Origin: Nitrospira sp.
GTDB lineage: Bacteria; Nitrospirota; Nitrospiria; Nitrospirales; Nitrospiraceae
Assembly (NCBI GenBank): GCA_025360665.1
Contig: JANYBU010000288.1
Coordinates: 5,855 to 69,854 of the forward strand
Length of the DNA: 64,000 bases
Direction of reading: 5' to 3'
Shown here: one piece after another, positions 1 through 64,000 of the stretch
How the letters are laid out: every line of letters starts with the position of its first letter
How positions within the stretch are numbered: position 1 is the first letter of the stretch
The notes under the pieces: model-generated
Databases searched by the model: none
The model's input: the letters and a program-made list of their open reading frames with translations, nothing else
Told to the model about the DNA's origin: nothing
Program-made: the position numbers and the translations under genes

Positions 1-4
1 GTAC

Positions 5-874
5 TCATTGCGCCATCGTCTCCACGAGGTTGAGTACCTGCTCTTTGAGACTGAGCAATGTGTCAATATCGTTGGGGTAGAGATTAAGATCGCCAAAGAC
101 ATTATGGTCACGAAGCGTACCGTCATCGAAGGAACCGGGAACGAGTATGTAGGTCGCCAGTCGGTCTGCCAGGCAGGTGATCATCACTACCTGCCGATGC
201 GAGGGTGCCTGTTCATAGACCCCATAGTAGGCGATGGCCTCAGCCACCTGTGCAGGCAAGGCCCATTCATTGGCGATCAAGATGCCCACTCGAGAATGAT
301 AGCCGTCGAGGAAGGAGAGGATCGCGTTGGGCTCGAGTGGCATATGCAGCTCCGCAGCAATGGTCGTGACGGTCTTGAGCACGACTGGTTTTCCAACAGC
401 ATGCAGGAGCCCGCAGAGGTAGGCGCTTTCCACATTGTACCGCTGTAGGCGTGCGATTTCTTTGGCGTAGACTCCGCTCGCCAGCGCGTGGCGCCAGAGC
501 TGCCGAATGTCCGCTTCATAGCCTGGAATTTTGGCGGCCACATTCTTCAGAGAAACCGTGACGGCAATCTCCGACAGCTGATTCACGCCGAGCATGGCGA
601 CGGCATGCTGGAGCGACACGATCGGAGTCCGAGGCATATAGGCCGGTGAGTTGGCAATTCTCAGCACATGGGCTGCCAATGCCTGGTCTTGGTGGATGAG
701 GGTTGACAGACGGGCAGCGTCTGCCGATGGATCACTGGCCAGGGCCATGACCCGGCCGGCGACTTGTGGGAGCACCGGAAGCTCGATCCGATCCTTGTCG
801 ATCCGTTCGACTAAGGCCTGTTCGACCTGTTCCGGTATTCCCACGTTGTGAGAGTGACCTAGTTCTGTATCCAT
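5..874 (-). CDS. HDOD-domain signalling protein
   Basis: 289-aa ORF. The segment LPVLPQVAGRVMALASDPSADAARLSTLIHQDQALAAHVLRIANSPAY and the later LLHAVGKPV are typical of HDOD (HD-related output domain) proteins. Confidence 0.8.
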   Translation of the reverse strand: MDTELGHSHNVGIPEQVEQALVERIDKDRIELPVLPQVAGRVMALASDPSADAARLSTLIHQDQALAAHVLRIANSPAYMPRTPIVSLQHAVAMLGVNQLSEIAVTVSLKNVAAKIPGYEADIRQLWRHALASGVYAKEIARLQRYNVESAYLCGLLHAVGKPVVLKTVTTIAAELHMPLEPNAILSFLDGYHSRVGILIANEWALPAQVAEAIAYYGVYEQAPSHRQVVMITCLADRLATYILVPGSFDDGTLRDHNVFGDLNLYPNDIDTLLSLKEQVLNLVETMAQ

Positions 875-929
875 GGAGCGAGTCAGTCCTCAGTGCCGAT
901 TGGTGTTCACGGTAAGTCCGTACATGCTT

Positions 930-956
930 TTATCGGCAGAATGTCTCGGAACTGTA
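930..956 (-). promoter_or_regulatory. Candidate sigma28 (FliA) promoter for the HDOD gene
   Basis: The minus strand reads TACA-N15-GCCGATAA. The -10 matches the enteric sigma28 consensus GCCGATAA, but the -35 is weaker. It lies about 56 nt upstream of the ATG at 874. Confidence 0.35.
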
Positions 957-1467
957 ATTTGTTGAAGAGTATATAGACTGCCGGATTTCCGCAGTCACAG
1001 GGGCCATCCCTTCGAGAGCGACTCTGTCTCTAATGCCTATACCGCATGCGCCTGACCTGTTATTAGGGGCGGCGAGCGGGATTGTTTGTCTTTTTGGTGC
1101 GTGTGTGAGGTGGGATGATAATACGTAGGTTGTTTGATGTCAGCATTCAGTGCATTTATTTATTCGTTTCCTTGCCCATATTTTGTCTTTCCTAGAGACA
1201 TGCCTAGGGCCGATTAGCATTATTGCTATAAGTAGCACATGTATTTAATATTCCTATTAAGTGATGCCGGAATCTGATCGTGAGGCTAACCCTTGTATCA
1301 CCGTTCTCTTCTTCCTTCCTTCAACTCATGGATGCGTGAGTATCTCCGTATCTGGTCGACCTCGATTCAAAAAGACTCGCACGTAGATAGGCATCTGGCG
1401 CATCGAGAACAGGCGTGCTCGGTGTCGTTCTCCGTGCACTTGAAAACCTTCACTAAGGAGGACGCTC

Positions 1468-2175
1468 TTGATAAGGCCTAGCACGGAAGCAGTCAGGGTG
1501 TTGATCGTGGACGATCACGAAGTCGTTCGAGTGGGATTGCAGACCCTGCTGAGTCGACAGGCCAGTATCAATGTCGTCGGTGAAGCTGCCACTGTTGAAG
1601 ATGCCGTTCGTGACGCCTGCTACCTCAAGCCCGACGTGGTGCTCATGGATGTCCGTTTGTCCGGCGGCAGCGGAGTGGACGCCTGCCGTGCCATCAGGGA
1701 TTCCTGTCCCGCCACACGTGTGCTCTTTCTCACCTCCTATCAGGACGATGAGGCGGTGCTCGCTGCGGTCATTGGAGGGGCGTCCGGCTATCTGTTGAAA
1801 CACGTGAATGCCGAGGTGTTGCTGCGAGCTATTCATTCCGTGGCTCAGGGGCAGTCGATCCTCGATCCGGCCATTACTCAGCCTCTCTTGACTCGTATGC
1901 GGTTGCAGAAAAATGAGATATCCGAGCCCGATCGGACGACCCTCTCCACCCAGCAGCAGCGTGTCCTCGCGCTCGTGGCTGAGGGGAAGACGAACAAGGA
2001 GATTGGCGTATCGCTCGAATTGAGCGATAAGACCGTGAAGAACTATATCCGGTTCATCTTTCAGAAGTTGAAAGTGACCCGGCGTGCTCAGGCTGCGGCC
2101 TTTTTCATCCGCGACTTCCCCAAGGAGAAGCGGTCAGACCTTCAGCCGACGCTGAAGAAGGAAAGGGTGTGCTGA
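1468..2175 (+). CDS. NarL/FixJ-family response regulator (receiver + LuxR-type HTH)
   Basis: 235 aa. Receiver motifs are VLIVDDHEVVR, VVLMDVRLSGGSG and LLKH. The C-terminal LuxR HTH reads LSTQQQRVLALVAEGKTNKEIGVSLELSDKTVKNYIRFIFQKL. An AAGGAGG RBS precedes a TTG start. Confidence 0.9.
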   Translation: MIRPSTEAVRVLIVDDHEVVRVGLQTLLSRQASINVVGEAATVEDAVRDACYLKPDVVLMDVRLSGGSGVDACRAIRDSCPATRVLFLTSYQDDEAVLAAVIGGASGYLLKHVNAEVLLRAIHSVAQGQSILDPAITQPLLTRMRLQKNEISEPDRTTLSTQQQRVLALVAEGKTNKEIGVSLELSDKTVKNYIRFIFQKLKVTRRAQAAAFFIRDFPKEKRSDLQPTLKKERVC

Positions 2176-2763
2176 AATTAGGGTCACGTGTCGAGATTGC
2201 TTGACCGAGATCCCTCACGTCCGTGGCATTCTGCGAAGAGCCTCCACCCCTCACACAAGAAGTCGGCATCGGTAGTCTGTAGACTTCGCCCTTCTCAGTT
2301 ATTCTCCTTCTCCTCAGGGTCGTTCATTCCAGTGCCGCAGGGCCTTGGCAGTAGAGTTCGCACTGCTGTTGAAGCGGACTTACCTAGACGCCTCGCCCGG
2401 CAATCAATTCAGACGGCTGGCAGAACGTTTTGTCACGAGCATAGAGCCGAGTAGCCCATGCTGTGGCGAATAGTCCTACCATAGTAGATGATTGGGCCTA
2501 GTATATTAGAGTGGATAGCATACTGGCTCTATTATGCTAGGTGTAAAATACGATTAGCGTATGAGCTATTAGGCACTTTCAGTTATAGGAATCTCATCTA
2601 CGCTTAGTATCGATGCCCGTCCTGTATTTCCTGACAACTCAACGTAGCACAAAACGCTCATGCATACCCCCCCCACGCACGGGGCTACTGATCGTTGCGA
2701 GGATTCTATGCCCGAGTATGCCACCGTCGTCATATGTCATCACCTTTCATGAGGAGCACGCGT

Positions 2764-4173
2764 ATGAGTGTATTGTCTATTCTTGTGGTCGAGGACGATG
2801 AAGGGGTGCAGAGCCTGCTTCGCAGGTTGTTGGCGCAAGAAGGCCATCAGGTCACGGTTGTCGGGAACGGACAGGATGCCATTCGAGTGGCCCAAGAGAT
2901 TCCCGTTCACGTGTTGCTGACGGATTTGAAACTGCCTGATATCGATGGCCTGGCCGTCCTGGAGCGCATCCTTCAGATCGATCCTAAGGTTCTCGGTATT
3001 GTGATGACCGGCTACGGCTCGATTGACGTTGCCATCAAGGCCATGAAGGTCGGCGCATTCGATTTTCTCATAAAACCATTCGACAGCGAGGTCGTCGTAG
3101 CCTCGATTAATAAAGCGTTGGAGGCGCATCGTCGCAGCCAGGACACTCGTGGGTCGCGGAAATCTGTGCGCGTTCCTTATCGGGCGGAGCAGTTAGTCGG
3201 CACCAGCGAACCGATTCGGCGTGTCCTGGATTTCGTCGCGAAGGTTGCAGACCACGACAGCACAGTCTTGATTCAAGGAGAGAGTGGGACCGGCAAGGAG
3301 TTGGTCGCGCGGATGCTGCACTTCAACAGTGTACGCAAAGACCGTCCGTTCGTTCCCGTCAACTGTGGGGCCATTCCCGAAAACCTGCTTGAATCCGAGT
3401 TGTTCGGCCATGAGAAGGGTGCGTTTACCGGCGCCGCCCAGATGCGAATCGGACGCTTTGAATTGGCGCACGGCGGGACGATCTTCCTCGACGAAATCGG
3501 CGAGTTGAGCCTCGGGCTACAAGTGAAACTCCTTCGCGTGCTGCAAGAGCGTTCGTTCGAACGAGTGGGGGGTACGCGAACGATCGACGTGGATGTCCGC
3601 GTCGTCGCCGCCACCAATCAAGATTTGGAGCAGGCCGTCCAGCAGAAGCGCTTCCGAAATGATCTGTACTACCGCCTAAATGTGATTCCGATTACCACGC
3701 CCTCGCTGAAGGAGCGACGGAGTGATATCCCGCAATTGGTGCATCATTTCATGGAGAGATTGAATCGCACGAAGCAAACTGCCATTACAGGCTGTTCCCC
3801 GGATGCGATGACCTGTCTGATGGAACATCACTGGCCTGGAAATATTCGTGAGTTGGAAAACATGATCGAGCGCCTCGTGGTGTTGAAACAATCAGGGGCC
3901 ATCGAGGTTGCTGATCTTCCCGAGCGCGTCTTCCCTAGGCCTGCGGCGTTGGAACCGACGGAGGAACATTTCATCGGATTTACTGATCAGGGGGTCAGTC
4001 TGTCACGAGAACTCGAACAGTTCGAAAACCGCCTCATCGTTGGCGCACTTCGACGGGCCAACGGGATCACCAGCAAAGCTGCCCAGTTGCTCCAGGTAAA
4101 CCGCACCACGCTCGTCGAGAAATTGAAGCGGAAAGGGTTTGCCACGAAGGCTCAGGGCTGTCTTGCCGTCTAG
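2764..4173 (+). CDS. Sigma54-dependent response regulator (NtrC family; FleQ/FlrA-like candidate master regulator)
   Basis: Receiver (ILVVEDDEG..., LLTDLKLPDIDG, LIKPF), AAA+ domain (GESGTGKE, GAFTGA in EKGAFTGA, VRVVAATN) and a C-terminal Fis-type HTH. I place the start at ATG 2764 (MSVLSILVVEDD) behind a GAGGAG RBS, rather than at the track start 2695. Confidence 0.9.
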   Translation: MSVLSILVVEDDEGVQSLLRRLLAQEGHQVTVVGNGQDAIRVAQEIPVHVLLTDLKLPDIDGLAVLERILQIDPKVLGIVMTGYGSIDVAIKAMKVGAFDFLIKPFDSEVVVASINKALEAHRRSQDTRGSRKSVRVPYRAEQLVGTSEPIRRVLDFVAKVADHDSTVLIQGESGTGKELVARMLHFNSVRKDRPFVPVNCGAIPENLLESELFGHEKGAFTGAAQMRIGRFELAHGGTIFLDEIGELSLGLQVKLLRVLQERSFERVGGTRTIDVDVRVVAATNQDLEQAVQQKRFRNDLYYRLNVIPITTPSLKERRSDIPQLVHHFMERLNRTKQTAITGCSPDAMTCLMEHHWPGNIRELENMIERLVVLKQSGAIEVADLPERVFPRPAALEPTEEHFIGFTDQGVSLSRELEQFENRLIVGALRRANGITSKAAQLLQVNRTTLVEKLKRKGFATKAQGCLAV

Positions 4174-4484
4174 CGAGGGATCACCGACAGATCGTTTAAT
4201 AGATTTCTTCCAAGGGGAATATTCCATCGCCAGCACCGCTGCGAAGCGTGAACCGGAAGGCGTAAGCATGACGCCCTCGGTGGCGTGTGTAGGTCTGCTG
4301 CGACTAGTTGCTCTGCGCGTGAACTGCTCCCGCCGAATCTCTCATCCCTCCGCCTGGTTCTCCCTGTCAATCGGTTGACCAGTCTCATAGGCGAAGCGTT
4401 GAAGTTTTGACGCTCATCACGAAGGTGCAGCGGACAAGGTCACAGTTTCCTGCGCAGAATGCGTATTTACTCGCATGTCCTAAA

Positions 4485-4500
4485 GGGCACAGAAATTGCT
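4485..4500 (+). promoter_or_regulatory. Candidate sigma54 -24/-12 promoter (GGGCAC-N5-TTGCT)
   Basis: gGGCACagaaaTTGCt has correct GG-N10-GC spacing. It sits only about 12 nt before the ATG of the TPR gene, so the transcript would have almost no leader. Confidence 0.4.
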
Positions 4501-4511
4501 GAACCCTTCAC

Positions 4512-6674
4512 ATGTCTATGCGAATCACGACATCTTGTAATTGGTTGTTAGCCTGTCTGCTTACGCAGGGTCTCTTGCTGGACGCCGCTGCTGCCGCTGA
4601 CACGAGACCGTTACCCCCTGCGACATCACCCATCCACGCACAACCGGTTCAGACCAGTTCTCCGGCTTCCTCATCACGGCTTACGCTGCCCGATGAGGGA
4701 CCCCGCTACGACCATATTGAGGAGGGACTAGACTCCTTGCAGTTCCAGGAGACGGTTGCGTTATTCACACACGGGCAGTATGCCATGGCTCGCGCGGGAT
4801 TTGCCGCACTCGTCAAACACGATCCGGACAGCGTGCTGGTGCCTTCGGCGAAGGCCTTCTTGGCCGAACTCACTCTACTCGAGGACCAGACCGGGCATGG
4901 ACGGTCAGAAGCCATTACGCAATATCGTGCACTGATTCGTCTGTACCCGAAGGACCCGAATACCTCGCGTGCACTCTGGCGGATCGGTGACCTCTATGTC
5001 GAGATGGGATGGTTCCAGGAGGCCATTGTCGCCTATGAATATGCCACATCGCGCGTGTTGGCTCGCGCTGACGCAGACCGATCCATGCTCAGTTTGGGCG
5101 TCACACTCGAGTCACGGGAGCGCTGGGCGGACGCGGAACGGGCCTTCGAGACGGTCCGGAAACGCACGACCGACGATCGCGTCTTGATGCGGGCGACACT
5201 GGGCCTGGCCAAGGCCCTGTGCGTGCTGCAGCGCAAGCGAGAGGCACAACCGCTGTACGACATGCTCTATCAGCGTTGGCCGGAATTTCTCAGGAGCGAT
5301 CCGCAGGGCTTGCAGCAGTATGGCGAAGTCCTCGTGGGCACGGACCAGCTGCAACGGGCTCGTGCCGTCGATACGCTTCTGTATAACCTGTATCCGTCGT
5401 CCCAGTATGCCGGCGCTGCACTCGTTCGTCTCGGGGATAGCCACCGCCGACTGGGTTTGCAAAAACAGGCGGAGATGTTCTACCTCGCCGCCCAGGCGCA
5501 GTACGCCGGCACGACGGAAGCAGGGATCGCCCGCATGCATCTGGCACGGACTGAACAGGAGATGGCGGTGTCGGCGGGCGAGTCCTTCTTGAAGAAAAAG
5601 GTGGAGGGCATGATCCGGGGAGCCAGCGCCTCCTACCTGGAGTCATCCGCAGGCGAGACCCTCTATAAGACCATTGCCAAGGAACATCCGCATGACTTCC
5701 TCGGCAGCGAGGCGCTCTTCCAGTTGGCCGCGCACCACGAATTAGGAAGTGCGCCATCACGTGCCATCCAGACCTATCTCGACGTGACTCGGCGGGCGGG
5801 TGTTGTCGAGCATGATCCGTGGCCTCAAGCGGCCAGACTCCGTCTTGCCGTGATGTTGAAACCCCAGTTGGAAGCCGCGCTCAAGGCCAAGAACGATATC
5901 CAGGTGGCCATACTGTTCCATAGCCACGGACAGGCTCCGGAACAACACTACATAGGAACGCGTCTTTTGCTGGAGGTGGCCGATACGCATCGCCGCCTGG
6001 GGTTCTCTGCAGAAGCTGCGCGTCTCTATCAAACGTTGGTACGGGATCGGAAGGCGGCTCCGCTCCACGAGTCCGCGCTCATCGGTCTTGGTGAAAGTTA
6101 TTTGGATCAACGAGAGTCCGCGGCGGCTCGGAACGTGTTCGAGAGTTTCCGCCTCCAGTATCCGCAGAGTCCACAGTCGATACTGGTCTTGCGACAGTTG
6201 ATCACGGCCATGCTTGAGCAAGGAGACCGCCACAGCGCGATTAGGTTGATGCGACAGTGGCTTCGAGCGCACCCCCGCGAACAGGAACGAGGCTGGATGC
6301 AGCTTGCGCTGGCGAAAACGCTTGCGGACGATCACCAAACCGGAGAAGCCGTGGCGGCATTCGAAGAAGCCGCACGCCACAAATTTATGCAGTCGCAGAG
6401 CGATCGCCTCATGTTTGCAGACCTCTTGACGTCGCTCAACAAACATGAACAGGCAGTGGATCTCTATCAACGGATCCTGGCCTCCCATCCGGTGCCGGAT
6501 GAGGCCGAGTGGGCGCGGCTGCAGATCGTCCGAAACCTGGCTACCCAGAAGCTGCATGGCCCAGTGCGCGCCGTGCTGACGCCCGGCGCAGGAACTGGCG
6601 ACCCACTTCTGTATCGGGCAGCGGCAGCGATACAGGCTAGTCTCCGCGTCACCACCGAGAAGGAAGGAGGATGA
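4512..6674 (+). CDS. Exported TPR-repeat protein
   Basis: 720 aa. N-terminal signal peptide (MSMRITTSCNWLLACLLTQGLLLDAAAAAD). Repeated A/Y/L-rich helical-pair patterns typical of TPR (AITQYRALIRLYPKDPNTSRALWRIGDLYVEMGWFQEAIVAYEYA). The stop abuts the downstream kinase start. Confidence 0.75.
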   Translation: MSMRITTSCNWLLACLLTQGLLLDAAAAADTRPLPPATSPIHAQPVQTSSPASSSRLTLPDEGPRYDHIEEGLDSLQFQETVALFTHGQYAMARAGFAALVKHDPDSVLVPSAKAFLAELTLLEDQTGHGRSEAITQYRALIRLYPKDPNTSRALWRIGDLYVEMGWFQEAIVAYEYATSRVLARADADRSMLSLGVTLESRERWADAERAFETVRKRTTDDRVLMRATLGLAKALCVLQRKREAQPLYDMLYQRWPEFLRSDPQGLQQYGEVLVGTDQLQRARAVDTLLYNLYPSSQYAGAALVRLGDSHRRLGLQKQAEMFYLAAQAQYAGTTEAGIARMHLARTEQEMAVSAGESFLKKKVEGMIRGASASYLESSAGETLYKTIAKEHPHDFLGSEALFQLAAHHELGSAPSRAIQTYLDVTRRAGVVEHDPWPQAARLRLAVMLKPQLEAALKAKNDIQVAILFHSHGQAPEQHYIGTRLLLEVADTHRRLGFSAEAARLYQTLVRDRKAAPLHESALIGLGESYLDQRESAAARNVFESFRLQYPQSPQSILVLRQLITAMLEQGDRHSAIRLMRQWLRAHPREQERGWMQLALAKTLADDHQTGEAVAAFEEAARHKFMQSQSDRLMFADLLTSLNKHEQAVDLYQRILASHPVPDEAEWARLQIVRNLATQKLHGPVRAVLTPGAGTGDPLLYRAAAAIQASLRVTTEKEGG

Positions 6675-6675
6675 T

Positions 6676-7983
6676 GTGATGAACGCACACCCTGTTCCGG
6701 CAATCACGGATAGCGATTTGCTGCACGAAGCCTTTCGGAGTTTCGACGATGCGGCGGCGACGTTGCAACAATCCTATCAGACGTTGACGTCTCGGCTGGA
6801 GCAGCTCGACGTGGAACTGGCTGACCGCAACGAGGCGCTGCGGCAGAATTTGTGCGCGAACGAACAGTTACGCGAGCATTTAACGGCGATTGTCGAGTCC
6901 CTTTCGACCGGCTTGCTCGTCATGGATGAAGCAGGAATCATCACCCGCTGCAACCAGGCAGGCACGCAATTGCTCGGACTGGCCCACGAACAGATCGTCG
7001 GACACTCTTTAGCCGTTTGTCTCAAAGAGGCCCGCTTGGACGGCGACGTGTATCCCCTGACCACGCAGCAGGGGGCGGCCGTTTCACTTTCCCAACGAGC
7101 CTTGCAGACAAGCGACGGGCGCCATGCCGGGAGCTTGGCGTTGATTCAGGATGTCACGGCGGTACGAGAACTGGAAGACCGGCTGCAACGCCGCAATCGT
7201 TTGGCGGCCATGGGCGAGATGGTCGGGCGGATTGCCCATGAAATTCGGAACCCGCTCGGCAGTATCGAACTGTTCGCGTCGATGCTGCACCGCGATTTGA
7301 ACGACGCGCCGGGGCTGCGAAGATACGCCGAGCATATCTCGTCGTCTGTCCACATGATGAATCGTCTCTTGACGAATCTTCTGGTCTATACCAAGCCCGA
7401 TTGTTCACATGGAGCGCGGCATGAGACGGAAGCCCTCATGCTGGATGCCTTGACCTTAGCCGCCCATGCCGTCGCCGGCGCCAGAGTCGACATTCGCCTG
7501 GATGTCGATCCTCTGGCACCTCATATCTGGTGCGATGCGGGGCAGATGAAACAAGTGCTCCTCAACTTGATTCTGAACGGCATTCACGCCATGCCGGACG
7601 GTGGAACGCTGACGCTGTCGGCAAGATTGACAGCAGAACCGGCTCCCGGTGTACCGGGTATGTGTCTTTCGGTTTCGGATACCGGTGTCGGCATCCCGGC
7701 GGCGCAGCGCTCGAGGATTTTCGATCCCTTTTTCACCACCAGGGATGAAGGCACCGGGTTAGGACTCGCCATTGTCCACGCGATTGTCGAAGGGCATCGT
7801 GGCCGAATCGACGTCGACAGTGTGGAGGGACGCGGCACCACGTTCTCGATCGCCCTCCCGAATCATCAAGAACCGAGCCGCGTGCCGATACGCGAATCGC
7901 CCGCCATGGCGTCCGGCGACGAGTACAGCGCGGCTGAAATGCTTGATGAGCGACTGCTTGTTGAAGAGGAGACCTCTGCATGA
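6676..7983 (+). CDS. Soluble PAS sensor histidine kinase (FleS/FlrB-like)
   Basis: 435 aa with no TM segment. PAS-like segment (LSTGLLVMDEAGIITRCNQAG), H-box (MVGRIAHEIRNPLGSI), and HATPase N and G boxes (LLNLILNGIHAM, DTGVGIP, GTGLGLAIV). Confidence 0.85.
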   Translation: MMNAHPVPAITDSDLLHEAFRSFDDAAATLQQSYQTLTSRLEQLDVELADRNEALRQNLCANEQLREHLTAIVESLSTGLLVMDEAGIITRCNQAGTQLLGLAHEQIVGHSLAVCLKEARLDGDVYPLTTQQGAAVSLSQRALQTSDGRHAGSLALIQDVTAVRELEDRLQRRNRLAAMGEMVGRIAHEIRNPLGSIELFASMLHRDLNDAPGLRRYAEHISSSVHMMNRLLTNLLVYTKPDCSHGARHETEALMLDALTLAAHAVAGARVDIRLDVDPLAPHIWCDAGQMKQVLLNLILNGIHAMPDGGTLTLSARLTAEPAPGVPGMCLSVSDTGVGIPAAQRSRIFDPFFTTRDEGTGLGLAIVHAIVEGHRGRIDVDSVEGRGTTFSIALPNHQEPSRVPIRESPAMASGDEYSAAEMLDERLLVEEETSA

Positions 7984-9386
7984 CCGACCACAACACAGAA
8001 TGCCCTATGACGGATGTTCCTGCGCAGGCGGAACGAATTTTGATCGTCGACGATGATCCATCCATGCGGACCGCTTTAATGGAGTCTGTCCGTCGTCTAG
8101 GCTTTGACGTGCAGGGTGCGATAGATGGCGCCGATGCCGTCGAGCGGGTTAGCCGCTATAAGCCCTGGCTGGTCGTGACCGATTTGAAGATGCCCCGGCT
8201 CGGCGGACTCGATCTGATTAAGGAGATCAAGAGCCGTTCGCCGCACACGTTGATGGTGCTGATGACCGCCTATGGGACGGTGGAAACCGCCGTGGAGGCC
8301 ATGAAATACGGAGCGAGCGATTACATTCTCAAGCCGTTCTCCACCGACTTGCTGGAGCGAGTCATCGCCAACCTGAAAGCACGCGGAGCGGATGCGTCGA
8401 TGTCACCGTCTGCGCCGATCGACCAGCGGTCTATCCTGACACAAGATCCCGGCATGGTCCGGCTGCTCAGCACCGTTGAGGGCGTCGCCGCGAGCCAAGC
8501 GACCGTCCTCATTCATGGAGAAAGCGGCACAGGGAAGGAACTGCTGGCTCGCTTTATTCACAGCCGAAGCCCACGTGCGCACCGTCCGTTTATTGCTGTG
8601 AATTGCGCGGCGTTACCGGACGGACTCTTGGAGAGCGAACTATTCGGCCATGAGCGGGGGGCGTTTACCGGTGCCATCATGAAGAAAATCGGCAAGTTTG
8701 AGATGGCGCACACCGGCACCTTGTTGTTGGATGAAATCAGCGAAATAAACATGGGCCTGCAGGCCAAGTTGCTCCGCGTGATCCAGGAACGGGAGGTGGA
8801 TCGAGTCGGAGGGCGTGAGCCGGTATCCGTGAACATTCGTGTCATCGCCACGACAAACCGCTCGCTCTACCACGAAGTGGAGCAGGGCCGGTTTCGGGAA
8901 GATTTGTATTACCGTTTGAATGTCTTCCCCATCACGGTGCCTCCGTTACGGGAGCGGCCCGCGGACATTCCGTTGCTCGTGAGGCATTTCGTGGCCGTCT
9001 CAGCGGCTCGCAATGGTCTTCCGCAACCGACGATATCGGAGGCGGCGTACGCCATGCTCCAGGACAGACGATGGAAAGGGAACGTGCGCGAACTGGAGAA
9101 TGTCATGGAACGTGCCGTGCTCTTAGCCGGGAACGGGCCGATTCTCCCGAGCCACGTATTGCTGGACTTCGTCGGACAACCGGTATCATGCGCGCCAGTC
9201 CCATCTGTGCCACTGCCTTCTGCCAACGGGTCGTTGTGGGAAATGGAGCGCGAGTTGATTTTTCAAACCTTGGCGCGAGTCAACGAGAATCGTACGCATG
9301 CGGCGAAGGAACTGGGCATCAGCATTCGAACCTTGCGGAACAAGCTTCGAGAATATCGAGGGACAAGTTGTCAGGTCTTGGCATAA
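7980..9386 (+). CDS. Sigma54-dependent response regulator (FleR/FlrC-like)
   Basis: 468 aa. Receiver (ILIVDDDPS, LVVTDLKMPRLGG, ILKPF), AAA+ domain (GESGTGKE, ERGAFTGA) and C-terminal HTH (HAAKELGISIRTLRNKL). An ATGA overlap with the kinase stop suggests translational coupling. Confidence 0.9.
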   Translation: MTDHNTECPMTDVPAQAERILIVDDDPSMRTALMESVRRLGFDVQGAIDGADAVERVSRYKPWLVVTDLKMPRLGGLDLIKEIKSRSPHTLMVLMTAYGTVETAVEAMKYGASDYILKPFSTDLLERVIANLKARGADASMSPSAPIDQRSILTQDPGMVRLLSTVEGVAASQATVLIHGESGTGKELLARFIHSRSPRAHRPFIAVNCAALPDGLLESELFGHERGAFTGAIMKKIGKFEMAHTGTLLLDEISEINMGLQAKLLRVIQEREVDRVGGREPVSVNIRVIATTNRSLYHEVEQGRFREDLYYRLNVFPITVPPLRERPADIPLLVRHFVAVSAARNGLPQPTISEAAYAMLQDRRWKGNVRELENVMERAVLLAGNGPILPSHVLLDFVGQPVSCAPVPSVPLPSANGSLWEMERELIFQTLARVNENRTHAAKELGISIRTLRNKLREYRGTSCQVLA

Positions 9387-9496
9387 CCCAACGGTCCACC
9401 ATGGCGTGGGTAGAAAATGGTCAGCATTTACTGCCGATGGGCAGATGTGGCTATCGGCGGTCTCTGCCGGCGCGATGGCCTTCAGCCGGTCGTCGA

Positions 9497-9512
9497 TGGC
9501 ATCCCGATTGCA
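9497..9512 (+). promoter_or_regulatory. Sigma54 promoter upstream of flgB (TGGCAT-N5-TTGCA)
   Basis: TGGCATcccgaTTGCA has exact GG-N10-GC spacing. It is intergenic, about 50 nt upstream of the flgB ATG. Confidence 0.75.
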
Positions 9513-9560
9513 CCTATGACGGCTATGTCGGCGGATACGATAACTGGGGGGGAAAGCATC

Positions 9561-9968
9561 ATGACGCTTTTTGATCGCACCATGCAATTGGTCCATCGCA
9601 CACTAGATTTGCGGCAAGCCAGGCAGCGGGTCATTGCCTCGAATATTGCGAACGAAGAAACCCCCGGCTATCGCGCCGCCGATTTCAATTTTCTCGACTC
9701 GCTGCAAGCGGCTCAGCGCGGCCAAGGACCGGTGACGCTCGCGGTGACGCAGGGCAAACACTTCGGTCCACGCGGAGAGGGGCTTCAACGGGTTGTCGGG
9801 AAACTCAGCGACGTGCCTGCGGGAGACCTTCCCTTGGATGCCAACTCAGTGAACATGGAGTTGGAAATGGCCAAAATGTCCGACAACGCAATGCAGTACA
9901 ACGGCGCCGCGGCGATCATGGCCATCCGGTTTCGGCAACTGATGGGTGCGATCCGCGACGCGCGATAG
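9561..9968 (+). CDS. flgB: Flagellar proximal rod protein FlgB
   Basis: 135 aa from ATG 9561 (MTLFDRTMQLVHRTLDLRQARQRVIASNIANEETPGYRA), with the conserved rod N-terminal SNIAN motif. The track start 9417 precedes the sigma54 promoter, so I reject it. Confidence 0.9.
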   Translation: MTLFDRTMQLVHRTLDLRQARQRVIASNIANEETPGYRAADFNFLDSLQAAQRGQGPVTLAVTQGKHFGPRGEGLQRVVGKLSDVPAGDLPLDANSVNMELEMAKMSDNAMQYNGAAAIMAIRFRQLMGAIRDAR

Positions 9969-10038
9969 CAACAAATTCACGCCATCAGCTATCAGCTCTG
10001 ACCTATAAGCTGACCGCCGATAGCAAGGAGGCTTTACT

Positions 10039-10488
10039 ATGGATATGACCGACAGCATGGCGGTGTCCGTTACCGCCTTAGATGCCCAACGCCGCCGACT
10101 TAACGTGATCTCCAGTAACCTGGCGAACGCCCAGTCTACACATACGCCGGGAGGAGGCCCCTATAAACGTCGGGATGTGGTCTTCCAGTCCACGCCTGTT
10201 GCCAGTCCCTTTCAGCGTACGTTGCGGCAGTTGGCGACGGGGCCTGGCGCCCATGCGCTCGATGGAGTGAAGGTGCTGCGCGTGCAGGAAGACTCAAAGC
10301 CCGGGCAGGTGGTTTATGATCCGCGCCATCCTGACGCCGACAAAAAAGGGTTCGTCAAGATGCCGAACGTCAATGTTATGGAAGAAATGGTGAACATGAT
10401 CGGGGCATCCCGCTCCTACGAAGCCAACGTGCAAGCGATTAACGCGACCCGCGCCATGTGGAATAAGGCGCTGGAGATCGGGAGGTAG
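10039..10488 (+). CDS. flgC: Flagellar proximal rod protein FlgC
   Basis: 149 aa. LNVISSNLANAQST... and C-terminal MPNVNVMEEMVNMIGASRSYEANVQAI are hallmark FlgC segments. Confidence 0.95.
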   Translation: MDMTDSMAVSVTALDAQRRRLNVISSNLANAQSTHTPGGGPYKRRDVVFQSTPVASPFQRTLRQLATGPGAHALDGVKVLRVQEDSKPGQVVYDPRHPDADKKGFVKMPNVNVMEEMVNMIGASRSYEANVQAINATRAMWNKALEIGR

Positions 10489-10490
10489 TC

Positions 10491-10796
10491 ATGGATCAGA
10501 TCAAAGCGATCACGTTTCCGACACCGTCCTTCGGGGACGGTGCCACCGTGTCTCATGCCATGGGTGGTGTGCCCTCAAGTGGATTTATGGATACGCTGCA
10601 GCATGCAATCAGTAAGGCCAATGACATCCAGCTGGAAGCGAGTCAGGCGACCGAGGCGCTGATGACCGGACAGACACAAAATGTCCATCAGACGATGGTC
10701 GCGTTACAGGAAGCGGATGTGTCCTTCCAGCTGATGATGCAGATCAGGAACAAACTGGTGTCGGCCTACGAAGACATTCAGCGGATGCAAATCTAA
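10491..10796 (+). CDS. fliE: Flagellar hook-basal body protein FliE
   Basis: 101 aa. The C-terminal VHQTMVALQEADVSFQLMMQIRNKLVSAYEDIQRMQI is typical of FliE. It sits between flgC and fliF. Confidence 0.9.
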   Translation: MDQIKAITFPTPSFGDGATVSHAMGGVPSSGFMDTLQHAISKANDIQLEASQATEALMTGQTQNVHQTMVALQEADVSFQLMMQIRNKLVSAYEDIQRMQI

Positions 10797-10830
10797 GCGT
10801 CATATCTTGTAGCGAGGAGTAGGGTCGTCC

Positions 10831-12399
10831 ATGCTGTCTATGCTTTCCAAGTTTTCCATCAATCAACGCATGATCATTCTGGTTGCGCTTGCCGGCTCGA
10901 TAGCCGGACTGATCGCCGTCATCTTGTGGACGCAACAGCCCGACATGCAGGTGCTATTTACCAACCTCAATCCAGAGGACGCGGCAGGGATTGTGGATAA
11001 GTTGAAAGAAACGAAGGTGCCGTACGAGACGACAGGCGGGGGCACGACCGTGCTGGTCCCCAGCGCGCAAGTTCATGAGTTGCGATTGCAATTGGCCACC
11101 CAGGGGCTCCCGCACGGAGGTGGAGTGGGATTTGAAATCTTCGATCGATCGTCGATCGGAACGTCTGATTTCGTCCAGAAGCTCAATTATCGTCGTGCGC
11201 TGCAAGGCGAGCTGGCACGGACCATTGCGCAAATGCCGGAGATTGAACGAGCCCGCGTTCACCTTGCCACCCCGGAACGGCGATTATTTGGAAACGACGA
11301 CAATCGCGCACGCGCCTCGATCGTGGTGTCATTGCGAAACGGACAAGCCCTTGCCAAGACTCAAGTGAACGGGATCGTTCACCTCGTGGCCAGCAGCGTT
11401 GAGGGTCTTCAAGTCAAGGATGTCACCATTGTGGATGGCCATGGACGGCTCCTCTCGTGGGCAGCCGGGGGCGACGACGCTGCAGGACTCACCGGCTCGC
11501 AGTTGGAATATCAGCGGACGGTTGAGAAGGATATCGAAACGCGTATCCAAACGATGTTGGAGCGAATCGTCGGACAGAATAAAGCGGTGGTGCGGGTATC
11601 CAGCGTGCTCGATTTTCGAAAAATTGAAACGACGGAAGAGCGGTACGATCCGAACAGTCAAGTCGTTCGGAGCGAACAGCGAGGACAGGAAAAGTCGAAT
11701 GGCGTCAATGGCGTATCCGGTGGCGTGCCCGGCGTCCAGTCGAATGTGCCGCCCGCGACAGACCAAGAGCCGCCTCAAACGAGTTCGACCAGCAATCAAA
11801 CCAAGAACGAAACCGTGAACTACGAAATCAGCCGGACCGTTTCCCGCATCGTGGAATCCAGCGGCAGCATTAAGCAACTCTCTGTGGCGGTGCTCGTGGA
11901 CGGCATTTACGAAGGGGCCAAGGCGTCTGCAGACAGGACATCCGTAGCTGACCAAGCCAAGAAGTATGTCGCACGGTCTGAAGAAGACATGAAGCGTATC
12001 GAGGAAATCGTGAAAAAAGCGATGGGCTACTCGGCAGAGCGTCAGGATCAAGTCCAGGTGACCAACGTGCAATTTGACATCGGGACTGAAGAACCTTCTG
12101 CTCAGGGCATCGAGGCCGCGGCAGATGCGACAAATCCCTTCATGCCCTATCTTCGCTACGGAGTTGGCGGAGTGTTCTTTCTCCTGCTTCTCTTCATGGT
12201 CGTGCGTCCGCTTTTGAACATGCTGGGGGCGACGGGGGCATCATCCGGTGAGGGGAACACGCCGACGCTACCCGCGTCGGTCAGCCAGGTCGAAGCGGCA
12301 TTGGAGGGAAGGCCGCGCTCGCAGCTCATTGAGATGGCCCGCAGCAATCCCGATACGACGGCTGTGGTCGTCAAACAATGGTTGAAGTCTCCTCAGTAG
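10831..12399 (+). CDS. fliF: Flagellar MS-ring protein FliF
   Basis: 522 aa. N-terminal TM segment, conserved LKETKVPYE...GGTTVLVP...ELRLQLATQGLP and RALQGELARTI, and a C-terminal TM segment. Confidence 0.95.
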   Translation: MLSMLSKFSINQRMIILVALAGSIAGLIAVILWTQQPDMQVLFTNLNPEDAAGIVDKLKETKVPYETTGGGTTVLVPSAQVHELRLQLATQGLPHGGGVGFEIFDRSSIGTSDFVQKLNYRRALQGELARTIAQMPEIERARVHLATPERRLFGNDDNRARASIVVSLRNGQALAKTQVNGIVHLVASSVEGLQVKDVTIVDGHGRLLSWAAGGDDAAGLTGSQLEYQRTVEKDIETRIQTMLERIVGQNKAVVRVSSVLDFRKIETTEERYDPNSQVVRSEQRGQEKSNGVNGVSGGVPGVQSNVPPATDQEPPQTSSTSNQTKNETVNYEISRTVSRIVESSGSIKQLSVAVLVDGIYEGAKASADRTSVADQAKKYVARSEEDMKRIEEIVKKAMGYSAERQDQVQVTNVQFDIGTEEPSAQGIEAAADATNPFMPYLRYGVGGVFFLLLLFMVVRPLLNMLGATGASSGEGNTPTLPASVSQVEAALEGRPRSQLIEMARSNPDTTAVVVKQWLKSPQ

Positions 12400-12414
12400 T
12401 AGAGAGTTATAGGG

Positions 12415-13407
12415 ATGGCCATACAATTATCCGGTGAACAGAAAGCCGCGATTCTTCTGCGAGCGATCGGTGAAGATGCCGCGGCGCTGGTCATGAAGAA
12501 CCTCGACCCAAAGGAGATCCGCAAACTGGGAACCTTCATGAGCGACACAGCGCATATTACGCAGGAGGAAGAACTGAGCGTGATGGAGGATTTTCAGAAG
12601 GCCAGTGCGGCCGGCGAGGTGTCGTTTCACGGGAAAGAATACATCAAAACCATTCTGACGAAGGCCCTCGGTCCTGAAAAGGCCGCCCGCCTTCTTGAAT
12701 CCATGAATAGCAGAGTCTATCCAGGACTCGACGCATTGAAGTGGGTGGATGCGAAGAGCGTGTCCCAAATGATCAAGACTGAGCACCCGCAAACGATTTC
12801 CCTCATCATGGCGAATATGGAGCCGGAGCAGGCCAGTCAGGTCATGGTCGGTTTGCCCGCTGAGCTGCGGGCGGATGTGGCCCTGCGGTTGGCAACGATG
12901 GAGGAGGTGCAGCCGGAGGTGCTCGAGGAACTCAGCAGCTCGCTGCAAGACATCCTGGTTGCCAGCACCGGTGCCCATGCCACGAGCCTCGGCGGTGCCA
13001 AGGCGATCGCGAACATTCTTACTCGACTGGATAAAAACACCGAGGGCGGCATTATGACGAAGATCGCGGAGCGGAATCAGACCTTGGCCGATGCGATCCG
13101 CGCCTTGATGTTCGTGTTCGACGATCTGACCAAGCTCGACGATCGTGGGATGCAAGAGCTGATGAAAGAAGTCAGCAAAGAAGATCTTCCCGTAGCGCTT
13201 CGCGGTGCGAGTCCGGACGTCAAAGACAAGTTTCTGAAGAATATGTCGAGCCGAGCCGCCGAAATGTTGAAAGAGGATATGGAGGTGCGAGGACCGGCGA
13301 AGGTGAAGGATGTGGAGAGGGCCCAGCAGAATATCCTCAAGGTGTGCCGCAAACTGGAAGAGGAAGGCCGCATTGTAATTGTCGGTGCTGGGGAGGCGTT
13401 GGTATAA
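12415..13407 (+). CDS. fliG: Flagellar motor switch protein FliG
   Basis: 330 aa. LSGEQKAAILLRAIGEDAAA, the EHPQTISLIMANM motif and the C-terminal MSSRAAEMLKEDME torque-helix region. Confidence 0.95.
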   Translation: MAIQLSGEQKAAILLRAIGEDAAALVMKNLDPKEIRKLGTFMSDTAHITQEEELSVMEDFQKASAAGEVSFHGKEYIKTILTKALGPEKAARLLESMNSRVYPGLDALKWVDAKSVSQMIKTEHPQTISLIMANMEPEQASQVMVGLPAELRADVALRLATMEEVQPEVLEELSSSLQDILVASTGAHATSLGGAKAIANILTRLDKNTEGGIMTKIAERNQTLADAIRALMFVFDDLTKLDDRGMQELMKEVSKEDLPVALRGASPDVKDKFLKNMSSRAAEMLKEDMEVRGPAKVKDVERAQQNILKVCRKLEEEGRIVIVGAGEALV

Positions 13408-14457
13408 ATGACCAGTCCTTTGAGCATGGAGTCCACCGTTTCCCAGCCCGCATCGCGTGCCACGTGGCAGCGAGACGCCTCTATCTTAGTCGTCGACGAT
13501 GAGGTATCGATCCAGAAGTTGCTGGCCGCGATGTTACAGTCGGATGGGTATCGCGTCCGCGCGGTTGGATCGGCGCGAGAGGCGCTCGCGGCGCTAAAGA
13601 CTGCTCCTGCCTCGCTCTTGATCACCGATGTCAAACTGCCGGACCAGGATGGTATCGGTTTACTCCAGCAGGCCTGTGAGCTCGATAGGCGCATGATCGG
13701 CGTCGTCATGACCGGATATGCCAGCGTCGACATCGCCGTTCAAGCCATGAAGGCCGGTGCTGCGGAGTTTCTGATGAAACCCTTCCAGAACGATGTGGTG
13801 TTGTTGACGGTCAAGCGGCTGCTCGAGCTCTACCGCCTGCGAGTCGAAAATGCTGTTCTGAAACAGGCAGTGGTTCGTGACGGAGGCTTGCGTCTTCAGA
13901 ACCTTGCGTTGACCGATTTCGGCACAGGCCAACAGTTCATCGGCACCAGTGGCCCCTCGGACTACGACCAAGGCATTGCCGAGGGCGAACGAAGAGCGGG
14001 CGTGCGAGACGCAGCCGTCCAGCGAGGGGAGCAGACTGTGTTTGCCAACGCAGTCCACCAACTTGATGAGGTCTGGAGGTCGTTCGGTCAGACGATGGAA
14101 GCAGACGTGACGGCATTGGCCTTCAGCTTGGCGACACGCATCTTGCGGGACACCGTTGCCGAACGTCAGGATGTCGTGAGGGCGCAACTGAAAGCCGCCT
14201 TGGCCACGATCCGCGAATCAGGTGTCGTGACAGTGCGAACCCATCCCTCCGATGTCCCCGTCCTTGAAGCGGCGCGCCCGGAGTTGAGCCGCGATCGAGA
14301 GCCGTCATTAGTGCTGAACATTGAAGGCGATGCGTCTCTCTCTCGGGGAAGTTGTGTGGTGCACACGACGAATCGACTGGTCGATGCTTCGTTGGACACG
14401 CAGTTGCTGCGGCTCGGCGAAGTCTTACAGAAGCGAGGACGCGGTGCAGCTCGTTGA
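13408..14457 (+). CDS. fliH: Receiver-domain-FliH fusion (flagellar export ATPase regulator with N-terminal CheY-like REC)
   Basis: 349 aa in the fliH slot, between fliG and fliI. The N-terminal ~120 aa form a complete receiver (ILVVDDEVS, LLITDVKLPDQDG, VVMTGY, LMKPF). The C-terminal part is FliH/YscL-like (VVTVRTHPSDVPVLEAARPEL...LVLNIEGDASLSRGSCVVHTTNRLVDASLDTQL). Confidence 0.8.
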   Translation: MTSPLSMESTVSQPASRATWQRDASILVVDDEVSIQKLLAAMLQSDGYRVRAVGSAREALAALKTAPASLLITDVKLPDQDGIGLLQQACELDRRMIGVVMTGYASVDIAVQAMKAGAAEFLMKPFQNDVVLLTVKRLLELYRLRVENAVLKQAVVRDGGLRLQNLALTDFGTGQQFIGTSGPSDYDQGIAEGERRAGVRDAAVQRGEQTVFANAVHQLDEVWRSFGQTMEADVTALAFSLATRILRDTVAERQDVVRAQLKAALATIRESGVVTVRTHPSDVPVLEAARPELSRDREPSLVLNIEGDASLSRGSCVVHTTNRLVDASLDTQLLRLGEVLQKRGRGAAR

Positions 14458-15751
14458 TCTGATTGAACAGACGGATCCCCTCGCCGTCTCCGGTCGTGTG
14501 GCCCAAGCGGTCGGGATTGTGATCGAGGGATATGGTCCTATGACATCGGTGGGAGAATTGTGCGAAGTCACGCGCGAGGACGGGGAGGGCACTGTGCTGG
14601 CCGAGGTGGTCGGGTTTCGCGGAGACCGTGTGCTACTGATGCCGCTTGGGGAGATGCGGGGGATTGGCCCAGGTAGCCGGCTGTTGATGAAAGGGCACTG
14701 CGCGTCGGTTCCGGTCGGCCCGCATCTGCTTGGCCGAGTGCTGGATGGGCTTGGTGAGCCACTCGATGGAAAGGGGCCCCTGGTTACCGAGCGCCAGTAT
14801 CCGCTCCATGCGGCACCGCTCAATCCGCTCCAGCGCGCGCGCATTACGAAACCGCTCGACCTCGGTGTCCGGGCGATCAATGCCTGTTTGACTTGCGGCC
14901 TGGGTCAAAAGATCGGGATCTTTGCCAGTGCAGGTGTGGGAAAGAGCGTCCTTCTCGGCATGATGAGCCGCTACACCAGAGCCGACGTGAACGTCATTGC
15001 GCTGATCGGCGAACGAGGTAGGGAAGTGAATGAATTCCTTGAGCGTGACCTGACCCCGGCCGCGCTCCAGCGGTCGGTCGTCATCGTTGCGACGTCGGAT
15101 CAACCGCCGCTGGTGCGGTTGCGGGGCGCGTTGATTGCGACCGCCATCGCGGAATATTTTCGTGATTGCGGCAAACAGGTCCTCCTCATGATGGATTCGC
15201 TGACCCGGTTGGCCCACAGCCAGCGTGAAGTGGGGCTCGCCATTGGTGAACCGCCCACCACAAAAGGGTATACGCCATCGGTCTTCACGTTTCTTCCAAA
15301 GCTCCTGGAGCGAGTCGGGACGGGGCCTGGCTCCGGCACGATCACCGGCCTCTATACTGTGCTCATGGATAGCGACGAACTCGCCGATCCCATCGCAGAA
15401 ACGGTCCGGTCGATCCTCGACGGGCATATCGTGCTCTCGCGGCAATTGGCCGCGCGCAACCATTTTCCCGCGATCGATCTGCTCAACAGCACCAGCCGTG
15501 TCATGAAAGACATCGTGAGTCGCGAGCATTATGCCGCGGCTCGGTCCACAGTCGAGCTGATGGCCCGCTACCAACAGTCGGAAGATCTCATTCTCCTGGG
15601 TGCCTATAAGGCCGGGACGAACAAGGCGCTCGATCAGGCCGTGACGGCGCAGGACGGGATCAATGCCTTTCTTCGTCAGGAGATCGAGCAGCCGGCCGAC
15701 CTCGGGGCATCGGTCCAGGACTTACTTGCCCTGGTGAAGAGCACAGTATGA
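14444..15751 (+). CDS. fliI: Flagellum-specific ATPase FliI
   Basis: Walker A (FASAGVGKS), Walker B (VLLMMDSLTR) and a typical FliI/T3SS ATPase body. I propose a GTG start at 14444 behind GAGGA, giving about 435 aa. The track start 14321 lies deep inside fliH. Confidence 0.9.
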   Translation: MQLVDLIEQTDPLAVSGRVAQAVGIVIEGYGPMTSVGELCEVTREDGEGTVLAEVVGFRGDRVLLMPLGEMRGIGPGSRLLMKGHCASVPVGPHLLGRVLDGLGEPLDGKGPLVTERQYPLHAAPLNPLQRARITKPLDLGVRAINACLTCGLGQKIGIFASAGVGKSVLLGMMSRYTRADVNVIALIGERGREVNEFLERDLTPAALQRSVVIVATSDQPPLVRLRGALIATAIAEYFRDCGKQVLLMMDSLTRLAHSQREVGLAIGEPPTTKGYTPSVFTFLPKLLERVGTGPGSGTITGLYTVLMDSDELADPIAETVRSILDGHIVLSRQLAARNHFPAIDLLNSTSRVMKDIVSREHYAAARSTVELMARYQQSEDLILLGAYKAGTNKALDQAVTAQDGINAFLRQEIEQPADLGASVQDLLALVKSTV

Positions 15752-16191
15752 AACTCGACGTGATACGACGCTATCGCGCACAAGTGGAAGGTGTCGTGCG
15801 TATGGAACTTCTTGTGTCTCGCCAGAAACTCCAGGGCGCGGAAACCCATTGTCAGGCACTCGACGTACAGACGGAGGTGACGGCCGAGCGGTATCGTACC
15901 AAAGTCAGTGCAGGGATGGTGGTGGAGGAATTTATCGAGTGGCAGGCGACGTGTGACGCCGAGGCCGCCCTGCTCACGCAAGCCCGGCAGGTTGAAGGCC
16001 GGCTTCGTGACGAGTGGCATCAGAAGCAGAACGACTTGCGGGACGCCATGCAGGAGCGTCGGACGCTCGATCGGCTGGCGGATCGAGTACGCCTGCAACA
16101 TCAGACCTTGCAGCACCGGGTCGAGCAAGCGCAAATGGATGAGGCCGCGCGTCGCACGAGTGCGATAGGCGGCCTGCACAATCCTTTATGA
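15748..16191 (+). CDS. fliJ: Flagellar export chaperone-like protein FliJ
   Basis: 147 aa, charged coiled-coil composition, ATGA overlap with the fliI stop, and the canonical position after fliI. Confidence 0.7.
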   Translation: MKLDVIRRYRAQVEGVVRMELLVSRQKLQGAETHCQALDVQTEVTAERYRTKVSAGMVVEEFIEWQATCDAEAALLTQARQVEGRLRDEWHQKQNDLRDAMQERRTLDRLADRVRLQHQTLQHRVEQAQMDEAARRTSAIGGLHNPL

Positions 16192-16955
16192 GCAGGCATA
16201 TGATGGATCAGCGTCGCGATCGCATCAGCATCACACGCCCTCGGGCGGACGGATATCGACGCCCGCTCATGGGGTGGGGAAAGCAGCTCTGGTCTGTGGG
16301 GGTCTTGGTTGGTGTGATCATGGCGCTGAGCTGGACGTTGGTCCAGCTCAGCCACGATTCTTTTGCTCAGACGACAATACTTCCTGGTACTCGGACGGCC
16401 CTCCCCGTTGCCGTCGATTCTGAGAATCCTTCCTCACGGTCAGTGTCACCGGAAGAGACCAAGACCGCGGGGCCTGAGTCATCACCGGCGCCGCTCGTGC
16501 AGGCCCAGGGCCCTGCGCTCAATGTACCGGAGGAAGTGGTCGCCATGCTCCAACAGCGTCAAGAGGACTTGGAAGGTCGCGAGAAGGCCGTTCGGACGGC
16601 AGAGGAGCGGCTCATGACTCTCAGGGCTGAACTTGAGCAGATATTGAGTAAAGTCGAGGCCGCAGAACAGCGGCGTTTAGGCCTCAAGGAACAGCAGGAG
16701 AAAGCCGCTACGGGGCAGAGCGCGGCACAGAAGAAACAAGCGGTCGAACTGCACAATCAAAAATACGCACAGCTGACCAAGATGTATGAAAGCATGCCCG
16801 CCGAAGAGGCGGCGGCACGAATCGAGCGGATGCCGGACCGGAAAGCGCTTGAGATTCTTCGGCTCCTGAAAGGTAAAATCGCTGGATCGATTCTCGCACA
16901 AGTGAAAGTCGACCGTGCCGCGAAACTCACCGAACAACTTCTTCTCAACCCCTGA
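16188..16955 (+). CDS. Flagellar-operon membrane protein with MgtE_N/MotE-like C-terminal domain (ylxF/flbB slot)
   Basis: 255 aa. One TM segment (LWSVGVLVGVIMALSWTLV), a coiled-coil middle and a C-terminal MPAEEAAARIERMPDRKALEILRLLKGKIAGSILAQV segment. It has the same position as Bacillus ylxF, between fliJ and fliK. Confidence 0.6.
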   Translation: MSRHMMDQRRDRISITRPRADGYRRPLMGWGKQLWSVGVLVGVIMALSWTLVQLSHDSFAQTTILPGTRTALPVAVDSENPSSRSVSPEETKTAGPESSPAPLVQAQGPALNVPEEVVAMLQQRQEDLEGREKAVRTAEERLMTLRAELEQILSKVEAAEQRRLGLKEQQEKAATGQSAAQKKQAVELHNQKYAQLTKMYESMPAEEAAARIERMPDRKALEILRLLKGKIAGSILAQVKVDRAAKLTEQLLLNP

Positions 16956-17087
16956 CCTGCTCATTTTTCCCGTTCTCCCGCGGTATTCTTTGCCTGACCA
17001 TTCGGCAACTTTTTCCCCTGCCGGTCTTCCTGCATCCTCGACAGAATGAAACCCTACGCCAATCGACATGTGACGTGCCATTCTGTA

Positions 17088-17102
17088 TGGCACGAGGCTT
17101 GA
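17088..17102 (+). promoter_or_regulatory. Weak sigma54-like element upstream of fliK (TGGCAC-N5-TTGA)
   Basis: TGGCACgaggcTTGA has a perfect -24 but lacks the GC doublet in the -12. The TGGCAC is half of a palindrome, GTGCCA-N7-TGGCAC (17075-17093). Confidence 0.3.
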
Positions 17103-17156
17103 AATGGTCTTGGCCCGACGCCGTTCATCGACTTACCACAGGGACGCCGAGGATAT

Positions 17157-18992
17157 ATGGACTTTGGACAACTCAGCACACAGATCGGCACACAACCAGT
17201 CGGTGGCGAACTGAAGGCCTCCGGTGGTGGAGGCCCGCTCGGAGTGCCTTCGCGCGCGCGCGAATTCTCAACTGTTTTTCATGCCGTCTCAGATAAGACC
17301 GGCGGCAGCAGGGGGGCGAAACCTCGTGCCCCTCAAGCTGAAGTCGATGACAGGCCAGCCACCGCAACGCCAGCTGTTCATCGCACCGCGTCGCATAAAG
17401 CCGACGACAACAGGGGAGGGAAGCCTCGTGATCCTCAAGCTAAGACTGATGACGGGCCATCCACCGCGACGCCAGCTGTTCATCGCACCGCGTCGCATAA
17501 GGCCGACGGCAGCACGGATGCGGAGTCTCGCGATCCTCAATCTAAGACTGATGGCGGGCCATCCACGACGATGTCTGATGTTTCCACCATCGCGTCGCAT
17601 GAGACATCCTCTAGCACGGACACAGAGTCTCGCGCCTCTCAGTCTGCGACCGGTGATACCCCATCTACGACAACGTCAGGTTCTGATCCCCTGCTGCTTT
17701 CGCTCCTTGGAGCCTCGATCGTGACGCCGGCATCCACGGTCGCTTCCACGCAGGAGGCTGGCAGTACGGACGTATCAACGAGCCAAGGCGAGGGGCTCTC
17801 AGGTATCTCCGGAACGCCGGCGATTCAGCCGATCGCTCAGCCAGCTGAGGGGGTCACAAGTGCGGTGAGTTCGGAGACCGGGTTCAGTGATCGTGCCGGT
17901 CGCAATACAACATCGGCCACGGGGGATGCTGTTGCCGCCTTATCTTCGCCGATGATTGAGAGTCAACCACTCTCTGCGGGAACCGATAGGATTACACCGG
18001 TTGTTGAGAAATCAGACAGCAGCCACCCTCTCACAGTCGGGCAGGTTCAGGAGGCTGAGAGCAGCGGTCCTCATCAGAAACTCTCGATCATGGCGCATTC
18101 GAAGGAGAGCCTGCCTCAGGCCCTGGTTCCATCAGGACAGGTCACTGCAAATGGACAAGACCCTGCTCAGCTGGCCACTACGGTGACGACTCAGCCGACT
18201 GACAAAAAGGGTGAGGGGGTTGCGGTACAGCCTGACCGGTCATTGGCGCAACAGATTCTGGGGAAGGCCGAGCCCTCGCTTCATCAAAGAAATATGCCTG
18301 CAGAATCCTCTGAGACTCAAAAAGTGGCAGCCTTGTCCGGTCACACGCAGACGGAAGGGCAGGGCTTCAACCAGGCGTCCGACGGTCAGAGGAAGGAAGA
18401 GGGCCTGAAGTGGTTCTCTCATGTCGACCTTCAATCGGCAGAGGCATCGTTGCGCCAGCCACAGGAATCGGTGGCCGAGCCACTCGACGCAGGTCGGCAG
18501 TCGCTCTCCTATCAACAGGGCCAAGGCGGCACACCGTCGAGCATCCAGTCCGTCCCCACGGCGACGGCTCCCCCGCCGTCTCAGGCGAACCGGCTCAGCC
18601 CGGATCCTGAGACCGCACCTGCTCCACTTACGCATAGCGTCCAGTTCGACTTGGCTCCGGCAGACTTCGGCCAACTTCGTGTGCGGGTCGTCCTGTCCGA
18701 CCAAACGGTCCATACGCATCTGTCGACCGACCGCGCCGAACTCGGCCAGATGCTCACGAGCCAGCAGGAGCAATTGAGCACGCAGTTGTCTGCCGCCGGG
18801 TTGGATTTAGGGCGTTTCCAAGTTCAGGTCGATCAGGGGAGAACGAACCAATCCGGGCAGGAGTGGCAGTCCCAGTCCCAGTCCCAGAGCGACACCTCCC
18901 AACAGCAGCGAGATTCTCGGCAGCAGGATGACTCTCCTGAGACTCCGGTTCCTTCGCAAAAGCGAACCGGCATGCTCAGCTTATTTGCATAA
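17157..18992 (+). CDS. fliK: Flagellar hook-length control protein FliK
   Basis: 611 aa, rich in Pro/Ser/Thr/Gln. C-terminal FliK_C-like region (FGQLRVRVVLSDQTVHTHLSTDRAELGQMLTSQQEQLSTQLSAAGLDL). It is located before flgD. Confidence 0.85.
   Translation: MDFGQLSTQIGTQPVGGELKASGGGGPLGVPSRAREFSTVFHAVSDKTGGSRGAKPRAPQAEVDDRPATATPAVHRTASHKADDNRGGKPRDPQAKTDDGPSTATPAVHRTASHKADGSTDAESRDPQSKTDGGPSTTMSDVSTIASHETSSSTDTESRASQSATGDTPSTTTSGSDPLLLSLLGASIVTPASTVASTQEAGSTDVSTSQGEGLSGISGTPAIQPIAQPAEGVTSAVSSETGFSDRAGRNTTSATGDAVAALSSPMIESQPLSAGTDRITPVVEKSDSSHPLTVGQVQEAESSGPHQKLSIMAHSKESLPQALVPSGQVTANGQDPAQLATTVTTQPTDKKGEGVAVQPDRSLAQQILGKAEPSLHQRNMPAESSETQKVAALSGHTQTEGQGFNQASDGQRKEEGLKWFSHVDLQSAEASLRQPQESVAEPLDAGRQSLSYQQGQGGTPSSIQSVPTATAPPPSQANRLSPDPETAPAPLTHSVQFDLAPADFGQLRVRVVLSDQTVHTHLSTDRAELGQMLTSQQEQLSTQLSAAGLDLGRFQVQVDQGRTNQSGQEWQSQSQSQSDTSQQQRDSRQQDDSPETPVPSQKRTGMLSLFA
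17322..17680 (+). repeat. About 3.5 in-frame tandem copies of a 102-nt (34-aa) unit inside fliK
   Basis: Units start at 17322, 17424, 17526 and 17628. Copies 1 and 2 share an identical core, acgccagctgttcatcgcaccgcgtcgcataa (TPAVHRTASHKAD). Copies 3 and 4 are progressively diverged. Confidence 0.9.
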
Positions 18993-19015
18993 CGTGTGAT
19001 TCAAGGAGACGCATT

Positions 19016-19687
19016 ATGAGCACTGTCAGTGATACGACATCGTCCACGGCCACGCTCGCATCCGCGGCCACGCCAGCACAGACAACGCTGAAACAAGCAG
19101 ATCTCGGCAAGACCGACTTTCTCAACCTGCTCGTGGCACAGTTGAAGAACCAGGACCCATTGAAGCCGATGGACAGCTCGTCATTCGTTGCGGAATTGGC
19201 CCAGTTCAGCCAACTCGAACAAAGCTCAAATCAAAGCGCGCTACTCCAGAAAGGCCTCGACGCGCAGAGCGCGAGTTTGCAGTATTCGTTGTTGCAATTG
19301 GTCGGACGAGACGTGAGCACCCAGGGCGCGGTGATTCAATTGGGTACCACGCCGGCGACGCTTGATTATAGTCTCGGCACAGATGCCGCGTCGGTCAGCC
19401 TGTCCATTCTGAATGCGTCGAACCAGGTCATCCGCGCGGGAACGCTCGGGCCGAAGGGAGCCGGTGCACAACAAGTAGTGTGGGATGGGCAAGATCAGAA
19501 TGGCACGACGATGCCGCCAGGGAACTATACGTATGCGATTAAGGCCCTTGATGCTCAGGGTCAGGCAGTGCCTGTGACGACGACGTCGAACCTGACGGTC
19601 ACCGGTATTCGAGTAGTAGGGGGACAGCCTCAGCTTGCAGCCGGCGATCAAACGATTGATCCCAGCTCCGTCATCGAATTTCACTGA
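19016..19687 (+). CDS. flgD: Hook capping/assembly protein FlgD
   Basis: 223 aa. FLNLLVAQLKNQDPLKPMDSSSFVAELAQFSQLEQ (FlgD N domain) plus a C-terminal Ig-like segment (VWDGQDQNGTTMPPGNYTYAIKA). Confidence 0.95.
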   Translation: MSTVSDTTSSTATLASAATPAQTTLKQADLGKTDFLNLLVAQLKNQDPLKPMDSSSFVAELAQFSQLEQSSNQSALLQKGLDAQSASLQYSLLQLVGRDVSTQGAVIQLGTTPATLDYSLGTDAASVSLSILNASNQVIRAGTLGPKGAGAQQVVWDGQDQNGTTMPPGNYTYAIKALDAQGQAVPVTTTSNLTVTGIRVVGGQPQLAAGDQTIDPSSVIEFH

Positions 19688-19746
19688 GACGACAGGGACA
19701 AGACGGCATCATTATTGTCACAGGGTTCAAAAGGAGGTATTAGGTC

Positions 19747-21483
19747 ATGGGTATTATGTCCTCGTTATTTGCCGGTGTGAGCGGTCTCAACGCCAATGGC
19801 ACCGCCCTATCGGTGATTGGGAACAATATTGCCAATATGTCCACGGTGGGGTTCAAGTCCAGCAAAGCGAGCTTCGCCGATCTGATCAGTTCCTCTATTT
19901 CAGGCGGATCCGGCGCTGTCCAGACGGGAATCGGCGTGGCGCTGACCTCAGTGGAAGGCAACTTCTCACAAGGTTCCTTGGCGACCTCGTCGAACGTCCT
20001 CGATATGGCAATTGACGGTAACGGATTCTTCGTGGTGAAAGATGCCCAGGGAGGAACCTTTTACAGCCGAGCAGGGTCGTTCCGGTTGGACAAGAATAAC
20101 AATGTCGTCGATCCCAGTGGTTTCGAGTTGCAAGGATTTCTCGCTGACACCAACGGGACGATTACCGGGTCGATCGGCAATGTGGCCCTTCCCTCCACCA
20201 CCGCATCGCCCAAAGCGACGGACCAGGCGTTTCTTGCCGCAAACTTGAACTCGGCGACGGCGGTCACGGGGGTGAAAGGAGCTCTCGTCGGCTCCGCAAC
20301 GTCCGCCACGACCTCCGCAGCCGGCAATCTTTCGTTTAACATTAATCTGAACGGCGACGGCGTTCAGACCGTGACCGTGGCTGCCGGTTCGACCGGTGCG
20401 GCCTTAGCCGCGCTGATTCAGAACGCCGTGCGGGGCTTGACGCCTGCCGATCCGTTCCTCACCGCAGCCTATTCGGGCTTCACCGCCTCGGTCAATGCGT
20501 CAGGGACCTTCACCTTCACTTCAGGACTCGCCGGAAAGACAGATAATAGTACCACGGGCATCGGAACAGTCGTCATCGCTGCCAACGGCGCCGACACCTT
20601 GGCCGCGAACCTTAATATGCTAGCCGGTACCTCCACGACTGGCACGGACTTCGCCATATCCAATCCGACTGGGACCTCGGACTTCTCTACCTCCATGACC
20701 GTGTATGATTCCCTTGGGAATGGCCACCTCCTGACGACGTACTTTACCAATGTCGGGCGCAATACCTGGAACTATAATGTGACGGCGAACAGCAACGATG
20801 TGGTGACGGCCAACTATAATGCAGCCAACATGGATGCCACGCTCGGGATCACCAGGGTCGGGGCGGGGACCCTGACTTTTGGGACGAATGGCACGTTGGA
20901 CCGGGAGAGTGTGGCCCTCCGGTTCAATAACAATACGGCTGCTGGTGCAGCCGGGGCGGTGCCTGGACAGCTCCAGGTCGACTTTAACGGAGCGACGGCG
21001 AATCAGCTGATCACGTATAACTTTGGCACCAGCGTAACGACGGAAGGCGGGAATGGACTGGATGGCACGACCCAGTTTGGCTCCCAATCGGCGGTGGTCC
21101 AACTGACTCAAGATGGCTATGCGGCCGGCTCCCTCCAGGCCTTCTCGGTTGATGGGAACGGCATCATCAATGGACGATTTTCCAATGGCCAGCTGAGGGC
21201 GTTGGCCCAGGTCGTGTTGGCACGATTTCCTGACCCGCTTGGATTGACCAGAACCGGTAACAATACGTTTGCGCAGTCCGGTAACTCAGGGCAACCGGTG
21301 ACGGGCGTGCCGGAGAATGCGGGATTGGGGAAATTAAAATCCAACACGCTGGAACTGTCCAATGTCGACTTGGGCGAAAGTTTTATTGACATGATCGCAG
21401 CCCAACGAGGTTTCCAAGCCAACTCCCGCGTCATCACGACAGCAGACGAGATTCTCCAAGAGCTCGTCAACCTCAAACGGTAG
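19747..21483 (+). CDS. flgE: Flagellar hook protein FlgE
   Basis: 578 aa. N-terminal MSSLFAGVSGLNANGTALSVIGNNIANMSTVGFK, C-terminal LELSNVDLGESFIDMIAAQRGFQANSRVITTADEILQELVNLKR, and a large central insert. Confidence 0.95.
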   Translation: MGIMSSLFAGVSGLNANGTALSVIGNNIANMSTVGFKSSKASFADLISSSISGGSGAVQTGIGVALTSVEGNFSQGSLATSSNVLDMAIDGNGFFVVKDAQGGTFYSRAGSFRLDKNNNVVDPSGFELQGFLADTNGTITGSIGNVALPSTTASPKATDQAFLAANLNSATAVTGVKGALVGSATSATTSAAGNLSFNINLNGDGVQTVTVAAGSTGAALAALIQNAVRGLTPADPFLTAAYSGFTASVNASGTFTFTSGLAGKTDNSTTGIGTVVIAANGADTLAANLNMLAGTSTTGTDFAISNPTGTSDFSTSMTVYDSLGNGHLLTTYFTNVGRNTWNYNVTANSNDVVTANYNAANMDATLGITRVGAGTLTFGTNGTLDRESVALRFNNNTAAGAAGAVPGQLQVDFNGATANQLITYNFGTSVTTEGGNGLDGTTQFGSQSAVVQLTQDGYAAGSLQAFSVDGNGIINGRFSNGQLRALAQVVLARFPDPLGLTRTGNNTFAQSGNSGQPVTGVPENAGLGKLKSNTLELSNVDLGESFIDMIAAQRGFQANSRVITTADEILQELVNLKR

Positions 21484-21737
21484 ACCCCAGCTATGGGTGG
21501 GTCATGCGCCGCCGCGCGCGTGACCCAGCTCATGGGGCCATCCCGTTCCCCACAAGACAATACCTTCGTCATGACTCTGTCTCCTGGCCAGTGGTCCCGC
21601 GTCAGGATATTGACAACGTCAATCGTCTGGCAGCCTGTCGTATCTCCCCGCGTGCTTCGTTTGCCCTGTCACGAGGAATCACCGCATCTGGTACAGCGTT
21701 TCTCGCATGGCGCGCATGATGCCGTGCGAGATTCTTG

Positions 21738-21753
21738 TGGCATACGCATTGCA
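21738..21753 (+). promoter_or_regulatory. Sigma54 promoter upstream of fliL (TGGCAT-N5-TTGCA)
   Basis: TGGCATacgcaTTGCA has exact spacing. It is about 43 nt upstream of ATG 21795, inside the 311-nt flgE-fliL spacer. Confidence 0.75.
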
Positions 21754-21794
21754 AACTCCCCGTTCCTGTCATCGTTCGACTGGAGGAGGATCTT

Positions 21795-22367
21795 ATGGCA
21801 GATGCAGCAGCAGCCGCCGAAGCTGACAAAGCATCGGTATCCGGCCCGATCGGGATTTCCATGAAAATGGTTATCGTCATTGGAGTGGCCGCACTCGTAC
21901 TTGGTCTTGGGGGGGCCTTCGCGCTTTTCAAGCTCATGGCAGGAGGGCATGGGGGCGAGGAGGCGAAAACAGAGGCCAGCCCGGCGAAAGCGGAGAGTCA
22001 TGGCGAAGCTGAACACAAACCCGCTGCAGCCGAGACGAAACAGGGAGCAGCAAAGGTCCCAGGCCCGGGGGTGATATTCGATGTAGAGCCCTTCATCGTC
22101 AACTTGGCCGATGCCCAGGAAGTCCGATATCTCAAACTGACTGTGAAGCTGGAGTTGGATAGTCATGAGGCGCCGGATGAACTGGCTAATCGAATCCCCC
22201 AGATACGCGACACGATTCTCGTGCTCTTGACCAGTAAGGACTCCGCGTCGATCCGAACCACCCAGGGGAAGTTCCAGTTGCGCGACGAAATTACGCAACG
22301 GGTCAACAGCCTGCTCCCCAAGCCGGCGGTCCACACGGTGTATTTCACTGAATTCGTCGTGCAATAG
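21795..22367 (+). CDS. fliL: Flagellar basal-body-associated protein FliL
   Basis: 190 aa from ATG 21795 (GGAGGAGG RBS). One TM segment (MVIVIGVAALVLGLGGAFALF), then VIFDVEPFIVNLAD...RYLKLTVKLELD, typical of FliL. The track start 21735 would overlap the promoter. Confidence 0.9.
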   Translation: MADAAAAAEADKASVSGPIGISMKMVIVIGVAALVLGLGGAFALFKLMAGGHGGEEAKTEASPAKAESHGEAEHKPAAAETKQGAAKVPGPGVIFDVEPFIVNLADAQEVRYLKLTVKLELDSHEAPDELANRIPQIRDTILVLLTSKDSASIRTTQGKFQLRDEITQRVNSLLPKPAVHTVYFTEFVVQ

Positions 22368-22387
22368 CCAAGAGGAGGATTCGTCAT

Positions 22388-23362
22388 ATGGAAAAAATCC
22401 TCTCCCAAGACGAAATCGATGCGCTCCTAAAGGGTGTAGTGTCCGGCGAGGTTGAAGCAACACCGCAGGGCGCAGCGGCCGCCGCGACGGGGGCCAAGCA
22501 GTTCGATTTGTTCAATCAAGAACGGATTATTCGCGGGCGTATGCCGACGCTCGAGCTGATCAACGATCGCTTCATTCGTCGCCAAGCGGTTTCGTGGGGG
22601 ACAGCGCTTCATGACACCATCGAATTTGTCGTCGTCGGCACACAAATCACCAAATTCGGCGAATTCCTCAAGAAAGTCCCCATGCCGTCCTCGATGAACG
22701 TGTTTCATATGGAACCGCTCCGCAGCAACGGGCTTTTCGTGATGGACGCGTTTCTTGTCTATCTGATTGTGGATTACTTTTTCGGAGGCAAAGGGCAGAC
22801 GCACGTCAAACCGGAAGGTCGCGATTTCACTCCCATTCAGTTGCGCGTCATCAAGAAGCTGGTTGAGCAAGCCTTCCTCGATCTCGAAAAAGCCTGGGAG
22901 GCACTGATGCCGGTCAAGATCCAGCATGTGCGCTCGGAAAGTAATCCCCAATTTGCGATGGTGGTTTCCACATCCGAGATCGTCGCTGTCGTGACCCTGC
23001 AAGTTCTGATCGGCGAAACTGCGCGCGATCTGTTTATCGTCTATCCCTACTCCATGCTCGAACCCATCAAAGAAAAACTCTATTCAGGGCTGGTCTCCGA
23101 TCATGTCGAGCAAGACGGAGGGTGGGCGGGCCGGTTTCGCGAGAGATTGCAAGACTGCCCGCTCAATATCACCGTTCGGCTCGGCACGGTCTCCGTCAAG
23201 GTGCGAGACGTTTTAAACTTTACGCCGGGGGACGTTATTGTGCTGGATCAACGGCCGGGCGATCCACTGGATTGTTATGTCGAGGGATACCTGAAGTTTC
23301 AAGGCAGTCCGGGTGTGTTCAAGGGCAACCATGCCTGTCGTGTGGCAAAGGTCATAACGTAA
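22388..23362 (+). CDS. fliM: Flagellar motor switch protein FliM
   Basis: 324 aa. N-terminal LSQDEIDALL (CheY-P binding-type motif) and a conserved FliM middle domain. Confidence 0.95.
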   Translation: MEKILSQDEIDALLKGVVSGEVEATPQGAAAAATGAKQFDLFNQERIIRGRMPTLELINDRFIRRQAVSWGTALHDTIEFVVVGTQITKFGEFLKKVPMPSSMNVFHMEPLRSNGLFVMDAFLVYLIVDYFFGGKGQTHVKPEGRDFTPIQLRVIKKLVEQAFLDLEKAWEALMPVKIQHVRSESNPQFAMVVSTSEIVAVVTLQVLIGETARDLFIVYPYSMLEPIKEKLYSGLVSDHVEQDGGWAGRFRERLQDCPLNITVRLGTVSVKVRDVLNFTPGDVIVLDQRPGDPLDCYVEGYLKFQGSPGVFKGNHACRVAKVIT

Positions 23363-23385
23363 GCGAGCCCTGTCGCTGAGGAGAA

Positions 23386-23748
23386 TTGTCTATGGCAGAC
23401 ATCGAAGTTACGAAGCCCGAATCGAGCGCGTCCCCCCTTCCGGCGGCGTCGTTTCCGTCTGTCGATAATGGGGGAGCAGTGCCGGCTCAAAAAAACCTGG
23501 ATTTCATCCTCGATATTCCCATGCAGGTGACCGTGCAGGTGGGGTCAACCAAGATGGCGATTCGTGATCTGCTTCAGCTCGGACAAGGGTCCGTGGTCGA
23601 ACTGGAAAAGCTTGCGGGCGAGGCGATGGAAGTGTTGGTCAATAACAAGCTGGTTGCGCGAGGCGAAGTGGTGGTAGTGAACGAGAAATACGGCATCCGG
23701 CTGACCGATGTCATCAGTACGGTCGAGCGGGTTCAGCAACTCGGATAG
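23386..23748 (+). CDS. fliN: Flagellar motor switch protein FliN
   Basis: 120 aa. The SpoA-type domain reads LDFILDIPMQVTVQVGSTKMAIRDLLQLGQGSVVELEKLAGEAMEVLVNNKLVARGEVVVVNEKYGIRLTDV. Confidence 0.95.
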   Translation: MSMADIEVTKPESSASPLPAASFPSVDNGGAVPAQKNLDFILDIPMQVTVQVGSTKMAIRDLLQLGQGSVVELEKLAGEAMEVLVNNKLVARGEVVVVNEKYGIRLTDVISTVERVQQLG

Positions 23749-23770
23749 GAAGAGGGGGGACGAAGACGGC

Positions 23771-24175
23771 ATGGTCGATTTTTGGGACAGTTTCTTGCGG
23801 ATGGCTTCCGCCCTCGCCCTTGTCCTGGCTCTTATCGCCGGGCTGGTCGCTCTGGTTCGCCGGTTTGCGGGCACCCGCTTGTTTGCCGGCACTCGCTTGT
23901 TTGCGCCTGTGACCACACCAATCGTCCAGGTGCTCGGCAGCGGCTACATTGGCCCGCGCAAAACGATCTCGCTCGTATCAGTGGCCGGAGAGTTCCTGAT
24001 TGTCGGCGCGACCTCGACTGACCTGGTCTCATTTGGGCGGATCACCGATCAGGAGCAGGTCCGGCAATTGTTATCGAAGGGGGCTTCCGGCACGTCAATG
24101 GTCTCTCCAGGGCTTTCATCGGGCCTTCCAGCCCAGGCGTCTACAGAGATGAAAGGCGGCCATGCCACTGCGTGA
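23771..24175 (+). CDS. fliO: Flagellar export apparatus protein FliO
   Basis: About 134 aa from ATG 23771. A single TM segment ([19 protein letters not shown]), then [21 protein letters not shown], typical of FliO. It sits between fliN and fliP. Confidence 0.75.
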
Positions 24176-24968
24176 TCGTTGGCTGACGGTACCGGCTCTT
24201 TCTCCTCGACGCCGGCATGAGTACCGGACGCGTGTACTTTTCGGCGCACTGATGGTGTGTTTGTGTCTTGGCCTCGCACACGATGCCGCGGGCGGGACCA
24301 ACCCGTCTGTCACCATCGATTTGGGACAAACCGGTCCGAAGCAAACCGCTGTTGTTTTTCAAATCCTCGCGCTGTTAACGGTGCTCTCGCTCGCGCCGGC
24401 GTTCTTTATCATGGTCACGTCCTTTACCAGAATCGTTATCGTGCTCTCATTCCTCCGCCAGGCGTTGGGGACGCAGCAAGTGCCCCCGAACCAAGTCCTG
24501 ATCAGTTTGGCCTTGTTCCTCACAGTCTTCGTCATGGCTCCGGTAGGGCAGACAGTGTATAGCCAGGCGGTCGGGCCGCTGCTTGCCGAACAGATTTCCT
24601 ATGAGGAGGCTTGGGGAAAAGGCATTCAGCCGATTCGCGCCTTCATGCTGAGACAGGTCCGCGATAAGGATCTGGAGCTCTTCATCGATCTCAGCAAGAT
24701 TCCGAAGCCGGAAACGGTCGATCAGGTGCCCATTCATGTGGTGATTCCTGCCTTTATTTTGAGCGAATTGAGGGTCTCGTTTCAAATCGGGTTCTTGATT
24801 TACATTCCGTTTCTGATCATCGACATGGTGGTGGCCAGCATTCTGATGGCCATGGGCATGATGATGCTGCCGCCGGTCATGATATCCCTCCCGTTCAAAC
24901 TCATTCTCTTTGTGCTGGCCGACGGGTGGTATCTGATCGTCGGGTCACTGGTGAGAAGCTTTCAATGA
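24162..24968 (+). CDS. fliP: Flagellar export gate protein FliP
   Basis: 268 aa. Conserved [36 protein letters not shown] and [29 protein letters not shown]. Confidence 0.95.
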
Positions 24969-25080
24969 GCAAGCGAGAGGTGGGAGATCAGAGGCAAGGT
25001 GGTGTGCGCTTCGAGGATGTTCCCAGCGTCTCAAGCCACGAGTCTCGAGCCTTAAGCGAGATTCGAGAGGAGCGAGCGAG

Positions 25081-25350
25081 ATGACTCCTGAGATGGTGAC
25101 AGAGCTAGGCCGTCAGGCGTTAGAAACCACGCTTCTCGTGTCCGCGCCCATTCTGGGCCTTAGTTTGGTCGTCGGACTTGCGGTCAGTATCCTGCAGGCC
25201 ATGACGCAACTGAACGAAGCTACCCTGACGTTTGTCCCCAAGGTGCTGGCCGTGTTCGCCGCTATCGTCGTGTTCATGCCATGGATGTTGGGCGTGTTGA
25301 CGTCGTTCATGACGCAGATATTCAGCAGTATTCCAAACTACGTGCACTGA
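25081..25350 (+). CDS. fliQ: Flagellar export gate protein FliQ
   Basis: 89 aa with two TM segments. AILQAMTQLNEATLTFVPK matches the FliQ signature. Confidence 0.95.
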   Translation: MTPEMVTELGRQALETTLLVSAPILGLSLVVGLAVSILQAMTQLNEATLTFVPKVLAVFAAIVVFMPWMLGVLTSFMTQIFSSIPNYVH

Positions 25351-25370
25351 CGCAGGCCATCAAGAGAGCC

Positions 25371-26159
25371 ATGAACTTTACGCAACCGCTGCATATTCTA
25401 CTGCCTGAGTTTCAGTCCTTCCTCGTCGTGGCTTCCCGTACCGGAGGGATCGTGGCGGCCATTCCTATGTTAAGCGGACGCACCGTTCCCCCTCGGGTCA
25501 AAGTGGCACTCGTGCTTATGCTGGCCCTCGTGTTGGCCCCGGCGATTCAACTCCCTCCGACTCCACCGGACGCCGCTGCCATGACGGCGGGTCTTGCGAG
25601 TGAATTGTTGATTGGCTTCGTGATCGGTATGGCCGTCCGATTACTCTTTTCAGCGCTCGAGGTTGCCGGAGAACTTGCCGGAAGCCAGATGGGGTTCAGC
25701 ATCGTCCAATTATTGGATCCGATGACGTCAGTATCGACGCCGATGGTCGGGCAATTGTTTACCGTCATCGGGTCGTTGGTCTTCCTCTCGCTGAATGCCC
25801 ACATGATGGTTGTGGCCGCCATTGTGTCCAGCTACGAGTCCATTCCGCCGTTCGGCGCGACCCTTTCGCCTGCCGTCGGGGAGGAAGTGCTGCATCTGTC
25901 GCAACATATGTTTGTGGTGGCGGTGAAGCTGGCGGGACCGGTTCTCGTGGCCGTAGCCCTCATTAATATTTTACTGGCCATGTTGGGGCGAGCCGTCACG
26001 CAGATCAATATCTTCGTGCTCAGTTTTCCTCTGACCATCGCTGCCGGGTTACTGGTCTTGGGCTTGGCCTTGCCCTTCATGGTCTCGCTGTTCGAACGGG
26101 AATTCATCGGATTGCACGAGACGATCGACGGGCTCTTGAGGGTCTTGGGGCATGGCTGA
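25371..26159 (+). CDS. fliR: Flagellar export gate protein FliR
   Basis: About 262 aa from ATG 25371, polytopic. AGELAGSQMGFSIVQLLDP is typical of FliR. Confidence 0.9.
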   Translation: MNFTQPLHILLPEFQSFLVVASRTGGIVAAIPMLSGRTVPPRVKVALVLMLALVLAPAIQLPPTPPDAAAMTAGLASELLIGFVIGMAVRLLFSALEVAGELAGSQMGFSIVQLLDPMTSVSTPMVGQLFTVIGSLVFLSLNAHMMVVAAIVSSYESIPPFGATLSPAVGEEVLHLSQHMFVVAVKLAGPVLVAVALINILLAMLGRAVTQINIFVLSFPLTIAAGLLVLGLALPFMVSLFEREFIGLHETIDGLLRVLGHG

Positions 26160-27240
26160 CGATAAAGATAACAAGACAGAACCGGCGAGTGAGAAACGAA
26201 AAGCGGATGCCCGCCTGGAGGGCAACATCGCGGTCAGCCGCGATGTGACCACTGCGGCCATGCAGGTCGCAGGGCTCGGGCTGTTATTTTTCCTGATCCG
26301 CCCCGGTGTGCAACAACTGACCGATGTGATCCGCGTGGGGTTGTCTGGGTCGTTTGATCGAATGCTCCAGGCGAGTCTTACGGTCGATCAGATTCATGCA
26401 TTGGTCGTGCAGGTCGGCATCACCACCATATTGCTTATGCTTCCGTTGTTGGGTGTCCTCGCGCTCGCAGGAGTCGGTGCATCGCTCGCACAGACGGGGT
26501 TTTTGTGGAAGTCCACGTTGCCGTTTGACATCTCGCGATTGAATCCGATGAAAGGGTTTTCTCGACTCGTGTCGCTCCGGTCTCTCTCGGAGCTGATCAA
26601 AGCCCTGCTCAAAATCTCGGTTATCGCCGGCATTGGGGTGTTCGTCCTTCGAGGGGAGATCGGACGTCTTCCTGAACTCGTGGAATATGACGTGTGGGGA
26701 CTCATGACCGTCATGGGATGGCTGACGCTCAAGGTCGCCGTCTCGGTCACCGGCGCGATCGTCGTCGTCGCGGGAGCGGACTATTTCTATCAACGGTTCG
26801 AATGGGAACGCTCGCTGCGAATGTCCCATGCAGAGGTGAAGGAAGAACATCGCAGTTCGGAAGGTGACCCGCAGATCAAGAGCCGTGTGCGGAGCATGCA
26901 GCGGGAGATGATGAAGAAACGCATGATGGCCGCAGTGCCGACGGCGGACGTCGTCGTGACCAACCCGACGCACCTTGCCGTCGCGCTCAAATACGACACC
27001 GCGCGCCCTGGTGCACCCATTGTCGTCGCCAAGGGGGCTGGCCATCTGGCGGAGCGAATTCGTGAAGTGGCCAGGCAGCATGGCGTGTCAGTGGTGGAGA
27101 ATAAGTTTGTTGCCCGCACGCTCTACAAACTCGTGGAGATCGGCAAGGAAATTCCTGCCGATCTCTATCTGGCGGTGGCAGAAATTTTGGCATTTGTCTA
27201 TCGCGCACGGGGTTTCACGCCTAAACAGGCGCCACGGTAA
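26152..27240 (+). CDS. flhB: Flagellar export switch protein FlhB
   Basis: 362 aa. N-terminal KTEPASEKRKADARLEGNIA, four TM segments and the NPTH autocleavage site (VVTNPTHLAVAL). Confidence 0.95.
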   Translation: MADDKDNKTEPASEKRKADARLEGNIAVSRDVTTAAMQVAGLGLLFFLIRPGVQQLTDVIRVGLSGSFDRMLQASLTVDQIHALVVQVGITTILLMLPLLGVLALAGVGASLAQTGFLWKSTLPFDISRLNPMKGFSRLVSLRSLSELIKALLKISVIAGIGVFVLRGEIGRLPELVEYDVWGLMTVMGWLTLKVAVSVTGAIVVVAGADYFYQRFEWERSLRMSHAEVKEEHRSSEGDPQIKSRVRSMQREMMKKRMMAAVPTADVVVTNPTHLAVALKYDTARPGAPIVVAKGAGHLAERIREVARQHGVSVVENKFVARTLYKLVEIGKEIPADLYLAVAEILAFVYRARGFTPKQAPR

Positions 27241-27252
27241 GGCATCACTATT

Positions 27253-29349
27253 ATGGCGAACGAGACGATGGCCCTCTCCCCAAAGTCGATCATTAAGCAC
27301 CCCGACATTCTGTTGTCGATAGGCGTGGTGTCGGTGATCATGGTCATGCTCCTGCCGCTTCCCCGGTTTCTCTTAGATCTGCTTCTGGCCTTTAACATTA
27401 CGGTGTCGGTCATCGTCTTGCTCGTCGCCTTGCAAGTGCGGCGGCCCATCGAATTCTCGGCCTTTCCTTCCGTGCTCTTGATGGTCACACTGCTGCGCCT
27501 GTCCCTCAATATCGCGTCGACACGTCTCATTCTGTTGCACGGCAACGAAGGAGCCAGCGCGGCGGGGGAGGTGATTCGGGCGTTCGGGAATTTCGTCGTC
27601 GGCGGAAACTACACGGTCGGTCTTGTGGTCTTTGCGATCCTTGTCATCATCAATTTTGTCGTCGTGACGAAAGGCGCTGGCCGCGTGGCCGAAGTGGCGG
27701 CGCGGTTCACCTTGGACGCGATGCCTGGTAAACAGATGAGTATCGATGCCGATCTGAATGCCGGCCTGATCAACGAGACGGAAGCGAGGCGGCGTCGCCG
27801 TGAGATCGCAGAAGAAGCCGATTTCTACGGTTCCATGGACGGCGCCAGCAAGTTCGTCCGAGGCGACGCCACGGCGGCGGTCATCATCGTATTCGTGAAC
27901 ATCGTCGGCGGATTGGCGATCGGTGTCCTGCAGCAGGGCATGAGTCCCGGCTTGGCCGCGCAAACCTACACGCTTTTGACGGTGGGTGAGGGCCTTGTCG
28001 CACAAATTCCTGCGCTGATCGTCTCGACCGCGGCGGGCATCATTGTGACTCGTGCCGCCTCTGACGGCGATCTCGGGTTCGATATTATGAGGCAAGTACT
28101 GGTGTCGCCGAAGGCGGTGGGAACCGCGGCCGGGATTCTGTTGGCGCTCGGACTCATCCCCGGCCTGCCCCATCTGGCGTTCCTTGGTCTGGGCGGTGCC
28201 GCCGCTTGGTTGTCCTATCGGCTCTCCCGTCAGAACGATCAAGCGGCACCGTCGACGCCGGTTCCTGCGGCGGGCGTCAAGGTGGAAGAGGCGTCGTCCC
28301 ACGTCGCACCGTTCGATTTGATGGAAGTCCAGGTCGGCTACGGCCTGATTGGCTTGGTCGAGGGCACGCATGGGACTGCGCTTCTGGAGCGCATCAAAGG
28401 GCTGCGCAAACAGTTCGCGGAGACGATGGGCTTTCTTCTGCCGCCGATCCATATTCGTGACAATCTACAGTTACGTCCCAACGAGTATGCCGTCATGCTC
28501 AAGGGGGTGGAACTCTCGAAATCCGATGTGTTGCCGTCGCACGTGCTGGCGATCGACCCAGGAACGGCCCAGCGCGGTGTCATCCAGGGTGTGGCAACGA
28601 AGGAACCGGCCTTTGGGTTACCCGCATTATGGGTGCCGGAGTCAATGCGAGAGCAGGCGCAACTGGCCGGCTATACCGTCGTCGATGCCACCTCGGCCAT
28701 CGCCACACATTTATCTGAAATCATCAAGCGTCACGGACATGAATTGTTGGGCCGCCAAGAGGTGCAGGCGTTGCTGGACGAGACTGCCAAGGCTCATCCC
28801 AGATTGGTCGAGGAATTGATTCCCACGTTGTTGTCGTTGGGAACGGTGGTGCGTATCCTGGGGAACCTGCTGCGTGAAGGCATTCCGATCCGCGATCTCC
28901 GTTCCATCCTCGAAGCGATCGCGGATCATGCCACGGGGACGAAAGACCCCGAACTCCTCACGGAAATGGCGCGGCAATCGTTGTCGCGCACGATCACGCG
29001 CCAGCATCAAGCTCCGGACGGCACGCTGCCCGTGATCACGTTGGATCCGAGGCTGGATCGGTCGTTGAACGAGCAGGTCGCGGCGCTTCCGCAAGGGGGC
29101 ACGCTAAATTTGGACCCCGGCACCTCCCAGAGGTTGTTGACGGCCCTGAAACAGGCGGCGGAACGAGTCGCGGCTCGAGGCCAGCAGCCGGTCGTGCTCT
29201 GTTCCCCGGCGTTGCGCCGGCATATCCGCCGCTTGACCGACCGGATCCTTCATACGGTGCCGGTGCTGGGCCTCAATGAGATCGATGCGATGGTCCAGCT
29301 GCAATCGCTAGAAACGATCAGGTTGGATGTCGAACTCCCACGACTGTGA
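27253..29349 (+). CDS. flhA: Flagellar export gate protein FlhA
   Basis: 698 aa. Conserved FPSVLLMVTLLRLSLNIASTRLIL, FTLDAMPGKQMSIDADLNAG and a cytoplasmic C-terminal domain. Confidence 0.95.
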   Translation: MANETMALSPKSIIKHPDILLSIGVVSVIMVMLLPLPRFLLDLLLAFNITVSVIVLLVALQVRRPIEFSAFPSVLLMVTLLRLSLNIASTRLILLHGNEGASAAGEVIRAFGNFVVGGNYTVGLVVFAILVIINFVVVTKGAGRVAEVAARFTLDAMPGKQMSIDADLNAGLINETEARRRRREIAEEADFYGSMDGASKFVRGDATAAVIIVFVNIVGGLAIGVLQQGMSPGLAAQTYTLLTVGEGLVAQIPALIVSTAAGIIVTRAASDGDLGFDIMRQVLVSPKAVGTAAGILLALGLIPGLPHLAFLGLGGAAAWLSYRLSRQNDQAAPSTPVPAAGVKVEEASSHVAPFDLMEVQVGYGLIGLVEGTHGTALLERIKGLRKQFAETMGFLLPPIHIRDNLQLRPNEYAVMLKGVELSKSDVLPSHVLAIDPGTAQRGVIQGVATKEPAFGLPALWVPESMREQAQLAGYTVVDATSAIATHLSEIIKRHGHELLGRQEVQALLDETAKAHPRLVEELIPTLLSLGTVVRILGNLLREGIPIRDLRSILEAIADHATGTKDPELLTEMARQSLSRTITRQHQAPDGTLPVITLDPRLDRSLNEQVAALPQGGTLNLDPGTSQRLLTALKQAAERVAARGQQPVVLCSPALRRHIRRLTDRILHTVPVLGLNEIDAMVQLQSLETIRLDVELPRL

Positions 29350-29357
29350 GGTGAGCG

Positions 29358-30710
29358 ATGAAGATTAAATTATTTCATGCCGAAACCATGCACGAGGCCA
29401 TCCGCGACATCAAGGCCGAGTTGGGGCCTGATGCCATCATCCTGTCCACCAAGCGCGTGCGTCAAGGGAGCTTGCCGTTCGGCCTATTCGGCCGACCGCT
29501 GCTGGAAGTAACCGCGGCGACCGATCGTGAGACCCAGGAGTTTGCGCCCCTCTCTCCGCCGACCATGCCTGTGGCTCCGCACGACGTAGGGTCGGCTGCG
29601 CCTACGCAAGTGCCTTCGCCTGTGTTTCAGGATACCCTGAGCGCATTACTCCGTACCTCAGACAGCACCGCGTCTCGCACCAGGCTTGCCGTCCCCATAG
29701 CGGCACCGGTCGCACCGACGCAATCGCGCACTCTGTCGACGGAGCGCGTGCATCGTCTGAAAAACGAACTCTATGATCTGCATCGGCGGCTGACCTTTTC
29801 CTTGCCCGATGACGCGCCGGCGATCGGCACAGGTTTTCCCGCGCCGATCGCACGGGCCTGCCGTCAGTTGATTACCCAAGGACTGCGCCCTTCCAGCGCC
29901 GAGAGTCTCTGCCTTGCGCTTCATCGCCGGCTCGCGCCGGAGACGGCCTGTTCAGATGGCGAGATTCAGGAGATGCTGCACCTTCTCCTCGTTGAACCCA
30001 TTCGGGTCAGTGGGCCCCTCCTGAATCGCGGGGACGAATACAACGTCGTTATGTTCGTTGGCCCGAGTGGGGTTGGCAAGACTACGGCGATCGTGAAGCT
30101 CGCGGCTCACTATCGCCTGGAGGAGCACAAATCAGTCGTGCTGATCACTCTTGATAGCTGTCGCATGGCGGCGGTCGAACACCTCCGCACGTATGCGAAT
30201 GTCTTGGGTATCCCACTCGAAACCGCGCAGACCACGGCCGACGTGATCGACGGCATACGCCGTCATCGCGGAGCCGATCTCATTCTCATCGATACGCCAG
30301 GGTTTGGTGCAAATGAGACGGCACGGCTCACCAATCTTGGCGGGCTCAAAGACTCGTACGGCCCGATCGAGACGCATCTGGTCTTATCCGCGAATACGCG
30401 CATGCAGGATCTCCGTCGCACGCTGGCGCGGTATGACGTCTGTGCGCCGTCCCGTCTGCTCTTTACCAGGCTGGACGAGACGTTGGAATACGGGAATCTC
30501 TTCGAACTGGCCTACCAGACGACCTTGCCCCTGTCCTATTGGGGAACTGGTCAGCAGGTGCCGGAAGATCTCGAGCTGGCGCAGCCTGGACGGTTGGCCG
30601 ATCTGTTGCTTGAGCGTAGTTCTGTCCGCTTCACATCACCAGGCCTCTCGTCATCCATTGAACGCGACTCGGTTGTGTCTTTGGGTGGAACGACGCCACA
30701 ACCAGCGTAG
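29358..30710 (+). CDS. flhF: SRP-like GTPase FlhF (flagellar placement)
   Basis: 450 aa. N-terminal MKIKLFHAETMHEAIRDIKAELGPDAIILS and a GTPase domain (GPSGVGKTTAIVKLAA, LIDTPG, TRLDET). Confidence 0.9.
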   Translation: MKIKLFHAETMHEAIRDIKAELGPDAIILSTKRVRQGSLPFGLFGRPLLEVTAATDRETQEFAPLSPPTMPVAPHDVGSAAPTQVPSPVFQDTLSALLRTSDSTASRTRLAVPIAAPVAPTQSRTLSTERVHRLKNELYDLHRRLTFSLPDDAPAIGTGFPAPIARACRQLITQGLRPSSAESLCLALHRRLAPETACSDGEIQEMLHLLLVEPIRVSGPLLNRGDEYNVVMFVGPSGVGKTTAIVKLAAHYRLEEHKSVVLITLDSCRMAAVEHLRTYANVLGIPLETAQTTADVIDGIRRHRGADLILIDTPGFGANETARLTNLGGLKDSYGPIETHLVLSANTRMQDLRRTLARYDVCAPSRLLFTRLDETLEYGNLFELAYQTTLPLSYWGTGQQVPEDLELAQPGRLADLLLERSSVRFTSPGLSSSIERDSVVSLGGTTPQPA

Positions 30711-30724
30711 GAGGGAGGCTCCGC

Positions 30725-31585
30725 ATGAAGAACATGTTCAGCGAACAGGAGGCAGCGATGCCGACAATGGCTCAAGGGAGCCTGTGCACCCATGTGATTA
30801 CAGTGACGAGCGGAAAGGGCGGGGTTGGGAAAACGAATGTGGTCGTCAACCTTGCAGTGGGGTTGGCGCGAACCGGGAAACGAGTGCTGGTACTGGATGC
30901 GGACTTGGGACTGGGCAATATCGATGTGCTCTTGGGATTGGTGCCTCGGTATACGTTGGAGCATGTCCTGTGTGGATCACACCACCTGTCCGACATTATC
31001 ATCCAAGGTCCGGCTGGAATCCAGGTGTTGCCGGCAGGCTCCGGCCTGCCTCAGCTCACCTCCTTGACCGATTCCCAGCAACTGGTCCTTCAAAGTGAGC
31101 TGGAGCGTGTGGCTGACACCGTGGATGTACTGCTGATCGACACCGGAGCCGGTGTGTCTCCGACTGTCACCTATTTCGCCTCAGCAGCCCAGGAGACCAT
31201 CGTCGTCATCTCGCCGGAACCGACGTCCCTGACCGACGCCTATGCGTTGATAAAAGTGCTCTGCCGGCAGCATCGCGAGCGACGATTTAAAGTGCTGGTC
31301 AATATGGTGAAAAGTCAACGCGATGCGACTCAGACATTCCGCAAGATCGATGCGGCAGCGGATCGTTTCCTGCATATCAACCTGGAGTATCTGGGCTATA
31401 TCCCGTTCGATGATTACCTGCCGATGGCTGTCCTTCAGCAGAAGGCGGTGACAGAGTGTTTTCCCGGTTCACCCGCCAGCCAAGCTTTTCTCCAGTTGGC
31501 GAAAAAGGTTGCAGAGTGGCCCGATCCTCAGCTGCCGAAGAGTACCATGCAATTCCTGTGGCGCCAATTGATCCACACGTCCTAG
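30725..31585 (+). CDS. flhG: MinD/ParA-type ATPase FlhG (FleN/YlxH)
   Basis: 286 aa with a deviant Walker A (TSGKGGVGKT). It sits directly after flhF and before fliA. Confidence 0.9.
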   Translation: MKNMFSEQEAAMPTMAQGSLCTHVITVTSGKGGVGKTNVVVNLAVGLARTGKRVLVLDADLGLGNIDVLLGLVPRYTLEHVLCGSHHLSDIIIQGPAGIQVLPAGSGLPQLTSLTDSQQLVLQSELERVADTVDVLLIDTGAGVSPTVTYFASAAQETIVVISPEPTSLTDAYALIKVLCRQHRERRFKVLVNMVKSQRDATQTFRKIDAAADRFLHINLEYLGYIPFDDYLPMAVLQQKAVTECFPGSPASQAFLQLAKKVAEWPDPQLPKSTMQFLWRQLIHTS

Positions 31586-31627
31586 AGGGATTCCCATGTT
31601 GATACGAACACAGAAAGCATACTGATT

Positions 31628-32377
31628 ATGGATAATATTGCAACACAACCAAGTCGAGCGGTAGGCCCCGCACTCGAAGTGCAGCGTGAACGGATCATCA
31701 AAGAGTTCGCGCATATTGTGAAGGCGATGGCCCATCGTCTGGCCTTCCGCTTGCCGGCCTATATGGACGCGGAAGACCTCGTCTCAGTCGGCGTCATTGG
31801 ATTGATGGATGCGATGGATAAGTACGACCCTACTCGGGAAGCCAAGTTTAAGACCTATGCGGAGTTTCGTATTCGGGGTGCCATGCTGGATGAAATTCGT
31901 TCCATGGACTGGATTCCTCGTTCGGTTCACGAGCGTGTCTCGTTGTTGCAACGCACGCACACCGAGCTCATGAACAGACTCGGCCGACCACCGACAGATG
32001 AGGAAGTCGCGGCACAATTAAAGATGACCCAAGTCGAGCTCGACGATTTTCTTTCGCGCGCGCGCGGAGCTGTGCTGGTCAGTTTGGACGATATCCAGGT
32101 GAACGAACCGGACGGGCAGAAGATTCTCACCATGCTCGCCGACACACGTCAGCCCGACCCGCTCGCCACCATGCTCGGTGAACGGGTACGCACGACGGTG
32201 ACCAATGCGATCCAGCAATTGCCGGAGAAGGAACGTCTCGTGCTCACCCTGTACTACTATGAAGAGCTCACGATGAAGGAAATCGGCCGCATTCTGAAAG
32301 TCACAGAATCTCGCGTGTGTCAGATCCATACCAAAGCGGTCTTGCACCTCAAGGGGAGCCTTCACGTGCTGCGATGA
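31628..32377 (+). CDS. fliA: Flagellar sigma factor sigma28 (FliA)
   Basis: 249 aa. Region 2 (KFKTYAEFRIRGAMLDEIR) and region 4 HTH (LTMKEIGRILKVTESRVCQIHTKAVLHLK). It occupies the canonical position after flhG. Confidence 0.9.
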   Translation: MDNIATQPSRAVGPALEVQRERIIKEFAHIVKAMAHRLAFRLPAYMDAEDLVSVGVIGLMDAMDKYDPTREAKFKTYAEFRIRGAMLDEIRSMDWIPRSVHERVSLLQRTHTELMNRLGRPPTDEEVAAQLKMTQVELDDFLSRARGAVLVSLDDIQVNEPDGQKILTMLADTRQPDPLATMLGERVRTTVTNAIQQLPEKERLVLTLYYYEELTMKEIGRILKVTESRVCQIHTKAVLHLKGSLHVLR

Positions 32378-32390
32378 GTGCCGACCTGCC

Positions 32391-32428
32391 GCTCCCCCGT
32401 GCCTACCGTGATGGTGGCGTGGGGGAGC
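32391..32428 (+). terminator. GC-rich hairpin after fliA
   Basis: GCTCCCCCGTGCC (32391-32403) pairs with GGCGTGGGGGAGC (32416-32428) as a 13-bp stem including two G-U pairs. A T-containing tract follows. It begins 14 nt after the fliA stop. Confidence 0.5.
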
Positions 32429-32480
32429 CGTAGTGTTCGTTCGATGCCGCTGTTGCTCGTTGCGCTGTGTCCCTCGGCCC

Positions 32481-32506
32481 TCAAGTCCTCCTGCCATCAG
32501 CCGAAA
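32481..32506 (+). promoter_or_regulatory. Sigma28-like promoter upstream of the degenerate GGDEF gene
   Basis: cCTCAAG-tcctcctgccatca-GCCGAAA has TCAA-N15 spacing. The -10 differs from GCCGATA at one position. It has the same CTCAAG -35 as five other sites in the window. Confidence 0.45.
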
Positions 32507-32628
32507 CAGTCAGTGGTTGATTGTTCACTGACACGTATTCGGAATCCTTGACGATCCACATGCCCGCGTACATTGAACGGTTCTTGTCTCCTTCGAATGC
32601 CATGTTGGCAGGTGAGGGGGTGGGTGCT

Positions 32629-33327
32629 ATGGCCATGTCTCCTTTTCTACTGGGCCTCATCGGGCTCTGCCTTCTCAGTCTCCTGATCCTGGGAGGACTG
32701 TGGCTCAAAGGCCAACATCCGAAGCATGGATTCCGTCGCGGTAGGTCTACGGAGAAACCTATAGAGATGTCATCAACCTATGACAGCGTGACGGGCTTGC
32801 CTACCAGACGGTTGTTCGGGACGTTACTCGAACAATCGGTCGGTCGTGCCGCAAAAACCGGACGATCCATCGCGCTGCTCGTGGTAGAGCTGGAACACTT
32901 TCGGATGGTGGCAGAGAGTCAAGGCCAAGCGAATAGCAATGTGCTCGTTCGCGTCCAGGCAGCCAGGGTCAAGGGCGTCTTGCGTTCCACGGAAACGATC
33001 GGGCGGCTGGCGCAGGATCAATTCGCGATGATTCTCGACAACCTCACTTCCCCTGATGAGGTAACGGCCATTGTGGCGAAACTGCAGGCGACGGTGGGGC
33101 TACCTCTCACCTTGGACGGACATGAGCTGTTCCTGACCTGCCGGATTGGTGTCGCACTGTACCCGGAGGATGCCAGGGAACATGAGGGGTTGATCACACA
33201 GGCCATCCAAGCAGTGAGGACAGCGAAGTCTGAGGGGCAGGCCGTTCGATTTACCTCGCCCACCGTTTCGTCAGCCGCCTCTCAGTCAATCCCCGTGGCG
33301 TCCTCATTCGTCGATCTTCGCCCCTAA
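32629..33327 (+). CDS. Membrane-anchored degenerate GGDEF-domain protein
   Basis: One TM segment (SPFLLGLIGLCLLSLLILGGLW), then a GGDEF fold (YDSVTGLPTRRLF...ALLVVELEHFRMV...). The active-site GG(D/E)EF is replaced by AQDQF (nt 33010-33024), and the I-site RxxD is replaced by RSTE. I prefer the start at ATG 32629 behind GGTGAGGGGG. Alternatives are 32521 and 32560. Confidence 0.8.
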   Translation: MAMSPFLLGLIGLCLLSLLILGGLWLKGQHPKHGFRRGRSTEKPIEMSSTYDSVTGLPTRRLFGTLLEQSVGRAAKTGRSIALLVVELEHFRMVAESQGQANSNVLVRVQAARVKGVLRSTETIGRLAQDQFAMILDNLTSPDEVTAIVAKLQATVGLPLTLDGHELFLTCRIGVALYPEDAREHEGLITQAIQAVRTAKSEGQAVRFTSPTVSSAASQSIPVASSFVDLRP

Positions 33328-33371
33328 CGCTCCTATTCATGCGCGTGTCTGTTGCATTCGACGGGACGCGC

Positions 33372-33411
33372 GAAGGTGAACGGTTCGAGGTTGAAGCTCC
33401 AGGCTTCCTAA
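33372..33411 (+). terminator. Perfect 11-bp hairpin after the GGDEF gene
   Basis: GGTTCGAGGTT (33372-33382), an 18-nt loop, then AACCTCGAACC (33401-33411). No clear U-tract. GAACT/CGAAC-rich sequence related to the palindromic element family follows. Confidence 0.4.
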
Positions 33412-33683
33412 ACCTCGAACCCAGAACTCCGAACATCGAACTGCGGCCATGCATGATCCAGTTCTCCTGTCTATCTTGCGCGTTCCGCCTTTCTTGCCGC
33501 CGCTAACCCGTAATATTTTTCCCACTCCGGCAATATTTTCCTAGCCCTGCTTATCCATCCCGCATTTTTCCCTCGATGACCGCCGGATCCATTTGAACGC
33601 TGCTCGTGCCATCGCATGGAATTCACAGTGCATGGACTGGCTGGCCGCTCACGTGACTTGCTGAACAACAGGCGGCAGACAGA

Positions 33684-33698
33684 TGGCATGCATGTTGC
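33684..33698 (+). promoter_or_regulatory. Sigma54 promoter upstream of flgF (TGGCAT-N5-TTGC)
   Basis: TGGCATgcatgTTGC has exact spacing. It is about 41 nt upstream of ATG 33739 (AAGGAG RBS). Confidence 0.7.
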
Positions 33699-33738
33699 GA
33701 TATGGCTTGGCGTCATCGCCACGCAAGGAGCTACAGAG

Positions 33739-34509
33739 ATGAATCGAGCAATCTATCCCATTCTTTCCGGCGCATTGGCGCAAGAGCGCCAGATGCAGGT
33801 CTTCGCCAATAATATGGCGAACGTCAATACTGCCGGATTCAAACAGGATGACCAGGCCTTTACATCCGTCATGGCCCGTGCCCAGGTGTCGGGGTCGGCG
33901 CTGGCGAATCCGGTCGGGTTCGGTCAGCAGATAGGCGTGCGACCGGCTGGTTCAGCCGAGAGGGTTTTCGTCGCGCCCCATGCCATGCACACGTCGTTCG
34001 AGGCAGGCCGGATCAGAATCACCGGGAATCCTCTCGATACGGCAATTCAGGGGAGCGGATTTTTTGAGGTGAAGACGCCTCAGGGAGTTCGCTATACCAG
34101 GAACGGCATGTTCTCGCTGGACTCGCAACGCCGGTTGGTCACGAATCTGGGATATCCGGTGATGGGCACAAAGGGAGAAATCAAGGTGCCGCCTGGCACG
34201 ATCGAGGTCAGTGCGCAAGGGGCGATTAATGTTGATGGACAACCGGTCGCGACGATCAAGGTGATGGAGTTTCCTGACGACCGAATGCCGCAGAAAAATC
34301 CAGAAGGGTTTCTGTCATTGGACAACGGCAAGCTGGCCAAGAACCCACAAATCCAGGCGGGGCATATCGAGGAGTCGAACGTCAATTCGGTCGGCGAGAT
34401 GGTCAAGATGATCCAGGGAATGCGGAATTATGAGTCGAGCCAGAAGCTGATTCAGACCATCGACCACATGGCGGAAATTGCCATTCAGGATGTCGGGAAG
34501 GTGCTGTAA
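33739..34509 (+). CDS. flgF: Flagellar proximal rod protein FlgF
   Basis: 256 aa from ATG 33739 (MNRAIYPILSGALAQERQMQVFANNMANVNTAGFK). The C-terminal GHIEESNVNSVGEMVKMIQGMRNYESSQKLIQ is typical. The track start 33616 precedes the promoter. Confidence 0.9.
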   Translation: MNRAIYPILSGALAQERQMQVFANNMANVNTAGFKQDDQAFTSVMARAQVSGSALANPVGFGQQIGVRPAGSAERVFVAPHAMHTSFEAGRIRITGNPLDTAIQGSGFFEVKTPQGVRYTRNGMFSLDSQRRLVTNLGYPVMGTKGEIKVPPGTIEVSAQGAINVDGQPVATIKVMEFPDDRMPQKNPEGFLSLDNGKLAKNPQIQAGHIEESNVNSVGEMVKMIQGMRNYESSQKLIQTIDHMAEIAIQDVGKVL

Positions 34510-34513
34510 GACC

Positions 34514-34574
34514 GTAAGCGTATCTCGTTGCGCGTTGTTTGTCAGATTCGGAAGAACGCGCCTCACGCTTCACG
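34514..34574. repeat. Short member of the GTGAAGCG...CGCTTCAC palindromic element family (flgF-flgG spacer)
   Basis: GTAAGCGTATCTCG ... stem GCGCGTT/AACGCGC ... CACGCTTCACG. The left end matches element A (45201-45214) in AAGCGTATCTCG. Confidence 0.6.
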
Positions 34575-34601
34575 AACCATGAGAGACGTAGGAGGGTTTC
34601 T

Positions 34602-35393
34602 ATGATTCGAGCCATGTGGACGGCGGCCACCGGAATGACTGCCCAGCAGATCAACGTTGACACCATTGCCAATAACCTGGCGAACGTCAATACTAACGCG
34701 TTCAAGCGAAGCAGGGCGGAGTTTGCCGACTTGCTCTACCAAACCACTCGGCTCCCTGGGACGAGCGCATCGAACGTCGGGGTCTTTCCTGTCGGGATCC
34801 AGGTCGGCGCAGGGGTTCGTCCCGTCACAGTGGCGAAAGAGTGGATTCAGGGCAACATGCGCCAGACCAACAACGACCTGGATCTCGCGATCGATGGGGC
34901 GGGATTTTTTCAAGTCCAGCGCTCTGACGGCTCGGTCATGTACACCCGGAACGGCTCGTTCAAGCGGGACAATACCGGGAACCTAGTGACGGGAGACGGA
35001 GACATGCTCAATCCCGTGATCACCATTCCATCCGGCGCGCTCTCGATCTCCATCGGCCAGGACGGGACGGTGTCTGCGCTGTTGCCCGGCGTCACGCAGG
35101 CTTCGCAGGTCGGTCAGATTCAGCTGACCCGGTTCGATAACCCATCAGGACTCGTGGCGATGGGGAGCAATCTGTTTCTCGACAGTTTCGCATCCGGCCC
35201 TCCGCTCCAAGGGACTGGTGGCTTCACAACGGGTTTTGGAACTGTGCAGCAGGGATTTCTGGAAAGTTCGAACGTCAATTTGGCAGAAGACATGGTGAAT
35301 ATGATCATCGCCCAACGCAGCTATGAGGTGAACTCAAAAACCATTCAAGCTGCGGACGAAATGATGTCGATCGCGAACAATCTCAGACGGTAA
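34602..35393 (+). CDS. flgG: Flagellar distal rod protein FlgG
   Basis: 263 aa from ATG 34602 (GGAGGG RBS). MIRAMWTAATGMTAQQINVDTIANNLANVNTNAFK and C-terminal LESSNVNLAEDMVNMIIAQRSYEVNSKTIQAADEMM. Confidence 0.95.
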   Translation: MIRAMWTAATGMTAQQINVDTIANNLANVNTNAFKRSRAEFADLLYQTTRLPGTSASNVGVFPVGIQVGAGVRPVTVAKEWIQGNMRQTNNDLDLAIDGAGFFQVQRSDGSVMYTRNGSFKRDNTGNLVTGDGDMLNPVITIPSGALSISIGQDGTVSALLPGVTQASQVGQIQLTRFDNPSGLVAMGSNLFLDSFASGPPLQGTGGFTTGFGTVQQGFLESSNVNLAEDMVNMIIAQRSYEVNSKTIQAADEMMSIANNLRR

Positions 35394-35429
35394 GAGAGAT
35401 CGCCTGTCACGTACAGAGGAGCTTCCGAT

Positions 35430-36233
35430 ATGAAATCACGACGTCTGTATGCATTGGTTTTGCTGACACTCATCCTCGCCAGTCCCTATCCTGCGCGCGC
35501 GGAATCTGTCGATCGTGTCTCTTCAGCGGTGCGTGTGGCGCAGGGGTCTGAGTTCCGCGCCATGAAGCGTGGCCCTGCTCTCGCCCCAGCGGTTCACCAG
35601 TTGCACCCAGACGACATTCAACGAAGCATCCTGCGTTTTCTTGAGCAGGAAATGGCGGGACAGGTGCGCGCGATTCATGCCACGATGGTGGACCCGCAAG
35701 AACCGATCCAGGTACCGCCCGGCAGCATGGGATTGACGATCACCCCGCACGGACTTGACGAGGGCCTCGGGCGTCGGACCTTTCATGTTCAGATCAATGC
35801 GAACGGCAGGCCGTGGCAGACGATCGATGCCACCGCGGATATCGGGGCATCCGTCGATGCCGTCGTGCCGATCAGGGTCATCAAGGTTGACGATCTGATC
35901 GACGCGGAGGACGTGACCATCCAGCGAATCAAACTGAGAGAGTTAAACCATCAGTTGGCGACAAACCTGAACGATGTCATTGGGAGAAGTGCGGCGCGTC
36001 CGTTGCCGGCCAACATGCCGATTCGTTTGGGGACGGTCAAGAATCCCTACGCCGTTCGCAAGGGCGATCGTGTGGCCATTGAGGCGAGGCACGGGGGCCT
36101 CTCGATTCAGGTGACCGGCGTGACCAAGTCGAATGGAGAGCTCGGCCAGTCCATTACGGTGGCCAACGTTGATTCCGGTAAAGAATTGCGCGCGAAGATT
36201 GTCGCGCCGGGAGTCGTGCGTGTTGAGTATTAG
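35430..36233 (+). CDS. flgA: P-ring assembly chaperone FlgA
   Basis: 267 aa. Signal peptide, then a C-terminal SAF/ChapFlgA segment (VRKGDRVAIEARHGGLSIQVTGVTKSNGELGQSITVANVDSGKELRAKIVAPGVVRV). Confidence 0.9.
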   Translation: MKSRRLYALVLLTLILASPYPARAESVDRVSSAVRVAQGSEFRAMKRGPALAPAVHQLHPDDIQRSILRFLEQEMAGQVRAIHATMVDPQEPIQVPPGSMGLTITPHGLDEGLGRRTFHVQINANGRPWQTIDATADIGASVDAVVPIRVIKVDDLIDAEDVTIQRIKLRELNHQLATNLNDVIGRSAARPLPANMPIRLGTVKNPYAVRKGDRVAIEARHGGLSIQVTGVTKSNGELGQSITVANVDSGKELRAKIVAPGVVRVEY

Positions 36234-36930
36234 CCGCTGTCACAGGTCTGTCCGGCTGGCTATCGCGCTGAGCGTCGCGTTCGTCAACGCCGGGTGCTAC
36301 CTTCATGCCTCGCCCAATGTGGCCAACAAACTGACGGTCCCTCCCTTGCCGCCTCCCAAAACCCTCGGCTCGCTTTGGCAAGAAGAAAACGGGCGTGCCT
36401 ACCTGTATGAAGATCTGCGAGCCATGCGGGTCGGCGATATCCTGACGATAAAGATTGTAGAAAAGCATGCGGGGTCCAAGTCAGCCGACACGAGCGCGGA
36501 ACGACAATCGACGTTGAATCATTCGTTAAGCGGATCCGCGATCGGGTACATCGGTATTCCCGGGGTTCGGCTCGGTGGCGAGGCAATGCGGGGGATGGGG
36601 ATTAATGCCAACGCGTCGAACAAGTTTGGCGGCAAAGGGGCCACCAACCGTGAAGATACGCTGACTGGGACAATTTCCACCATTGTGACCGAGGTCCTGC
36701 CGAACGGGGATCTGCGAGTTGAAGGTAAGAGGGAAGTTACCGTCAACAGCGAGACGCAGTTGATGACGATCAGCGGCATCGTCCGACGCGTGGACGTCGA
36801 CACCAAGAACACGGTGTTGTCGAGCGCCATTGCTGATGCGAAAATTGAATACTCCGGTTTGGGCGTTGTGGATGACGTTCAACGGCCTGGATGGCTGGTT
36901 CGGGTGTTCGACTGGATCTCTCCCTTCTGA
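36220..36930 (+). CDS. flgH: Flagellar L-ring lipoprotein FlgH
   Basis: About 236 aa. Lipobox (AFVNAGC), then GSLWQEE...YEDLRAMRVGDILTIKIVE and NREDTLTGTISTIVTEVLPNGDLRVEGKREV. I place the start at GTG 36220 or TTG 36223. The track start 36133 lies inside flgA. Confidence 0.9.
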   Translation: MLSISRCHRSVRLAIALSVAFVNAGCYLHASPNVANKLTVPPLPPPKTLGSLWQEENGRAYLYEDLRAMRVGDILTIKIVEKHAGSKSADTSAERQSTLNHSLSGSAIGYIGIPGVRLGGEAMRGMGINANASNKFGGKGATNREDTLTGTISTIVTEVLPNGDLRVEGKREVTVNSETQLMTISGIVRRVDVDTKNTVLSSAIADAKIEYSGLGVVDDVQRPGWLVRVFDWISPF

Positions 36931-36934
36931 TGCC

Positions 36935-37213
36935 ATGGAGGTGAAGAGCGTGAAGCACAACATGAGATGGGCGGCAGGCATCTCCTGGGAGGAGTGGCAC
37001 CGCATGGTCGTGATGCGATCTTTGAAAATGATGGTCATGAGCGGGGTCGTCCGTCGGGCCAATCTTAATCCCCCGCTGGTTCACTTCGACTCAGCGGAGG
37101 GTGGATCGGATGGGCAGGGAGGGGATCAACCCTCTGCGGACAGCCTGGCGGAACCAGGTTGGCTCGCCAGAATGTTTTTTAGTCGGGAGTACCTCTTGCG
37201 CCGACACCATTGA
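36935..37213 (+). other. Possible 92-aa ORF filling the flgH-flgI spacer (unsupported hypothetical)
   Basis: ATG 36935 follows the flgH stop by 4 nt, and the stop TGA 37211-37213 overlaps the flgI TTG start. G/C is enriched at codon position 3, but the protein (MEVKSVKHNMRWAAGISWEEW...) has no recognisable motif. Confidence 0.25.
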
Positions 37214-38379
37214 CGATGAACACGTTACAGGACACCATCACTATGACCATCGCGAAGCTCAGTATCGTTGCCGCACTTCTCGTTACGATGATTGGGGTGA
37301 CACCGGCTTGGGCCGTTCGGATCAAAGACCTGGGCTCCTTCGAAGGCGTTCGGGAGAACCAATTGATCGGCTATGGGCTCGTCGTCGGCTTGGATCGTAC
37401 CGGGGACCAAGTCATCGGCGGTCAGTTCACGATCCAAGCCATGATGTCGATGTTGAATAAGATGGGTGTCAACCTCGTGATCAATCCGATCCAGTTGCTG
37501 ACGCGTAACATCGCCTCGGTGATGGTGACGGCCAAATTACCGCCCTTTGCCAAGCCAGGTTTGACGGTCGATGTCCTCGTCTCTTCGATGGCTAATGCGA
37601 AGAGTTTGCAAGGTGGTACCTTGTTACTCACTCCGCTGAAGGCAGCGAATCAGCAAGTCTACGCCGTGGCGCAAGGACCGGTTTCGATCGGGGGGTTCTT
37701 GGGAGGAACGGGGGGACCGGGCGGTTCCACCGTGACCAAAAATCATCAGTCAGCCGGGAGTGTGCCTGGTGGGGCCATCATCGAAAAGGAGGTGGCCATT
37801 GATGTGGAATCGTGGGAAACCGTATCGGTGCTCCTGCGTCAACCGGATTTCACGACGGCGATTAGGACGACCGAAGCCATCGACGGCGTCTTCGGGAAGG
37901 GGAGTGCGACCGCCGTCAATGCAGGGTTGGTACGGGCAACCATTCCTGAAAGTTTTCGCGGCCGGGTCGTGGAATACATCGCTACGATCGAAGGGTTGGA
38001 CGTTGCCGTCGACATGTCGGCAAGAGTGGTTGTGAATGAACGAACCGGCACCGTAGTCCTCGGAGAACATGTCCGTATCTCCACCTGCGCCATCTCTCAT
38101 GGCAACCTCACAATCTCGGTCAAGAATACGCTCAATGTGTCGCAGCCCCCCGCTTCCTTGCTTGGTGGGCCTTCTGGTGGACAGACGACCGTGACTGAGG
38201 ATGTTCAGACTGAGGCGAAGGAGCAGGAGTCCAGATTGATGGTGGTGGATGAAACGGTGACGCTCGGAGAGGTGGTGCGAGCACTGAATGCGGTCGGGGT
38301 GACTCCGAGGGACTTGGTCGCAATTTTGTCAGCTCTTCGATCAGCAGGTGCCCTTCAGGCGAATCTTGATATTATATAG
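37210..38379 (+). CDS. flgI: Flagellar P-ring protein FlgI
   Basis: 389 aa. Signal peptide, then RIKDLGSFEGVRENQLIGYGLVVGLDRTGD and the FlgI body. An alternative start is ATG 37216. Confidence 0.95.
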   Translation: MTMNTLQDTITMTIAKLSIVAALLVTMIGVTPAWAVRIKDLGSFEGVRENQLIGYGLVVGLDRTGDQVIGGQFTIQAMMSMLNKMGVNLVINPIQLLTRNIASVMVTAKLPPFAKPGLTVDVLVSSMANAKSLQGGTLLLTPLKAANQQVYAVAQGPVSIGGFLGGTGGPGGSTVTKNHQSAGSVPGGAIIEKEVAIDVESWETVSVLLRQPDFTTAIRTTEAIDGVFGKGSATAVNAGLVRATIPESFRGRVVEYIATIEGLDVAVDMSARVVVNERTGTVVLGEHVRISTCAISHGNLTISVKNTLNVSQPPASLLGGPSGGQTTVTEDVQTEAKEQESRLMVVDETVTLGEVVRALNAVGVTPRDLVAILSALRSAGALQANLDII

Positions 38380-38401
38380 ATAGCGTATGATATTATTATA
38401 G

Positions 38402-38857
38402 ATGTACATCTACACGCAGGAATCAGAGGGCTTTATCTTGAATCACGATCTTACAGGGCTCAGTTCTATAAGACAGACGGCTGATGCTCAATTGAGCTTC
38501 TCGCAGCCTGCAATACTAAGAACGCAGGAGCGGCAAGCAGGGATGGCCTCTCTCAATAATGCCGCGCAGGAATTTGAAAGTTATTTTATCGCTAATCTAT
38601 TGAAAGTTATGAGAGAAACGGTTCCAAAAGTGGCTGTAGACAATAAAGGCGGCGCCTATTTTTACTCGTTTTACGACCAGGAGATCGGCCGCCTAGCAGC
38701 AGAGTCTGGCGGGCTTGGATTGGCCAGATTGATTCATGAATATACGGAAAAAAACTCATTTCTCCCCTCAAGTTTTCAGGCTCACAAGCCGATAGAGGAG
38801 CCGACAGGTATTAATGCCCCAGTTCCAGTAGCACGCACTCAGAGTATTCGGGGCTAA
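38402..38857 (+). CDS. flgJ: Rod-binding FlgJ-like protein (single domain, no muramidase)
   Basis: 151 aa. AAQEFESYFIANLLKVMRETVPK...FYSFYDQEIGRLAAESGGLGLARLI matches the FlgJ N-terminal rod-binding domain. No glucosaminidase or peptidase domain follows. The gene looks AT-richer than its neighbours by eye. Confidence 0.8.
   Translation: MYIYTQESEGFILNHDLTGLSSIRQTADAQLSFSQPAILRTQERQAGMASLNNAAQEFESYFIANLLKVMRETVPKVAVDNKGGAYFYSFYDQEIGRLAAESGGLGLARLIHEYTEKNSFLPSSFQAHKPIEEPTGINAPVPVARTQSIRG
38768..38794 (+). promoter_or_regulatory. Sigma28 promoter upstream of flgM (inside the 3' end of flgJ)
   Basis: cCTCAAG-ttttcaggctcacaa-GCCGATAGAG (TCAA-N16-GCCGATA). flgM carries a sigma28-dependent promoter in the enteric paradigm. 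Confidence 0.65.
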
Positions 38858-38879
38858 TTGAGGGAGAGGAGACAAGGTT

Positions 38880-39182
38880 ATGCAGATCTCAGGTCATGGC
38901 AGAGCCGATCATCTTGCCACACTGCTGCTCGGTGCCCAGGAGGGCGCTCCGGTCGGGCCGAATCGTCGCACATCTAGCGATGGTCGCAAAGATCGCGTGC
39001 AGATCTCTCAGCAGGCGAAGGAGATTCAACGGATTAGGGCCTTAGCGGATCAGCCGGACGCCGCACGTGAAGCACGCATCGAGCAGATTAGCCGGTCGGT
39101 GGAGGCCGGCACGTACAATGTTGCAGGGCGCAAGGTCGGGGATGCGGTCATTCGTCACGCATTGACCGACGCGGCGCTCTAA
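38880..39182 (+). CDS. flgM: Anti-sigma28 factor FlgM
   Basis: 100 aa. C-terminal RIEQISRSVEAGTYNVAGRKVGDAVIRHAL is typical of FlgM. It sits upstream of flgN. Confidence 0.85.
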   Translation: MQISGHGRADHLATLLLGAQEGAPVGPNRRTSSDGRKDRVQISQQAKEIQRIRALADQPDAAREARIEQISRSVEAGTYNVAGRKVGDAVIRHALTDAAL

Positions 39183-39272
39183 TCCGTCCTCTCTCTGTTT
39201 CGGGGAACCGATCTGAGCAGAAGGCGGCAGAGGCCCATACTGACTGAGACGAAACCCGACAGAAAGAGGCAC

Positions 39273-39782
39273 ATGTCCAACACCGCGTCCGCTGCCGCTT
39301 CCATTCTCGATATCTTCACTCGTGAAGAAGCCCACTGCGATCTGCTGCATCAGACCCTGCAACAGGAACGGAACGCCATCCGCCGGCTGTCCGTAACAGA
39401 ATTCCCCACGCTCAACGAGCAGCGGCTCAGCAATCTCCAACAGCTCCAATCTTTAGAGTCTGAACGTGCGGCAGTGGTTAATCGCTTCGCCGATGCCTGG
39501 GGCCTTCCCCGCACAACTGTCACGTTGCAGGCCATCATCGATCGGCTCGACATGGGGGACAAGCAAAACGTCGAGCGATGCCACGAGCGGCTCGCGGAGA
39601 AAGTCCGTGTGTTGCGCCAAGAAACCGCTGTGAATGGGTTGCTCGTGGCCGGCATCCAAACGCTGTGCCGCAAGGCGATGCATCTCACAGGCGAGGCCCT
39701 TCCGAAGCGGGACACCTATTCAGCGTCCGGGGAATCTCAACGCGTAGGGATCGGTGGCACCATGCTCAGGCAAAGAGGATAA
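39273..39782 (+). CDS. flgN: FlgN-family export chaperone (for FlgK/FlgL)
   Basis: 169 aa, helical. The FlgN-like N-terminus reads LLHQTLQQERNAIRRLSVTEFPTLNEQRLSNLQQLQSLE. It sits between flgM and flgK. Confidence 0.7.
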   Translation: MSNTASAAASILDIFTREEAHCDLLHQTLQQERNAIRRLSVTEFPTLNEQRLSNLQQLQSLESERAAVVNRFADAWGLPRTTVTLQAIIDRLDMGDKQNVERCHERLAEKVRVLRQETAVNGLLVAGIQTLCRKAMHLTGEALPKRDTYSASGESQRVGIGGTMLRQRG

Positions 39783-39791
39783 AGACGCATC

Positions 39792-41816
39792 ATGGGACTC
39801 GATGGATTACTCGATATCGGAAAAAGCGCACTCAGTGTCGCGCAACAGGCGCTGACAGTTACCGGTCACAACGTCGCCAATATCAACACGCCGGGCTATT
39901 CCCGGCAGGAGGCGGTAGTAACCGAACGGTCTCCGGTGGGTGGAAATCCAGGCCAGGTGGGAACCGGCGTCCAGGTCACACAGATCCGGCGCATCGTCGA
40001 CAGTTTTATCAACCGGGAAATTACGGCTTCCAATTCAGTGATCGGTCAACTCAACATCTCCAATGATCAATTGTCCCAGATCCAGAATATTTTCGGCGAT
40101 TCCAATAATCAAGGGATCGGCACGCAACTGACCGATTTTTTCAGTAGTCTCCAGGATGTTGCCTCAAGCCCCTCCGACGTCACCCCGCGCTCGGTGCTGC
40201 TGTCTAAAGCGAACTTTCTCACCAGCGGGTTTAATCAAGTGGCCGGCGAACTGTCTGCGCGTCGGAGCTCCGTGAACGATCAAGTGAAACAGACGATCAC
40301 CGAAATCAACAGCCTGACTTCGCAGATTGCAGAGCTGAACGGAAAGATCGTGTCCGCAGAGATGACAGGACAGAATGCCAACGATTTGCGCGATCAACGG
40401 GATCAGGCCATCAACGACCTGGCACAGCGCGTTGACATCTCGGTGATCGACGGGGGAAACGGTGCGGTATCCGTGTTTGTCGGGCGGGGTCAGGTGGTCG
40501 TCGAAAATACTATTTCGCGCAACCTGGTCGGCGTGGCCACGCTGGACAACGGTGGCATGGCGAACGTCCAATACGACATGGGGAATGGCAAGTCGATAGA
40601 CATTTCCTCGCTCATTTCAGGTGGCAAGCTCGCAGGTCTTCTCACGATCCGCGACACGATTATCCCGGGGCTTCAAACCTCCTTCGATAAGCTCTCGGCC
40701 AGCCTCGTGAACGAGGTCAACCAGATCCATCGGCAAGGGTACGGGCTCGACGGGTCGACGGGGCTCGATTTCTTCTCGCCGCTCACCGTGACGACGCATG
40801 ACAAGTCTACCAATCAGGGCAGCGCCACTCTCGCGAGCGGACCGATTACCGCGAACAGCCTGCTGACACTTCAGGATTACGAAATCAAATTTTCGACCCC
40901 GACCAGTTACTCCATCGTCAATACGACGACTGGGGCGACCATCAAGGGGAACTATACCGGCACCCCTGTCACGGCACCGAGCGCGGATGTGCCGGTGAAC
41001 ATCGTGACAGGAACCAACGACACAGTAGCGGTCACCGTTGATGGAACCGCGTCCGGAACGATCACCTTGACAGGGGCTGCCTCGCCGGGACAATCGTACA
41101 CGAGTGGAGCCTCCCTGGCGGCGGAGTTGCAAACGAAGATTAATGCGGATGCCACCCTCTCAGCGGCGGGGAAAAGTGTCGCGGTCACCTATGACACGAC
41201 GACCAGCCGCTTCATTATCACTTCGAACGCCTCGACAGCGGCCTCCGCGGTCAATGTCACCGGGGGGACTGCGCAAGCCACACTTGGGCTTAGCGCTGGA
41301 ACCAGCACGGCCGCGTCAGGAACCTATGCCGGCCCACAAACATTCGCGATCGACGGTATACAGGTGACCTTAAGCGGGACAGCCGCGACCAATGACGTGT
41401 TCTCCTTCAATTCCTACAGCGATACGGCTAAGTCGATCAGCATGTCACTGACGAGCGCCGGCAAGGTCGCCGCGTCTTCAACCAGGGCCGGTGTTCCCGG
41501 TAATAACGATATTGTGATGGCGCTGGTCGCCTTGCAAACAAAAGCCTTATCCACCCTTGGCAGTGCTACGTTCAACGACGCCTATCGAACTGCCGCCACC
41601 GGCGTGGGAGTGGCGGCTCAATCCGCGAATGGCAAACTCCAGGCCCAAACGATGCTGCAAGAGCAATTAGACTCGTTCAGGGCCCAGTCGTCCGGCGTCT
41701 CGATCGATGAGGAACTGGTCAATGTCATGAAGTATCAGCGTGCATTTGAGGCGGCATCCCGGCTCATTATCGCGACGGACGAGATGCTACAAACGTTGCT
41801 GGACTTGAAGAAGTAA
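39792..41816 (+). CDS. flgK: Hook-filament junction protein 1 FlgK
   Basis: 674 aa. N-terminal LLDIGKSALSVAQQALTVTGHNVANINTPGYSRQ and C-terminal SGVSIDEELVNVMKYQRAFEAASRLIIATDEMLQTLLDL. Confidence 0.95.
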   Translation: MGLDGLLDIGKSALSVAQQALTVTGHNVANINTPGYSRQEAVVTERSPVGGNPGQVGTGVQVTQIRRIVDSFINREITASNSVIGQLNISNDQLSQIQNIFGDSNNQGIGTQLTDFFSSLQDVASSPSDVTPRSVLLSKANFLTSGFNQVAGELSARRSSVNDQVKQTITEINSLTSQIAELNGKIVSAEMTGQNANDLRDQRDQAINDLAQRVDISVIDGGNGAVSVFVGRGQVVVENTISRNLVGVATLDNGGMANVQYDMGNGKSIDISSLISGGKLAGLLTIRDTIIPGLQTSFDKLSASLVNEVNQIHRQGYGLDGSTGLDFFSPLTVTTHDKSTNQGSATLASGPITANSLLTLQDYEIKFSTPTSYSIVNTTTGATIKGNYTGTPVTAPSADVPVNIVTGTNDTVAVTVDGTASGTITLTGAASPGQSYTSGASLAAELQTKINADATLSAAGKSVAVTYDTTTSRFIITSNASTAASAVNVTGGTAQATLGLSAGTSTAASGTYAGPQTFAIDGIQVTLSGTAATNDVFSFNSYSDTAKSISMSLTSAGKVAASSTRAGVPGNNDIVMALVALQTKALSTLGSATFNDAYRTAATGVGVAAQSANGKLQAQTMLQEQLDSFRAQSSGVSIDEELVNVMKYQRAFEAASRLIIATDEMLQTLLDLKK

Positions 41817-41833
41817 CGCAGAGAGATGAGGCT

Positions 41834-44302
41834 ATGAGAGTCACCGAACAACAGACCTACAACCTTCTGGTCAATAGCATTCAGCGTGCTAGAGCGAAGG
41901 CGCTGGCGACGCAGGTGCAAATTTCATCCGGCAAGAAAGTAGTCCAACCGTCTGATGACGCCAGCGCGTTTGACCGCATCGTGTCGACCAAAGCCTCGAT
42001 TGGGAAAGTTGACCAACACGTCCGCAACCTTGACGTCGCCACGACTCGCCTTGACCTGACGGACAGCACGTTGAGCGGTGTGACAAACGTCCTGGCACGG
42101 ATCAAGGAACTCGCCGTTCAGTTTGCCAGCAGCACGAATGGTCCTTCCGACCGGGAGATCGGCGCGCAGGAAGTGAAACAGCTCTTCCTCCAGCTCCAAC
42201 AACTTGGGAACACTGAATATGCCGGGGGGCAATCGGTCTTCAGCGGCACCAGCCGGAATGGGCGTGCCACGGGTGTCTCCATTACCGCCCCCGTCGCACT
42301 GACAAGCGGCACCAATGATTCACTGATTGTTAAGGTCGATGGGACTACGTCCGGAACGATTACCCTCGGGACCGCATCACTGAGCGGTTCCGGATTGGCC
42401 GCACTCGTACAAAGCAAGATTAATGCGGATGCCACCCTGTCAGCGGCAGGAAAAAGCGTAACGGTGACCTTCGACACCGATCATCTCGTCGTCACATCAA
42501 ACAATAACGGCCAGACGTCCTCAGTCGAAGTTATCGGCGGAAGCGGCCTCACGAGTCTCGGCTTCAACGGCGGCAGCACGACCACGGGGTTTTCTCCCTT
42601 TGCCCTCCGCGCTTCGACGAGTGTCGGTGCGCGGAATACGGTCGGCGGCGCCGCGATCTCGCAAGGGACGGTGCAGAACCAGAACGCCGCCACCCTCAAC
42701 GACTATCTGGTGAAGTTCAGCGCCGCGACCACATTCGATGTCTACAACGTTTCCACGGCCGTGAATGTCGTGGCGAACAGCACGAATACCGGAGGCGCGG
42801 TGAAGAGCGACAGCGGCGTGGTCGATACCAGCCGCGTGACACTGGACAACTACGAGGTACGATTGAAGAATATCTATACGGTGACGGCCGGGACCAATGA
42901 CGGGATTCAATTCGATCCCGGCACGGGCCCGGTGACGGCAACGCTGGCCCCCGGCGTGTATACCGGCGCCCAACTTGCTGTCCAGGTTAAGGCCGCCATG
43001 GAGGCGGTAAGCGGGGGGACGACCTACACGGTCGGCTTTAACGAGACCACCGGCAAGTTTGATATCACAAACAATGGGAGCAACGCGACGGCTCTGAGCC
43101 TTCTGTACTCCAACGCGGCTTCGACAGCCAAGTCATTGCTTGGTTCGTCCGGAACCGACCAAAGCGCCATTGCGGTTGGTAGCACCGCGACGAGCAATGT
43201 GGATACGACCGGGTTGGCCGGAGTATCCAAGCAATCGAACGTGTACGATACCACCCTCGCGACCAACATCTTCAACATCACCTCGTCCAATAACAAGTTG
43301 ATCGTCAACGATACGGCGGGTGGGGCCGGAGCCGATACGACGATTACACTGTCTCTTGGCAGCTATACCGGGGCGCAGCTGGCGACGGAGTTGGCGACGC
43401 AGTTGAACGCAAGCCGAGCCGCTGCCAATACGGTCGCCTACACGGTGTCATCCGGATCCGTTACGGCCGGCCGGTTCACGATCAACAACCCAGCCGGCAA
43501 TGCCAATTCGCTCATCATAAAGTTCGGCAATGCCGGCTCCACCGCCGCGCAGATCCTGGGCTCGACGGCCGCCACCGTGACGGAGACCGTGGGGGCCTCT
43601 GCCTCCACGCTGAACCACGATGCGGGCTATACGACGTATCTGTCCGGCGCGAGCATCGACTTCGACGGGCTTCGGGTCGTCCTGCAGGATGGGACAACGG
43701 GACCGCGCAACGGGGACGTGTTCACTGTCGCGCAAGCACGGAAAACGGTATTGTCGAATCAGTCCTATGTCTCCGGCGGCGCGATCGACATAGAGGGTCT
43801 GCGGTTCTCGCTTCGCGACGGCGCGACGGCTTCGGCAAGCGGCGATCTGTTCACGGTCCAGACGGGAGTGCAATACCAGGGCAATTCGGGACTGCAAACC
43901 ATCGAGATCGGCGACGGGCAGACGGTCAAGACCAATATGCCAGGGAATCAGATTTTTAGCGGCCCTACAACCGACCTCTTCAACTCCGTGAAAAACCTCG
44001 CCGCAGCGTTGAACGGCAACTATGGGGGGGGGATTCAACAAAGCTTAACCAACGTCGATGCAGCGGTGGATCAGGTCGCTATTGCGCAGGGTGAAGTCGG
44101 TGCGTTGTCCAATCAGCTCGTAACGACTAAGACAAGCCTCGATGACACCAAGACCTTTCTCACGACCATTCTCTCCAACAACGAAGATGTCGATCTGGTG
44201 GCAGCCATTTCGGAGTTGACGCTCCAGCAGCAAGCCATTCAAGCAGCGGGGGCAACCCTCAATCGTATTTTCGAAAGCTCCCTTCTCAACTTCTTGAAAT
44301 AA
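41834..44302 (+). CDS. flgL: Hook-filament junction protein 3 FlgL (unusually long, 822 aa)
   Basis: N-terminal MRVTEQQTYNLLVNSIQRARAKALATQVQISSGKKVVQPSDDASAF and C-terminal NEDVDLVAAISELTLQQQAIQAAGATLNRIFESSLLNFL are FlgL/flagellin-superfamily termini. It follows flgK. The central ~550 aa consist of repeated modules. Confidence 0.85.
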   Translation: MRVTEQQTYNLLVNSIQRARAKALATQVQISSGKKVVQPSDDASAFDRIVSTKASIGKVDQHVRNLDVATTRLDLTDSTLSGVTNVLARIKELAVQFASSTNGPSDREIGAQEVKQLFLQLQQLGNTEYAGGQSVFSGTSRNGRATGVSITAPVALTSGTNDSLIVKVDGTTSGTITLGTASLSGSGLAALVQSKINADATLSAAGKSVTVTFDTDHLVVTSNNNGQTSSVEVIGGSGLTSLGFNGGSTTTGFSPFALRASTSVGARNTVGGAAISQGTVQNQNAATLNDYLVKFSAATTFDVYNVSTAVNVVANSTNTGGAVKSDSGVVDTSRVTLDNYEVRLKNIYTVTAGTNDGIQFDPGTGPVTATLAPGVYTGAQLAVQVKAAMEAVSGGTTYTVGFNETTGKFDITNNGSNATALSLLYSNAASTAKSLLGSSGTDQSAIAVGSTATSNVDTTGLAGVSKQSNVYDTTLATNIFNITSSNNKLIVNDTAGGAGADTTITLSLGSYTGAQLATELATQLNASRAAANTVAYTVSSGSVTAGRFTINNPAGNANSLIIKFGNAGSTAAQILGSTAATVTETVGASASTLNHDAGYTTYLSGASIDFDGLRVVLQDGTTGPRNGDVFTVAQARKTVLSNQSYVSGGAIDIEGLRFSLRDGATASASGDLFTVQTGVQYQGNSGLQTIEIGDGQTVKTNMPGNQIFSGPTTDLFNSVKNLAAALNGNYGGGIQQSLTNVDAAVDQVAIAQGEVGALSNQLVTTKTSLDDTKTFLTTILSNNEDVDLVAAISELTLQQQAIQAAGATLNRIFESSLLNFLK

Positions 44303-44315
44303 GAGGTGGCGTCCC

Positions 44316-44341
44316 TCAAGAATTGTTGAAAGAGGCCGATA
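44316..44341 (+). promoter_or_regulatory. Sigma28 promoter upstream of csrA-fliW
   Basis: cCTCAAG-aattgttgaaagag-GCCGATAC (TCAA-N15-GCCGATA) starts 14 nt after the flgL stop, about 115 nt upstream of the csrA ATG. Confidence 0.65.
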
Positions 44342-44346
44342 CTATG

Positions 44347-44428
44347 TTCGCTGGCGTCGTTCGTTTTCTCGCGTTTCGGGTTGTTTGACGAACTAGAAAC
44401 AAGCAAATCGAAACTTGAAACGTGCAAG
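44347..44428. repeat. GTTTC/GAAAC heptad element within the predicted csrA 5' leader
   Basis: GGCGTCGTTCGTTTTCTCGCGTTTCGGGTTG ... GAACTAGAAACAAGCAAATCGAAACTTGAAACG. The left arm aligns with element B (51836-51870). The right arm carries GAAAC at 7-nt multiples. Confidence 0.55.
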
Positions 44429-44455
44429 CTGTGGCATTTGCCAGGGAAGGCATCA

Positions 44456-44701
44456 ATGTTGGTCCTTACGCGTCGGCGTGGAGAAGGCGTCACGATCGGC
44501 CCAACTATCCGGGTGGTCGTGCTCGGAATCAAGGGTGGCCAGATTCGTTTAGGGATCGAAGCGCCCCCTACGGTCGAGATCCATCGAGACGAAGTCTGTG
44601 CCAGAATTCAAGAAGAAAACCAATCGGCAGCCTGTACCGGGGTGGTTCCACTGGCTGCCTTCCGGCGTTTCCTGCCTACCGGGCGACGCTCAATTGCGTG
44701 A
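44456..44701 (+). CDS. csrA: Carbon storage regulator CsrA (flagellar-type)
   Basis: 81 aa from ATG 44456. MLVLTRRRGEGVTIGPTIRVVVLGIKGGQIRLGIEAPPTVEIHRDEV is the CsrA signature. The track start 44381 is an upstream extension. Confidence 0.95.
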   Translation: MLVLTRRRGEGVTIGPTIRVVVLGIKGGQIRLGIEAPPTVEIHRDEVCARIQEENQSAACTGVVPLAAFRRFLPTGRRSIA

Positions 44702-44710
44702 GGTACGATC

Positions 44711-45190
44711 ATGAAGTTTTCTTCGACTCGCTTCGGTGCACTTGAGGTGCCTGACAGCGCGATTCTGACCTTTCCCTCCGGCATCCTGGGATTTCCGGAC
44801 TGGAGCCGCTACGTCATTCTGGATTACGACACCGACGCGCCGTTCAAGTGGCTTCATTGTATTGAGGAATCAAGTCTGGCATTCGTCGTGCTCGATCCCG
44901 TCCTGTTCCATGCGAATTATCGGGTAGAGATCCCGGATGAAGTCTTGGCGGAAGTGAAGGGCACTGCTGCGGACGCTTTGACTCTGGCTGTCATTCTGAC
45001 CATTCCATCGGAGGATCCAGGCCGTATCACGGCAAATCTTCGCGGGCCACTCCTCATGAACCCCTCCACCAAGCTGTGTAAGCAGATGGTCCTCTCAGAC
45101 GAGTACCCAACCCGCTATCCGATTTTTGCCATGCCGAGTGTGCGCCAGTCCGTACAGACAGAGTCACGGTCCGAAGCCATTCCCGCCTAA
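44711..45190 (+). CDS. fliW: Flagellar assembly factor FliW (CsrA antagonist)
   Basis: 159 aa. FPSGILGFPDWSRYVILDYDTDAPFKWLHCIEESSLAFVVLDP... matches the FliW family. It is adjacent to csrA. Confidence 0.9.
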   Translation: MKFSSTRFGALEVPDSAILTFPSGILGFPDWSRYVILDYDTDAPFKWLHCIEESSLAFVVLDPVLFHANYRVEIPDEVLAEVKGTAADALTLAVILTIPSEDPGRITANLRGPLLMNPSTKLCKQMVLSDEYPTRYPIFAMPSVRQSVQTESRSEAIPA

Positions 45191-45194
45191 AAAT

Positions 45195-45317
45195 CCCTCG
45201 TGAAGCGTATCTCGTGAAACGCAGTTCGCGAACGACGTTTCAGGTTTCTAGTTTCTCGTTGTCGCGGAGGTAGAAACGCGCAACTCGAAACTTGCTCGAG
45301 AGATACGCTTCACGGGG
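45195..45317. repeat. ~120-nt palindromic element A (likely bidirectional terminator between fliW and the hybrid kinase)
   Basis: A perfect 15-bp outer stem, CGTGAAGCGTATCTC (45199-45213) with GAGATACGCTTCACG (45300-45314). Inner arms carry three tandem nnGTTTC heptads (45236-45256) facing GAAAC repeats (45273-45293). The element is flanked by AAAAA and TTTTT. Confidence 0.75.
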
Positions 45318-45320
45318 TTT

Positions 45321-48197
45321 TTATGCAGCGGGCCTTCTGGCGTCGCGTTGGCGCCTGCGCTGCGCTTCCAGAATCCGAACAAGGCGAAGCACCGCAGCCT
45401 CAAGCTGGGTGTAGATCATCGGGGCATCGAGCAGCGTGCCGAGCCGTCCGAGTGCTTCCAACTGGCCGGCGGCCAAGACGACTTCCGGTGCGCAGAGATT
45501 CCCGGCGGTGCCTTTCAAGAGGTGGGCGGCTTCTTCGATGGCCCGTTGATCTCTACTGGCCAAGGTGGCGCGGATGTTCTCCAACATGGGCTGATAGCGC
45601 TGGAGAAACAGACCAATCAGCTGGTCCAACAGCTCCCGATCGCCGCCGATGTTTCGTAACATCGTGGCCCTATCAAAGATCACCGGGATGGCTTCAGCGC
45701 TATGCTCTGCGTTGGGGTGTGTGGCAATGCCGTCATCCGTGGCCTGCGAATGCCTGGATACCGGAATCCATCGATCGAGGATTCCTTTGAGGTCTTCTTT
45801 TCGTAGGGGCTTCGTTAAATAATCGTCCATACCGGCGGCGAGACAGCGCTCTCGATCTCCTTGCATGGCATTGGCCGTCAACGCGATGATCGGAATATGG
45901 CGTGCCAGGGTCGAGTCGGCTGCGGCAGATTCCTGAGCGGTTGCTTCACGCTGGCGAATGAGTCTGGTCGCCTCGAATCCATCGACGAGCGGCATCTGAC
46001 AGTCCATCAGGACCACGGCATAGGAGCCACGGCCCAATGCGGCCAGCGCTTCTTGACCGTTTTCCACGACGTCCGATTGGTAGCCGAGTTTCTCTAACAT
46101 GCGAACGGTCAGTTTCTGATTGATGAGATTGTCTTCAGCCACCAGGACGCGCGGGGCCGACAGTGTTTCTGCGAGGGTATGCCGTGTGATGAGCAGGGGG
46201 GCAGGCGCGATAACCGCTCTTGGCTTCCCTTCATTCACAAGTCCTGACAATCCCAGCACGGTTCTCAAACAGTTCGAGAGTTGATCGTGGCGGACTGGTT
46301 TGGTGAGATACGCGACGAATCCGGCTTGGCGCGCCAGTTCCGCATGCCCTCGCTGAACGAGTGAGGTGAGGATCACGAGACGGATGAGCGATCCAACAGG
46401 ATGGGCCTTCAGTTCTTTGGCGAGTTGTAATCCATCCTTGCCTGGCATCAACATATCGACGATGGCCACATCATAGAACAAGCCGTTCTCCGCTCGCTGC
46501 TCGATCAGCGCCATGGCTGCGGTGGCATCTGGGGCTTGATCGTCGACCATGCCCCATCCTGTGACCAGGTGATGGACAATCATCCTGTTCGATTCATTGT
46601 CGTCTACGATTAGTACGCGACGTGCGGTCAAATCGGCCGACGGCACGATGGCCAAGGGGGACGTCGTTTGTTTGAGGAAGTGAGCGGTGCACCAGAATGT
46701 GCTGCCGTGACCCGATCGACTGGTGATGCCGACGCTGCCGCCCATTTGTTCGGTGAGCTGTTTCGAAATCGCGAGCCCTAAACCGGTGCCCCCGTATTTG
46801 CGGGACGTCGAACTATCAGCTTGGGTAAACGGTTGGAAGAGGCGAGCCTGCACCTCCGGGGGGATACCGATGCCGCTATCGGTGACTTCGAACCGGATGA
46901 CCACCGCGTCGGCCAAGTCCTTCTCTAGAAAGGCTTGAACCGTCACGTCGCCCTTTTCAGTAAACTTGATCGCATTGCCGACGAAGTTCGTGAGAATCTG
47001 ACGGAGTCGCCCCGGATCGCCGCGGAGACCGGTCGGTACGGACGCATGCACCAGGCCGGTGATTTCCAGTCCTTTGGTCTGCGCCCGCTCCGCAAATTGA
47101 CCCAAGACATTTTCCACCGTCGTGCGAAGATTGAAGTCGATACATTCCAGTTCCAGTTTGCCGGCTTCGATCTTGCCGTACTCAAGAATATCGTTAATCA
47201 AGTTCAGTAAGGCCTCGCCGCACTGTCGAATCGTTTCGATATAGGATTGTTGTTCCTCCGAAGGCTCCGTATCCATCAATAAGTCCGTCATCCCAATGAC
47301 TCCATTCATCGGCGTCCGCAACTCGTGGCTCACGGTCGCCAGGAACGACGCCTTCACGCGAGCGGCATCCTGTGCTTCCTGGAGCGCCTGATCCAATTGA
47401 CGGTTGTTGTTGCGAAGGTGCTCGGCTGCCCGGCACAGCTCCTCTTGGGCCGCCTTGACCTCGGTCATATCCACCGCATACCCTCGGACCAATTGATGAG
47501 AAGGGACTGGGCAGAAAATCCACGTGAAACTTGCCTGAGGTAAGCAGACGTCCTCCCCCCGTATTTCCTGTCCTGATTCGAGGCAGCGTTGAACGAGCAG
47601 CGACAGTTCACGAGGAACCACGGCGGGAAATCCATGGGTGTCGTAGCCAAACTGCTTCAGCAACTGCGTCATCGCAGGATTCGCATAGATGAGGCTCGCA
47701 TCGGCGTCCAACTCGATAACAGGGGAAGGACTTTCTTCCGCCACGCGCACTAGGCGGTCGCGATCTTGCTGCAGCTCTCTCTCGTGAGTCAGGTCACGTA
47801 TCATCAACACCCCACCGGTGTCTCCCTGTGTGTCCAGTGGGGCATAGGTCCATTCAACCGGATATGATTCGTGTGTGGGGCCTGTGAGCGTCGTCTGGGC
47901 TTTTTGTATGGGGAGACGATCGGGAAGGGACTCGTGAATGCGTGTCACGATGTTGTGGCCGGATGTCCCAGGTCGCTGTCGCAATACTTCTTGGAGCGGT
48001 TTCGATGCGCAGAACTCAGCCGAGTGTCCCACGAGGCGGGCGGCTTCAGCGTTCACAGACAAGATGCGAAGCCGACTATCGAGCAGCACCATCCCGATCG
48101 GGAGCCTATCCAGCGTCGCATGGTTCAGAAAGTTCTGGAGCTTGGATGATCTCGAAGGGCGAGATGCCCTGGTGCGAATCTTTGTTGGAGGTTTCAT
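45321..48197 (-). CDS. Hybrid sensor histidine kinase (PAS-HisKA-HATPase-REC-REC-HPt)
   Basis: 958 aa. PAS-like segments, H-box SHELRTPMNGVIG, HATPase (GGTGLGLAISK), two receivers (VAIVDMLMPGKDG; VVLMDCQMPLVDG) and a C-terminal HPt (AHLLKGTAGNL). Confidence 0.9.
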   Translation of the reverse strand: MKPPTKIRTRASRPSRSSKLQNFLNHATLDRLPIGMVLLDSRLRILSVNAEAARLVGHSAEFCASKPLQEVLRQRPGTSGHNIVTRIHESLPDRLPIQKAQTTLTGPTHESYPVEWTYAPLDTQGDTGGVLMIRDLTHERELQQDRDRLVRVAEESPSPVIELDADASLIYANPAMTQLLKQFGYDTHGFPAVVPRELSLLVQRCLESGQEIRGEDVCLPQASFTWIFCPVPSHQLVRGYAVDMTEVKAAQEELCRAAEHLRNNNRQLDQALQEAQDAARVKASFLATVSHELRTPMNGVIGMTDLLMDTEPSEEQQSYIETIRQCGEALLNLINDILEYGKIEAGKLELECIDFNLRTTVENVLGQFAERAQTKGLEITGLVHASVPTGLRGDPGRLRQILTNFVGNAIKFTEKGDVTVQAFLEKDLADAVVIRFEVTDSGIGIPPEVQARLFQPFTQADSSTSRKYGGTGLGLAISKQLTEQMGGSVGITSRSGHGSTFWCTAHFLKQTTSPLAIVPSADLTARRVLIVDDNESNRMIVHHLVTGWGMVDDQAPDATAAMALIEQRAENGLFYDVAIVDMLMPGKDGLQLAKELKAHPVGSLIRLVILTSLVQRGHAELARQAGFVAYLTKPVRHDQLSNCLRTVLGLSGLVNEGKPRAVIAPAPLLITRHTLAETLSAPRVLVAEDNLINQKLTVRMLEKLGYQSDVVENGQEALAALGRGSYAVVLMDCQMPLVDGFEATRLIRQREATAQESAAADSTLARHIPIIALTANAMQGDRERCLAAGMDDYLTKPLRKEDLKGILDRWIPVSRHSQATDDGIATHPNAEHSAEAIPVIFDRATMLRNIGGDRELLDQLIGLFLQRYQPMLENIRATLASRDQRAIEEAAHLLKGTAGNLCAPEVVLAAGQLEALGRLGTLLDAPMIYTQLEAAVLRLVRILEAQRRRQRDARRPAA

Positions 48198-49537
48198 CAG
48201 GCCGCCTCCTCGTGAATACCGTCAAGAAACATGGCCACATTCACTCGTTCATGAACGGGATCCAGCACCTTCGTGATGGTTCGCATTGAAGCCCCTGTTG
48301 CCTGGGCTCCAAGATCGACGCGAATCGGCGTGAGATACGATCCCCCCTGTGGCCCAGTGATCACTTTCACGACCGGCTTGAGCCGCTGCGTGTGATTCAT
48401 CCCCACGACCACCGCCTGTTCTGCCGTGTTCAACAGGACTAGACTGCCGATCGGATACACGCCAAGACTGCCAATCATGGCTTGGATCAAATCCTTTGCA
48501 TACTGCCCTGTATCCCCAAGACGAAACAGCTGTCGGATAGCATCATGCGGCAGCATCGCCGGACGCCCTCCACGGCGGCTCACCATGCCGTCATAGGCGT
48601 CTACCAGGCCGACCAGTTGTGACAAGACTGAGAGGGAGTCTCCCTGGAGCTTGTGCGGGAACCCGCTCCCATTGCTGCACTCATGATGTTCCGCGACAAT
48701 TCGAACGACTGCCTTACGGTCCTCTTTTGCCTCCCGTAAGATCGCCAGTCCCAGTACTGGATGCTGTTGCATGAGCGTGCGCTCTTGCTCCGTGAGATCA
48801 TGGCTTTTACGGTACAGATTCCGCGGCAATCGGATATAGCCGATGTCGTGCAGCAACGCGCCGGCGCCGAGCGCTTCCAGCTTTCCCTCCGCAACCCCAT
48901 AGGCATGCGCCACAATGAGCGAGAGGGTACAGACATCGAGTGCGTGTGAGGCCAACGTGCGATCGAACCGCTTCATCTTTTGGAGAGAGAGAAGACTGAG
49001 CATGGCGGCGCCATCATCCAGCACACGGGAGAGTACATTCGTGACGACCATTCGCAACGTATCTGGGCGAGGTACGATGCCCGCTTCTAACTCTTCAAAC
49101 ATGCGCTCCATCGAACAGGTCGCTTCTGTGTAGGTCGCTTGGGCGGCCGCGGCATGCATCTGTGCGTTCGACGGCGAAGGCGCCTCTTCCTGCGTGACAG
49201 GCTGCTGCCGCTGCGCTGTTGTTCTCTCTGCGCTGTAGGCTGGCTGAGGAGCCTCTTCTGACAAGGCCGGCTTCACCTCCAGGCTTGGTTGGGGGGTGGC
49301 GGCTGCGTCCTGAGCGCTCGACGATGGCGGCGTGTCGCCTGACGGGACTGGCTCGACATCGAAACCTTGGCTAGGGTCGATCTTCACCTCTTTGATGCCA
49401 TGTCGTCGGAGGAGATCAATGTCCTCCTGGTGGCGGATGAGGCGTTTATGGAAGAGGAAGGGGGTCCGATGCCAAGGCAGGTCCACCTCAACCATGAACA
49501 TCCCCGGTCTGAGTTGATCGATCGTGATCGTTTTCAT
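48197..49537 (-). CDS. HD-GYP-domain c-di-GMP phosphodiesterase-type protein
   Basis: 446 aa. LLHDIGY (HD) and EHHECSNGSGFPHKL (a GYP-motif variant). Its stop overlaps the start of the hybrid kinase in an ATGA arrangement. Confidence 0.85.
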   Translation of the reverse strand: MKTITIDQLRPGMFMVEVDLPWHRTPFLFHKRLIRHQEDIDLLRRHGIKEVKIDPSQGFDVEPVPSGDTPPSSSAQDAAATPQPSLEVKPALSEEAPQPAYSAERTTAQRQQPVTQEEAPSPSNAQMHAAAAQATYTEATCSMERMFEELEAGIVPRPDTLRMVVTNVLSRVLDDGAAMLSLLSLQKMKRFDRTLASHALDVCTLSLIVAHAYGVAEGKLEALGAGALLHDIGYIRLPRNLYRKSHDLTEQERTLMQQHPVLGLAILREAKEDRKAVVRIVAEHHECSNGSGFPHKLQGDSLSVLSQLVGLVDAYDGMVSRRGGRPAMLPHDAIRQLFRLGDTGQYAKDLIQAMIGSLGVYPIGSLVLLNTAEQAVVVGMNHTQRLKPVVKVITGPQGGSYLTPIRVDLGAQATGASMRTITKVLDPVHERVNVAMFLDGIHEEAA

Positions 49538-49636
49538 GTGTCGTATCTATGATGCCGAACGATGTGTGCGTATAGGACTGCTGAACAGACTGATTGCATG
49601 ACCCTCCCGTGAGAGCGAGAGTCCTGCTCACTGTGC

Positions 49637-49663
49637 TATCGGGATAAATAGGGCAGAACTTGA
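49637..49663 (-). promoter_or_regulatory. Sigma28-like promoter for the HD-GYP/hybrid-kinase operon
   Basis: The minus strand reads gGTCAAG-ttctgccctatttat-CCCGATAGC (TCAA-N16-CCCGATA), about 100 nt upstream of ATG 49537. Confidence 0.4.
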
Positions 49664-49731
49664 CCCAATTGAAGGGGATTCCAGCTCAACGTGCTGTGCT
49701 GGTTACCGTGACGCCGGCCCATCGTATCACC

Positions 49732-49757
49732 TCAAGATTCTCATCTCGGCACCGATA
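49732..49757 (+). promoter_or_regulatory. Sigma28-like promoter for the second HD-GYP/PilZ unit
   Basis: cCTCAAG-attctcatctcggc-ACCGATAGAG (TCAA-N15-ACCGATA). It is divergent from the minus-strand site at 49637-49663. Confidence 0.5.
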
Positions 49758-49835
49758 GAGTTCATCAGAACCCGTTGCTCTTTGATGAGACTCGGTGCCG
49801 CCGCTGTCCCGCATCCTCAGAGGACCATGCGAAAC

Positions 49836-51057
49836 ATGCGAAAACGGATTTCCATTGATCAGCTGAAAATCGGCATGAAGGTCGAGAAACTCGACCGCTC
49901 CTGGTTGGCTACGCCGTTCTTGCGTCATAAGTTCACGATTACGTCCTCAGAACAAATCGAGCAACTGCACGCCAGCGGTGTCCAACTACTTGATGTCGAT
50001 GCTGACGACGCATACCAGGACTCCGGCTCGTTCATACCAGCTATGGCAGCGGAGACTGAAACCCCTCAGCCGGCATCTCTACCCCTGGAGCCCGAACCGT
50101 CAGCCACCCGTTTGCCGAAGAGCTGCCCGCAGCACAACAGGCCTACAAGAGCGCTAAATTGATCATTCAACAGGCCATGGAAGACATCCGGATGGGTCGC
50201 GCGCTGAACATGGAGGCGGTCAGTGAAGTTGTCGGGAGCATGGCTGACAGCATCCTGCGCAGCCCTGACGCGCTCACCAGTCTGACGCGCCTCAAACAGT
50301 TCGACGAATACACCTTTTTTCACTCCGTCAACACCTCCATCCTGGCACTCTCGGTCGGGAGACATCTCGGGTATAGGCGCGCGCCACTGCTTCAGCTGGG
50401 AACCGGCATGTTGTTGCACGACATCGGTAAAACGCAAATCCCGATCGAGATTCTGAACAAGCTGGGGCGCTACGAGGCCGACGAGTTCGAGATCATGAAG
50501 CAACATGTCCTACGCGGGGCGGAGATCCTGTCGCACACCACCGGCCTCACCGATATGTTTCTGAAGCCCACCCTGGAGCATCATGAGCGGGTTGACGGGA
50601 CTGGGTACCCCCATCAACGATCCAGAACAGACCTCAGTCAGTTTGGCCGTATTGCCGCCATTGTGGACATTTATGATGCCGTGACGAGCGACCGTTGTTA
50701 TCACAAAGGGAAAACACCGCACGATACCCTTCAGATTCTCTATCAATTGGGTACTCGGGGCCATGTGGACGGAGAGCTGGTCCAACAGTTCGTGCAGGTC
50801 GTGGGGGTCTATCCCGTCGGTTCATGTGTCTCGCTCAATACGGGCGAGAGGGCGATCGTGAAGCAAGTCAATCACCACGCTCCACTACAACCCCTGGTCG
50901 TGCTGATCACGGATGAAGAGGAGCACGTGCGATCTAGCCCCGCGACCTCGACCTCGCCGCGCAGCTCCAAAAACCGAATCGGACAATCGCGTCGATTCTT
51001 GATCCAACCACCTTGGGGGTCAATCCTTGCCACTATCTTGATAAGGACGCCACATGA
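49836..51057 (+). pseudogene. HD-GYP paralog interrupted by two single-base frameshifts
   Basis: It consists of three colinear pieces in three reading frames.
- The N-terminus (MRKRISIDQLKIGMKVEKLDRSWLATPFLRHKF...) parallels the start of ORF 48197-49537.
- The HD-GYP core (LLHDIGK, LEHHERVDGTGYP) lies in the frame of ORF 50159-51199.
- The tail (PRDLDLAAQLQKPNRTIASILDPTTLGVNPCHYLDKDAT*) is in the third frame and parallels RVDLGAQATGASMRTITKVLDPVHERVNVAMFLD.
- The shifts lie within 50060-50105 and 50930-50945, both in C-runs. Confidence 0.75.
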
Positions 51058-51797
51058 CGGAACCAGAGTATGCCCCCGCACGTTCGTCGATTCTCATGGT
51101 CGGACTACCGCTCCAGCTGGTGATCGGGTCCGGCCAAGGCAAAGTGAACTGTGGATCCACATTGCTGGGCTGGAAAGAGAGGGCCTGGCTGATTTGTGAA
51201 TGGCCGTTTCATTTCGGGCAAGCCGTCCCCTGCGAAGCGGGCACTCGGTGTCTCGTTCGCTATCTGGTAGACGGTAAGCTCATCGGCTATGAAAGCGAAG
51301 TCTGCACCACCCAGACTTCTCCTGTCCCACTCCTGTATCTTGCGTTTCCGAAGACCGTCGAAGAAATCCACCTCCGTAAACATGTGCGCGTCCCCAGCAA
51401 TGAGCCGCTACTCCTGATACGTGTCGATGGGAGGGGGGCGGTCTGTGTCGATTCGAAGGGGGTTTCGACGATGGGCGGCCTCGTCCAGGACCTCAGTGTG
51501 GCTGGGTGTCGAGTGGTGTTTCAGCAATCGCGTCTCATCTTCCTCCTGGGCTCCACCGTCCACCTGGAATTCGAGTTGATCGGAATCGGGCACGTGAGCA
51601 ATCTCACCGGCGTGATCAAGAACGTGGCTGAACATGAGAATACGAAATCCATCGGCATCGAGTTTTGCTTCGATGGGAAGGAGTGCATCGAGTATCGCGG
51701 ATGGGGAGGTAGCGTACAGAAAGCCATTGAGCATGCCGTGCTGCAAAAGCAGCATACGCTCGACATGGCGCCCGATACGGTATCTGAATCACCCTAA
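51054..51797 (+). CDS. YcgR-like PilZ-domain c-di-GMP receptor
   Basis: 247 aa. RxxxR (LRKHVRV) and DxSxxG (DLSVAGC) PilZ motifs follow an N-terminal PilZN-like half. The ATG overlaps the frame-restored stop of the HD-GYP paralog (ATGA). Confidence 0.8.
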   Translation: MTEPEYAPARSSILMVGLPLQLVIGSGQGKVNCGSTLLGWKERAWLICEWPFHFGQAVPCEAGTRCLVRYLVDGKLIGYESEVCTTQTSPVPLLYLAFPKTVEEIHLRKHVRVPSNEPLLLIRVDGRGAVCVDSKGVSTMGGLVQDLSVAGCRVVFQQSRLIFLLGSTVHLEFELIGIGHVSNLTGVIKNVAEHENTKSIGIEFCFDGKECIEYRGWGGSVQKAIEHAVLQKQHTLDMAPDTVSESP

Positions 51798-51829
51798 CCT
51801 GAGTTCGGCAGCCTGGGAAGCTCGTCATC

Positions 51830-51948
51830 CGTGAAGCGTCGTTCCGTTCGTCGCCGTCGGTTTCGGGCTTGGAGTTTCCAGTTCCGAGTTTCAAGTTGTC
51901 GTGAAACAGCCTCTGAAACTCGGAACTTGCAACATGAAACGCTTCACG
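51830..51948. repeat. ~120-nt palindromic element B downstream of the PilZ gene
   Basis: Outer 10-bp stem CGTGAAGCGT (51830-51839) with ACGCTTCACG (51939-51948). Inner perfect 14-bp stem AGTTCCGAGTTTCA (51880-51893) with TGAAACTCGGAACT (51914-51927). Both arms carry heptad-spaced GTTYC/GRAAC. Confidence 0.75.
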
Positions 51949-52182
51949 TAGTTCCAGTTTCCCCGTGCGCCCCCTCGCCCGATCGCCGCATGTCCCGGAA
52001 TCATCTTGCCCGCTGACCGGAAATTTTTGCCTGGCAAGGCCAGCGTACAGCCGGCTATTCCGACAAAACCCCCGTCATCCACGCTGCCACAGGCTTCTGC
52101 CTGCGGCACGCGAATTGAACTCCGCGACATGTCTCTGGGCCGTGTTATTCGGGTGGTGACGAACCAAGATCATACCGGGCGC

Positions 52183-52208
52183 TCAAGTTTTTTTCAGGCT
52201 TGTCGATA
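52183..52208 (+). promoter_or_regulatory. Sigma28-like promoter at the head of the glycosylation island
   Basis: gCTCAAG-tttttttcaggctt-GTCGATAGAG (TCAA-N15-GTCGATA). It is strikingly similar to the flgM site, including TTTTCAGGCT in the spacer and GATAGAG. It lies about 30 nt before the first island ORF. Confidence 0.5.
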
Positions 52209-52239
52209 GAGTAATTACTCACTGTATGAATGGTGGCCC

Positions 52240-52851
52240 TTGGCGAAAACCGTACAGAACTTTTACAGACCAACCCCCGCGAGGCGTGAACTGCTGGCAT
52301 TGCGGTCATTGGCTGAAATCGAACAGATCAGCCAGCACGAACTCGGCAGACAAATCGGGGTCAGCAGTGCCATGGCGCATAACTACGTACAAGCCTTGGT
52401 GGACCAGGGCTATGTCATGACGAGCGGCGAGACGAATCGGACTATGCGATACCTCGTGACGGCCACAGGGCGAAGGCGCTTGGCTACGCTGATGCAGGAG
52501 TACGCGAGTGAAATCGCGCGCATGTATTCAATCGCCAAGACCGAAGTGGAAAAGCGGCTCCACCAACTGTGGAAAGAAGGGATCCAGGCGATCGTGGTCT
52601 TCGGGGCAGCGGAGACGGGTGAGTTGATCTATAGCGCCGTGAAAGCCACTCCCATGCGTATCGTCGGCTGGGTCGATAACGATGTTGCGAAACATCAGCA
52701 ACGATTCGGATACCTGACCGTGTGCCCACCCGACACCATTGAATCTTGTCGCCCGGACGCGGTGCTCATTGCCTCCTCCGGCAAGACGGAGGACATCCAT
52801 CGGCAGCTGCGCCATCTTTCGAAGAAAGGGATCGCCGTTGTCACCCTCTAA
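52240..52851 (+). CDS. Winged-helix (MarR/TrmB-like) DNA-binding protein with C-terminal Rossmann-like domain
   Basis: 203 aa with a TTG start. wHTH segment ISQHELGRQIGVSSAMAHNYVQALVDQGYV. The C-terminal AIVVFGAAETGELIY...IVGWVDND...DAVLIAS pattern resembles nucleotide-binding N-domains seen in sugar-modifying enzymes. Confidence 0.6.
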   Translation: MAKTVQNFYRPTPARRELLALRSLAEIEQISQHELGRQIGVSSAMAHNYVQALVDQGYVMTSGETNRTMRYLVTATGRRRLATLMQEYASEIARMYSIAKTEVEKRLHQLWKEGIQAIVVFGAAETGELIYSAVKATPMRIVGWVDNDVAKHQQRFGYLTVCPPDTIESCRPDAVLIASSGKTEDIHRQLRHLSKKGIAVVTL

Positions 52852-53905
52852 GTGTGCCACACCGCCATATCGGGCAGGGGTCGTCGGGTTAGGCCAGATT
52901 GGCAATCTGTTCGATGAGGATCCCAAACGCGAGGAGATCTGGACCCATACGGGAGCCTACTTAGCGTTGCCCAATGTCACCCTAACAGCCGGAGCCGATT
53001 CAGATGAGGATCGTCGTCGCCGATTCCTCTCTCGCAGCGTCACTGCGAGCGCCTACGTGGACTACCGGTCTATGCTGCAAGCCGAGAACCTCCAGGTTGT
53101 GAGCATCTGTGCGCCGACCGCGCTGCATCACGAGATGGTTCTTGCCGGCGTGCGCGCCGGAGTCTGCGCAATCTTCTGCGAAAAGCCGCTGGCGTCGACG
53201 CCGGAACAGGCGGCAGAGATGGTCGAGGCCTGTCAGGCAGCCGGCGTGCTATTGGCTGTCAACCATACGCGGCGTTGGGAGCCTATTTATGTCCGGGCCA
53301 AACAGCTTCTGGCAGAAGGCGCGATCGGTCGCCTTGAAGCGATCGTCGGCTACTATCCGGGGAAAGTCTTCACGATGGGCACACACCTCTTCGACCTCAT
53401 GCGGTTCTTCGGGGGGGACGTCCAATGGGTCTGTGGCCAGTCGCCCGATCCTCGGCTGGCGTCAGATGAAGAAGGAAGCCTGTCCGGACAAATGCAGTTC
53501 CGCTCCGGCGCCACGGGATGCATCGTCGCAGGGTGGGACCGGACCAACCATGTGTTCGAACTGGATCTCTTCGGCAGTGCCGGGCGGTTGCGTCTCTCCG
53601 GAGATGGAGCCGCCATGAACCTCTGTCGATTCGAGGAGAGTCCACGCTACTCCGGTTATCGAGAGCTTGCGTCGGACGACGAGATCGGACGGTTCAGCCG
53701 CGAGGGGCAACCCCCGGTCAGCCGTCTTGTGACTGCGATGCGCGACGTCATCGATTGTATCGGCAGCGGGAAGCAGCCAGCCTGCAGCGGGCAAGATGGT
53801 CTCGCGGCGGTGGACATTGCCTGCGCGCTCTGCGAGTCGGTCAAGCACGGCAACAGTCGAGTGGCGCTGCCTCTCGTGGCATCATTATCGACATGTCAAA
53901 TCTAA
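52838..53905 (+). CDS. Gfo/Idh/MocA-family NAD(P)-dependent oxidoreductase
   Basis: RAGVVGLGQIGN near the N-terminus and the EKP motif (AIFCEKPLA). I propose a TTG start at 52838. The track start 52739 lies inside the upstream gene. Confidence 0.8.
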   Translation: MSPSKCATPPYRAGVVGLGQIGNLFDEDPKREEIWTHTGAYLALPNVTLTAGADSDEDRRRRFLSRSVTASAYVDYRSMLQAENLQVVSICAPTALHHEMVLAGVRAGVCAIFCEKPLASTPEQAAEMVEACQAAGVLLAVNHTRRWEPIYVRAKQLLAEGAIGRLEAIVGYYPGKVFTMGTHLFDLMRFFGGDVQWVCGQSPDPRLASDEEGSLSGQMQFRSGATGCIVAGWDRTNHVFELDLFGSAGRLRLSGDGAAMNLCRFEESPRYSGYRELASDDEIGRFSREGQPPVSRLVTAMRDVIDCIGSGKQPACSGQDGLAAVDIACALCESVKHGNSRVALPLVASLSTCQI

Positions 53906-53924
53906 ACAGAAGGAGGGTAGGCGA

Positions 53925-55238
53925 GTGAAGAGCATAGCCACAGCAAGTAAGTTAGCGCTCCTGGGAGGAAATCCCGTTCGCAGCAAGCCCTTTCCTCCGT
54001 ACCCCATCATCGGGGATGAGGAAAAGAAGGCGGTCATGGAGGTCATGGATTCAGGACATATCTCGAGCTTCTCGGCAAGCCGGCCTGGATTCCTGGGCGG
54101 CGAACGGGTCCAAGCGTTTGAGACAGCGTTTGCTGCCTATCATTCGATGGCCTATGGAGTCACTTTCAACTCGGCGACCTCCGGCCTGCATGCCGCCGTT
54201 GCGGCCTGCGGAGTCGGGCCCGGCGATGAAGTCATCGTTCCTCCCTACTCCTTTACGGCAACCGCCACAGCGGTGTTGCACCACAATGCCATTCCTGTCT
54301 TCGCCGACATCGATCCGGTGACGTTTTGTTTGGATCCCCACTCCTTCGAAGCGGCGATCACGCCACGCACGAAAGCCGTTATCCCCGTGCATCTGCTCGG
54401 CCATCCGGCCGAGATGGACCAGATCCTCGCCATCGCGCGGCGGCACAAGCTGAAAGTGATCGAGGATTGCGCACAGGCTCCGGGCGCGAAGTACAAGGGC
54501 CGCCTGGTCGGCACCATGGGAGACTGCGCCGTGTTCAGCTTCCAGGAAAGCAAGAACATGATGACCGGGGAAGGCGGGATGCTGATCATGAATGATCCGG
54601 ACCTGGCCGAACAGTCACGCATGGTGCGGAATCACGGGGAGACCGTCATTGCCGGGGAGGTTCGCAAATACCTGGCGCAGACGATCGGCTGGAACTACCG
54701 GATGACCGAAATCGAGGCCGCCATCGGTTTTGTCCAGTTGAAGAAGCTGGATGCCCAGAACGGCCATCGACGGGAGTTGGCCCGGTATCTGCTTGATCGG
54801 CTTCCGGCTGTGCCGGGACTCCGGTATCCGGTCGAGCAGGAACAGAACCACCATGTCTATCACGTATTCGGCATGACCTACGATGAGCAGCGGATCGGCA
54901 TTCCCCGGCAGCGGTTTATTCAGGCGCTCGTGGCCGAGGGCATTCCGGTCGGGTCCGGCTATCCCAGGCCGCTCTACCACAATCCACTCTTTCAAGAGCG
55001 GATGGCCTATGGGAAACAGGGTTGCCCCTTCACCTGCCATCTCTATCAAGGCACCGTGTCCTACGCCAAAGGTCTCTGTCCCGTGGCGGAAGACCTCTGT
55101 GCCCAATCGGCCCTCTGGACCTTCGTCGTCCGTCCGCCAGCCACGACCGTCGACATGGACGATATCATTCATGCGTTTGAGAAAGTGATCGAGGCCATTC
55201 CCGAACTCAAGGAGCAGAGCCATGAAATTACGGTCTAG
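53925..55238 (+). CDS. DegT/DnrJ/EryC1-family PLP-dependent sugar aminotransferase
   Basis: About 437 aa from GTG 53925 (AAGGAGGG RBS). LLGGNPVR..., SATSGLHAAVAA and the PLP-lysine context FSFQESKNMMTGEGGML. Confidence 0.9.
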   Translation: MKSIATASKLALLGGNPVRSKPFPPYPIIGDEEKKAVMEVMDSGHISSFSASRPGFLGGERVQAFETAFAAYHSMAYGVTFNSATSGLHAAVAACGVGPGDEVIVPPYSFTATATAVLHHNAIPVFADIDPVTFCLDPHSFEAAITPRTKAVIPVHLLGHPAEMDQILAIARRHKLKVIEDCAQAPGAKYKGRLVGTMGDCAVFSFQESKNMMTGEGGMLIMNDPDLAEQSRMVRNHGETVIAGEVRKYLAQTIGWNYRMTEIEAAIGFVQLKKLDAQNGHRRELARYLLDRLPAVPGLRYPVEQEQNHHVYHVFGMTYDEQRIGIPRQRFIQALVAEGIPVGSGYPRPLYHNPLFQERMAYGKQGCPFTCHLYQGTVSYAKGLCPVAEDLCAQSALWTFVVRPPATTVDMDDIIHAFEKVIEAIPELKEQSHEITV

Positions 55239-55947
55239 TGAGTCCCATGGAGTTGTCGGCGTTATTCATGCCCGCGGCGGTTCGAAACGCATCCCCTTGA
55301 AGAACATCAAGCTGCTCGCCGGGCGGCCGCTGATCTCCTACATGGTGGAGGCGGCGGTAGAGAGCCGGTTGCTGGATCGCGTGATTGTGTCGACCGACCA
55401 TCCAGACATTGCGCAGATTGCTCTCGAGTACGGGGCGGAAGTTCCGTTCATGAGGCCGGCCGACCTGGCGGAAGACATCGCCTCCGAGTTGGTCACCCAG
55501 CATGCCGTCCGGTTCATCGAGGAACAGGGCTATCGGGTATGCATCGCCTTGACGATGCAACCGACGACTCCATTCTGCACGAGCGAGGACATCGACGCCT
55601 GTATTGCCAAAATGTTGGAGACCGACTTGGACACCGTCTTTACCGCCTGCGAAATACACGAGCGACCGGAATGGATGTATCGCCTCAAAGGTGCGCTTGC
55701 ACTCCCCCTCACCGGCACCCTGGTGCAGGGCGATGCCGGAATCAGTCAGAAGCTGCCGAAGCTGTACATTCCGAATGGAGCGGTCTGGGCAACAAGACGA
55801 TCGATCTTGATGGAACAGAATCTCATTACCGGGCCGCACAGCGGGATCGTGATCATGTCACGGGAGCGGTCGGTTGATATCGACGAACCGGTGGACTTTA
55901 TCACGGCAGAGGCGATGGCGAATGAACTAATGAAAGTGAGGGCCTAA
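55222..55947 (+). CDS. Acylneuraminate (nonulosonate) cytidylyltransferase family (NeuA/LegF/PseF-like)
   Basis: 241 aa. The N-terminal motif VIHARGGSKRIPLKNIKLLAGRPLISY is characteristic of CMP-nonulosonic acid synthetases. Confidence 0.9.
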   Translation: MKLRSSESHGVVGVIHARGGSKRIPLKNIKLLAGRPLISYMVEAAVESRLLDRVIVSTDHPDIAQIALEYGAEVPFMRPADLAEDIASELVTQHAVRFIEEQGYRVCIALTMQPTTPFCTSEDIDACIAKMLETDLDTVFTACEIHERPEWMYRLKGALALPLTGTLVQGDAGISQKLPKLYIPNGAVWATRRSILMEQNLITGPHSGIVIMSRERSVDIDEPVDFITAEAMANELMKVRA

Positions 55948-55950
55948 GTC

Positions 55951-56196
55951 ATGGCGAAATTGATCGGCAATTATACCGTCTCGGGACAGCCAACAGAGAA
56001 CGCAAAGCCTGGTCAGCCAGATGCGACCGAGCGTGAGAAGGCCGAAGGCGCGCATCAGGCCACGGTGTCCGAGTTCGAACGCCGCGCGTTGGGGCGGCTC
56101 GGCGGCAGCATCGCCTTCGTTATGAAGGGTAAGAATGTCCTCTGGAGAGGGGAGAAGGCGACAGACTCGAGCAAAGGGACCGGCGATGAAAAGTAG
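55951..56196 (+). CDS. Small hypothetical protein (81 aa)
   Basis: An SD-like GTGAGGG lies 8 nt upstream. The ORF is tightly packed between island genes and overlaps the next start by 11 nt. No recognisable motif. Confidence 0.4.
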   Translation: MAKLIGNYTVSGQPTENAKPGQPDATEREKAEGAHQATVSEFERRALGRLGGSIAFVMKGKNVLWRGEKATDSSKGTGDEK

Positions 56197-57190
56197 TCTC
56201 GACCGATCCTGCTTGGACCTGGTTGCCCAAGCGACCTTTCAGAAAACGGCGGAGATCGGCTTCCAACACGCGAAGCAGAATTTGCCCTATATGAAACAAA
56301 CGGTCCTAGACGTGCCGCGTACCAGTCCTGAGAAAGGCACGTCGGCGATCAGCATGGCGGCGGGACCGAGCCTGCACCGGCGCCAGACCATCCAGACCAT
56401 TAAGAATCTCAACTATCGCGGAACCCTGATCGTCGCCGATGGGGCCATGGGCCATTGCCTGCGGAACGGCCTGATTCCCGATTACGTCGTATGCGTAGAC
56501 CCGCACCCGACCTGGATCATCCGTTGGTTCGGGGACCCGGATCTGGCCACGCGGGCGGATGACGATTACTTCCGCCGGCAGGATCTGGATCCGGCCCTCA
56601 ATACCAAAGAGCGGGAGCGCAACGACGAATTGATCCGTCTGGTCAACGAGCACGGTCCCAAGATCAAGGTCATCATGGCGACCTGTGTGGCACCGAATGT
56701 GGTCGCCCGTTGCCGGGACGCCGGCATGTCGCTCTACTGGTGGAACCCGATTTGCGACGACTACGACGTGCCGGACAGCCATACCAGGCGACTGTACGAC
56801 TTGACCGGTATGCCCTGCATGGTGACCGGTGGAAACGGCGGCGCGTCTGCGTGGATTTTTGCCAACGCCGTTCTGCAGAAGTCACCCGTGGCATTCGTCG
56901 GGATGGATCTCGGATATGCCCCAGGCACGCCGTTGTCGAAGACTCAGTACTACCATGAACTGATCAAGGTCTATCCGGAAGAGCGGCTCAGTGAGGCCTA
57001 CATCGAGATCCACAATCCGTACCTCAACGAAACCTGGTACACCGACCCGACCTACTACTGGTACCGGCAATGTTTTCTGGATGTCGTGAAACAATCGGGC
57101 TGGACCGCCTACAACTGTACGGAAGGCGGTACGTTATTCGGCGAAGGTATCGAGTGGATGGCGCTGGATCACTTCATCAAAGAACAGTAA
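56186..57190 (+). CDS. DUF115 / MptE-like (Maf-related) protein, short form
   Basis: About 334 aa from ATG 56186. ISMAAGPSL...GTLIVADGAMGHCLRNGLIPDYVVCVDPHP is the core of the motility-accessory-factor / MptE-like fold. Confidence 0.75.
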   Translation: MKSSLDRSCLDLVAQATFQKTAEIGFQHAKQNLPYMKQTVLDVPRTSPEKGTSAISMAAGPSLHRRQTIQTIKNLNYRGTLIVADGAMGHCLRNGLIPDYVVCVDPHPTWIIRWFGDPDLATRADDDYFRRQDLDPALNTKERERNDELIRLVNEHGPKIKVIMATCVAPNVVARCRDAGMSLYWWNPICDDYDVPDSHTRRLYDLTGMPCMVTGGNGGASAWIFANAVLQKSPVAFVGMDLGYAPGTPLSKTQYYHELIKVYPEERLSEAYIEIHNPYLNETWYTDPTYYWYRQCFLDVVKQSGWTAYNCTEGGTLFGEGIEWMALDHFIKEQ

Positions 57191-57244
57191 AGAAGCAGTC
57201 AGCCGCAGCGATGAGCTAAGAGCTGATAGCTCAAGGAGAAGAAG

Positions 57245-58846
57245 ATGGCCAAGGTCTTAATCATCAATCCCGTGATTCGCGCCGAAGACGATCCCCGGCA
57301 TGTGCCGTACGGATTGGCGCTGCTCGCAGCGGTCGCGAATCGGGAGGGGCATGAGATCCAAGTATTTGACGCCAACGGCTGGCGCCCGACCGACGAGGAA
57401 CTGATCGATGCCATTAGCGCGGATAGCTGGGATGTGATTGCCACCGGCGGCATCACGACAGCCTATGGGTACATGAAGAAGAGCGTCCAATTCGCCAGGC
57501 AATACGCGCCCGATGCGCTCATTATGATGGGCGGCGGCGCCTTGACCGCCATGCCGCGCGACATCATGGGCTTCTGCCCCCAGATCGATATCGGCGGCGT
57601 CGGAGAAGGCGTGATTACCTTTCCGGAGGTCTTGAAAAAGATCGACGAAGGCCGGACCCGGACGAGCAATTGGTCCGACGTCCAGGGCATCATCTGGCGC
57701 AGCGCGCAGGGCGAGATCCAACTCAATGAGGAGCGGCCTCTGCTTCAGGATATCGACAGCTTGCCGTTTCCGATGTACGAACTCTTCCCCCTTGATATCT
57801 ATTTCAAGAACTCCTGCATTTTATTGTCGGAAGAAGCCATGCTGGCGAAACGGCGGCTGGACATCAATATGTCTTACGGTTGCTCGCTCATCTGCCGCTT
57901 CTGCTTCCATCTGGGGCTGACTGGCGACATGAAATATACGGATACGGAGCAGGTGAACGGCGGCGACGTAGTGTTCAACAACGATCGCAACATCCGCTGG
58001 CACAGCCCTGAGTTCGTCGTTCGGCAAGTGAAGTACATGAAGGAACGGTTCAAGGTAGATTTCGTCTCCTTCCTCGACGAGAATCTCATGACCATGCACG
58101 TGTCGACAAAAAAGAAGTGGCTCTTCGAAATCTCCGATCTGTGGATTAAAGCGGGCCTCCAGCCCAGCTGTGTCCGGGACGGCGTGCCCCACGATCCCAA
58201 GACCTGCGACGGCGTGCATTGGGGCGGGACCAGCCACGCCACCCTGGCCTATCCGGAAGTGCTGCAAGCCATGCACAAGGCCGGTTGCACCTATCTGGAT
58301 TATGGTCTTGAGTCCTTCTCGGACCGCGTACTCAAGACGATTGGCAAGGGCGCGACGGTGAAGACGAACGAACGCTGTTTGAAGATCACGATGGAGGCAG
58401 GCATCAGGCCGATCCCCAACCAGATCGTGGGCTTCCCTGACGAGTTTTTCGACAGTCTGTACGACAACATGGCTTTCTGGGAACGGATCGGCATCATGGT
58501 CAAGCCGTTCTTTGCCACGCCCTATCCTGGTTCCGAGTGGTACTACACCTACAAGGACCAGATTTTGGAGCAATACGGCGGCGATTTGGAGGCCTTCATC
58601 CTCGATGTCGGGGACGCCACGAAGATCACGGCGGTGATCTGCCACAACTTCAATGCGATCGAATTGCTCGGCCTCCGGGAGTTGATGCTCCAGCACGATG
58701 TCAAACGGATCAAGGAATATGAGACGTACTGGCGCTCCATTCATGGCGAACCGCGGTTTGCCAAGGAGGTGTTGGCGGCCAAGGCGAAGGCTGAGGCAGC
58801 CCCGCAGCTGGTGCAACTGGAGCGGAAACTGGTCACGGCCGCTTAG
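57245..58846 (+). CDS. B12-binding-domain radical SAM enzyme
   Basis: 533 aa. The N-terminal cobalamin-binding-type Rossmann region reads KVLIINPV...VPYGLALLAAVANREGHEIQVFDAN...WDVIATGG. The radical SAM cluster motif CSLICRFC (CxxxCxxC) follows. Confidence 0.85.
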   Translation: MAKVLIINPVIRAEDDPRHVPYGLALLAAVANREGHEIQVFDANGWRPTDEELIDAISADSWDVIATGGITTAYGYMKKSVQFARQYAPDALIMMGGGALTAMPRDIMGFCPQIDIGGVGEGVITFPEVLKKIDEGRTRTSNWSDVQGIIWRSAQGEIQLNEERPLLQDIDSLPFPMYELFPLDIYFKNSCILLSEEAMLAKRRLDINMSYGCSLICRFCFHLGLTGDMKYTDTEQVNGGDVVFNNDRNIRWHSPEFVVRQVKYMKERFKVDFVSFLDENLMTMHVSTKKKWLFEISDLWIKAGLQPSCVRDGVPHDPKTCDGVHWGGTSHATLAYPEVLQAMHKAGCTYLDYGLESFSDRVLKTIGKGATVKTNERCLKITMEAGIRPIPNQIVGFPDEFFDSLYDNMAFWERIGIMVKPFFATPYPGSEWYYTYKDQILEQYGGDLEAFILDVGDATKITAVICHNFNAIELLGLRELMLQHDVKRIKEYETYWRSIHGEPRFAKEVLAAKAKAEAAPQLVQLERKLVTAA

Positions 58847-58855
58847 GAGGCACAG

Positions 58856-59911
58856 ATGGCATTCTCATGCGGTACAAAATTGCAGAGCATCAGAATCGGC
58901 GGTCGTGAAATCGGCGACGGCCAGCCGCCCTTCGTCATTGCCGAAGTCGGCATCAACCACAATGGGGACGTGAATCTGGCCAAACAGATGGTGTACGCGG
59001 CGAAAGAGGCCGGCGCCCACTGCATCAAGTTCCAGACCCACCTCACCGGCAAGGAGATGGTTCACACGCTGATGACGCCCGGCGCCATCAGCAAGGAGCC
59101 TCTGTGGAACATCATCGAACGGTGCGAACTCACGGCGGCGGAAGAACGGGCGGTGAAACAGCTCTGCGACGAGGTGGGTATCCTCTTCCTCTCGACCCCC
59201 TTTTCACGGGAGGCTGCCGATCAACTTGAGGAGTTGGGGATCCCTGCCTACAAGATAGGGTCCGGAGAGATCACCAATCTCCCGCTCATCGAACACGTCG
59301 CCAAGAAGGGCCTGCCGATGATTGTCTCAACCGGCATGACCGAGCTGGAAGAAATTGGGGAGACGGTCACGCTCATCGAGCGCTACGACGTACCGCTGAT
59401 TCTGTTGCAATGTACCTCGACCTATCCGACGGCCTACGCGGATGTGAAGTTGGGCGCCATCCAGGTCCTGCGAGAGCAATTCGGTGTGCCGGTCGGCCTG
59501 TCCGATCACTCGATCGGCATCTATACGGCCCTGGGCGCAGTAGCCAAAGGTGCCTGTGTGCTGGAGAAGCATTTCACCACCAGTCGGCAGTTGCCTGGGC
59601 CGGATCAGGGTCTCTCCCTCGAACCGCATGAACTCCGGGAGCTTGTGAAGGGCGCCGACGCCATCTACCAAGCGCTCGGCTCGGAGAAGGCCATCCTGGG
59701 AAAGGAGCGGCCGGTGTTGGGATTCGCCCGTGCGTCTGTCGTCGTCATTAAACCAGTAGCAGCCGGAGACCGGTTCACGGATGAAAATCTCTGGGTCAAA
59801 CGTCCGGCTGACGGCGAGATTCCCGCGCGTGAGTACAAGAAACTGCTCGGACGGGTGGCCAAGGTTCCCATGCAACCGGATCACCAAATCAAATGGAGTG
59901 AGATAGGGTGA
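58856..59911 (+). CDS. Nonulosonic acid synthase (NeuB/LegI/PseI family)
   Basis: 351 aa. PFVIAEVGINHNGDVNLAKQMVYAAKEAGAHCIKFQTH plus a C-terminal SAF domain. Confidence 0.9.
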   Translation: MAFSCGTKLQSIRIGGREIGDGQPPFVIAEVGINHNGDVNLAKQMVYAAKEAGAHCIKFQTHLTGKEMVHTLMTPGAISKEPLWNIIERCELTAAEERAVKQLCDEVGILFLSTPFSREAADQLEELGIPAYKIGSGEITNLPLIEHVAKKGLPMIVSTGMTELEEIGETVTLIERYDVPLILLQCTSTYPTAYADVKLGAIQVLREQFGVPVGLSDHSIGIYTALGAVAKGACVLEKHFTTSRQLPGPDQGLSLEPHELRELVKGADAIYQALGSEKAILGKERPVLGFARASVVVIKPVAAGDRFTDENLWVKRPADGEIPAREYKKLLGRVAKVPMQPDHQIKWSEIG

Positions 59912-60149
59912 TGGGGGCTGATGATCTTCTGTGTTCGCGCAACGAGCGGCCTCAGAAGGGTGGGGGAGCAGCCAGACCATCCTTCTTGCTCGCAGAACGC
60001 GCACGATGAAACGGTGCTCGTCCGATGCGCGCAGGGAAGTCCAGTCTGGCGGCTCCCCTTACGGTAAAGTGGGGAAATCAGAAAGCCCTCGCCTGACCAC
60101 CAAGTCGCAAATGTGAGAGTTCGATGAGAGGAAGGGAGAATACCCGAGC

Positions 60150-61343
60150 ATGCGTACCATCGCCATTGTCACCGAACGACGAGCGGATTACAGCCGGTTC
60201 AAGCCGATTCTCGAATTGATCCGGGAGGACCAGGATCTCGACTACAAGCTTATCGTGACCGGCATCTCTCTGATGGCGGAGCACGGACACGACATCGACG
60301 TGATCAAACGGGACGGATTTTCCATTGAAGCGACCCTGCCGATGTTTCGGGACCAGGCGCCGGATACCGGCGCCGAAATGACCAGGGCCATCGGACGGAT
60401 TCTTCCCGGGCTGGTCGATCTCTTCGAGCGTCTCCGTCCCGACCTCATTCTGTCGGGATTCGACATCGGGGCCAATTTCGCGGCGACCGTAGCCGGCGCC
60501 CATATGAACATCCCGGTCGCACATATTCAGGGGGGGGAGGTGACAGGGAGCATCGACGAGTCGCTTCGGCACGCGATGTCGAAATTCGCCCACCTACATT
60601 TTCCTGCCACGGAAGACGCGGCTCAGCGGTTGATCCGCATGGGGGAACATCCGAAATCCGTGTTCGTCGTCGGCTGCCCCTCGTTGGACGTGGTGCTACA
60701 CACGCCGGTCGCTCCCAAGGCCGAGGTGCTGACGGCGCACGGCCTCGATCCTCAGCAGCCCTATGTCGTCATTCTGCAGCATCCGGTGACGACGGAAGTC
60801 ACGAAGGCGGGACAGCAAATCCAAGAGACCTTGGCCGCCGTTCAAGAGATGCGGCTCCAGGGCGTGCTCATCTATCCGAACAACGATGCCGGCGCGCAAC
60901 AGATCATTCATCACATCAAGCAGAGCCGCATCACTGTCGTGCGCAGTCTGCCTCCGGAGGGGTTCGTCAATCTCGTGCGGTATGCCGCGGCGCTCGTTGG
61001 GAACTCCAGCAGCGGCATTCATGAAACCGCCAGTCTGGGTGTGCCGACCGTAAACGTCGGCACGAGGCAGCAGGGGCGGGAACGGCCGCTCAACGTCCTG
61101 GACACGGGCTATGACCGCGACGCCATCAAACAGGCGCTGGACGTGGCCCTCTACGACGAAACATTCAAGGGGAAAGTCGCTGAACGTGTGAATCTTTACG
61201 GCGATGGACATTCAGCGGAACGCATCGTCAGGATTCTGAAAACCGTATCGCTGGACAACCTCATTCAAAAAAGGTTTTACGATGGCGAACCAGACCATAG
61301 CGCTGATCGGCGGGACCGGATTTATCGGCCGGCATTTGCTTGA
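60150..61343 (+). CDS. Hydrolysing UDP/GDP-HexNAc 2-epimerase (NeuC/LegG family)
   Basis: 397 aa. IAIVTERRADYSRFKPIL..., HIQGGEVTGSIDESLRHAMSK and NSSSGIHE. The C-terminal ~20 codons overlap the next gene by 62 nt. Confidence 0.85.
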   Translation: MRTIAIVTERRADYSRFKPILELIREDQDLDYKLIVTGISLMAEHGHDIDVIKRDGFSIEATLPMFRDQAPDTGAEMTRAIGRILPGLVDLFERLRPDLILSGFDIGANFAATVAGAHMNIPVAHIQGGEVTGSIDESLRHAMSKFAHLHFPATEDAAQRLIRMGEHPKSVFVVGCPSLDVVLHTPVAPKAEVLTAHGLDPQQPYVVILQHPVTTEVTKAGQQIQETLAAVQEMRLQGVLIYPNNDAGAQQIIHHIKQSRITVVRSLPPEGFVNLVRYAAALVGNSSSGIHETASLGVPTVNVGTRQQGRERPLNVLDTGYDRDAIKQALDVALYDETFKGKVAERVNLYGDGHSAERIVRILKTVSLDNLIQKRFYDGEPDHSADRRDRIYRPAFA

Positions 61344-62184
61344 GGCGCTGACCGCACAACCAACGAGAGTGTTGGTGCATCGGGGCCAGCCTTCCTGGCT
61401 GAGCGGTCTTCAGCATGTCAAGCCGGTGCCGGGCGACATCTTCGATCCGTCCTCACTTGATCGATTCTTGAGCGGCTGTGAGGTGCTCATTAATTTGACG
61501 GGGCAGGTCGAAGGCCCGGTGGATCGGTATCTGGGCCTCAACGTGAGAGGCACCCTCAATCTGGCGCAGGCCTGTGCGCGACAGCATGTGCTGCGCGTGA
61601 TCCATGCCTCCTCCGCCCTCGTCTATGGCGATGCGCTCAATGCCGCGGAAGAGAGTCCCTGCCATCCGTTCTCGCCCTACGCCACCATGAAATGTGCGGC
61701 GGAAGAGATCATGTGTTCGCTGCTGGGTCCGACGGCACAGGTGATGTGTTTCAGACTGTCCAATGTCTACGGCCCGGCTCAGACGAAGGGACTGATCCCC
61801 TACCTATTGAACTGTATTCGCACCCGGCAGCGCATCTCTATCGATGCCGACGGCGCGCAAACCAGAGATTTTGTCTATGTGAAGGACGTCGCCGAGGCGT
61901 TTGCGAAAGCCCTTACGACGCCTGACTGGGCCGACCACATCAACATCGGGTCCGGTGTTCCCACCAGCGTCATCACGCTCCTGCGCCAGATTGAGGAAGT
62001 GCTGGAGCTTCCCGCCATCGGGCAGTATTGCCCGGAGCATACCGGCGGCGAGCGGCGAAATACCGTGTCGATCGAACGAGCCGCGTCCGTCCTGGCCTGG
62101 CGTGCCACGACCACCTTGGAAGAGGGATTGCGCGCGATACTGCGCTCCCAGACGCTCACAGTTCATCATGAGGTGGCGGCATGA
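61282..62184 (+). CDS. NAD-dependent sugar epimerase/dehydratase (extended SDR)
   Basis: 300 aa. N-terminal IGGTGFIGRHL and the catalytic YxxxK (YATMKCAAEE). Confidence 0.85.
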   Translation: MANQTIALIGGTGFIGRHLLEALTAQPTRVLVHRGQPSWLSGLQHVKPVPGDIFDPSSLDRFLSGCEVLINLTGQVEGPVDRYLGLNVRGTLNLAQACARQHVLRVIHASSALVYGDALNAAEESPCHPFSPYATMKCAAEEIMCSLLGPTAQVMCFRLSNVYGPAQTKGLIPYLLNCIRTRQRISIDADGAQTRDFVYVKDVAEAFAKALTTPDWADHINIGSGVPTSVITLLRQIEEVLELPAIGQYCPEHTGGERRNTVSIERAASVLAWRATTTLEEGLRAILRSQTLTVHHEVAA

Positions 62185-63251
62185 GGCAGTTTATTGAAGG
62201 CAAGACCATTCTCGTGACCGGGGGCACCGGCTCCATCGGGTCTGAGATCGTCCGGCAACTCTTGTCCTACGATCCCAAGATGGTCCGCGTCATTTCTCGC
62301 AGCGAGCACATGCAATATCAGTTGATCCAGGAACTGGGGCGTCTGCCGAACCTCGTCTGCTTCATCGGTGACGTGCGAGACCCCGAGCGTCTGAACCGGG
62401 CTTCGGTCGAGGCCGACGTCATCTTCCACGTGGCCGCGATGAAACATGTGCCGTTGTGTGAGTTCAACGCCTTTGAGGCCATCGAGTCGAATGTGATCGG
62501 CGCGCAGAACGTCATCAACGCTGCCATCACGAACAAAGTCAAACAGGTTGTCGCAATCAGCACGGATAAGGCCGTCAATCCGATGAATGTCATGGGCGCC
62601 ACCAAACTGCTGGCGGAAAAACTGTTTACGAGTGCGCACCATTATGCTGGTGTCAGTGGGACCAAATTTGCCTGCGTCCGGTTCGGCAATGTGCTGGGGT
62701 CCCGGGGTTCCGTCGTACCGGCCTGGATCGACCAGATCGTCAAAGGTCAGCCGGTGACGATTACCGATCCGGATATGACCCGTTTCTTCTTGTCGATCCC
62801 GCAAGCCGTGAGTCTGGTCTTCAAGGCCATGAATCGCATGGTGGGAGGGGAGATCTTCATTTTGAAGATGCCGGTGTTGCGCATGGGGGATTTGGCGGAG
62901 GCGGTCATTCAGCATTTTTCGCCGGATCAGGGTATCGATCCCACGGCCGTCGAACGGAAGGTCGTCGGCATTAGGCCAGGCGAGAAGATGTACGAACTCC
63001 TCATGACGGAAGACGAAGCCTCCATCGCGTTGGAGGTCGACGAGATGTTCATCATCCCGCCGCACATCGAGATCCCGCATCGTGGCTTAAAGCGCCGCAC
63101 CTACGAAGGGGCCCAGCCGGCGCCGGCGGCAGGGTATGACTCCCGGCGTGATCTGCCGCTGGGACGCCGGTCGATTCTGCACATGTTGCAAGAGGTGTTT
63201 CCTGAACGTGTTCGGCGTCCGACCCTCCATCGTGCAGCCCTCACGGCTTAG
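62181..63251 (+). CDS. Nucleotide-HexNAc 4,6-dehydratase (CapD/PglF/PseB/LegB family)
   Basis: 356 aa. LVTGGTGSIGSEI, FHVAAMKHVPLCE and STDKAVNPMNVMGATK. Confidence 0.85.
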   Translation: MRQFIEGKTILVTGGTGSIGSEIVRQLLSYDPKMVRVISRSEHMQYQLIQELGRLPNLVCFIGDVRDPERLNRASVEADVIFHVAAMKHVPLCEFNAFEAIESNVIGAQNVINAAITNKVKQVVAISTDKAVNPMNVMGATKLLAEKLFTSAHHYAGVSGTKFACVRFGNVLGSRGSVVPAWIDQIVKGQPVTITDPDMTRFFLSIPQAVSLVFKAMNRMVGGEIFILKMPVLRMGDLAEAVIQHFSPDQGIDPTAVERKVVGIRPGEKMYELLMTEDEASIALEVDEMFIIPPHIEIPHRGLKRRTYEGAQPAPAAGYDSRRDLPLGRRSILHMLQEVFPERVRRPTLHRAALTA

Positions 63252-63270
63252 CCTTAGCGAAAGGACTCCC

Positions 63271-64000
63271 ATGAGTTTCCTCGAACAGAATCTTGCCATC
63301 ATCGAAGCGCGCGATCCGGAGTTGGCTGCGCTCATGCGTAGCGACCTCGATTGCAGCCACATCGAGGTGCTCCCGTCTCAGCAGCCGGATGTGCCGACTG
63401 CGCGGGTGACGCTGCCATCCGGAGAACTGGTCCTCCTCCACAACATCGAAGACCCGATCGGCAGCGCCGTTCGTTCAGCTGAAACACACGACATGAAAGC
63501 GGAGAACGGGTCGGTGGTGCTCGGATTCGGATTGGGATATCTGGCCAGAGAGTTGGCGAGGAAGGCGAAAAAAAACCACACAATTGTCATATGCGAAGCG
63601 GACCCGGCGATGCTGAAAACGGCGCTCACCCAGGTCGATTTGCATGAGGTCTTGGAATCCAACTATGTCCGGATATTGGTGGGTGAGCAGATTCCCTTCC
63701 AGGACTGGATCTTTAGACTGGCGACCAAGTTTATGACGGCCAAGGTGGATGTCATTTCCTATGCCCCCTCTGTCCGCCTCAATCCGAAGGCCTATGGAGA
63801 GCTTGAGGCGATTGCGAAGAAGGAGTCCCTGGCCATCATTCTGAACCGGAATACGACGCTGAAAGCCGGCGCGCGCATGATGGAAAATATGCTGCTGAAC
63901 TTTCCGGATGTCCTGCGGTCGACCGGCGTGAATCATCTGGAAAAATTATTTCAGGGAAGACCGGCGGTGCTGGTGGCGGCGGGGCCTTCGTTGGAGAAGA
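63271..64000 (+). CDS. Motility accessory factor (Maf)-type protein, 5' partial (runs off the window)
   Basis: An open frame from ATG 63271 to the window end, absent from the ORF track. It reads MSFLEQNLAIIEARDPELAALM...VVLGFGLGYLARELA...LFQGRPAVLVAAGPSLEK. The N-terminal layout and GPSL motif are typical of Maf flagellin nonulosonate transferases. Confidence 0.75.
   Translation, partial: MSFLEQNLAIIEARDPELAALMRSDLDCSHIEVLPSQQPDVPTARVTLPSGELVLLHNIEDPIGSAVRSAETHDMKAENGSVVLGFGLGYLARELARKAKKNHTIVICEADPAMLKTALTQVDLHEVLESNYVRILVGEQIPFQDWIFRLATKFMTAKVDVISYAPSVRLNPKAYGELEAIAKKESLAIILNRNTTLKAGARMMENMLLNFPDVLRSTGVNHLEKLFQGRPAVLVAAGPSLEK

Follow-up and report, generated by a model that had tools for sequence, protein, structure and literature searches.

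A receiver domain fused to FliH in the Nitrospiraceae suggests that two-component signalling may act directly on flagellar protein export

Control of flagellar type III export is usually ascribed to transcription hierarchies, to substrate-specificity switching and to chaperones, and we know of no report of a direct two-component input to the FliH-FliI ATPase complex. The locus presented here raises the question of whether such an input may exist. The window (i.e. the whole analysed stretch of 64,000 nucleotides of contig JANYBU010000288.1 from a Nitrospira sp., assembly GCA_025360665.1) contains an open reading frame (13408..14457, forward strand; 349 amino acids plus stop) which a first-pass annotation read as a phosphorylation receiver fused to FliH, with phosphorylation acting as a gate on the FliH-FliI complex. 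This overall interpretation is partly supported by the present analysis.

The gene, termed REC-fliH in the following, was delineated from the list of open reading frames, the sequence itself and Pfam. It is directly preceded by fliG (12415..13407, forward strand; Pfam FliG_N, FliG_M and FliG_C) and followed by fliI, encoding the export ATPase (14444..15751, forward strand, with a likely GTG start; Pfam ATP-synt_ab and T3SS_ATPase_C), which confirms its assignment to the exact fliH slot. The start codon had been described as overlapping the fliG stop; however, the junction reads TAAATG, the stop TAA (13405-13407) abutting the ATG at 13408 with zero overlap. At the other end, the likely GTG of fliI at 14444 gives a 14-nucleotide overlap with the 3′ end of REC-fliH. 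The same short fliH/fliI overlap is seen in the related loci L081 and L086, where the FliI product has 434-435 amino acids, and the gene order around fliH (fliF-fliG-[REC-fliH]-fliI-fliJ in the window) is also that of L081, L082 and L086. A promoter and terminator scan of positions 9300-16300 returned nothing above chance, consistent with a single tightly packed operon. FliN, a small C-ring protein of the SPOA type to which the FliH N-terminus canonically docks, is encoded at 23392..23748 on the forward strand (Pfam FliMN_C, E 8.7e-25).

Pfam identifies two domains in the 349-residue protein, Response_reg at residues 26-132 (E 1.8e-23; 83.3 bits, cut-off 30.2) and FliH at residues 209-335 (E 7.4e-16; 58.7 bits, cut-off 24.1). 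Both exceed the curated cut-offs, in agreement with the earlier description of a complete receiver joined to a FliH-like half, and the architecture, in which the fliH slot encodes an entire FliH preceded by an entire receiver, is fully supported. A separate fliH elsewhere had been considered as an argument against the fusion; tblastn with five canonical FliHs finds no second fliH in the 64-kb window. Inspection of the sequence for an internal start of a short FliH reveals no ATG between M123 and M230, and alternative start codons in this stretch are limited to one GTG (V155) and two TTG (L161, L168), all of them lacking a properly spaced Shine-Dalgarno sequence (a GGAGG ends 1 nucleotide before the TTG of L161). 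At NCBI these fusion proteins are annotated only as 'response regulator', a label that masks the sole FliH seen in the flagellar cluster; the annotation is now corrected.

The receiver (REC) comprises residues 26-132 (13483..13803, forward strand), as defined by Pfam, AlphaFold2 and Foldseek. The AlphaFold2 model shows a (beta-alpha)5 fold at a pLDDT of about 90, and Foldseek matches it to solved receiver domains with target-normalised TM scores of up to 0.94. It carries the acidic pair D30/D31, the phospho-acceptor D74 (codon GAT, 13627-13629), T102, the switch residue F121 and K124-P125, including all residues (D30/D31, D74, T102, K124-P125) singled out by the first-pass annotation. Among 81 Nitrospiraceae sequences, which span 43-83% overall identity to the window protein, D74, T102, F121 and K124 are identical without exception (81/81), while the acidic pair is kept as D30 in 80/81 and as D31 in 77/81. 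By column conservation, the REC domain and the linker are the best-conserved parts of REC-FliH; judging from these alignments, the phospho-pocket is under selection.

To which type does this receiver belong? Its best matches are receivers of the FixJ, DctD, NtrC1 and NtrX types, linker helix included, with E ~1e-20 for FixJ/DctD/NtrC-type chains versus E ~1e-11 for CheY chains. The earlier term "CheY-like" therefore holds in its generic sense but not specifically, because FixJ, DctD, NtrC1 and NtrX receivers match better; by sequence, the module is of the NtrC1/DctD/FixJ type and not specifically of the CheY type. Pfam gives no match to AAA+ Sigma54_activat or HTH_8 in REC-FliH, which has only receiver and linker in common with sigma54 activators. 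A GHG-type motif, which follows beta4 in the negatively regulating receivers of the NtrC1/DctD type, may be kept in part of the REC-FliH clade: His is found at this position in 25 of the 81 sequences, against Tyr in 21, Ala in 20 and Ser in 13, and the window protein reads GYA (G103-Y104-A105). The meaning of linker and GHG motif is taken from PMC10696123. Within the window, tblastn places the receiver closest to that of a second REC-sigma54 activator (2695..4173, forward strand, by Pfam; 41% identity over 133 amino acids, E 2.7e-35), with 31% identity to the receiver of a FleR-like regulator at 7980..9386, in line with the reported alignment to two NtrC-type regulators. A recent duplication of an adjoining regulator was considered as the source of the receiver and rejected, the identities being just 41% and 31%.

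A fold search with the full-length model returned receiver matches only, and the C-terminal half was therefore modelled and searched separately. This half contains the FliH glycine motif (DYDQGIAEGERR) and a long stalk helix (residues 185-266; 13960..14205, forward strand; alignment and models), continuous from 185 to 266 in the models and followed by an alpha/beta domain. The latter is the FliH C-terminal globular domain (residues 267-349; 14206..14454, forward strand; Pfam, profile and Foldseek), presumed to bind FliI. Two glycines, G189 and G193, show no variation among 26 fused and canonical FliHs; FliH glycine repeats have been described before (PMC2674601). A profile of the C-terminal half finds Salmonella FliH (5b0o) as best match (E 1.3e-8), then ATP synthase delta/OSCP, and the best Foldseek matches of the modelled half are V-ATPase stalk subunit chains and FliH 5b0o, the TM score to 5b0o being low on account of a different bend in the long helix. 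Of the NCBIfam FliH model PRK05687, only positions 71-218 of 223 are matched. Together with the gene slot, the profile and fold matches identify this half as a true FliH, complete with glycine motif, stalk helix and a C-terminal domain of the FliI-binding type, the set known from Salmonella FliH 99-235. The profile searches and the structure prediction called for by the first-pass annotation have thus recovered Response_reg, FliH and both folds.

The two halves join at the FliH N-terminus. Helix alpha5 and the long linker helix (residues 128-158, RLLELYRLRVENAVLKQAVV; 13789..13881, forward strand) constitute a DctD/NtrC1-type REC linker, predicted by AlphaFold2 as one single helix from 128 to 158. 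In phmmer, the match to DctD (1qkk/1l5y) covers both its receiver and its linker and spans residues 25-163 of the window protein, and the linker segment has the highest mean column conservation (0.69) of all REC-FliH segments. By alignment, residues 150-184 (VLK...LRLQNLALTDFGTG...; 13855..13959, forward strand) are the homologue of the canonical FliH N-terminus and, by analogy, the presumed C-ring/FlhA docking peptide; residues 164-181 have pLDDT values below 50 and are flexible in the model. In tblastn, canonical FliH P0139 aligns from its residue 9 with the window protein from residue 150. A profile of 14 canonical FliHs matches the window protein with E 9.4e-45, its strict alignment starting at residue 183 and the envelope alone reaching 150, and in three members of the clade the alignment begins with profile positions 6-7 ('skvlk') on the VLK motif. 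The receiver alpha5/linker helix leads straight into this segment, whose counterpart in canonical FliH is the free N-terminus. Since this segment starts at about residue 150, behind receiver and linker, the protein is a FliH homologue with a capped N-terminus and not a canonical FliH; REC-FliH lacks the free extreme N-terminal peptide of canonical FliH. In Salmonella, the FliH N-terminus docks to FliN and FlhA (PMC9114704). The aromatic residue preceding the VLK motif in canonical relatives (W/F, as in CWSRVLK and FARILK) is E-N in the fusions, and the docking mode may hence differ from that in Salmonella. The monomer model has a pTM of 0.41, at which domain orientation and dimerisation are not reliable from the model.

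A fusion gene known from a single contig might be an artefact of mis-assembly, or of a frameshift joining a stand-alone response regulator gene to fliH, as the first-pass annotation had itself considered. This is an a priori possibility only, and one database entry (P0137) resembles a frameshifted fragment. However, both domains occur together in at least 120 protein clusters, and among the best 80 of 224 FliH loci in GTDB species genomes, all of them from Nitrospiraceae and including Ca. N. defluvii, the fusion is one uninterrupted reading frame in 79, the remaining one ending at a contig edge. An identical protein was found in two independent SRA assemblies (i.e. two sequencing runs), and no receiver gene lies between fliG and fliH in the examined unfused relatives. 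An artefact is ruled out by these observations, and its probability is negligible. The same survey answers the question of orthologous fusions in related genomes: REC-FliH is fixed in every Nitrospiraceae genome examined.

The unfused FliHs closest to the window protein have 200-227 amino acids, and one of them is from a named Nitrospirales. The loci of two unfused relatives were examined and show the same fliG-fliH-fliI slot; given this shared synteny, the gain of the receiver is placed at the base of the Nitrospiraceae. From 3616 representative clusters of FliH-like proteins the best 150 were considered, and the 25 of these with at least 280 amino acids were scanned with Pfam, the others being too short for a receiver. 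A receiver was found in 11/25, all of one clade, and in 0/14 of the scanned clusters outside it. The receiver quintet is degenerate in P0138 only, a protein of one Nitrospiraceae lineage that is seen in two independent assemblies. Encoded in the fliH slot, it retains the domain with other residues in place of D74, T102 and K124. In P0138 the RLRxEN linker motif has been lost along with the phospho-site, while the FliH-type V(V/L)K...AFxLD motif is retained; the domain can thus persist without a phospho-acceptor. Targeted full-text literature searches found no published description of a REC-FliH fusion, and hence nothing to suggest that it is already a well-described architecture.

Which kinase might phosphorylate the receiver? 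The gene set typical of polar flagellates is present in the window: flhF and flhG, together with genes for a sigma54 regulator and a PAS kinase that is soluble. The FleS/FlrB-like PAS-HisKA-HATPase kinase (6676..7983, forward strand; Pfam) is a candidate phosphodonor without hydrophobic segment (maximal Kyte-Doolittle mean over 19 residues 1.36), and the FleR/FlrC-like REC-sigma54 activator (7980..9386, forward strand; Pfam) is its presumed cognate partner. A soluble hybrid kinase (PAS-HisKA-HATPase-REC-REC-Hpt; 45321..48197, reverse strand; Pfam), likewise without transmembrane segment, is an alternative candidate phosphodonor via its Hpt domain. Both kinases are present as the first-pass annotation described them, but its naming of either as phosphodonor remains a guess. 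PAS kinase and FleR-like regulator are located 5′ of flgB in the window and in L086, yet a FleR-type regulator is found 5′ of flgB in unfused relatives as well; the two-component pair is therefore not specific to the fusion. Positions in alpha1 commonly determine kinase specificity, and there REC-FliH carries S,I,L,A,M versus S,M,A,E,S in FleR, the 2695 regulator being likewise unlike REC-FliH. In Campylobacter, Vibrio and Pseudomonas, the activity of the cytoplasmic kinases requires MS ring, rotor and fT3SS, while a direct contact of FlrB or FleS with these structures was not found (PMC3760246, PMC7064773).

REC-FliH may be compared with several known systems. With canonical FliH/SctL (Salmonella FliH 5b0o, PF02108) it shares operon slot, glycine motif, stalk helix and C-terminal domain, and by analogy it presumably serves the FliI ATPase as adaptor and peripheral stalk. 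It differs by about 150 additional N-terminal residues (receiver and linker helix); whereas the canonical N-terminus is free and docks to FliN/FlhA, the homologous segment of REC-FliH is internal and misses the aromatic residue. Receiver sequence and long alpha5/linker helix also align with NtrC1/DctD-type regulators (1qkk, 1l5y, 1ny5, 1zy2), in which phosphorylation switches the receiver dimer and frees the output domain (PMC10696123). In contrast to these, REC-FliH has neither an AAA+ sigma54 nor a DNA-binding domain, its output being a structural component of a secretion machine. PorX of the PorXY system is a response regulator that binds the motor subunit PorL of type IX secretion (PMC5005315, PMC10951265). 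It resembles REC-FliH in acting on a secretion machine, and PorX chains are among the fold matches of the REC-FliH receiver; however, PorX stands alone as a protein, its output domain is of the PglZ/alkaline-phosphatase type and it belongs to an unrelated secretion system, whereas the REC-FliH receiver is covalently within the machine component. For FlgSR, FlrBC and FleSR, we know of no receiver described on an export component. These systems share the gene neighbourhood, and their soluble kinase couples early basal-body assembly to signalling (PMC3760246, PMC7064773). What they control, however, is transcription, by way of sigma54 activators.

FliH functions as a dimer, and NtrC1/DctD-type receivers dimerise via alpha4-beta5-alpha5 and linker, with phosphorylation altering the geometry of the dimer. 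Based on this, each FliH2 spoke would probably bear a receiver pair at its C-ring end. We hypothesize that in the ancestor of the Nitrospiraceae fliH gained an N-terminal phosphorylatable receiver together with an NtrC1/DctD-type helical linker, and that the phosphorylation state of Asp74 would expose, occlude or re-orient the adjoining segment, the one that binds FliN/FlhA in Salmonella. Docking or turnover of FliH2-FliI at the export gate, or the geometry of this complex at C ring and gate, and hence the rate of flagellar assembly, would then depend on a two-component signal, and this control would be post-translational and parallel to the transcriptional FleS/FleR-sigma54 cascade, which is encoded a few kb further upstream. 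Phosphorylation gating of the FliH-FliI complex is plausible, since it fits the conserved phospho-pocket and the position of the receiver beside the docking segment. To the reading that the ancestral receiver and linker make docking or turnover of FliH2-FliI depend on a two-component signal, we assign a probability of roughly 0.5. Nitrospira is, to our knowledge, not genetically tractable. A further and quite unlikely reading holds that a FleS/FlrB-type kinase, activated by assembly of MS ring, rotor and fT3SS, phosphorylates both FleR and the FliH receiver. The former event would switch on rod and hook genes, the latter would license the ATPase complex to dock, and one phosphorylation event would synchronise transcription with secretion competence; if true, this would be the covalent form of the contact sought in vain for FlrB (Vibrio) and FleS (Pseudomonas).

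Other explanations of the conserved receiver have to be weighed against this hypothesis. The signal might run in the reverse direction, the FliH receiver serving as an on-machine dock or phospho-acceptor for the soluble FleS/FlrB-like kinase, as a phosphate sink or scaffold in an early flagellar checkpoint. Export-apparatus assembly would in this way signal to FleR-dependent sigma54 transcription or compete with it. REC domains bind kinases by their very nature, and both the flhF, flhG, kinase and regulator set of the window and the dependence of the Campylobacter, Vibrio and Pseudomonas kinases on basal-body structures would fit such a role. However, as the FleR-like regulator 5′ of flgB also accompanies unfused FliH, the fusion is dispensable for that two-component system; the differing alpha1 residues of REC-FliH and FleR, and the conserved linker helix joined to FliH, which would be superfluous for a pure sink, likewise speak against this idea, which we regard as rather unlikely.

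It also appears improbable that the receiver is a structural add-on, providing extra dimerisation or an extra C-ring contact on the FliH stalk in the absence of phospho-regulation. P0138, where the domain stays in the fliH slot despite its replaced D74, T102 and K124, would be in favour of this, and receivers without the aspartate that have structural roles are known (PMC4395418). But four residues identical in 81/81 sequences are hard to explain without a phosphorylation-dependent function, and the linker motif decays wherever the pocket decays, as in P0138 itself. A resident CheY, in which a receiver tethered to the C ring would modulate switching or braking of the motor via FliM/FliN and leave export unaffected, must be considered highly improbable: the FliH N-terminus does put the receiver near FliN and FliM (PMC9114704), and CheY structures are among its fold matches, yet the receiver is nearer to the FixJ/DctD/NtrC type by E-value and possesses the linker helix of that type.

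Overall, the REC-FliH fusion suggests that signalling may act directly on the export of flagellar proteins. With it, the outputs of response regulators now include a structural part of a secretion machine, and D74 and the linker helix provide a concrete handle on the contact between the FliH N-terminus and the C ring. Nitrospiraceae include globally important nitrite oxidisers and comammox bacteria. For these organisms, the invariance of the phospho-site points to flagellar assembly being subject to a post-translational checkpoint.

The window carries a complete flagellar cluster, in which the gene for a receiver (REC) domain fused to FliH (REC-fliH, 13408..14457, + strand, 349 aa) lies between fliEFG and fliIJ. 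The first-pass annotation had the ATG of this gene overlapping the fliG stop; the two genes are adjacent, the TAA at 13405-13407 abutting the ATG. It had correctly placed fliI downstream; the most likely start of that gene is GTG 14444, with a 14-nt overlap. A tblastn search with canonical FliHs detected no second FliH within the window. The genes listed upstream encode an HDOD protein beside the cluster (5..874), a LuxR-type regulator, a REC-sigma54 activator (2695..4173, +), a 720-aa TPR protein (4512-6674, +), a FleS-like soluble PAS kinase (6676..7983, +; 2-nt gap to the TPR gene) and a FleR-like REC-sigma54 activator (7980..9386, +). These are followed by flgBC, fliEFG, REC-fliH, fliIJ, fliK, flgDE, fliLMN, fliOP, fliR, flhBA, flhF, flhG and fliA (31628..32377), a GGDEF diguanylate cyclase gene (32521-33327, +) directly after fliA and ahead of flgF and flgG, and, further downstream, fliW (44711..45190).

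Just downstream of fliW, a soluble hybrid kinase (PAS-HisKA-HATPase-REC-REC-Hpt) adjoins an HD-GYP-like protein (DUF3391 and HD_5; 45321-49537, -); together with the HDOD and GGDEF proteins, this pair forms a set of c-di-GMP-related signalling genes flanking the cluster. Since the TPR-kinase-regulator order recurs at the flagellar locus L086 of a relative (TPR gene at 1-1093, the genes there overlapping by 4 nt), the TPR protein may belong to the flagellar two-component module. Behind fliJ, a 255-aa ORF (16188-16955, +) displays a weak MgtE_N match only; a similar unannotated gene follows fliJ at three loci of relatives (L081, L082, L086), and the product is perhaps a flagellar protein conserved in this lineage. 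The fliK gene (17157..18992) contains a tandem repeat at 17309-17634 (102 bp unit, 2.5-3 copies, 80-85% match) that encodes a repeated 34-aa unit rich in Pro, Thr and Ala, PSTATPAVHRTASHKAD, towards the N-terminus of FliK. As FliK is the hook-length ruler, the copy number could alter ruler length.

The proposed architecture of a receiver joined to FliH is confirmed by Pfam, which assigns residues 26-132 to Response_reg (E 1.8e-23) and residues 209-335 to FliH (E 7.4e-16), both far over the curated cut-offs; of the 223 positions of the NCBIfam FliH model, only 71-218 are matched. The AlphaFold2 model (mean pLDDT 78) comprises a receiver fold (residues 25-127, pLDDT about 90), an alpha5 extended into a single long helix (128-158), a segment of low confidence (159-184) and an 82-residue helix (185-266) leading into a C-terminal alpha/beta domain. 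Superposition of the receiver on solved receivers yields target-normalised TM values up to 0.94. In profile searches the C-terminal half retrieves Salmonella FliH (5b0o, E 1.3e-8), as its description as FliH-like had implied, followed by ATP synthase delta/OSCP; a fold search with its model returns peripheral-stalk subunit chains of V-ATPases and again 5b0o. Such a pattern is expected of FliH, given its homology to the stalks of rotary ATPases (PMC9114704). All criteria of sequence, gene context and fold mark the protein as a FliH homologue, and its receiver is bona fide by sequence and fold. The one feature of canonical FliH that it does without is a free N-terminal docking peptide.

At least 120 protein clusters with both Pfam domains were found (300-353 aa, all but one 343-353; 65-95% identity), all those listed coming from Nitrospira/Nitrospirota assemblies. 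In NCBI they bear the bare name "response regulator"; JGI labels them "FliH", "FixJ family response regulator" or with both names. A full-text literature search returned no description of a receiver-FliH fusion; the architecture is present in automated annotation but appears uncharacterised. When one genome per GTDB species was scanned with the C-terminal half as query, 224 relatives came up, and the best 80 of them all belong to the Nitrospiraceae, among them Ca. Nitrospira defluvii (complete genome), N. lenta and numerous Nitrospira MAGs. The survey of orthologues that had been called for found the whole fusion in one uninterrupted frame at 79 of these 80 loci, the remaining one being truncated by a contig end. 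Together with an identical protein encoded in two independent SRA assemblies, this rules out an assembly artefact. A 223-aa protein from a Logan assembly (P0137) opens with receiver beta4-alpha4 sequence, MTGHGNIELAVRAMKSG, and loses the frame ahead of a FliH-like part, probably because a REC-fliH gene was read through with a frameshift in an assembly of low quality.

Residues 140-349 were searched exhaustively against 1.84 billion representative proteins; of the 3616 FliH-like clusters obtained, the best 150 were inspected, and fusions of independent origin may exist in more distant lineages. Most of the closest are long (324-370 aa), all of those with a receiver; canonical-length FliHs, mostly about 200-250 aa, are mixed among the last long clusters and follow them. 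Pfam scanning covered the 25 hits of at least 280 aa, shorter ones being too small to house a receiver; the 14 outside the clade all contain FliH and none a receiver. The closest unfused FliHs in this set are P0133, P0134, P0135 (named "Nitrospirales bacterium") and P0139. The P0133 and P0134 loci share the arrangement of the window (FleR-flgBC-fliEFG-fliH-fliIJ), with a FliH of 213-227 aa encoded immediately behind fliG and no intervening receiver gene. Because these unfused FliHs occupy the same slot, the comparison indicates that fliH gained its receiver at the 5' end, roughly at the base of the Nitrospiraceae.

Across the window protein and the 80 species genomes (43-83% identity to it), all 81/81 sequences share D74, T102, F121, K124 and P125, while D30 is shared by 80/81 and D31 by 77/81. 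The acidic pair, phospho-acceptor Asp, Thr and Lys first read from the sequence are confirmed. Mean column conservation is highest in the receiver (0.67) and linker (0.69), against 0.53-0.63 in the FliH parts. This invariance and conservation speak for a functional phosphorylation switch and against a domain in decay.

Canonical relatives start with a short motif (for example FARILKP, CWSRVLK or PVRVLKP), followed about 10-20 residues later by a hydrophobic "YALQ..V" stretch. A profile of 14 canonical FliHs places its positions 6-7 ("skvlk") opposite an internal VLK in three fused proteins and spans these to the C-terminus; the window protein aligns strictly from residue 183, with an envelope from residue 150, the residue opposite which a tblastn alignment with the canonical P0139 starts (its residue 9). 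These alignments, and the motifs kept and lost in P0138 (below), give reasonable support to the view that the fusion contains FliH in full, with a counterpart of its N-terminal peptide onto which receiver and linker are directly fused; the support is weaker in the window protein than in some of its relatives.

The top-scoring NCBIfam models are NtrX, FixJ, AtoC and NtrC receivers, and the best alignments of residues 25-163 are to FixJ and to the DctD receiver plus linker helix, with NtrC4, NtrX and NtrC1 next in line. CheY lies about nine orders of magnitude behind FixJ and DctD; the domain first called CheY-like is therefore a receiver, but of FixJ/DctD/NtrC kinship, and REC-FliH was rejected as a CheY, as it was, lacking an AAA+ domain, as a sigma54 activator. 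Of the neighbouring NtrC-type regulators to which a likeness had been reported, the activator at 2695..4173 has the closest receiver within the window (41% identity), too distant to be named the donor, and the alpha1 positions of the FliH receiver match neither neighbouring regulator. Both candidate kinases (6676..7983; the Hpt-bearing hybrid, 45321..48197) are soluble. As the FleR-type regulator also stands upstream of flgB in the unfused P0133 and P0134 loci, and given the alpha1 mismatch, neither kinase can be assigned to the FliH receiver.

Beside a tethered CheY as a rival reading, an attractive alternative is that the receiver serves as on-machine target or sink of a soluble flagellar kinase, feeding assembly status to FleR-dependent transcription; its appeal comes from flagellar cytoplasmic kinases that depend on MS ring, rotor and fT3SS (PMC3760246; PMC7064773). 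A purely structural role is hinted at by P0138, a REC-FliH in the normal fliH slot whose receiver is degenerate (G in place of D74, V in place of both T102 and K124; L086 8001-9107, Nitrospiraceae MAG contig JAXLZC010000001.1). Here the preceding RLRxEN linker motif is gone too and V(V/L)K...AFxLD is kept; two independent assemblies (L086, L087) show this one lineage retaining an aspartate-less receiver on its FliH. In function the protein comes closest to PorX, a response regulator that contacts PorL, a subunit of the type IX secretion machinery (PMC5005315), although PorX is a separate protein of an unrelated system and the receiver here lies within FliH itself.

Most likely, on analogy with its two parents, the fusion would make docking of FliH2-FliI phosphorylation-dependent. 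In Salmonella, FliH dimerises through its central coiled coil and holds FliI with its C-terminal domains, while its extreme N-terminus attaches the FliH2-FliI complex to FliN and FlhA (PMC9114704). In NtrC1/DctD-type receivers, alpha4-beta5-alpha5 and a coiled-coil linker build a tight dimer; phosphorylation rearranges this dimer and frees the output domain (PMC10696123). Combining the two, a receiver pair may cap each FliH dimer at the C-ring end, and phosphorylation of D74 may alter the accessibility or geometry of the neighbouring docking segment. A two-component signal would then govern how the ATPase complex docks or exchanges, and hence how fast flagella assemble.

Follow-up and report, generated by a model that had tools for sequence, protein, structure and literature searches.

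The flagellar gene cluster of Nitrospira analysed here, a stretch of 64,000 nucleotides referred to as the window, carries a recurrent CTCAAG…CCGATA repeat that, judged from its sequence, is almost certainly the promoter motif of the sigma factor FliA (sigma-28), and its six main sites are very probably promoters read by RNA polymerase with the cluster's own FliA. These predicted promoters (Table 1) precede late flagellar genes, c-di-GMP genes and a glycosylation island, which supports the single putative FliA regulon that a sequence-only reading of this DNA had proposed; the sites are phylogenetic footprints across Nitrospira. Both FliA and FlgM are encoded in the window. FliA passes the TIGR02479 and FliA subfamily cut-offs, among solved structures it is closest to WhiG and to the FliA proteins of P. 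aeruginosa and E. coli, and the -35 contact residues S224 and Q228 (P. aeruginosa numbering) are conserved in it as ESRVCQIH. FlgM scores 49.8 bits on Pfam PF04316 (cut-off 25).

Table 1. Predicted promoters, candidate sites and genes in the window (spacer, distance between the -35 and -10 boxes; bits, weight matrix score).
Feature	Position	Strand	Remarks
HDOD gene, weak candidate site	930..956	-	TTACAG, 14-nt spacer, GCCGATAA; 9.3 bits, inside null range
Exact pattern match in histidine-kinase gene	7866..7890	+	13-nt spacer; 12.1 bits
fliA (sigma-28 gene)	31628..32377	+	TIGR02479 FliA_WhiG, 266 bits (cut-off 189.6)
Degenerate-GGDEF gene promoter (predicted)	32480..32507	+	CTCAAG, 14-nt spacer, GCCGAAAC (variant -10); 30.0 bits
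Membrane-anchored degenerate GGDEF protein	32629..33327	+	AQDQF where GGDEF is expected
flgM promoter (predicted)	38767..38795	+	CTCAAG (38767-38772), 15-nt spacer, GCCGATAG (38788-38795); 35.1 bits
flgM-flgN-flgK-flgL (predicted sigma-28 unit)	38880..44302	+	Pfam assignments; genes tightly spaced
csrA-fliW promoter (predicted)	44315..44342	+	CTCAAG, 14-nt spacer, GCCGATAC; 25.3 bits
csrA-fliW	44456..45190	+	CsrA, TIGR00202 above cut-off; FliW, FliW families
DUF3391-HD-GYP1 and PAS/hybrid histidine kinase/Hpt gene	45321..49537	-	start and stop codons overlap
HD-GYP1/hybrid histidine kinase operon promoter (predicted)	49637..49664	-	GTCAAG, 15-nt spacer, CCCGATAG; 23.2 bits
HD-GYP2/YcgR-type PilZ operon promoter (predicted)	49731..49760	+	CTCAAG, 14-nt spacer, ACCGATAGAG; 29.0 bits
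HD-GYP2 and YcgR-like PilZN+PilZ gene	49782..51797	+	PilZ gene at 51054-51797
Glycosylation island head promoter (predicted)	52182..52211	+	CTCAAG, 14-nt spacer, GTCGATAGAG; 33.8 bits
Flagellin glycosylation island, nonulosonic-acid	52240..64000	+	runs past the window end

The pattern TCAAG-N13-17-CGATA is found six times in the window, where 0.41 matches are expected, and none of 100 dinucleotide shuffles reached six; the broader pattern T[CTA]AAG-N13-15-NNCGATA likewise gave 6 matches where 0.34 are expected, and no shuffle exceeded 2. Five of the six strict matches are sites listed in the sequence-only reading, whose six sequences are all present at the positions and on the strands given there, and the sixth, at 7866, was absent from that list. 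The site ahead of the degenerate GGDEF gene is missed by the strict pattern because CCGAAA replaces CCGATA. When scored with a weight matrix that was built solely from orthologous sites of other genomes, the six main sites reach 23.2-35.1 bits, as against 16.8 bits for the best of 30 shuffled windows, which leaves a gap of more than 6 bits. They had been described as intergenic or at gene ends and correctly oriented, and this could be confirmed: five lie between genes, in a window of which 6.6% is non-coding, the flgM site is the exception, being placed within the final 90 nt of flgJ, and a co-oriented start codon follows 31-122 nt past the end of every site. As the zone upstream of start codons comprises 6.2% of the position-by-strand space and all six sites fall inside it, the probability of this placement by chance is about 6e-8.

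The match at 7866 was considered as an internal promoter of a sigma-54 activator gene and rejected, as its score lies within the null range and it is not conserved, being broken in one relative (CTGATA) and absent in three; we judge it to be a chance hit. For a seventh, weaker site, which had been placed ahead of the HDOD gene, a small footprint is seen, but its score is in the chance range and the relatives show CCGACAA with variable -35 boxes, so that its status as a promoter is uncertain.

The architecture of the six sites agrees with the sigma-28 consensus to which it had been compared. The -10 boxes read GCCGATA (twice), ACCGATA, CCCGATA, GTCGATA and GCCGAAA; the CGA core is invariant across all orthologues, and the extended -10 resembles GCCGATAA. 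The boxes are separated by 14 nt at four sites and by 15 nt at two, the length being constant inside each orthologous group, and these values lie within 1 nt of the sigma-28 spacing of ~15 nt from TAAA to GCCGATAA (14 nt after TAAAG). Locally the -35 box is T(C/T)AAG, one base off TAAAG, and in 768 kb the canonical TAAAG form gave only 2 matches compared with 104 for TCAAG. This local form is inside the known functional range, since in E. coli FliA is bound at both variants, at TCAAG in flgKL (TCAAGTCC…GCCGATAAT) and at TTAAG in ycgR (TTAAGTTT…ACCGATAAA), as found by ChIP-seq (PMC4183435). The flgM and glycosylation island sites had also been noted to share the spacer sequence TTTTCAGGCT; the shared stretch is real, but not all of it is an additional feature, because the T-run within it is the extended -35 element known from the E. 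coli/Pseudomonas consensus (TAAAGTTT).

Across about 65 related Nitrospira loci taken together, the six sites recur at orthologous positions, and the overall pattern is one of two unchanging boxes with drifting spacers and flanks. The related loci (516 kb) contain 94 motif matches where 7.7 are expected, nearly all at orthologous positions of these sites, although such counts are non-independent events because the loci are homologous. The flgM site, 85 nt upstream of the flgM ATG, has invariant boxes and varying spacers in five related loci and is also kept in six distant loci; its conservation may partly reflect coding constraint, since it sits in the flgJ coding sequence. The csrA-fliW site starts 13 nt past the flgL stop codon and is kept in four further loci, and the alignment shows conserved boxes and behind them a leader with a variation of 0-200 nt. 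Ahead of the degenerate GGDEF gene, in the intergenic region behind fliA, CTCAAGTC and CCGAAAC do not vary among six genomes, the non-consensus -10 base included, and spacer and flanks diverge. Between the divergent HD-GYP genes, TATCGG and AACTTGA of the HD-GYP1 site are invariant in 22 intergenic regions, and CTCAAGATT and CCGATAGAG of the HD-GYP2/PilZ site are invariant or nearly so in the same 22 loci; the invariant columns are exactly these four boxes. The spacers of the HD-GYP2/PilZ and GGDEF sites are themselves rather conserved, which makes these two footprints less specific to the boxes.

The c-di-GMP genes under the motif comprise the degenerate GGDEF gene, the two HD-GYP genes and the gene of a YcgR-type receptor. 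The claim that every c-di-GMP gene belongs to the regulon holds for these four such genes of the window, and only for them. The candidate phosphodiesterases are HD-GYP proteins, with no EAL type among them. HD-GYP1 is intact, with GFP replacing GYP, and it is for this reason that the c-di-GMP degradation proposed for the module stays putative. In HD-GYP2 both the HD and the GYP motif are canonical, but the gene has two frameshifts, near 50107 and 50943; it is in decay here as in other genomes, and has been deleted in some relatives that retain its promoter. Of the HD-GYP paralog and PilZ gene that had been placed behind the 49732 site, it is the YcgR-type PilZ gene that is the conserved cargo of this predicted promoter. 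The receptor possesses PilZNR and PilZ domains with RKHVR and DLSVAG (RxxxR and DxSxxG motifs), so that a YcgR-type receptor under a predicted sigma-28 promoter, as in the E. coli PdeH/YcgR-type module, is present. A conserved block also lies between the divergent HD-GYP promoters in the 22 regions. A GGAANTTCC palindrome was considered as a shared regulator site and rejected, as it shows no enrichment and its copy in the window is imperfect. For the 5' end of the HD-GYP2/PilZ leader, the idea of a conserved hairpin was dropped, RNAalifold giving only a 4-bp stem with little covariation, and a search of the window for known RNA families gave none at gathering score.

These c-di-GMP genes are the ones on which an alternative would bear, namely that only the classical sites (flgM, csrA-fliW, flagellin, fliD and perhaps the glycosylation island) are active FliA promoters, whereas those of the GGDEF, HD-GYP and PilZ genes are weakly bound or silent and the genes run mainly from other promoters or regulators. 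Most FliA-bound sites in E. coli are transcriptionally silent, with no detectable transcript (PMC4183435), and a good motif therefore does not guarantee activity; the CCGAAA of the GGDEF site, the decay of HD-GYP2 and the block between the divergent promoters, which suggests an additional regulator, fit this alternative as well. However, the c-di-GMP gene sites are the best conserved of the dataset, apart from the four boxes of the HD-GYP pair no long stretch is invariant in the 22 intergenic regions, which otherwise diverge, and even the deviant base of the GGDEF site is kept, while selection is not expected to hold silent sites. There is also the precedent of E. coli and Pseudomonas, in which a phosphodiesterase and a YcgR/FlgZ-type PilZ protein are under FliA control. 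We therefore think that a regulon confined to the classical sites is unlikely.

The glycosylation island begins with genes for an HTH regulator, a GFO oxidoreductase, a DegT aminotransferase, a cytidylyltransferase, a Maf protein and a radical SAM protein, followed by those for NeuB/PseI-like, 2-epimerase, epimerase, PseB-like and further Maf proteins. Pfam and NCBIfam matches were obtained for PseB-like, DegT, NeuB/PseI-like, CTP_transf_3 and MptE-like/Maf proteins. With a PseB/PseC/NeuB-type sugar pathway, a CMP-transferase, Maf transferases and, in relatives, an adjoining flagellin, it has the composition of a nonulosonic-acid flagellin glycosylation island; the exact sugar is not assigned, because the PseB and PseI scores are under the equivalog cut-offs. 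Its first gene starts 31 nt past the -10 end of the predicted promoter, and this site is kept in about 11 relatives, with TCAAG and TTAAG interchanging.

Flagellin loci of relatives were reached via PseB homologues, and in three of them the island is followed by flagellin-flaG-fliD-fliS. There the flagellin gene is preceded by TTAAG or TAAAG, N15 and GCCGATA, and fliD by TCAAG or TTAAG, a 14-15-nt spacer and CCCGATA or GCCGATA. The motif thus stands in sense orientation ahead of the late flagellar genes flgM and csrA-fliW in the window and of flagellin and fliD in the three relatives. The flagellin upstream region had been expected to be the best hit; the motif was indeed found there and upstream of fliD, but flagellin is not the top-scoring site. 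Other routes to a flagellin gene gave less: in PilZ-centred Nitrospira loci, tblastn with an approximate B. subtilis Hag sequence gave only FlgL, and the left flank past the HDOD gene held only metabolic and bactofilin genes. For the PseB-like protein at the window end no exact record was found, and exact matches of the epimerase were on 2-3 kb contigs only.

As a second alternative, the motif might be read by another alternative sigma factor or by a DNA-binding regulator, such as a LuxR-type response regulator or a sigma-54 activator. The cluster does encode several regulators, both of these types included, and the -35 box is one base off the textbook TAAA. Yet sigma-28 has its signature in the GCCGATA -10, a spacing of 14-15 nt and strict orientation, TCAAG and TTAAG have been proven as -35 variants of E. 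coli FliA (PMC4183435), and flgM, flagellin and fliD are archetypal sigma-28 targets. The motif is also asymmetric, unlike typical sites of dimeric regulators, and sigma-54-type GG-N10-GC patterns, for which the window was scanned with regard to the early tiers, were not enriched in it (not above chance at two mismatches). A reader other than FliA is therefore very improbable. The last alternative, that the recurrence is a chance or compositional artefact, describes the 7866 match and the HDOD site and is already refuted for the six by their number, score and placement and by their orthologous positions in dozens of genomes.

With FliA as the reader, the following scheme can be proposed. Region 4.2 of FliA would recognize the -35 box CT(C/T)AAG(T), a local form of the canonical CTAAAG(TTT), and regions 2.4 and 3 the extended -10 box (G/A)CCGATA(G/C) at a distance of 14-15 nt, and transcription would start a few bases 3' of CGATA. 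The predicted units are flgM-flgN-flgK-flgL, csrA-fliW, the degenerate GGDEF gene, HD-GYP1 with the hybrid histidine kinase, (HD-GYP2)-YcgR-like PilZ and the flagellin glycosylation island, and by analogy with the relatives probably also flagellin and fliD-fliS just beyond the window. FlgM, the anti-sigma-28 factor, would be a target of its own regulon, and because of this the regulon would be held off by FlgM and freed upon its removal. In the Salmonella/Vibrio paradigm, FlgM is removed by export through the finished hook-basal body. If the Salmonella export model, from which this point is extrapolated, applies here, the regulon would be switched on only after completion of the hook-basal body.

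The arrangement resembles known systems. The FliA class 3 regulon of E. coli and Salmonella has the same layout, with a TAAAG-type -35, ~14 nt and GCCGATA, and the anti-sigma factor FlgM is itself a target there. In Nitrospira, in contrast, TCAAG is the norm and not a minority variant, CGATA is followed by G or C instead of A, the phosphodiesterase candidates are HD-GYP and not EAL proteins, and the upper tiers appear to be governed by sigma-54 activators and not by FlhDC. The targets are again of a similar kind, those of E. coli FliA including flgMN, flgKL, fliC, fliD, the phosphodiesterase gene yhjH/pdeH and the PilZ brake gene ycgR (PMC4183435); in Nitrospira the predicted promoter is in addition found on the hybrid histidine kinase, the degenerate GGDEF gene, csrA-fliW and the glycosylation island.

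The Pseudomonas cluster is likewise that of a polar flagellate, with flhF-flhG(fleN)-fliA and sigma-54 activators, and it shares the gene order flgL, glycosylation island, fliC-flaG-fliD-fliS. The P. putida FliA consensus is reportedly TCAAG-t-N12-GCCGATA, and we know of no report of the Pseudomonas glycosylation island being headed by a direct sigma-28 promoter. Nitrospira differs by its phylum, by HD-GYP in the place of the EAL phosphodiesterase and by the presence of csrA-fliW. The fliC promoter of P. aeruginosa reads TCTAAAG-N14-GCCGATAA (PMC12784957), and Pseudomonas FliA controls the phosphodiesterase BifA (in P. putida) and the YcgR-like PilZ protein gene flgZ (PMC5300878, PMC6093933).

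In B. subtilis and C. difficile, the sigma-28 orthologue SigD drives flgM, hag/fliC and the late operon that includes fliW-csrA. The order in Nitrospira is csrA-fliW. Flagellar glycosylation genes are down 11-50-fold in a C. difficile sigD mutant, and no SigD promoter could be found for the glycosylation cluster (PMC3865298), whereas Nitrospira has a conserved site that precedes the first gene of the island by 31 nt.

Nitrospira are the principal nitrite oxidisers, and some of them oxidise ammonia completely. They are important for the treatment of wastewater, for drinking-water filters and for soils, and are found mostly in flocs and biofilms. Because they grow slowly and are without routine genetics, almost nothing is, to our knowledge, known of how their transcription is controlled; no sigma-28 study in Nitrospira came up in a literature search. 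The regulon predicted here is a known design, that of E. coli FliA over PdeH and YcgR, extended to a distant phylum and not a new mechanism, since E. coli FliA binds the TCAAG and TTAAG variants and drives yhjH and ycgR. What it offers is a familiar regulatory design met in a little-studied phylum, and a promoter model, CT(C/T)AAG, 14-15 nt, (G/A)CCGATA, with which late flagellar promoters could be annotated in hundreds of Nitrospira genomes. It also provides a short list of non-structural genes that are likely co-expressed with the filament, namely those of the YcgR-type brake, the HD-GYP proteins, the hybrid kinase, the degenerate GGDEF protein, CsrA-FliW and the flagellin sugar pathway, and a case of a flagellin glycosylation island with its own conserved predicted sigma-28 promoter.

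A more far-reaching reading can be put forward tentatively, as a possibility that we hold with less than even confidence. Throughout the genus, the -35 preference of FliA may have shifted from TAAAG to TCAAG, and FliA may directly drive the degenerate GGDEF gene, the whole flagellin-sugar pathway and a conserved, divergent c-di-GMP module, with HD-GYP and the hybrid sensor kinase on one side, HD-GYP and the YcgR-type brake on the other, and a conserved candidate regulator site between the divergent promoters. If this is true, the swim-or-settle decision of these biofilm-forming nitrifiers would be wired directly into the checkpoint of flagellar assembly and would be modulated by a signal sensed via the PAS hybrid kinase.

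Pfam and NCBIfam assignments identify a near-complete flagellar gene cluster in the 64-kb window (58% G+C). It starts with an HDOD gene on the minus strand, after which come a LuxR-type response regulator, a sigma-54 activator, a TPR protein, and a histidine kinase with a second sigma-54 activator, then flgBC-fliEFGHIJ-fliK-flgDE-fliLMNOPQR-flhBA-flhF-flhG-fliA, a degenerate GGDEF gene, flgFGAHIJ, flgM-flgN-flgK-flgL and csrA-fliW. The minus strand then carries hybrid histidine kinase and DUF3391-HD-GYP (HD-GYP1) genes, and the plus strand another HD-GYP gene (HD-GYP2) and the gene of a YcgR-type PilZ protein. The final nonulosonic-acid glycosylation island, over 12 kb long (DegT, cytidylyltransferase, Maf, radical SAM, NeuB-like, 2-epimerase and PseB-like) extends past the window end, and a flagellin gene was not found anywhere in the window. 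In a genome scan, FlgK relatives at 80-90% identity came from Nitrospira and Nitrospiraceae genomes only, including a Nitrospira lenta MAG, which identifies the window as part of a Nitrospira chromosome. In the locus of that MAG the degenerate GGDEF gene is missing and flgF follows fliA almost directly; in the window, its product carries a membrane segment at the N-terminus, and AQDQF replaces GGDEF. Several relatives have a pair of bactofilin genes immediately upstream of HDOD and in its orientation, which is found neither in the window nor in the related locus L084, and in L086 unrelated genes take the place of the flagellar regulators beside HDOD.

Positions of features in the window and in related loci (L-numbers)
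Feature	Sequence	Position	Strand
Weak match at the HDOD gene	window	930-956	minus
Match inside the histidine-kinase gene	window	7866-7890	
fliA	window	31628-32377	
Degenerate GGDEF gene	window	32629-33327	
CTGTGGCATTTGCCAGGGAAGGCATCAATG, candidate CsrA site	window	44425-44458	
csrA ATG	window	44456	
HD-GYP1	window	48197-49537	minus
Block between the divergent promoters	window	49664-49731	
HD-GYP2/PilZ site (start)	window	49732	
HD-GYP2/PilZ leader	window	49760-49800	
HD-GYP2	window	49782-51199	plus
1-nt deletions in HD-GYP2	window	near 50107 and 50943	
Island continuation (Maf-TPR, BNR, flagellin and further genes)	L090	11092-19024	
Island continuation (Maf-TPR, BNR, flagellin and further genes)	L091	11085-21071	
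Island continuation (Maf-TPR, BNR, flagellin and further genes)	L093	11106-21044	
Bactofilin pair	L086-L089	about 8700-9990	
GAGTAAAGTTCTC-N-CCGATAGGAGAG	L013-L016, L026	about 2750-2790	

The recurrent motif described by the sequence-only reading is confirmed, and all six of its sequences were recovered in place (flgM, csrA-fliW, the degenerate GGDEF gene, HD-GYP1/hybrid kinase, HD-GYP2/PilZ and the glycan island). TCAAG-N13-17-CGATA occurs six times in the window against 0.41 expected, a number reached by none of 100 shuffles; the GGDEF site, with CCGAAA as its -10 box, therefore falls outside this strict pattern. With a two-block weight matrix trained on orthologous sites of other genomes only, the six sites score 23-35 bits, and the highest score in 30 shuffled windows was 16.8. 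Five of the six are intergenic in a window with 6.6% non-coding DNA, and all end 31-122 nt upstream of a same-strand start codon (P about 6e-8). A weaker seventh site proposed at the HDOD gene is doubtful, as its 9.3 bits lie in the null range and what the relatives retain is a small footprint with CCGACAA and -35 boxes that vary. One of the six strict-pattern matches, an exact TCAAG-N15-CGATA that was previously unlisted, lies within the histidine-kinase gene and 90 nt ahead of a sigma-54 activator gene. It is probably a chance match, given its null-range score (12.1 bits) and its broken or missing counterparts in relatives. The spacer common to the flgM and glycan-island sites is real, but most of it corresponds to the T-rich extended -35 element already described for the consensus.

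Conservation was followed in about 65 related Nitrospira loci (0.77 Mb in total) from three sources, namely the FlgK scan (L001-L006), metagenomes searched with the PilZ protein as query (50 loci, 60-97% identity) and look-ups of HDOD, PseB and GGDEF homologues. In the closer relatives, L001-L006, coding DNA matches that of the window at about 80% identity, and the intergenic DNA is often not alignable at all. At flgM, CT(C/T)AAG and ACCGATAGAG are unchanging around a variable spacer, and the site is still present in genomes with FlgK only about 50% identical. At csrA, the boxes are kept right behind the flgL stop codon and the leader after them varies by 0-200 nt; the csrA start codon is directly preceded by conserved CTGTGGCATTTGCCAGGGAAGGCATCAATG, whose GGA motifs cover the ribosome-binding site (alignment A2) and which looks like a candidate CsrA autoregulation site. 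The GGDEF site retains invariant CTCAAGTC and CCGAAAC in six genomes whose spacers and flanks have diverged, so that even the atypical A of its -10 box is kept, and the glycan-island site recurs in about 11 island-bearing relatives with TCAAG/TTAAG interchange. The 50 PilZ-centred loci contain 94 matches to the pattern where 7.7 would be expected, nearly all of them at these orthologous positions; as these loci are homologous, the counts reflect maintenance by selection and not independent origin.

Between the divergent HD-GYP genes, the invariant columns of 22 aligned non-identical regions (A5) are TATCGG, AACTTGA, CTCAAGATT and CCGATAGAG, the -10 and -35 boxes of both promoters. The same alignment contains a conserved block, GAAGGAAATTCC..CAACGTGCTGT, at roughly -45 to -75 of both promoters, which could be a binding site for an additional regulator; the simple palindrome GGAANTTCC shows no enrichment in the rest of the window. 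Also the first approximately 30 nt past the -10 box of the HD-GYP2/PilZ leader (TCCATCAG…GTTGCTGTTCGATG) are well conserved, and RNAalifold gave no convincing covarying structure for this leader (A10). HD-GYP2 itself is split: compared with the intact orthologues of L034, L035, L040 and L064 it lacks one nucleotide at each of two places, so that it is a pseudogene or else the assembly is wrong here. In L047, L066 and L083 it is mostly deleted with retention of the promoter and the downstream PilZ gene, so that of the two genes assigned to this promoter, the PilZ brake is the conserved cargo. HD-GYP1 has the HD, but in HHECSNGSGFP reads GFP where the family has GYP, and phosphodiesterase activity is thus not assured. 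The claim that every c-di-GMP gene is included holds for four genes of one window and no wider scope, and HDOD does not in itself count as a c-di-GMP domain.

The sigma factor of the window scores above the FliA/WhiG family and FliA subfamily thresholds, and its closest solved relatives are WhiG and the FliA proteins of P. aeruginosa and E. coli. The promoter in the open complex of P. aeruginosa comprises TCTAAAG (-36 to -30) and GCCGATAA (-15 to -8), and S224 and Q228 of region 4.2 touch the -35 box (PMC12784957). Both residues are kept in Nitrospira FliA (ESRVCQIH), and the Nitrospira sites share the 14-15-nt spacing, the main difference being C or T instead of A at -33. In 768 kb of Nitrospira DNA, TCAAG was observed 104 times (2.9 expected), TTAAG 13 times (1.0 expected) and TAAAG twice (1.0 expected). 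Such variants are within known FliA behaviour, because the E. coli FliA ChIP-seq motifs include flgKL TCAAGTCC…GCCGATAAT and ycgR TTAAGTTT…ACCGATAAA (PMC4183435). We therefore think that the six sites are very probably FliA-dependent promoters. In Opitutaceae and Pelagicoccus (Verrucomicrobiota), a conserved, canonical GAGTAAAGTTCTC-N-CCGATAGGAGAG lies some 7.2 kb upstream of flgK; this is a sigma-28 promoter of the textbook TAAAG type, unlike the TCAAG form of Nitrospira.

Beyond the window, the island was traced via contigs with close PseB homologues (L090, L091 and L093), where it continues with PseB, Maf/TPR, BNR protein, flagellin, flaG, fliD and fliS. The Maf-TPR protein is a giant of 881-890 residues, the BNR protein is sialidase-like and the flagellin is long (612-640 residues); after fliS follows a small ORF, and in L091 and L092 another PilZ-domain gene. 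All three contigs possess TTAAG or TAAAG, N15 and GCCGATA about 170-210 nt before the flagellin ATG, and TCAAG or TTAAG, a 14-15-nt spacer and CCCGATA or GCCGATA in the flaG-fliD gap. In L090 and L091, about 20 kb contain no pattern matches beyond these three: the flagellin, fliD and island-head sites. The motif therefore marks archetypal sigma-28 targets, but the flagellin site, expected to be the best hit, is not top-scoring since its second -35 position is T or A and not C. The sigma-28 interpretation is supported.

Each link of this putative regulon is already precedented in other bacteria. The late operon under SigD in B. subtilis contains fliW-csrA. FliA drives yhjH/pdeH and ycgR in E. 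coli (PMC4183435) and bifA in P. putida (PMC5300878, PMC6093933), and in C. difficile the expression of flagellar glycosylation genes requires SigD, with no SigD promoter found at that cluster (PMC3865298). By the Salmonella/Vibrio model, and with flgM among the targets, FlgM would exert feedback on the regulon, which would be released at hook-basal-body completion. Among the papers searched, none was a study of Nitrospira sigma-28 promoters. New are the phylum, the TCAAG predominance, HD-GYP instead of EAL proteins, the hybrid kinase and degenerate GGDEF as targets, the genus-wide pair of divergent promoters and a conserved promoter immediately before the glycosylation island, which together extend a well-known regulatory design to an important, little-studied phylum.

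Follow-up and report, generated by a model that had tools for sequence, protein, structure and literature searches.

The palindromes of the csrA-fliW neighborhood in this Nitrospira DNA are copies of a genus-wide repeat population and not a regulatory device specific to the flagellum. Of the four elements that a sequence-only reading had singled out, three (A, B and D) and, more loosely, the fourth (C) can be assigned with moderate confidence to a large, fast-evolving, non-coding population of periodic-word hairpins that is dispersed through the spacers of the genus. Every element is palindromic, with arms that consist of a 7-nt word repeated in a short tandem series; further families in the same genome are built on 8- or 9-nt words. 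In A and B, which are composite, CGTGAAG/CGTATCT heptads form an outer clamp that encloses a GTTTC/GAAAC hairpin. The population is modular and dispersed and was present in every member of the genus that was searched; its elements have been gained, lost or replaced at orthologous sites, and their arm order is fixed, the G-rich arm lying 5' on both strands. The features of the window (the whole stretch of 64,000 nucleotides that was analysed) are given below, with z-scores for folding relative to shuffled sequences.

9969 to 10038, plus strand: short solo heptad array (CAGCTAT CAGCTCT ...) in an intercistronic spacer
33372 to 33445, no strand assigned: GGTTCGA/TCGAACC heptad hairpin upstream of flgF (z -3.98)
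34512 to 34574, plus strand: element D, an eroded clamp-type hairpin, CCGTAAGCGTATCTCGT ... ACGCTTCACG (z -1.67)
44347 to 44428, plus strand: element C, an insert of GTTTC/GAAAC words in the csrA 5' UTR, with no clamp (z -0.01)
44456 to 44701, plus strand: csrA (MLVLTRRRGEG...)
44711 to 45190, plus strand: fliW (PF02623, 1e-34)
45191 to 45322, no strand assigned: element A, the whole palindrome, with 23-nt arms that are 87% complementary (z -5.99 on the plus and -6.59 on the minus strand)
45199 to 45215, no strand assigned: left clamp of A, heptads CGTGAAG CGTATCT CGT, an identical 17-23-nt module being found at about 17 other loci
45214 to 45242, no strand assigned: first inner hairpin of A, GTGAAACG-CAGTTCGCGAACGA-CGTTTCA
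45243 to 45291, no strand assigned: inner GTTTC/GAAAC heptad hairpin of A; in the three closest relatives that carry GTTTC words, the complete element at this site is its homolog
45297 to 45314, no strand assigned: right clamp of A, CGAGAGATACGCTTCACG, the complement of the left clamp
45321 to 48197, minus strand: PAS hybrid histidine kinase gene, convergent with fliW
51054 to 51797, plus strand: YcgR-like PilZ gene upstream of element B
51815 to 51963, no strand assigned: element B, an extended palindrome downstream of the PilZ/YcgR gene (z -4.96)
57191 to 57244, plus strand: short solo heptad array (GAGCTAA GAGCTGA TAGCTCA) in an intercistronic spacer

Element A occupies the spacer from the fliW stop codon (45188-45190) to that of the convergent kinase gene (45321-45323), preceded by an A-run and followed by a T-run; its termini are CGTGAAGCGT at 45199-45208 and ACGCTTCACG at 45305-45314. 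The same ends form the clamps of element B (51830-51839 and 51939-51948), whose inner GTTTC/GAAAC hairpin spans positions 51874-51933. The common termini first noticed in the sequence were recovered in this form at both elements, as were the GTTTC heptads on the left and the GAAAC heptads on the right, with lag-7 tracts flagged in both (45233-45262 in A, 51869-51897 in B). Both elements are far more structured than their shuffles; the single hairpin of about 45 bp envisaged for them did not emerge, in that A consists of an 18-bp outer stem around two to three smaller hairpins, and B of a 10-bp outer stem with a 14-20-bp inner hairpin and a side hairpin. An inverted terminal module of 16-23 nt, CGTGAAGCGTATCTCG, is common to A and about 17 other loci, and A matches those loci over the 17-23-nt clamp modules only. 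The AGTTCGCGAACGACG module of the first inner hairpin of A is shared with locus G000:C181:3076, and B has 36 nt in common with a third composite of clamp and GTTTC hairpin (C50:9033). In general, A and B match other loci over modules of 17-39 nt only; their interiors are mosaics of word modules with no single consensus.

Element D fills the flgF-flgG spacer as far as the flgG ribosome-binding site. It is a real, though eroded, copy of the family, with one mismatch at its left end (GTAAGCGTATCTCG), a z-score of -1.7, and homologous clamp copies at the same spacer in six other genomes. Element C, which lies downstream of a CTCAAG...CCGATA promoter-like motif, carries the GTTTC/GAAAC words but has no GTGAAGCG ends and folds no better than its shuffles, so that in the proposed set of four related elements it keeps its place by word family only. 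Of two suggested degenerate relatives, the one at 33372-33440 is a good hairpin (z -4) but belongs to a different word family, GGTTCGA/TCGAACC, and the one at 39190-39265, though palindromic (z -2.9), has no 7-nt periodicity. The elements had also been described as confined to operon boundaries and never placed inside genes, which overstates the case; C lies in the csrA 5' UTR and D in a spacer within the flgF-flgG operon, and genome-wide about 17% of lag-7 tracts fall inside gene calls, which are crude, home-made and of 81% coverage.

The expectation that more copies would be found elsewhere in the genome was borne out. In the 3.1-Mb Nitrospira assembly CGTGAAGCGT and its complement occur 40 and 35 times, or 75 times in all, where about 6 occurrences would be expected for a random 10-mer; runs of at least four CGTNNNN units number 74 at period 7, as opposed to 0-3 at periods 5, 6, 8 and 9. 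The genome contains 151 lag-7 tracts compared to 12, 38 and 7 at lags 5, 8 and 10, together with 320 lag-9 tracts. The lag-7 and lag-9 tracts are 77-85% intergenic (117 of the 151 lag-7 tracts are mostly so), and about 265 of approximately 1,800 gaps hold at least one tract. Intergenic tracts are distributed across tandem, convergent and divergent gaps approximately as gap lengths predict; a terminator-only distribution was rejected, given that divergent gaps are insufficiently depleted, with 16% of the tracts versus 22% of the gap length (home-made gene calls with 81% coverage). The pattern CGTGAAR-CGTGAAR-CGT was present in 18 of 18 genomes of the same genus and in 0 of 12 genomes from other families of the order. 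As to the host itself, the best hits were to Nitrospira sp. MAGs, with 98% identity. A search of Rfam 15 with positions 33000-53000 on either strand returned no match at E <= 1.

The order of the arms is nearly invariant. The 5' arm is richer in G than in C in 177 hairpins, versus the opposite in 8 (n=187), and loci from other genomes gave a ratio of 27:1, compared to 170:102 among ordinary hairpins. For single words, the order of word followed by reverse complement, versus the reverse, was 20:0 for GTGAAGCG, 30:0 for GAAGTTCG and 42:0 for TCTGGTTT. Symmetric addition of repeats at both 3' ends of a break would explain this arm order; however, A, B and the clamp hairpins are true mirror images, odd words included, which favors copying of one arm from the other, and the break model was set aside for them, though it may hold for the arms beside IVP genes (see below).

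Other Nitrospira species almost always have a periodic hairpin in the orthologous spacers, but its word family changes. Downstream of fliW, most of 22 genomes have such a hairpin in the spacer, drawn from at least five different word families, and at site A three of the closest relatives have the inner GTTTC hairpin only. B is absent from the five closest relatives, as is C, of which a diverged copy exists in genome G010; the site of D is occupied, depending on the species, by a clamp, an AGCTATT, GTGATGA or 9-nt element, or none. Filled and empty versions of sites B and C differ by the replacement of 14-60 nt of resident sequence, and no target-site duplication was found at either.

These presence/absence differences between orthologous sites could be the mark of MITE- or REPIN-like elements that move non-autonomously, with the CGTGAAGCGTATCTCG clamps as terminal inverted repeats for an enzyme encoded elsewhere, which would insert complete copies into spacers and also into the loops of resident hairpins. 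The nested architectures agree with this possibility, as does the conserved inverted terminal module with variable cargo at about 17 loci; CGTGAAGCGTATCTCG and its complement delimit A as well as some 13 paired loci in the manner of MITE terminal inverted repeats, and a subfamily of about 110 nt with the conserved core GCGAGAAAAGCGGGAC... is found at at least six loci and after fliW in G010. This origin is nevertheless unlikely: resident sequence was replaced at B and C without target-site duplication, the interiors are mosaics and not copies, element lengths vary from 49 to 156 nt where a MITE family would have a single consensus and a defined length, and the clamps themselves are ordinary heptad words of the family. 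REP, BIME and REPIN elements, which are associated with RAYT (Y1) transposases (Ton-Hoang et al., 2012; PMC3333891), are likewise abundant intergenic palindromes, often directly after genes, and are able to act as terminators or mRNA stabilisers, but they have no internal word periodicity. A RAYT gene flanked by the same repeat family was not found in this genome; RAYT was rejected as the mobiliser, as the two RAYT-like (Y1_Tnp) genes, at C56 and C164, are flanked by hairpins of a different REP, CCCCGYAGCWWGCTRCGGGG, and not by heptad words. A reverse-transcriptase route, prompted by the Avd homology discussed below, was also dropped, with no RVT_1 in the 78%-complete genome. The earlier description of a REP/MITE-like family of dispersed palindromes is thus apt in spirit, for the many copies, the shared inverted terminal module and the presence/absence differences, but fails for the mosaic interiors, the missing target-site duplications and the RAYT-type genes that carry other REP.

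Heterocystous cyanobacteria carry STRR heptanucleotide repeats. The local elements are 7-nt word repeats like those of known heptamer systems, with tandem units and a dispersed, mainly intergenic, multi-copy distribution, but with other words, nesting and host; their words (CGTGAAG, CGTATCT, xGTTTCx and others) and their host group are not those of the published STRR1-3, GGGAATC or TAACTGA repeats. The heptameric tandem repeats of Xanthomonas (GGGAATC) and Nostoc (GGGGA(C/T)T) resemble them as 7-nt tandem words in hundreds of intergenic copies, usually of 3-5 units, mostly transcribed, and with unit numbers that vary between species (Rehm et al., 2015; PMC4692102). The 70-75 heptamer pairs of Xanthomonas are "always" convergent, with the G-rich array first and its complement second (PMC4692102), which is the arm order of the Nitrospira elements. 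In contrast to the single dominant G-tract word of Xanthomonas and Nostoc, read as quadruplex-forming, the Nitrospira words are without G-tracts and many families coexist (CGTGAAG, GTTTC, GAAGTTC, TCAGCNN, 9-mers); the Nitrospira hairpins are also nested and modular, with a clamp and inner arms, and their turnover at orthologous sites involves a change of family and not of length only. Geobacter metallireducens has paired octa- and heptanucleotide "global regulator binding sites" (Aklujkar et al., 2009; PMC2700814), similar in their 4-5 tandem words of 7-8 nt on opposite strands at variable distance, in dozens of species-specific copies per genome; these were read, without tests, as IHF/HU sites, and the description of them mentions neither a polarity rule nor nesting nor an associated gene (PMC2700814). 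Finally, the TAACTGA direct repeats of marine Beggiatoaceae, some cyanobacteria and Bacteroidetes, proposed as translational regulators (MacGregor, 2015; PMC4679880), share the intergenic heptamer arrays (2-6 units), words with stop codons such that three units close all frames, a patchy phylogenetic distribution, and the lack of a known mobiliser; yet they are almost all direct and face a downstream start codon, with one inverted set, whereas the Nitrospira arrays are overwhelmingly inverted pairs. Within the window, the solo array at 57191-57244 has stop codons in all three frames. The clamp TGA was considered as a stop-codon donor to upstream genes; predicted genes matched 2 of 10 candidate frames, which makes this an occasional occurrence and no rule.

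The 23S rRNA intervening sequences of Leptospira and Coxiella carry an S23p/IVP reading frame. As in these sequences, a gene for a PF05635 protein lies in the loop of a long inverted repeat in the IVP cassettes of Nitrospira; unlike them, the cassettes are placed in ordinary intergenic DNA. Of four Nitrospira 23S genes examined, three are uninterrupted and the fourth contains a LAGLIDADG intron-like insert with no heptad hairpin, so that intervening sequences of this type were rejected for these four genes. In this genome and in many phyla, genes of the Pfam family 23S_rRNA_IVP (Avd-like) are flanked by heptad-type word arrays in the same arm order. The flanks exceed the 95th percentile of controls in 29 of the 34 IVP genes of the genus; both flanks are periodic in 18 of 34, versus 1% of control genes, and 44 of 48 IVP genes in other phyla have a periodic flank. 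A-D enclose no open reading frame; IVP cassettes are present elsewhere in the genome, one of which (C15:4025-4333) is flanked by CGTGAAG words. The word family is specific to each IVP cluster and is retained from species to species. The flanking arms, usually arrays of 3-5 units, keep their core letters, their variable positions do not co-vary, and they are not strict mirror images, which fits word recognition or independent generation of the arms better than pure hairpin maintenance. Within the phylum, the presence of GTGA arrays is associated with that of IVP genes, with an odds ratio of 16 by genome and a count of 6/9 vs. 0/8 by family. The PF05635 family includes solved pentamers (2GSC, 2RLD), and Avd, the accessory protein of diversity-generating retroelements (DGR), is a nucleic-acid-binding homolog (PMC10053308).

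On these grounds the word arrays could be protein-binding sites, with the pentameric, Avd-like four-helix-bundle 23S_rRNA_IVP as the top candidate, A-D as satellite sites, and nucleoid proteins, on the Geobacter proposal, as the alternative; the flanking arrays, the cluster-specific words, the conserved word cores without co-variation between arms, the co-occurrence across the phylum, and the interpretation of the paired Geobacter sites as regulator binding sites (PMC2700814) all speak for it. The match of word to protein can also be explained by vertical inheritance, because the cluster members share the same genomic context; arrays of TCAGC, the word of cluster-2 IVP, occur in 54 of 54 genus genomes at similar counts although this IVP is present in 14 of 54 (a blunt test, since the TCAGC pattern also catches the related words CCTTCAGC and TCAGCAC); arrays exist without IVP in three Nitrospiraceae genomes; and at sites A, B and D one word takes the place of another between species, without any indication of constraint. 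Binding sites of this kind are, with these objections, rather improbable, and the proposal of an array recognised by a GAAAC-specific protein finds no support, given the same free exchange of words at a given site. A dependence of word family on the flanked gene, as between REPIN and RAYT, was rejected on the TCAGC counts, as was recent mobility of the cassettes within the genus, where cluster members share flanking genes. The cognate single-copy gene flanked by its own repeats is a pattern common to REP and the Nitrospira IVP genes; however, REP are mobilised by an HUH transposase, whereas the flanked gene in Nitrospira encodes a small four-helix bundle for which no catalytic activity is known, and the abundance of the TCAGC family is, unlike that of REP, independent of the gene it flanks.

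A broader and still doubtful interpretation would see hairpins of the A-D type as gene-less satellites of a widespread, undescribed cassette system, in which inverted arrays of 3-5 heptad words, invariably led by the G-rich arm, enclose a gene for an Avd-like pentameric four-helix bundle, and whose IVP protein would recognise the arrays or help to generate and maintain them. The cassette itself was found in Nitrospirota, Acidobacteriota, Proteobacteria, Bacteroidota, Planctomycetota and Chloroflexota. Flank statistics, lineage-specific words, non-mirrored but word-conserved arms and genome co-occurrence are compatible with the satellite interpretation; the conserved genomic context of the cassettes and the one word family that is independent of its IVP gene weaken it. 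If true, the cassette system would explain where the unexplained heptamer repeats (STRR, Xanthomonas, Beggiatoa, Geobacter) occur, and why both arms of a pair share their polarity. The near-universal arm order and the IVP embedding across phyla make heptamer repeats experimentally approachable.

A terminator or stabiliser role, originally suggested for the elements in general, is plausible for A only. Its 18-bp stem is followed by GGGGTTTTT, and the A-run on its other side is the mirror-image U-tract of the opposite strand; no U-tract follows B, C or D. Since a T-run directly follows the hairpin at site A in eight genomes (this one, L019-L022, L028, L033 and L035) whatever the word family, the hairpin and U-tract of A probably terminate the fliW transcript; they would most likely stabilise it as well, and in this genome the A-run on the opposite side probably does likewise for the convergent kinase transcript. 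A simple consensus-based terminator scan did not call A because its loop exceeds the limit of the scan.

Interplay of A and D with the adjacent CsrA had been raised on account of GGA motifs, GCGGAGG in the apical region of A and GATTCGGAAG in the loop of D; both elements lie in the flagellar cluster beside csrA-fliW and might act as regulatory RNA hairpins that present GGA as a sponge or autoregulatory site in flagellar control. A conserved GGA in hairpin loops, as expected of CsrA-binding RNA, was not found at A and D: the homologous hairpins at site A have loops without GGA in the closest relatives and unrelated words in more distant ones, and the GGA of D belongs to a generic loop motif of the family, GGATTCGGA, present in copies at unrelated loci. 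Copies of the elements occur genome-wide and not in the flagellar cluster specifically, the elements have no Rfam match, and a conserved GGA-bearing sequence sits elsewhere, directly over the csrA ribosome-binding site. A role as CsrA ligands is accordingly very improbable; a flagellar or CsrA regulatory code is removed from the interpretation of the window, where a local function is likely for A alone, as terminator of fliW.

For the dispersed hairpin population as a whole, the word arrays may lengthen and shorten by replication slippage, the complementarity of the arms in A, B and the clamp hairpins could be maintained by palindrome-templated copying, and recombination among dispersed copies would shuffle the modules. 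The elements may persist because they are near-neutral; when transcribed, they would fold at once into a hairpin, and the C-rich arm would be exposed only briefly. Individual copies might be co-opted, as the probable terminator at site A would exemplify, whereas B, C and D most likely contribute only a stable stem to a 3' UTR, a 5' UTR and an intercistronic spacer, respectively, with no further dedicated role. The near-universal G-first order and the link to one protein family nonetheless point to more biology than mere "neutral filler" would imply. Nitrospira are of key importance as nitrite oxidisers and as comammox bacteria; the repeats occupy about one in seven intergenic gaps of this genome, with the consequence that assemblies are broken, and they confound searches for promoters and small RNAs. 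They also produce rapid differences in UTRs between species, such as the 80-nt insert in the csrA leader.

The two palindromic spacer elements A and B belong, as typical composites, to a repeat class that is real, abundant and genus-wide; their locations in the window are as follows.

Element A: all 130 nt of the gap that separates the fliW stop codon (45188-45190) from the stop codon of the convergent PAS hybrid kinase gene (45321-45323)
Element B: 18-33 nt 3' of the YcgR-like PilZ gene, with CGTGAAGCGT at 51830 and ACGCTTCACG at 51939

Element A is laid out as AAAAATCCCT-CGTGAAGCGTATCTCGT ... ACGAGAGATACGCTTCACG-GGGGTTTTT, and in B a weaker complementarity reaches out to 51815-51963. The shared termini and heptad-phased arms described in the sequence-only reading were seen at both sites, the left arm carrying GTTTC words and the right arm GAAAC words, both in 7-nt phase; predicted folding was likewise strongly structured on both strands, at z-scores against shuffles of -5.99 and -6.59 for A and -4.96 and -4.11 for B, and no shuffle was equally good. 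The proposal that the whole element forms a single hairpin of ~45 bp was not borne out, since the minimum-energy structures consist of a clamp (an outer stem of CGTGAAG/CGTATCT heptads) that encloses smaller hairpins: an 18-bp clamp stem around two hairpins, GTGAAACG...CGTTTCA and GTTTC/GAAAC, in A, and a 10-bp clamp around a 14-20-bp GTTTC/GAAAC hairpin with a side stem in B. The other two elements qualify in part; C, in the csrA leader, has the words, lacks the clamp and folds like its shuffles (z -0.01), and D, in the flgF-flgG spacer, has a left clamp with one mismatch and a perfect right clamp (z -1.67). Rfam gave no match at the elements' region.

In the assembly (3.14 Mb in 450 contigs, 57% G+C, 78% complete; the window belongs to contig C285), 75 copies of CGTGAAGCGT or its complement were counted, where ~6 would be expected of a random 10-mer; the family is thus commoner than chance and spread genome-wide. 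With the period set to 7, four or more CGTNNNN units follow each other in 74 places, against 0-3 for periods 5, 6, 8 and 9, and their vocabulary includes CGTGAAA, CGTGAAG, CGTGAGG, CGTATCT and CGTCAGG; an unbiased lag scan recovered 151 tracts at lag 7, 320 at lag 9 and 7-38 at lags 5, 8 and 10. By our own gene calls, 77-85% of the periodic tracts fall outside genes, and of the ~1,800 gaps that measure 30 nt or more, ~265 contain a tract. Further word families are GAAGTTC/GGGGTTC, TCAGCNN, GCTGAAGG, the 9-mers GGTTTGTCT, and GCGAGAAAAGCGGGAC. The lag-7 tracts are distributed over tandem, convergent and divergent gaps as 84/14/19, near the gap-length background; gene ends are thus not the only places occupied by the population as a whole, and the precise placement at operon boundaries that had been claimed does not extend to it.

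Element A shares with other loci a 17-23-nt clamp (~17 loci), a 39-nt stretch at C181, 20 nt at C50:9090 and nothing more; B has a 36-nt match at C50:9033, and C50:9019-9125 is a third composite of clamp and GTTTC words. The clamp is also found at the ends of short hairpins whose loop is of GGATTCGGA type (C50:15239, C15:4399, C50:20351), of 9-mer-word hairpins and of a ~110-nt conserved core. In clamp-bounded hairpins the arms are true mirror images, and the odd word CGTATCT has matching ranks in the two. Judged by these matches, the elements are modular, without a single consensus. Hairpins of 9-nt words (GGTTTGTCT / TCTGGTTTG type), in tracts twice as numerous as heptads, occur for example at G000:C105:13538, C363:3322 and C172:2466 (G000 being the assembly that holds the window), and some are bounded by the CGTGAAGCGT clamp. 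The ~110-nt subfamily (TTATTCGCGCGAGACTTGCGAGAAAAGCGGGAC...), with CGTGAAG clamps at its ends, comes closer than the word hairpins to behaving as a discrete dispersed element; its core is also found flanking the IVP gene at C143 and, in genome G010, after fliW.

Copies of the ~110-nt core: G000:C314:6384-6492, C251:3020-3145, C433:1595, C120:458, C33:2843, C164:2660; also locus L025

An identical hairpin with a TCTGCTCCC stem at G000:C11:6178, C12:55, C13:55 and C14:4556, twice at contig position 55, may mark the end of a repeated element at which the assembly breaks. The TGA of the clamp is seldom the stop codon of a gene, and stop-codon donation was rejected as a general rule on account of this rare use; a predicted 272-aa gene ending in IYRKET (G000:C15:4531-5349, minus strand) uses as its stop the TGA in the first CGTGAAG heptad of the element beside it, and so does the gene at C260:13282-13785.

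Among 22 loci compared after fliW, a periodic hairpin abuts the fliW stop in nearly all genomes, one genome being almost without a spacer, and its words vary by genome (GTTTC, CGTGAAR, GCTGAAGG, 9-mers or a GCGAGAAAAGCGGGAC core). In three of the closest relatives, with FliW ~90% identical, the only hairpin is of GTTTC/GAAAC type and homologous to the inner part of A, which indicates that the clamp and the first inner hairpin of A are additions in this lineage. The T-run directly 3' of the hairpin is kept in eight genomes irrespective of the words; an A-run on the opposite side, which would serve the kinase gene, occurs only in the two clamp-bearing genomes. The retained T-run is the strongest pointer to a local role, with A as the probable terminator of fliW, and the local meaning is ordinary. 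In the csrA leader of the five closest relatives the CCGATA box reaches the start codon in ~45 nt; this genome and G010 have an extra insert of ~80 nt, which is C. Element B is absent from the five closest relatives and replaces ~60 nt of their post-PilZ spacer; G038 has a GTTTC hairpin in this spacer, and G010 a lone right clamp. No target-site duplication was found for B or C in comparisons of filled and empty orthologous sites. The spacer 3' of the PilZ gene in the closest relatives (L041-L045) contains a GCCGATA/CCGATAG box resembling the cluster's sigma-28 -10 motif, a stretch replaced here by B (window 51798-51830). In the flgF-flgG spacer, clamp-type copies clearly homologous to D were found in six genomes, that of G038 being a clamp and GTTTC composite that resembles A; other genomes carry four different word families, and one has nothing.

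The CGTGAAR-CGTGAAR-CGT pattern was present in 18/18 genomes searched in the genus and in 0/12 from three other families of the order; GTGA-phased heptads are patchy elsewhere in the phylum. For a neighbouring-family gene, the best public matches were Nitrospira sp. MAGs at 98% identity. All six genes of the genome for the Avd-like four-helix-bundle family 23S_rRNA_IVP (PF05635; IVP) lie between periodic arrays; one of them (C15:4025-4333) has CGTGAAG words on its flanks and an in-frame TAG inside. Across 34 IVP genes of the genus, flank complementarity exceeded the 95th percentile of a 300-gene control set in 29 and the 99th in 23, and both flanks carried periodic tracts in 18/34, against 1% of controls. 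IVP homologs from other phyla had a periodic flank in 44/48 cases and both in 30/48. The proteins are diverse (30-47% identity), yet conserve key columns, match the solved pentamers 2GSC and 2RLD, and have the DGR protein Avd as a homolog. Across species, a given protein cluster is accompanied by one word family of its own; since the flanking genes, too, are common to the members of a cluster, this match reflects vertical inheritance. Within the cassettes the word core is conserved in both arms, and variable positions are not matched between arms. At locus L109 (G056:C131:6785-10102) the IVP gene between the arms has, with respect to the genes on its flanks, the opposite orientation to that at the orthologous locus of six other genomes, as expected from recombination between inverted heptad arms. 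GTGA arrays and IVP genes co-occur among 81 genomes of the phylum (20/23 vs. 17/58, odds ratio 16) and by family (6/9 vs. 0/8, p = 0.009), related genomes not being independent. Cluster-2 IVP genes occur in 14/54 genomes of the genus and their TCAGC words in 54/54, at similar counts; the many genomes with these words and no cluster-2 gene argue against strict dependence of the arrays on the IVP gene.

The arms follow a consistent order in every major family. Word precedes complement, never the reverse, for GTGAAGCG (20:0), GTGAAACG (15:0), GAAGTTCG (30:0) and TCTGGTTT (42:0), and GGTTTGT gives 70:2. Of 187 periodic hairpins, 177 have more G than C in the 5' arm and 8 more C than G, and in loci of other genomes the ratio is 27:1; non-periodic intergenic hairpins gave 170:102, a control set that still includes some family members. 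The G-rich 5' arm recurs in 37/39 IVP homologs from other phyla with flank complementarity and in 22/22 Nitrospira-type loci. Since the two strands of a palindrome read identically, the G-rich arm comes first in any transcript; this order may serve to spare a C-rich, Rho-attractive segment from exposure before its partner arm is made, and a mechanistic origin is just as possible. The GGGAATC pairs of Xanthomonas, reported to be convergent in every case (PMC4692102), have the same arm order as the Nitrospira hairpins.

The elements are of moderate general interest on account of their arm order and of their association, across phyla, with an Avd-like gene. Cyanobacterial STRR sequences are among their closest described counterparts. 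Others are the heptamer arrays of Xanthomonas and Nostoc (PMC4692102), the TAACTGA repeats of Beggiatoaceae (PMC4679880) and the paired octa- and heptanucleotide sites of Geobacter metallireducens (PMC2700814). The open-access literature searched yielded no description of the Nitrospira elements or of the link between PF05635/TIGR02436 genes and arrays.

RAYT was rejected as mobilizer because the RAYT-like genes of the genome are flanked by another REP. The two Y1 transposase genes concerned (G000:C56:222-584 and G000:C164:8720-9082) have the GC-rich REP hairpin CCCCGYAGCWWGCTRCGGGG on both sides and form a REP/RAYT system of their own within this genome. A search of the 78% complete assembly detected no reverse transcriptase. 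An intervening sequence of heptad type was absent from the Nitrospira 23S rRNA genes examined; at L192 (G003:C4:27300-31400) a group-I-intron-like insertion of 666 nt with a LAGLIDADG-type ORF interrupts the 23S rRNA gene at GGTCCTAAGGT|AGCGAAATTCC, and is absent from three other genomes. The suggested interplay of CsrA with the GGA of A and D fails on conservation. At the end of the csrA leader, ~26 nt at window 44430-44455 (GTGGCATTTGCCAGGGAAGGCATCA) place a small hairpin and GGA motifs over the ribosome-binding site; this stretch, a candidate CsrA autoregulation site, is conserved in close relatives, and a distant clade has GGAG-ATTGGA-CTGCACGG instead.
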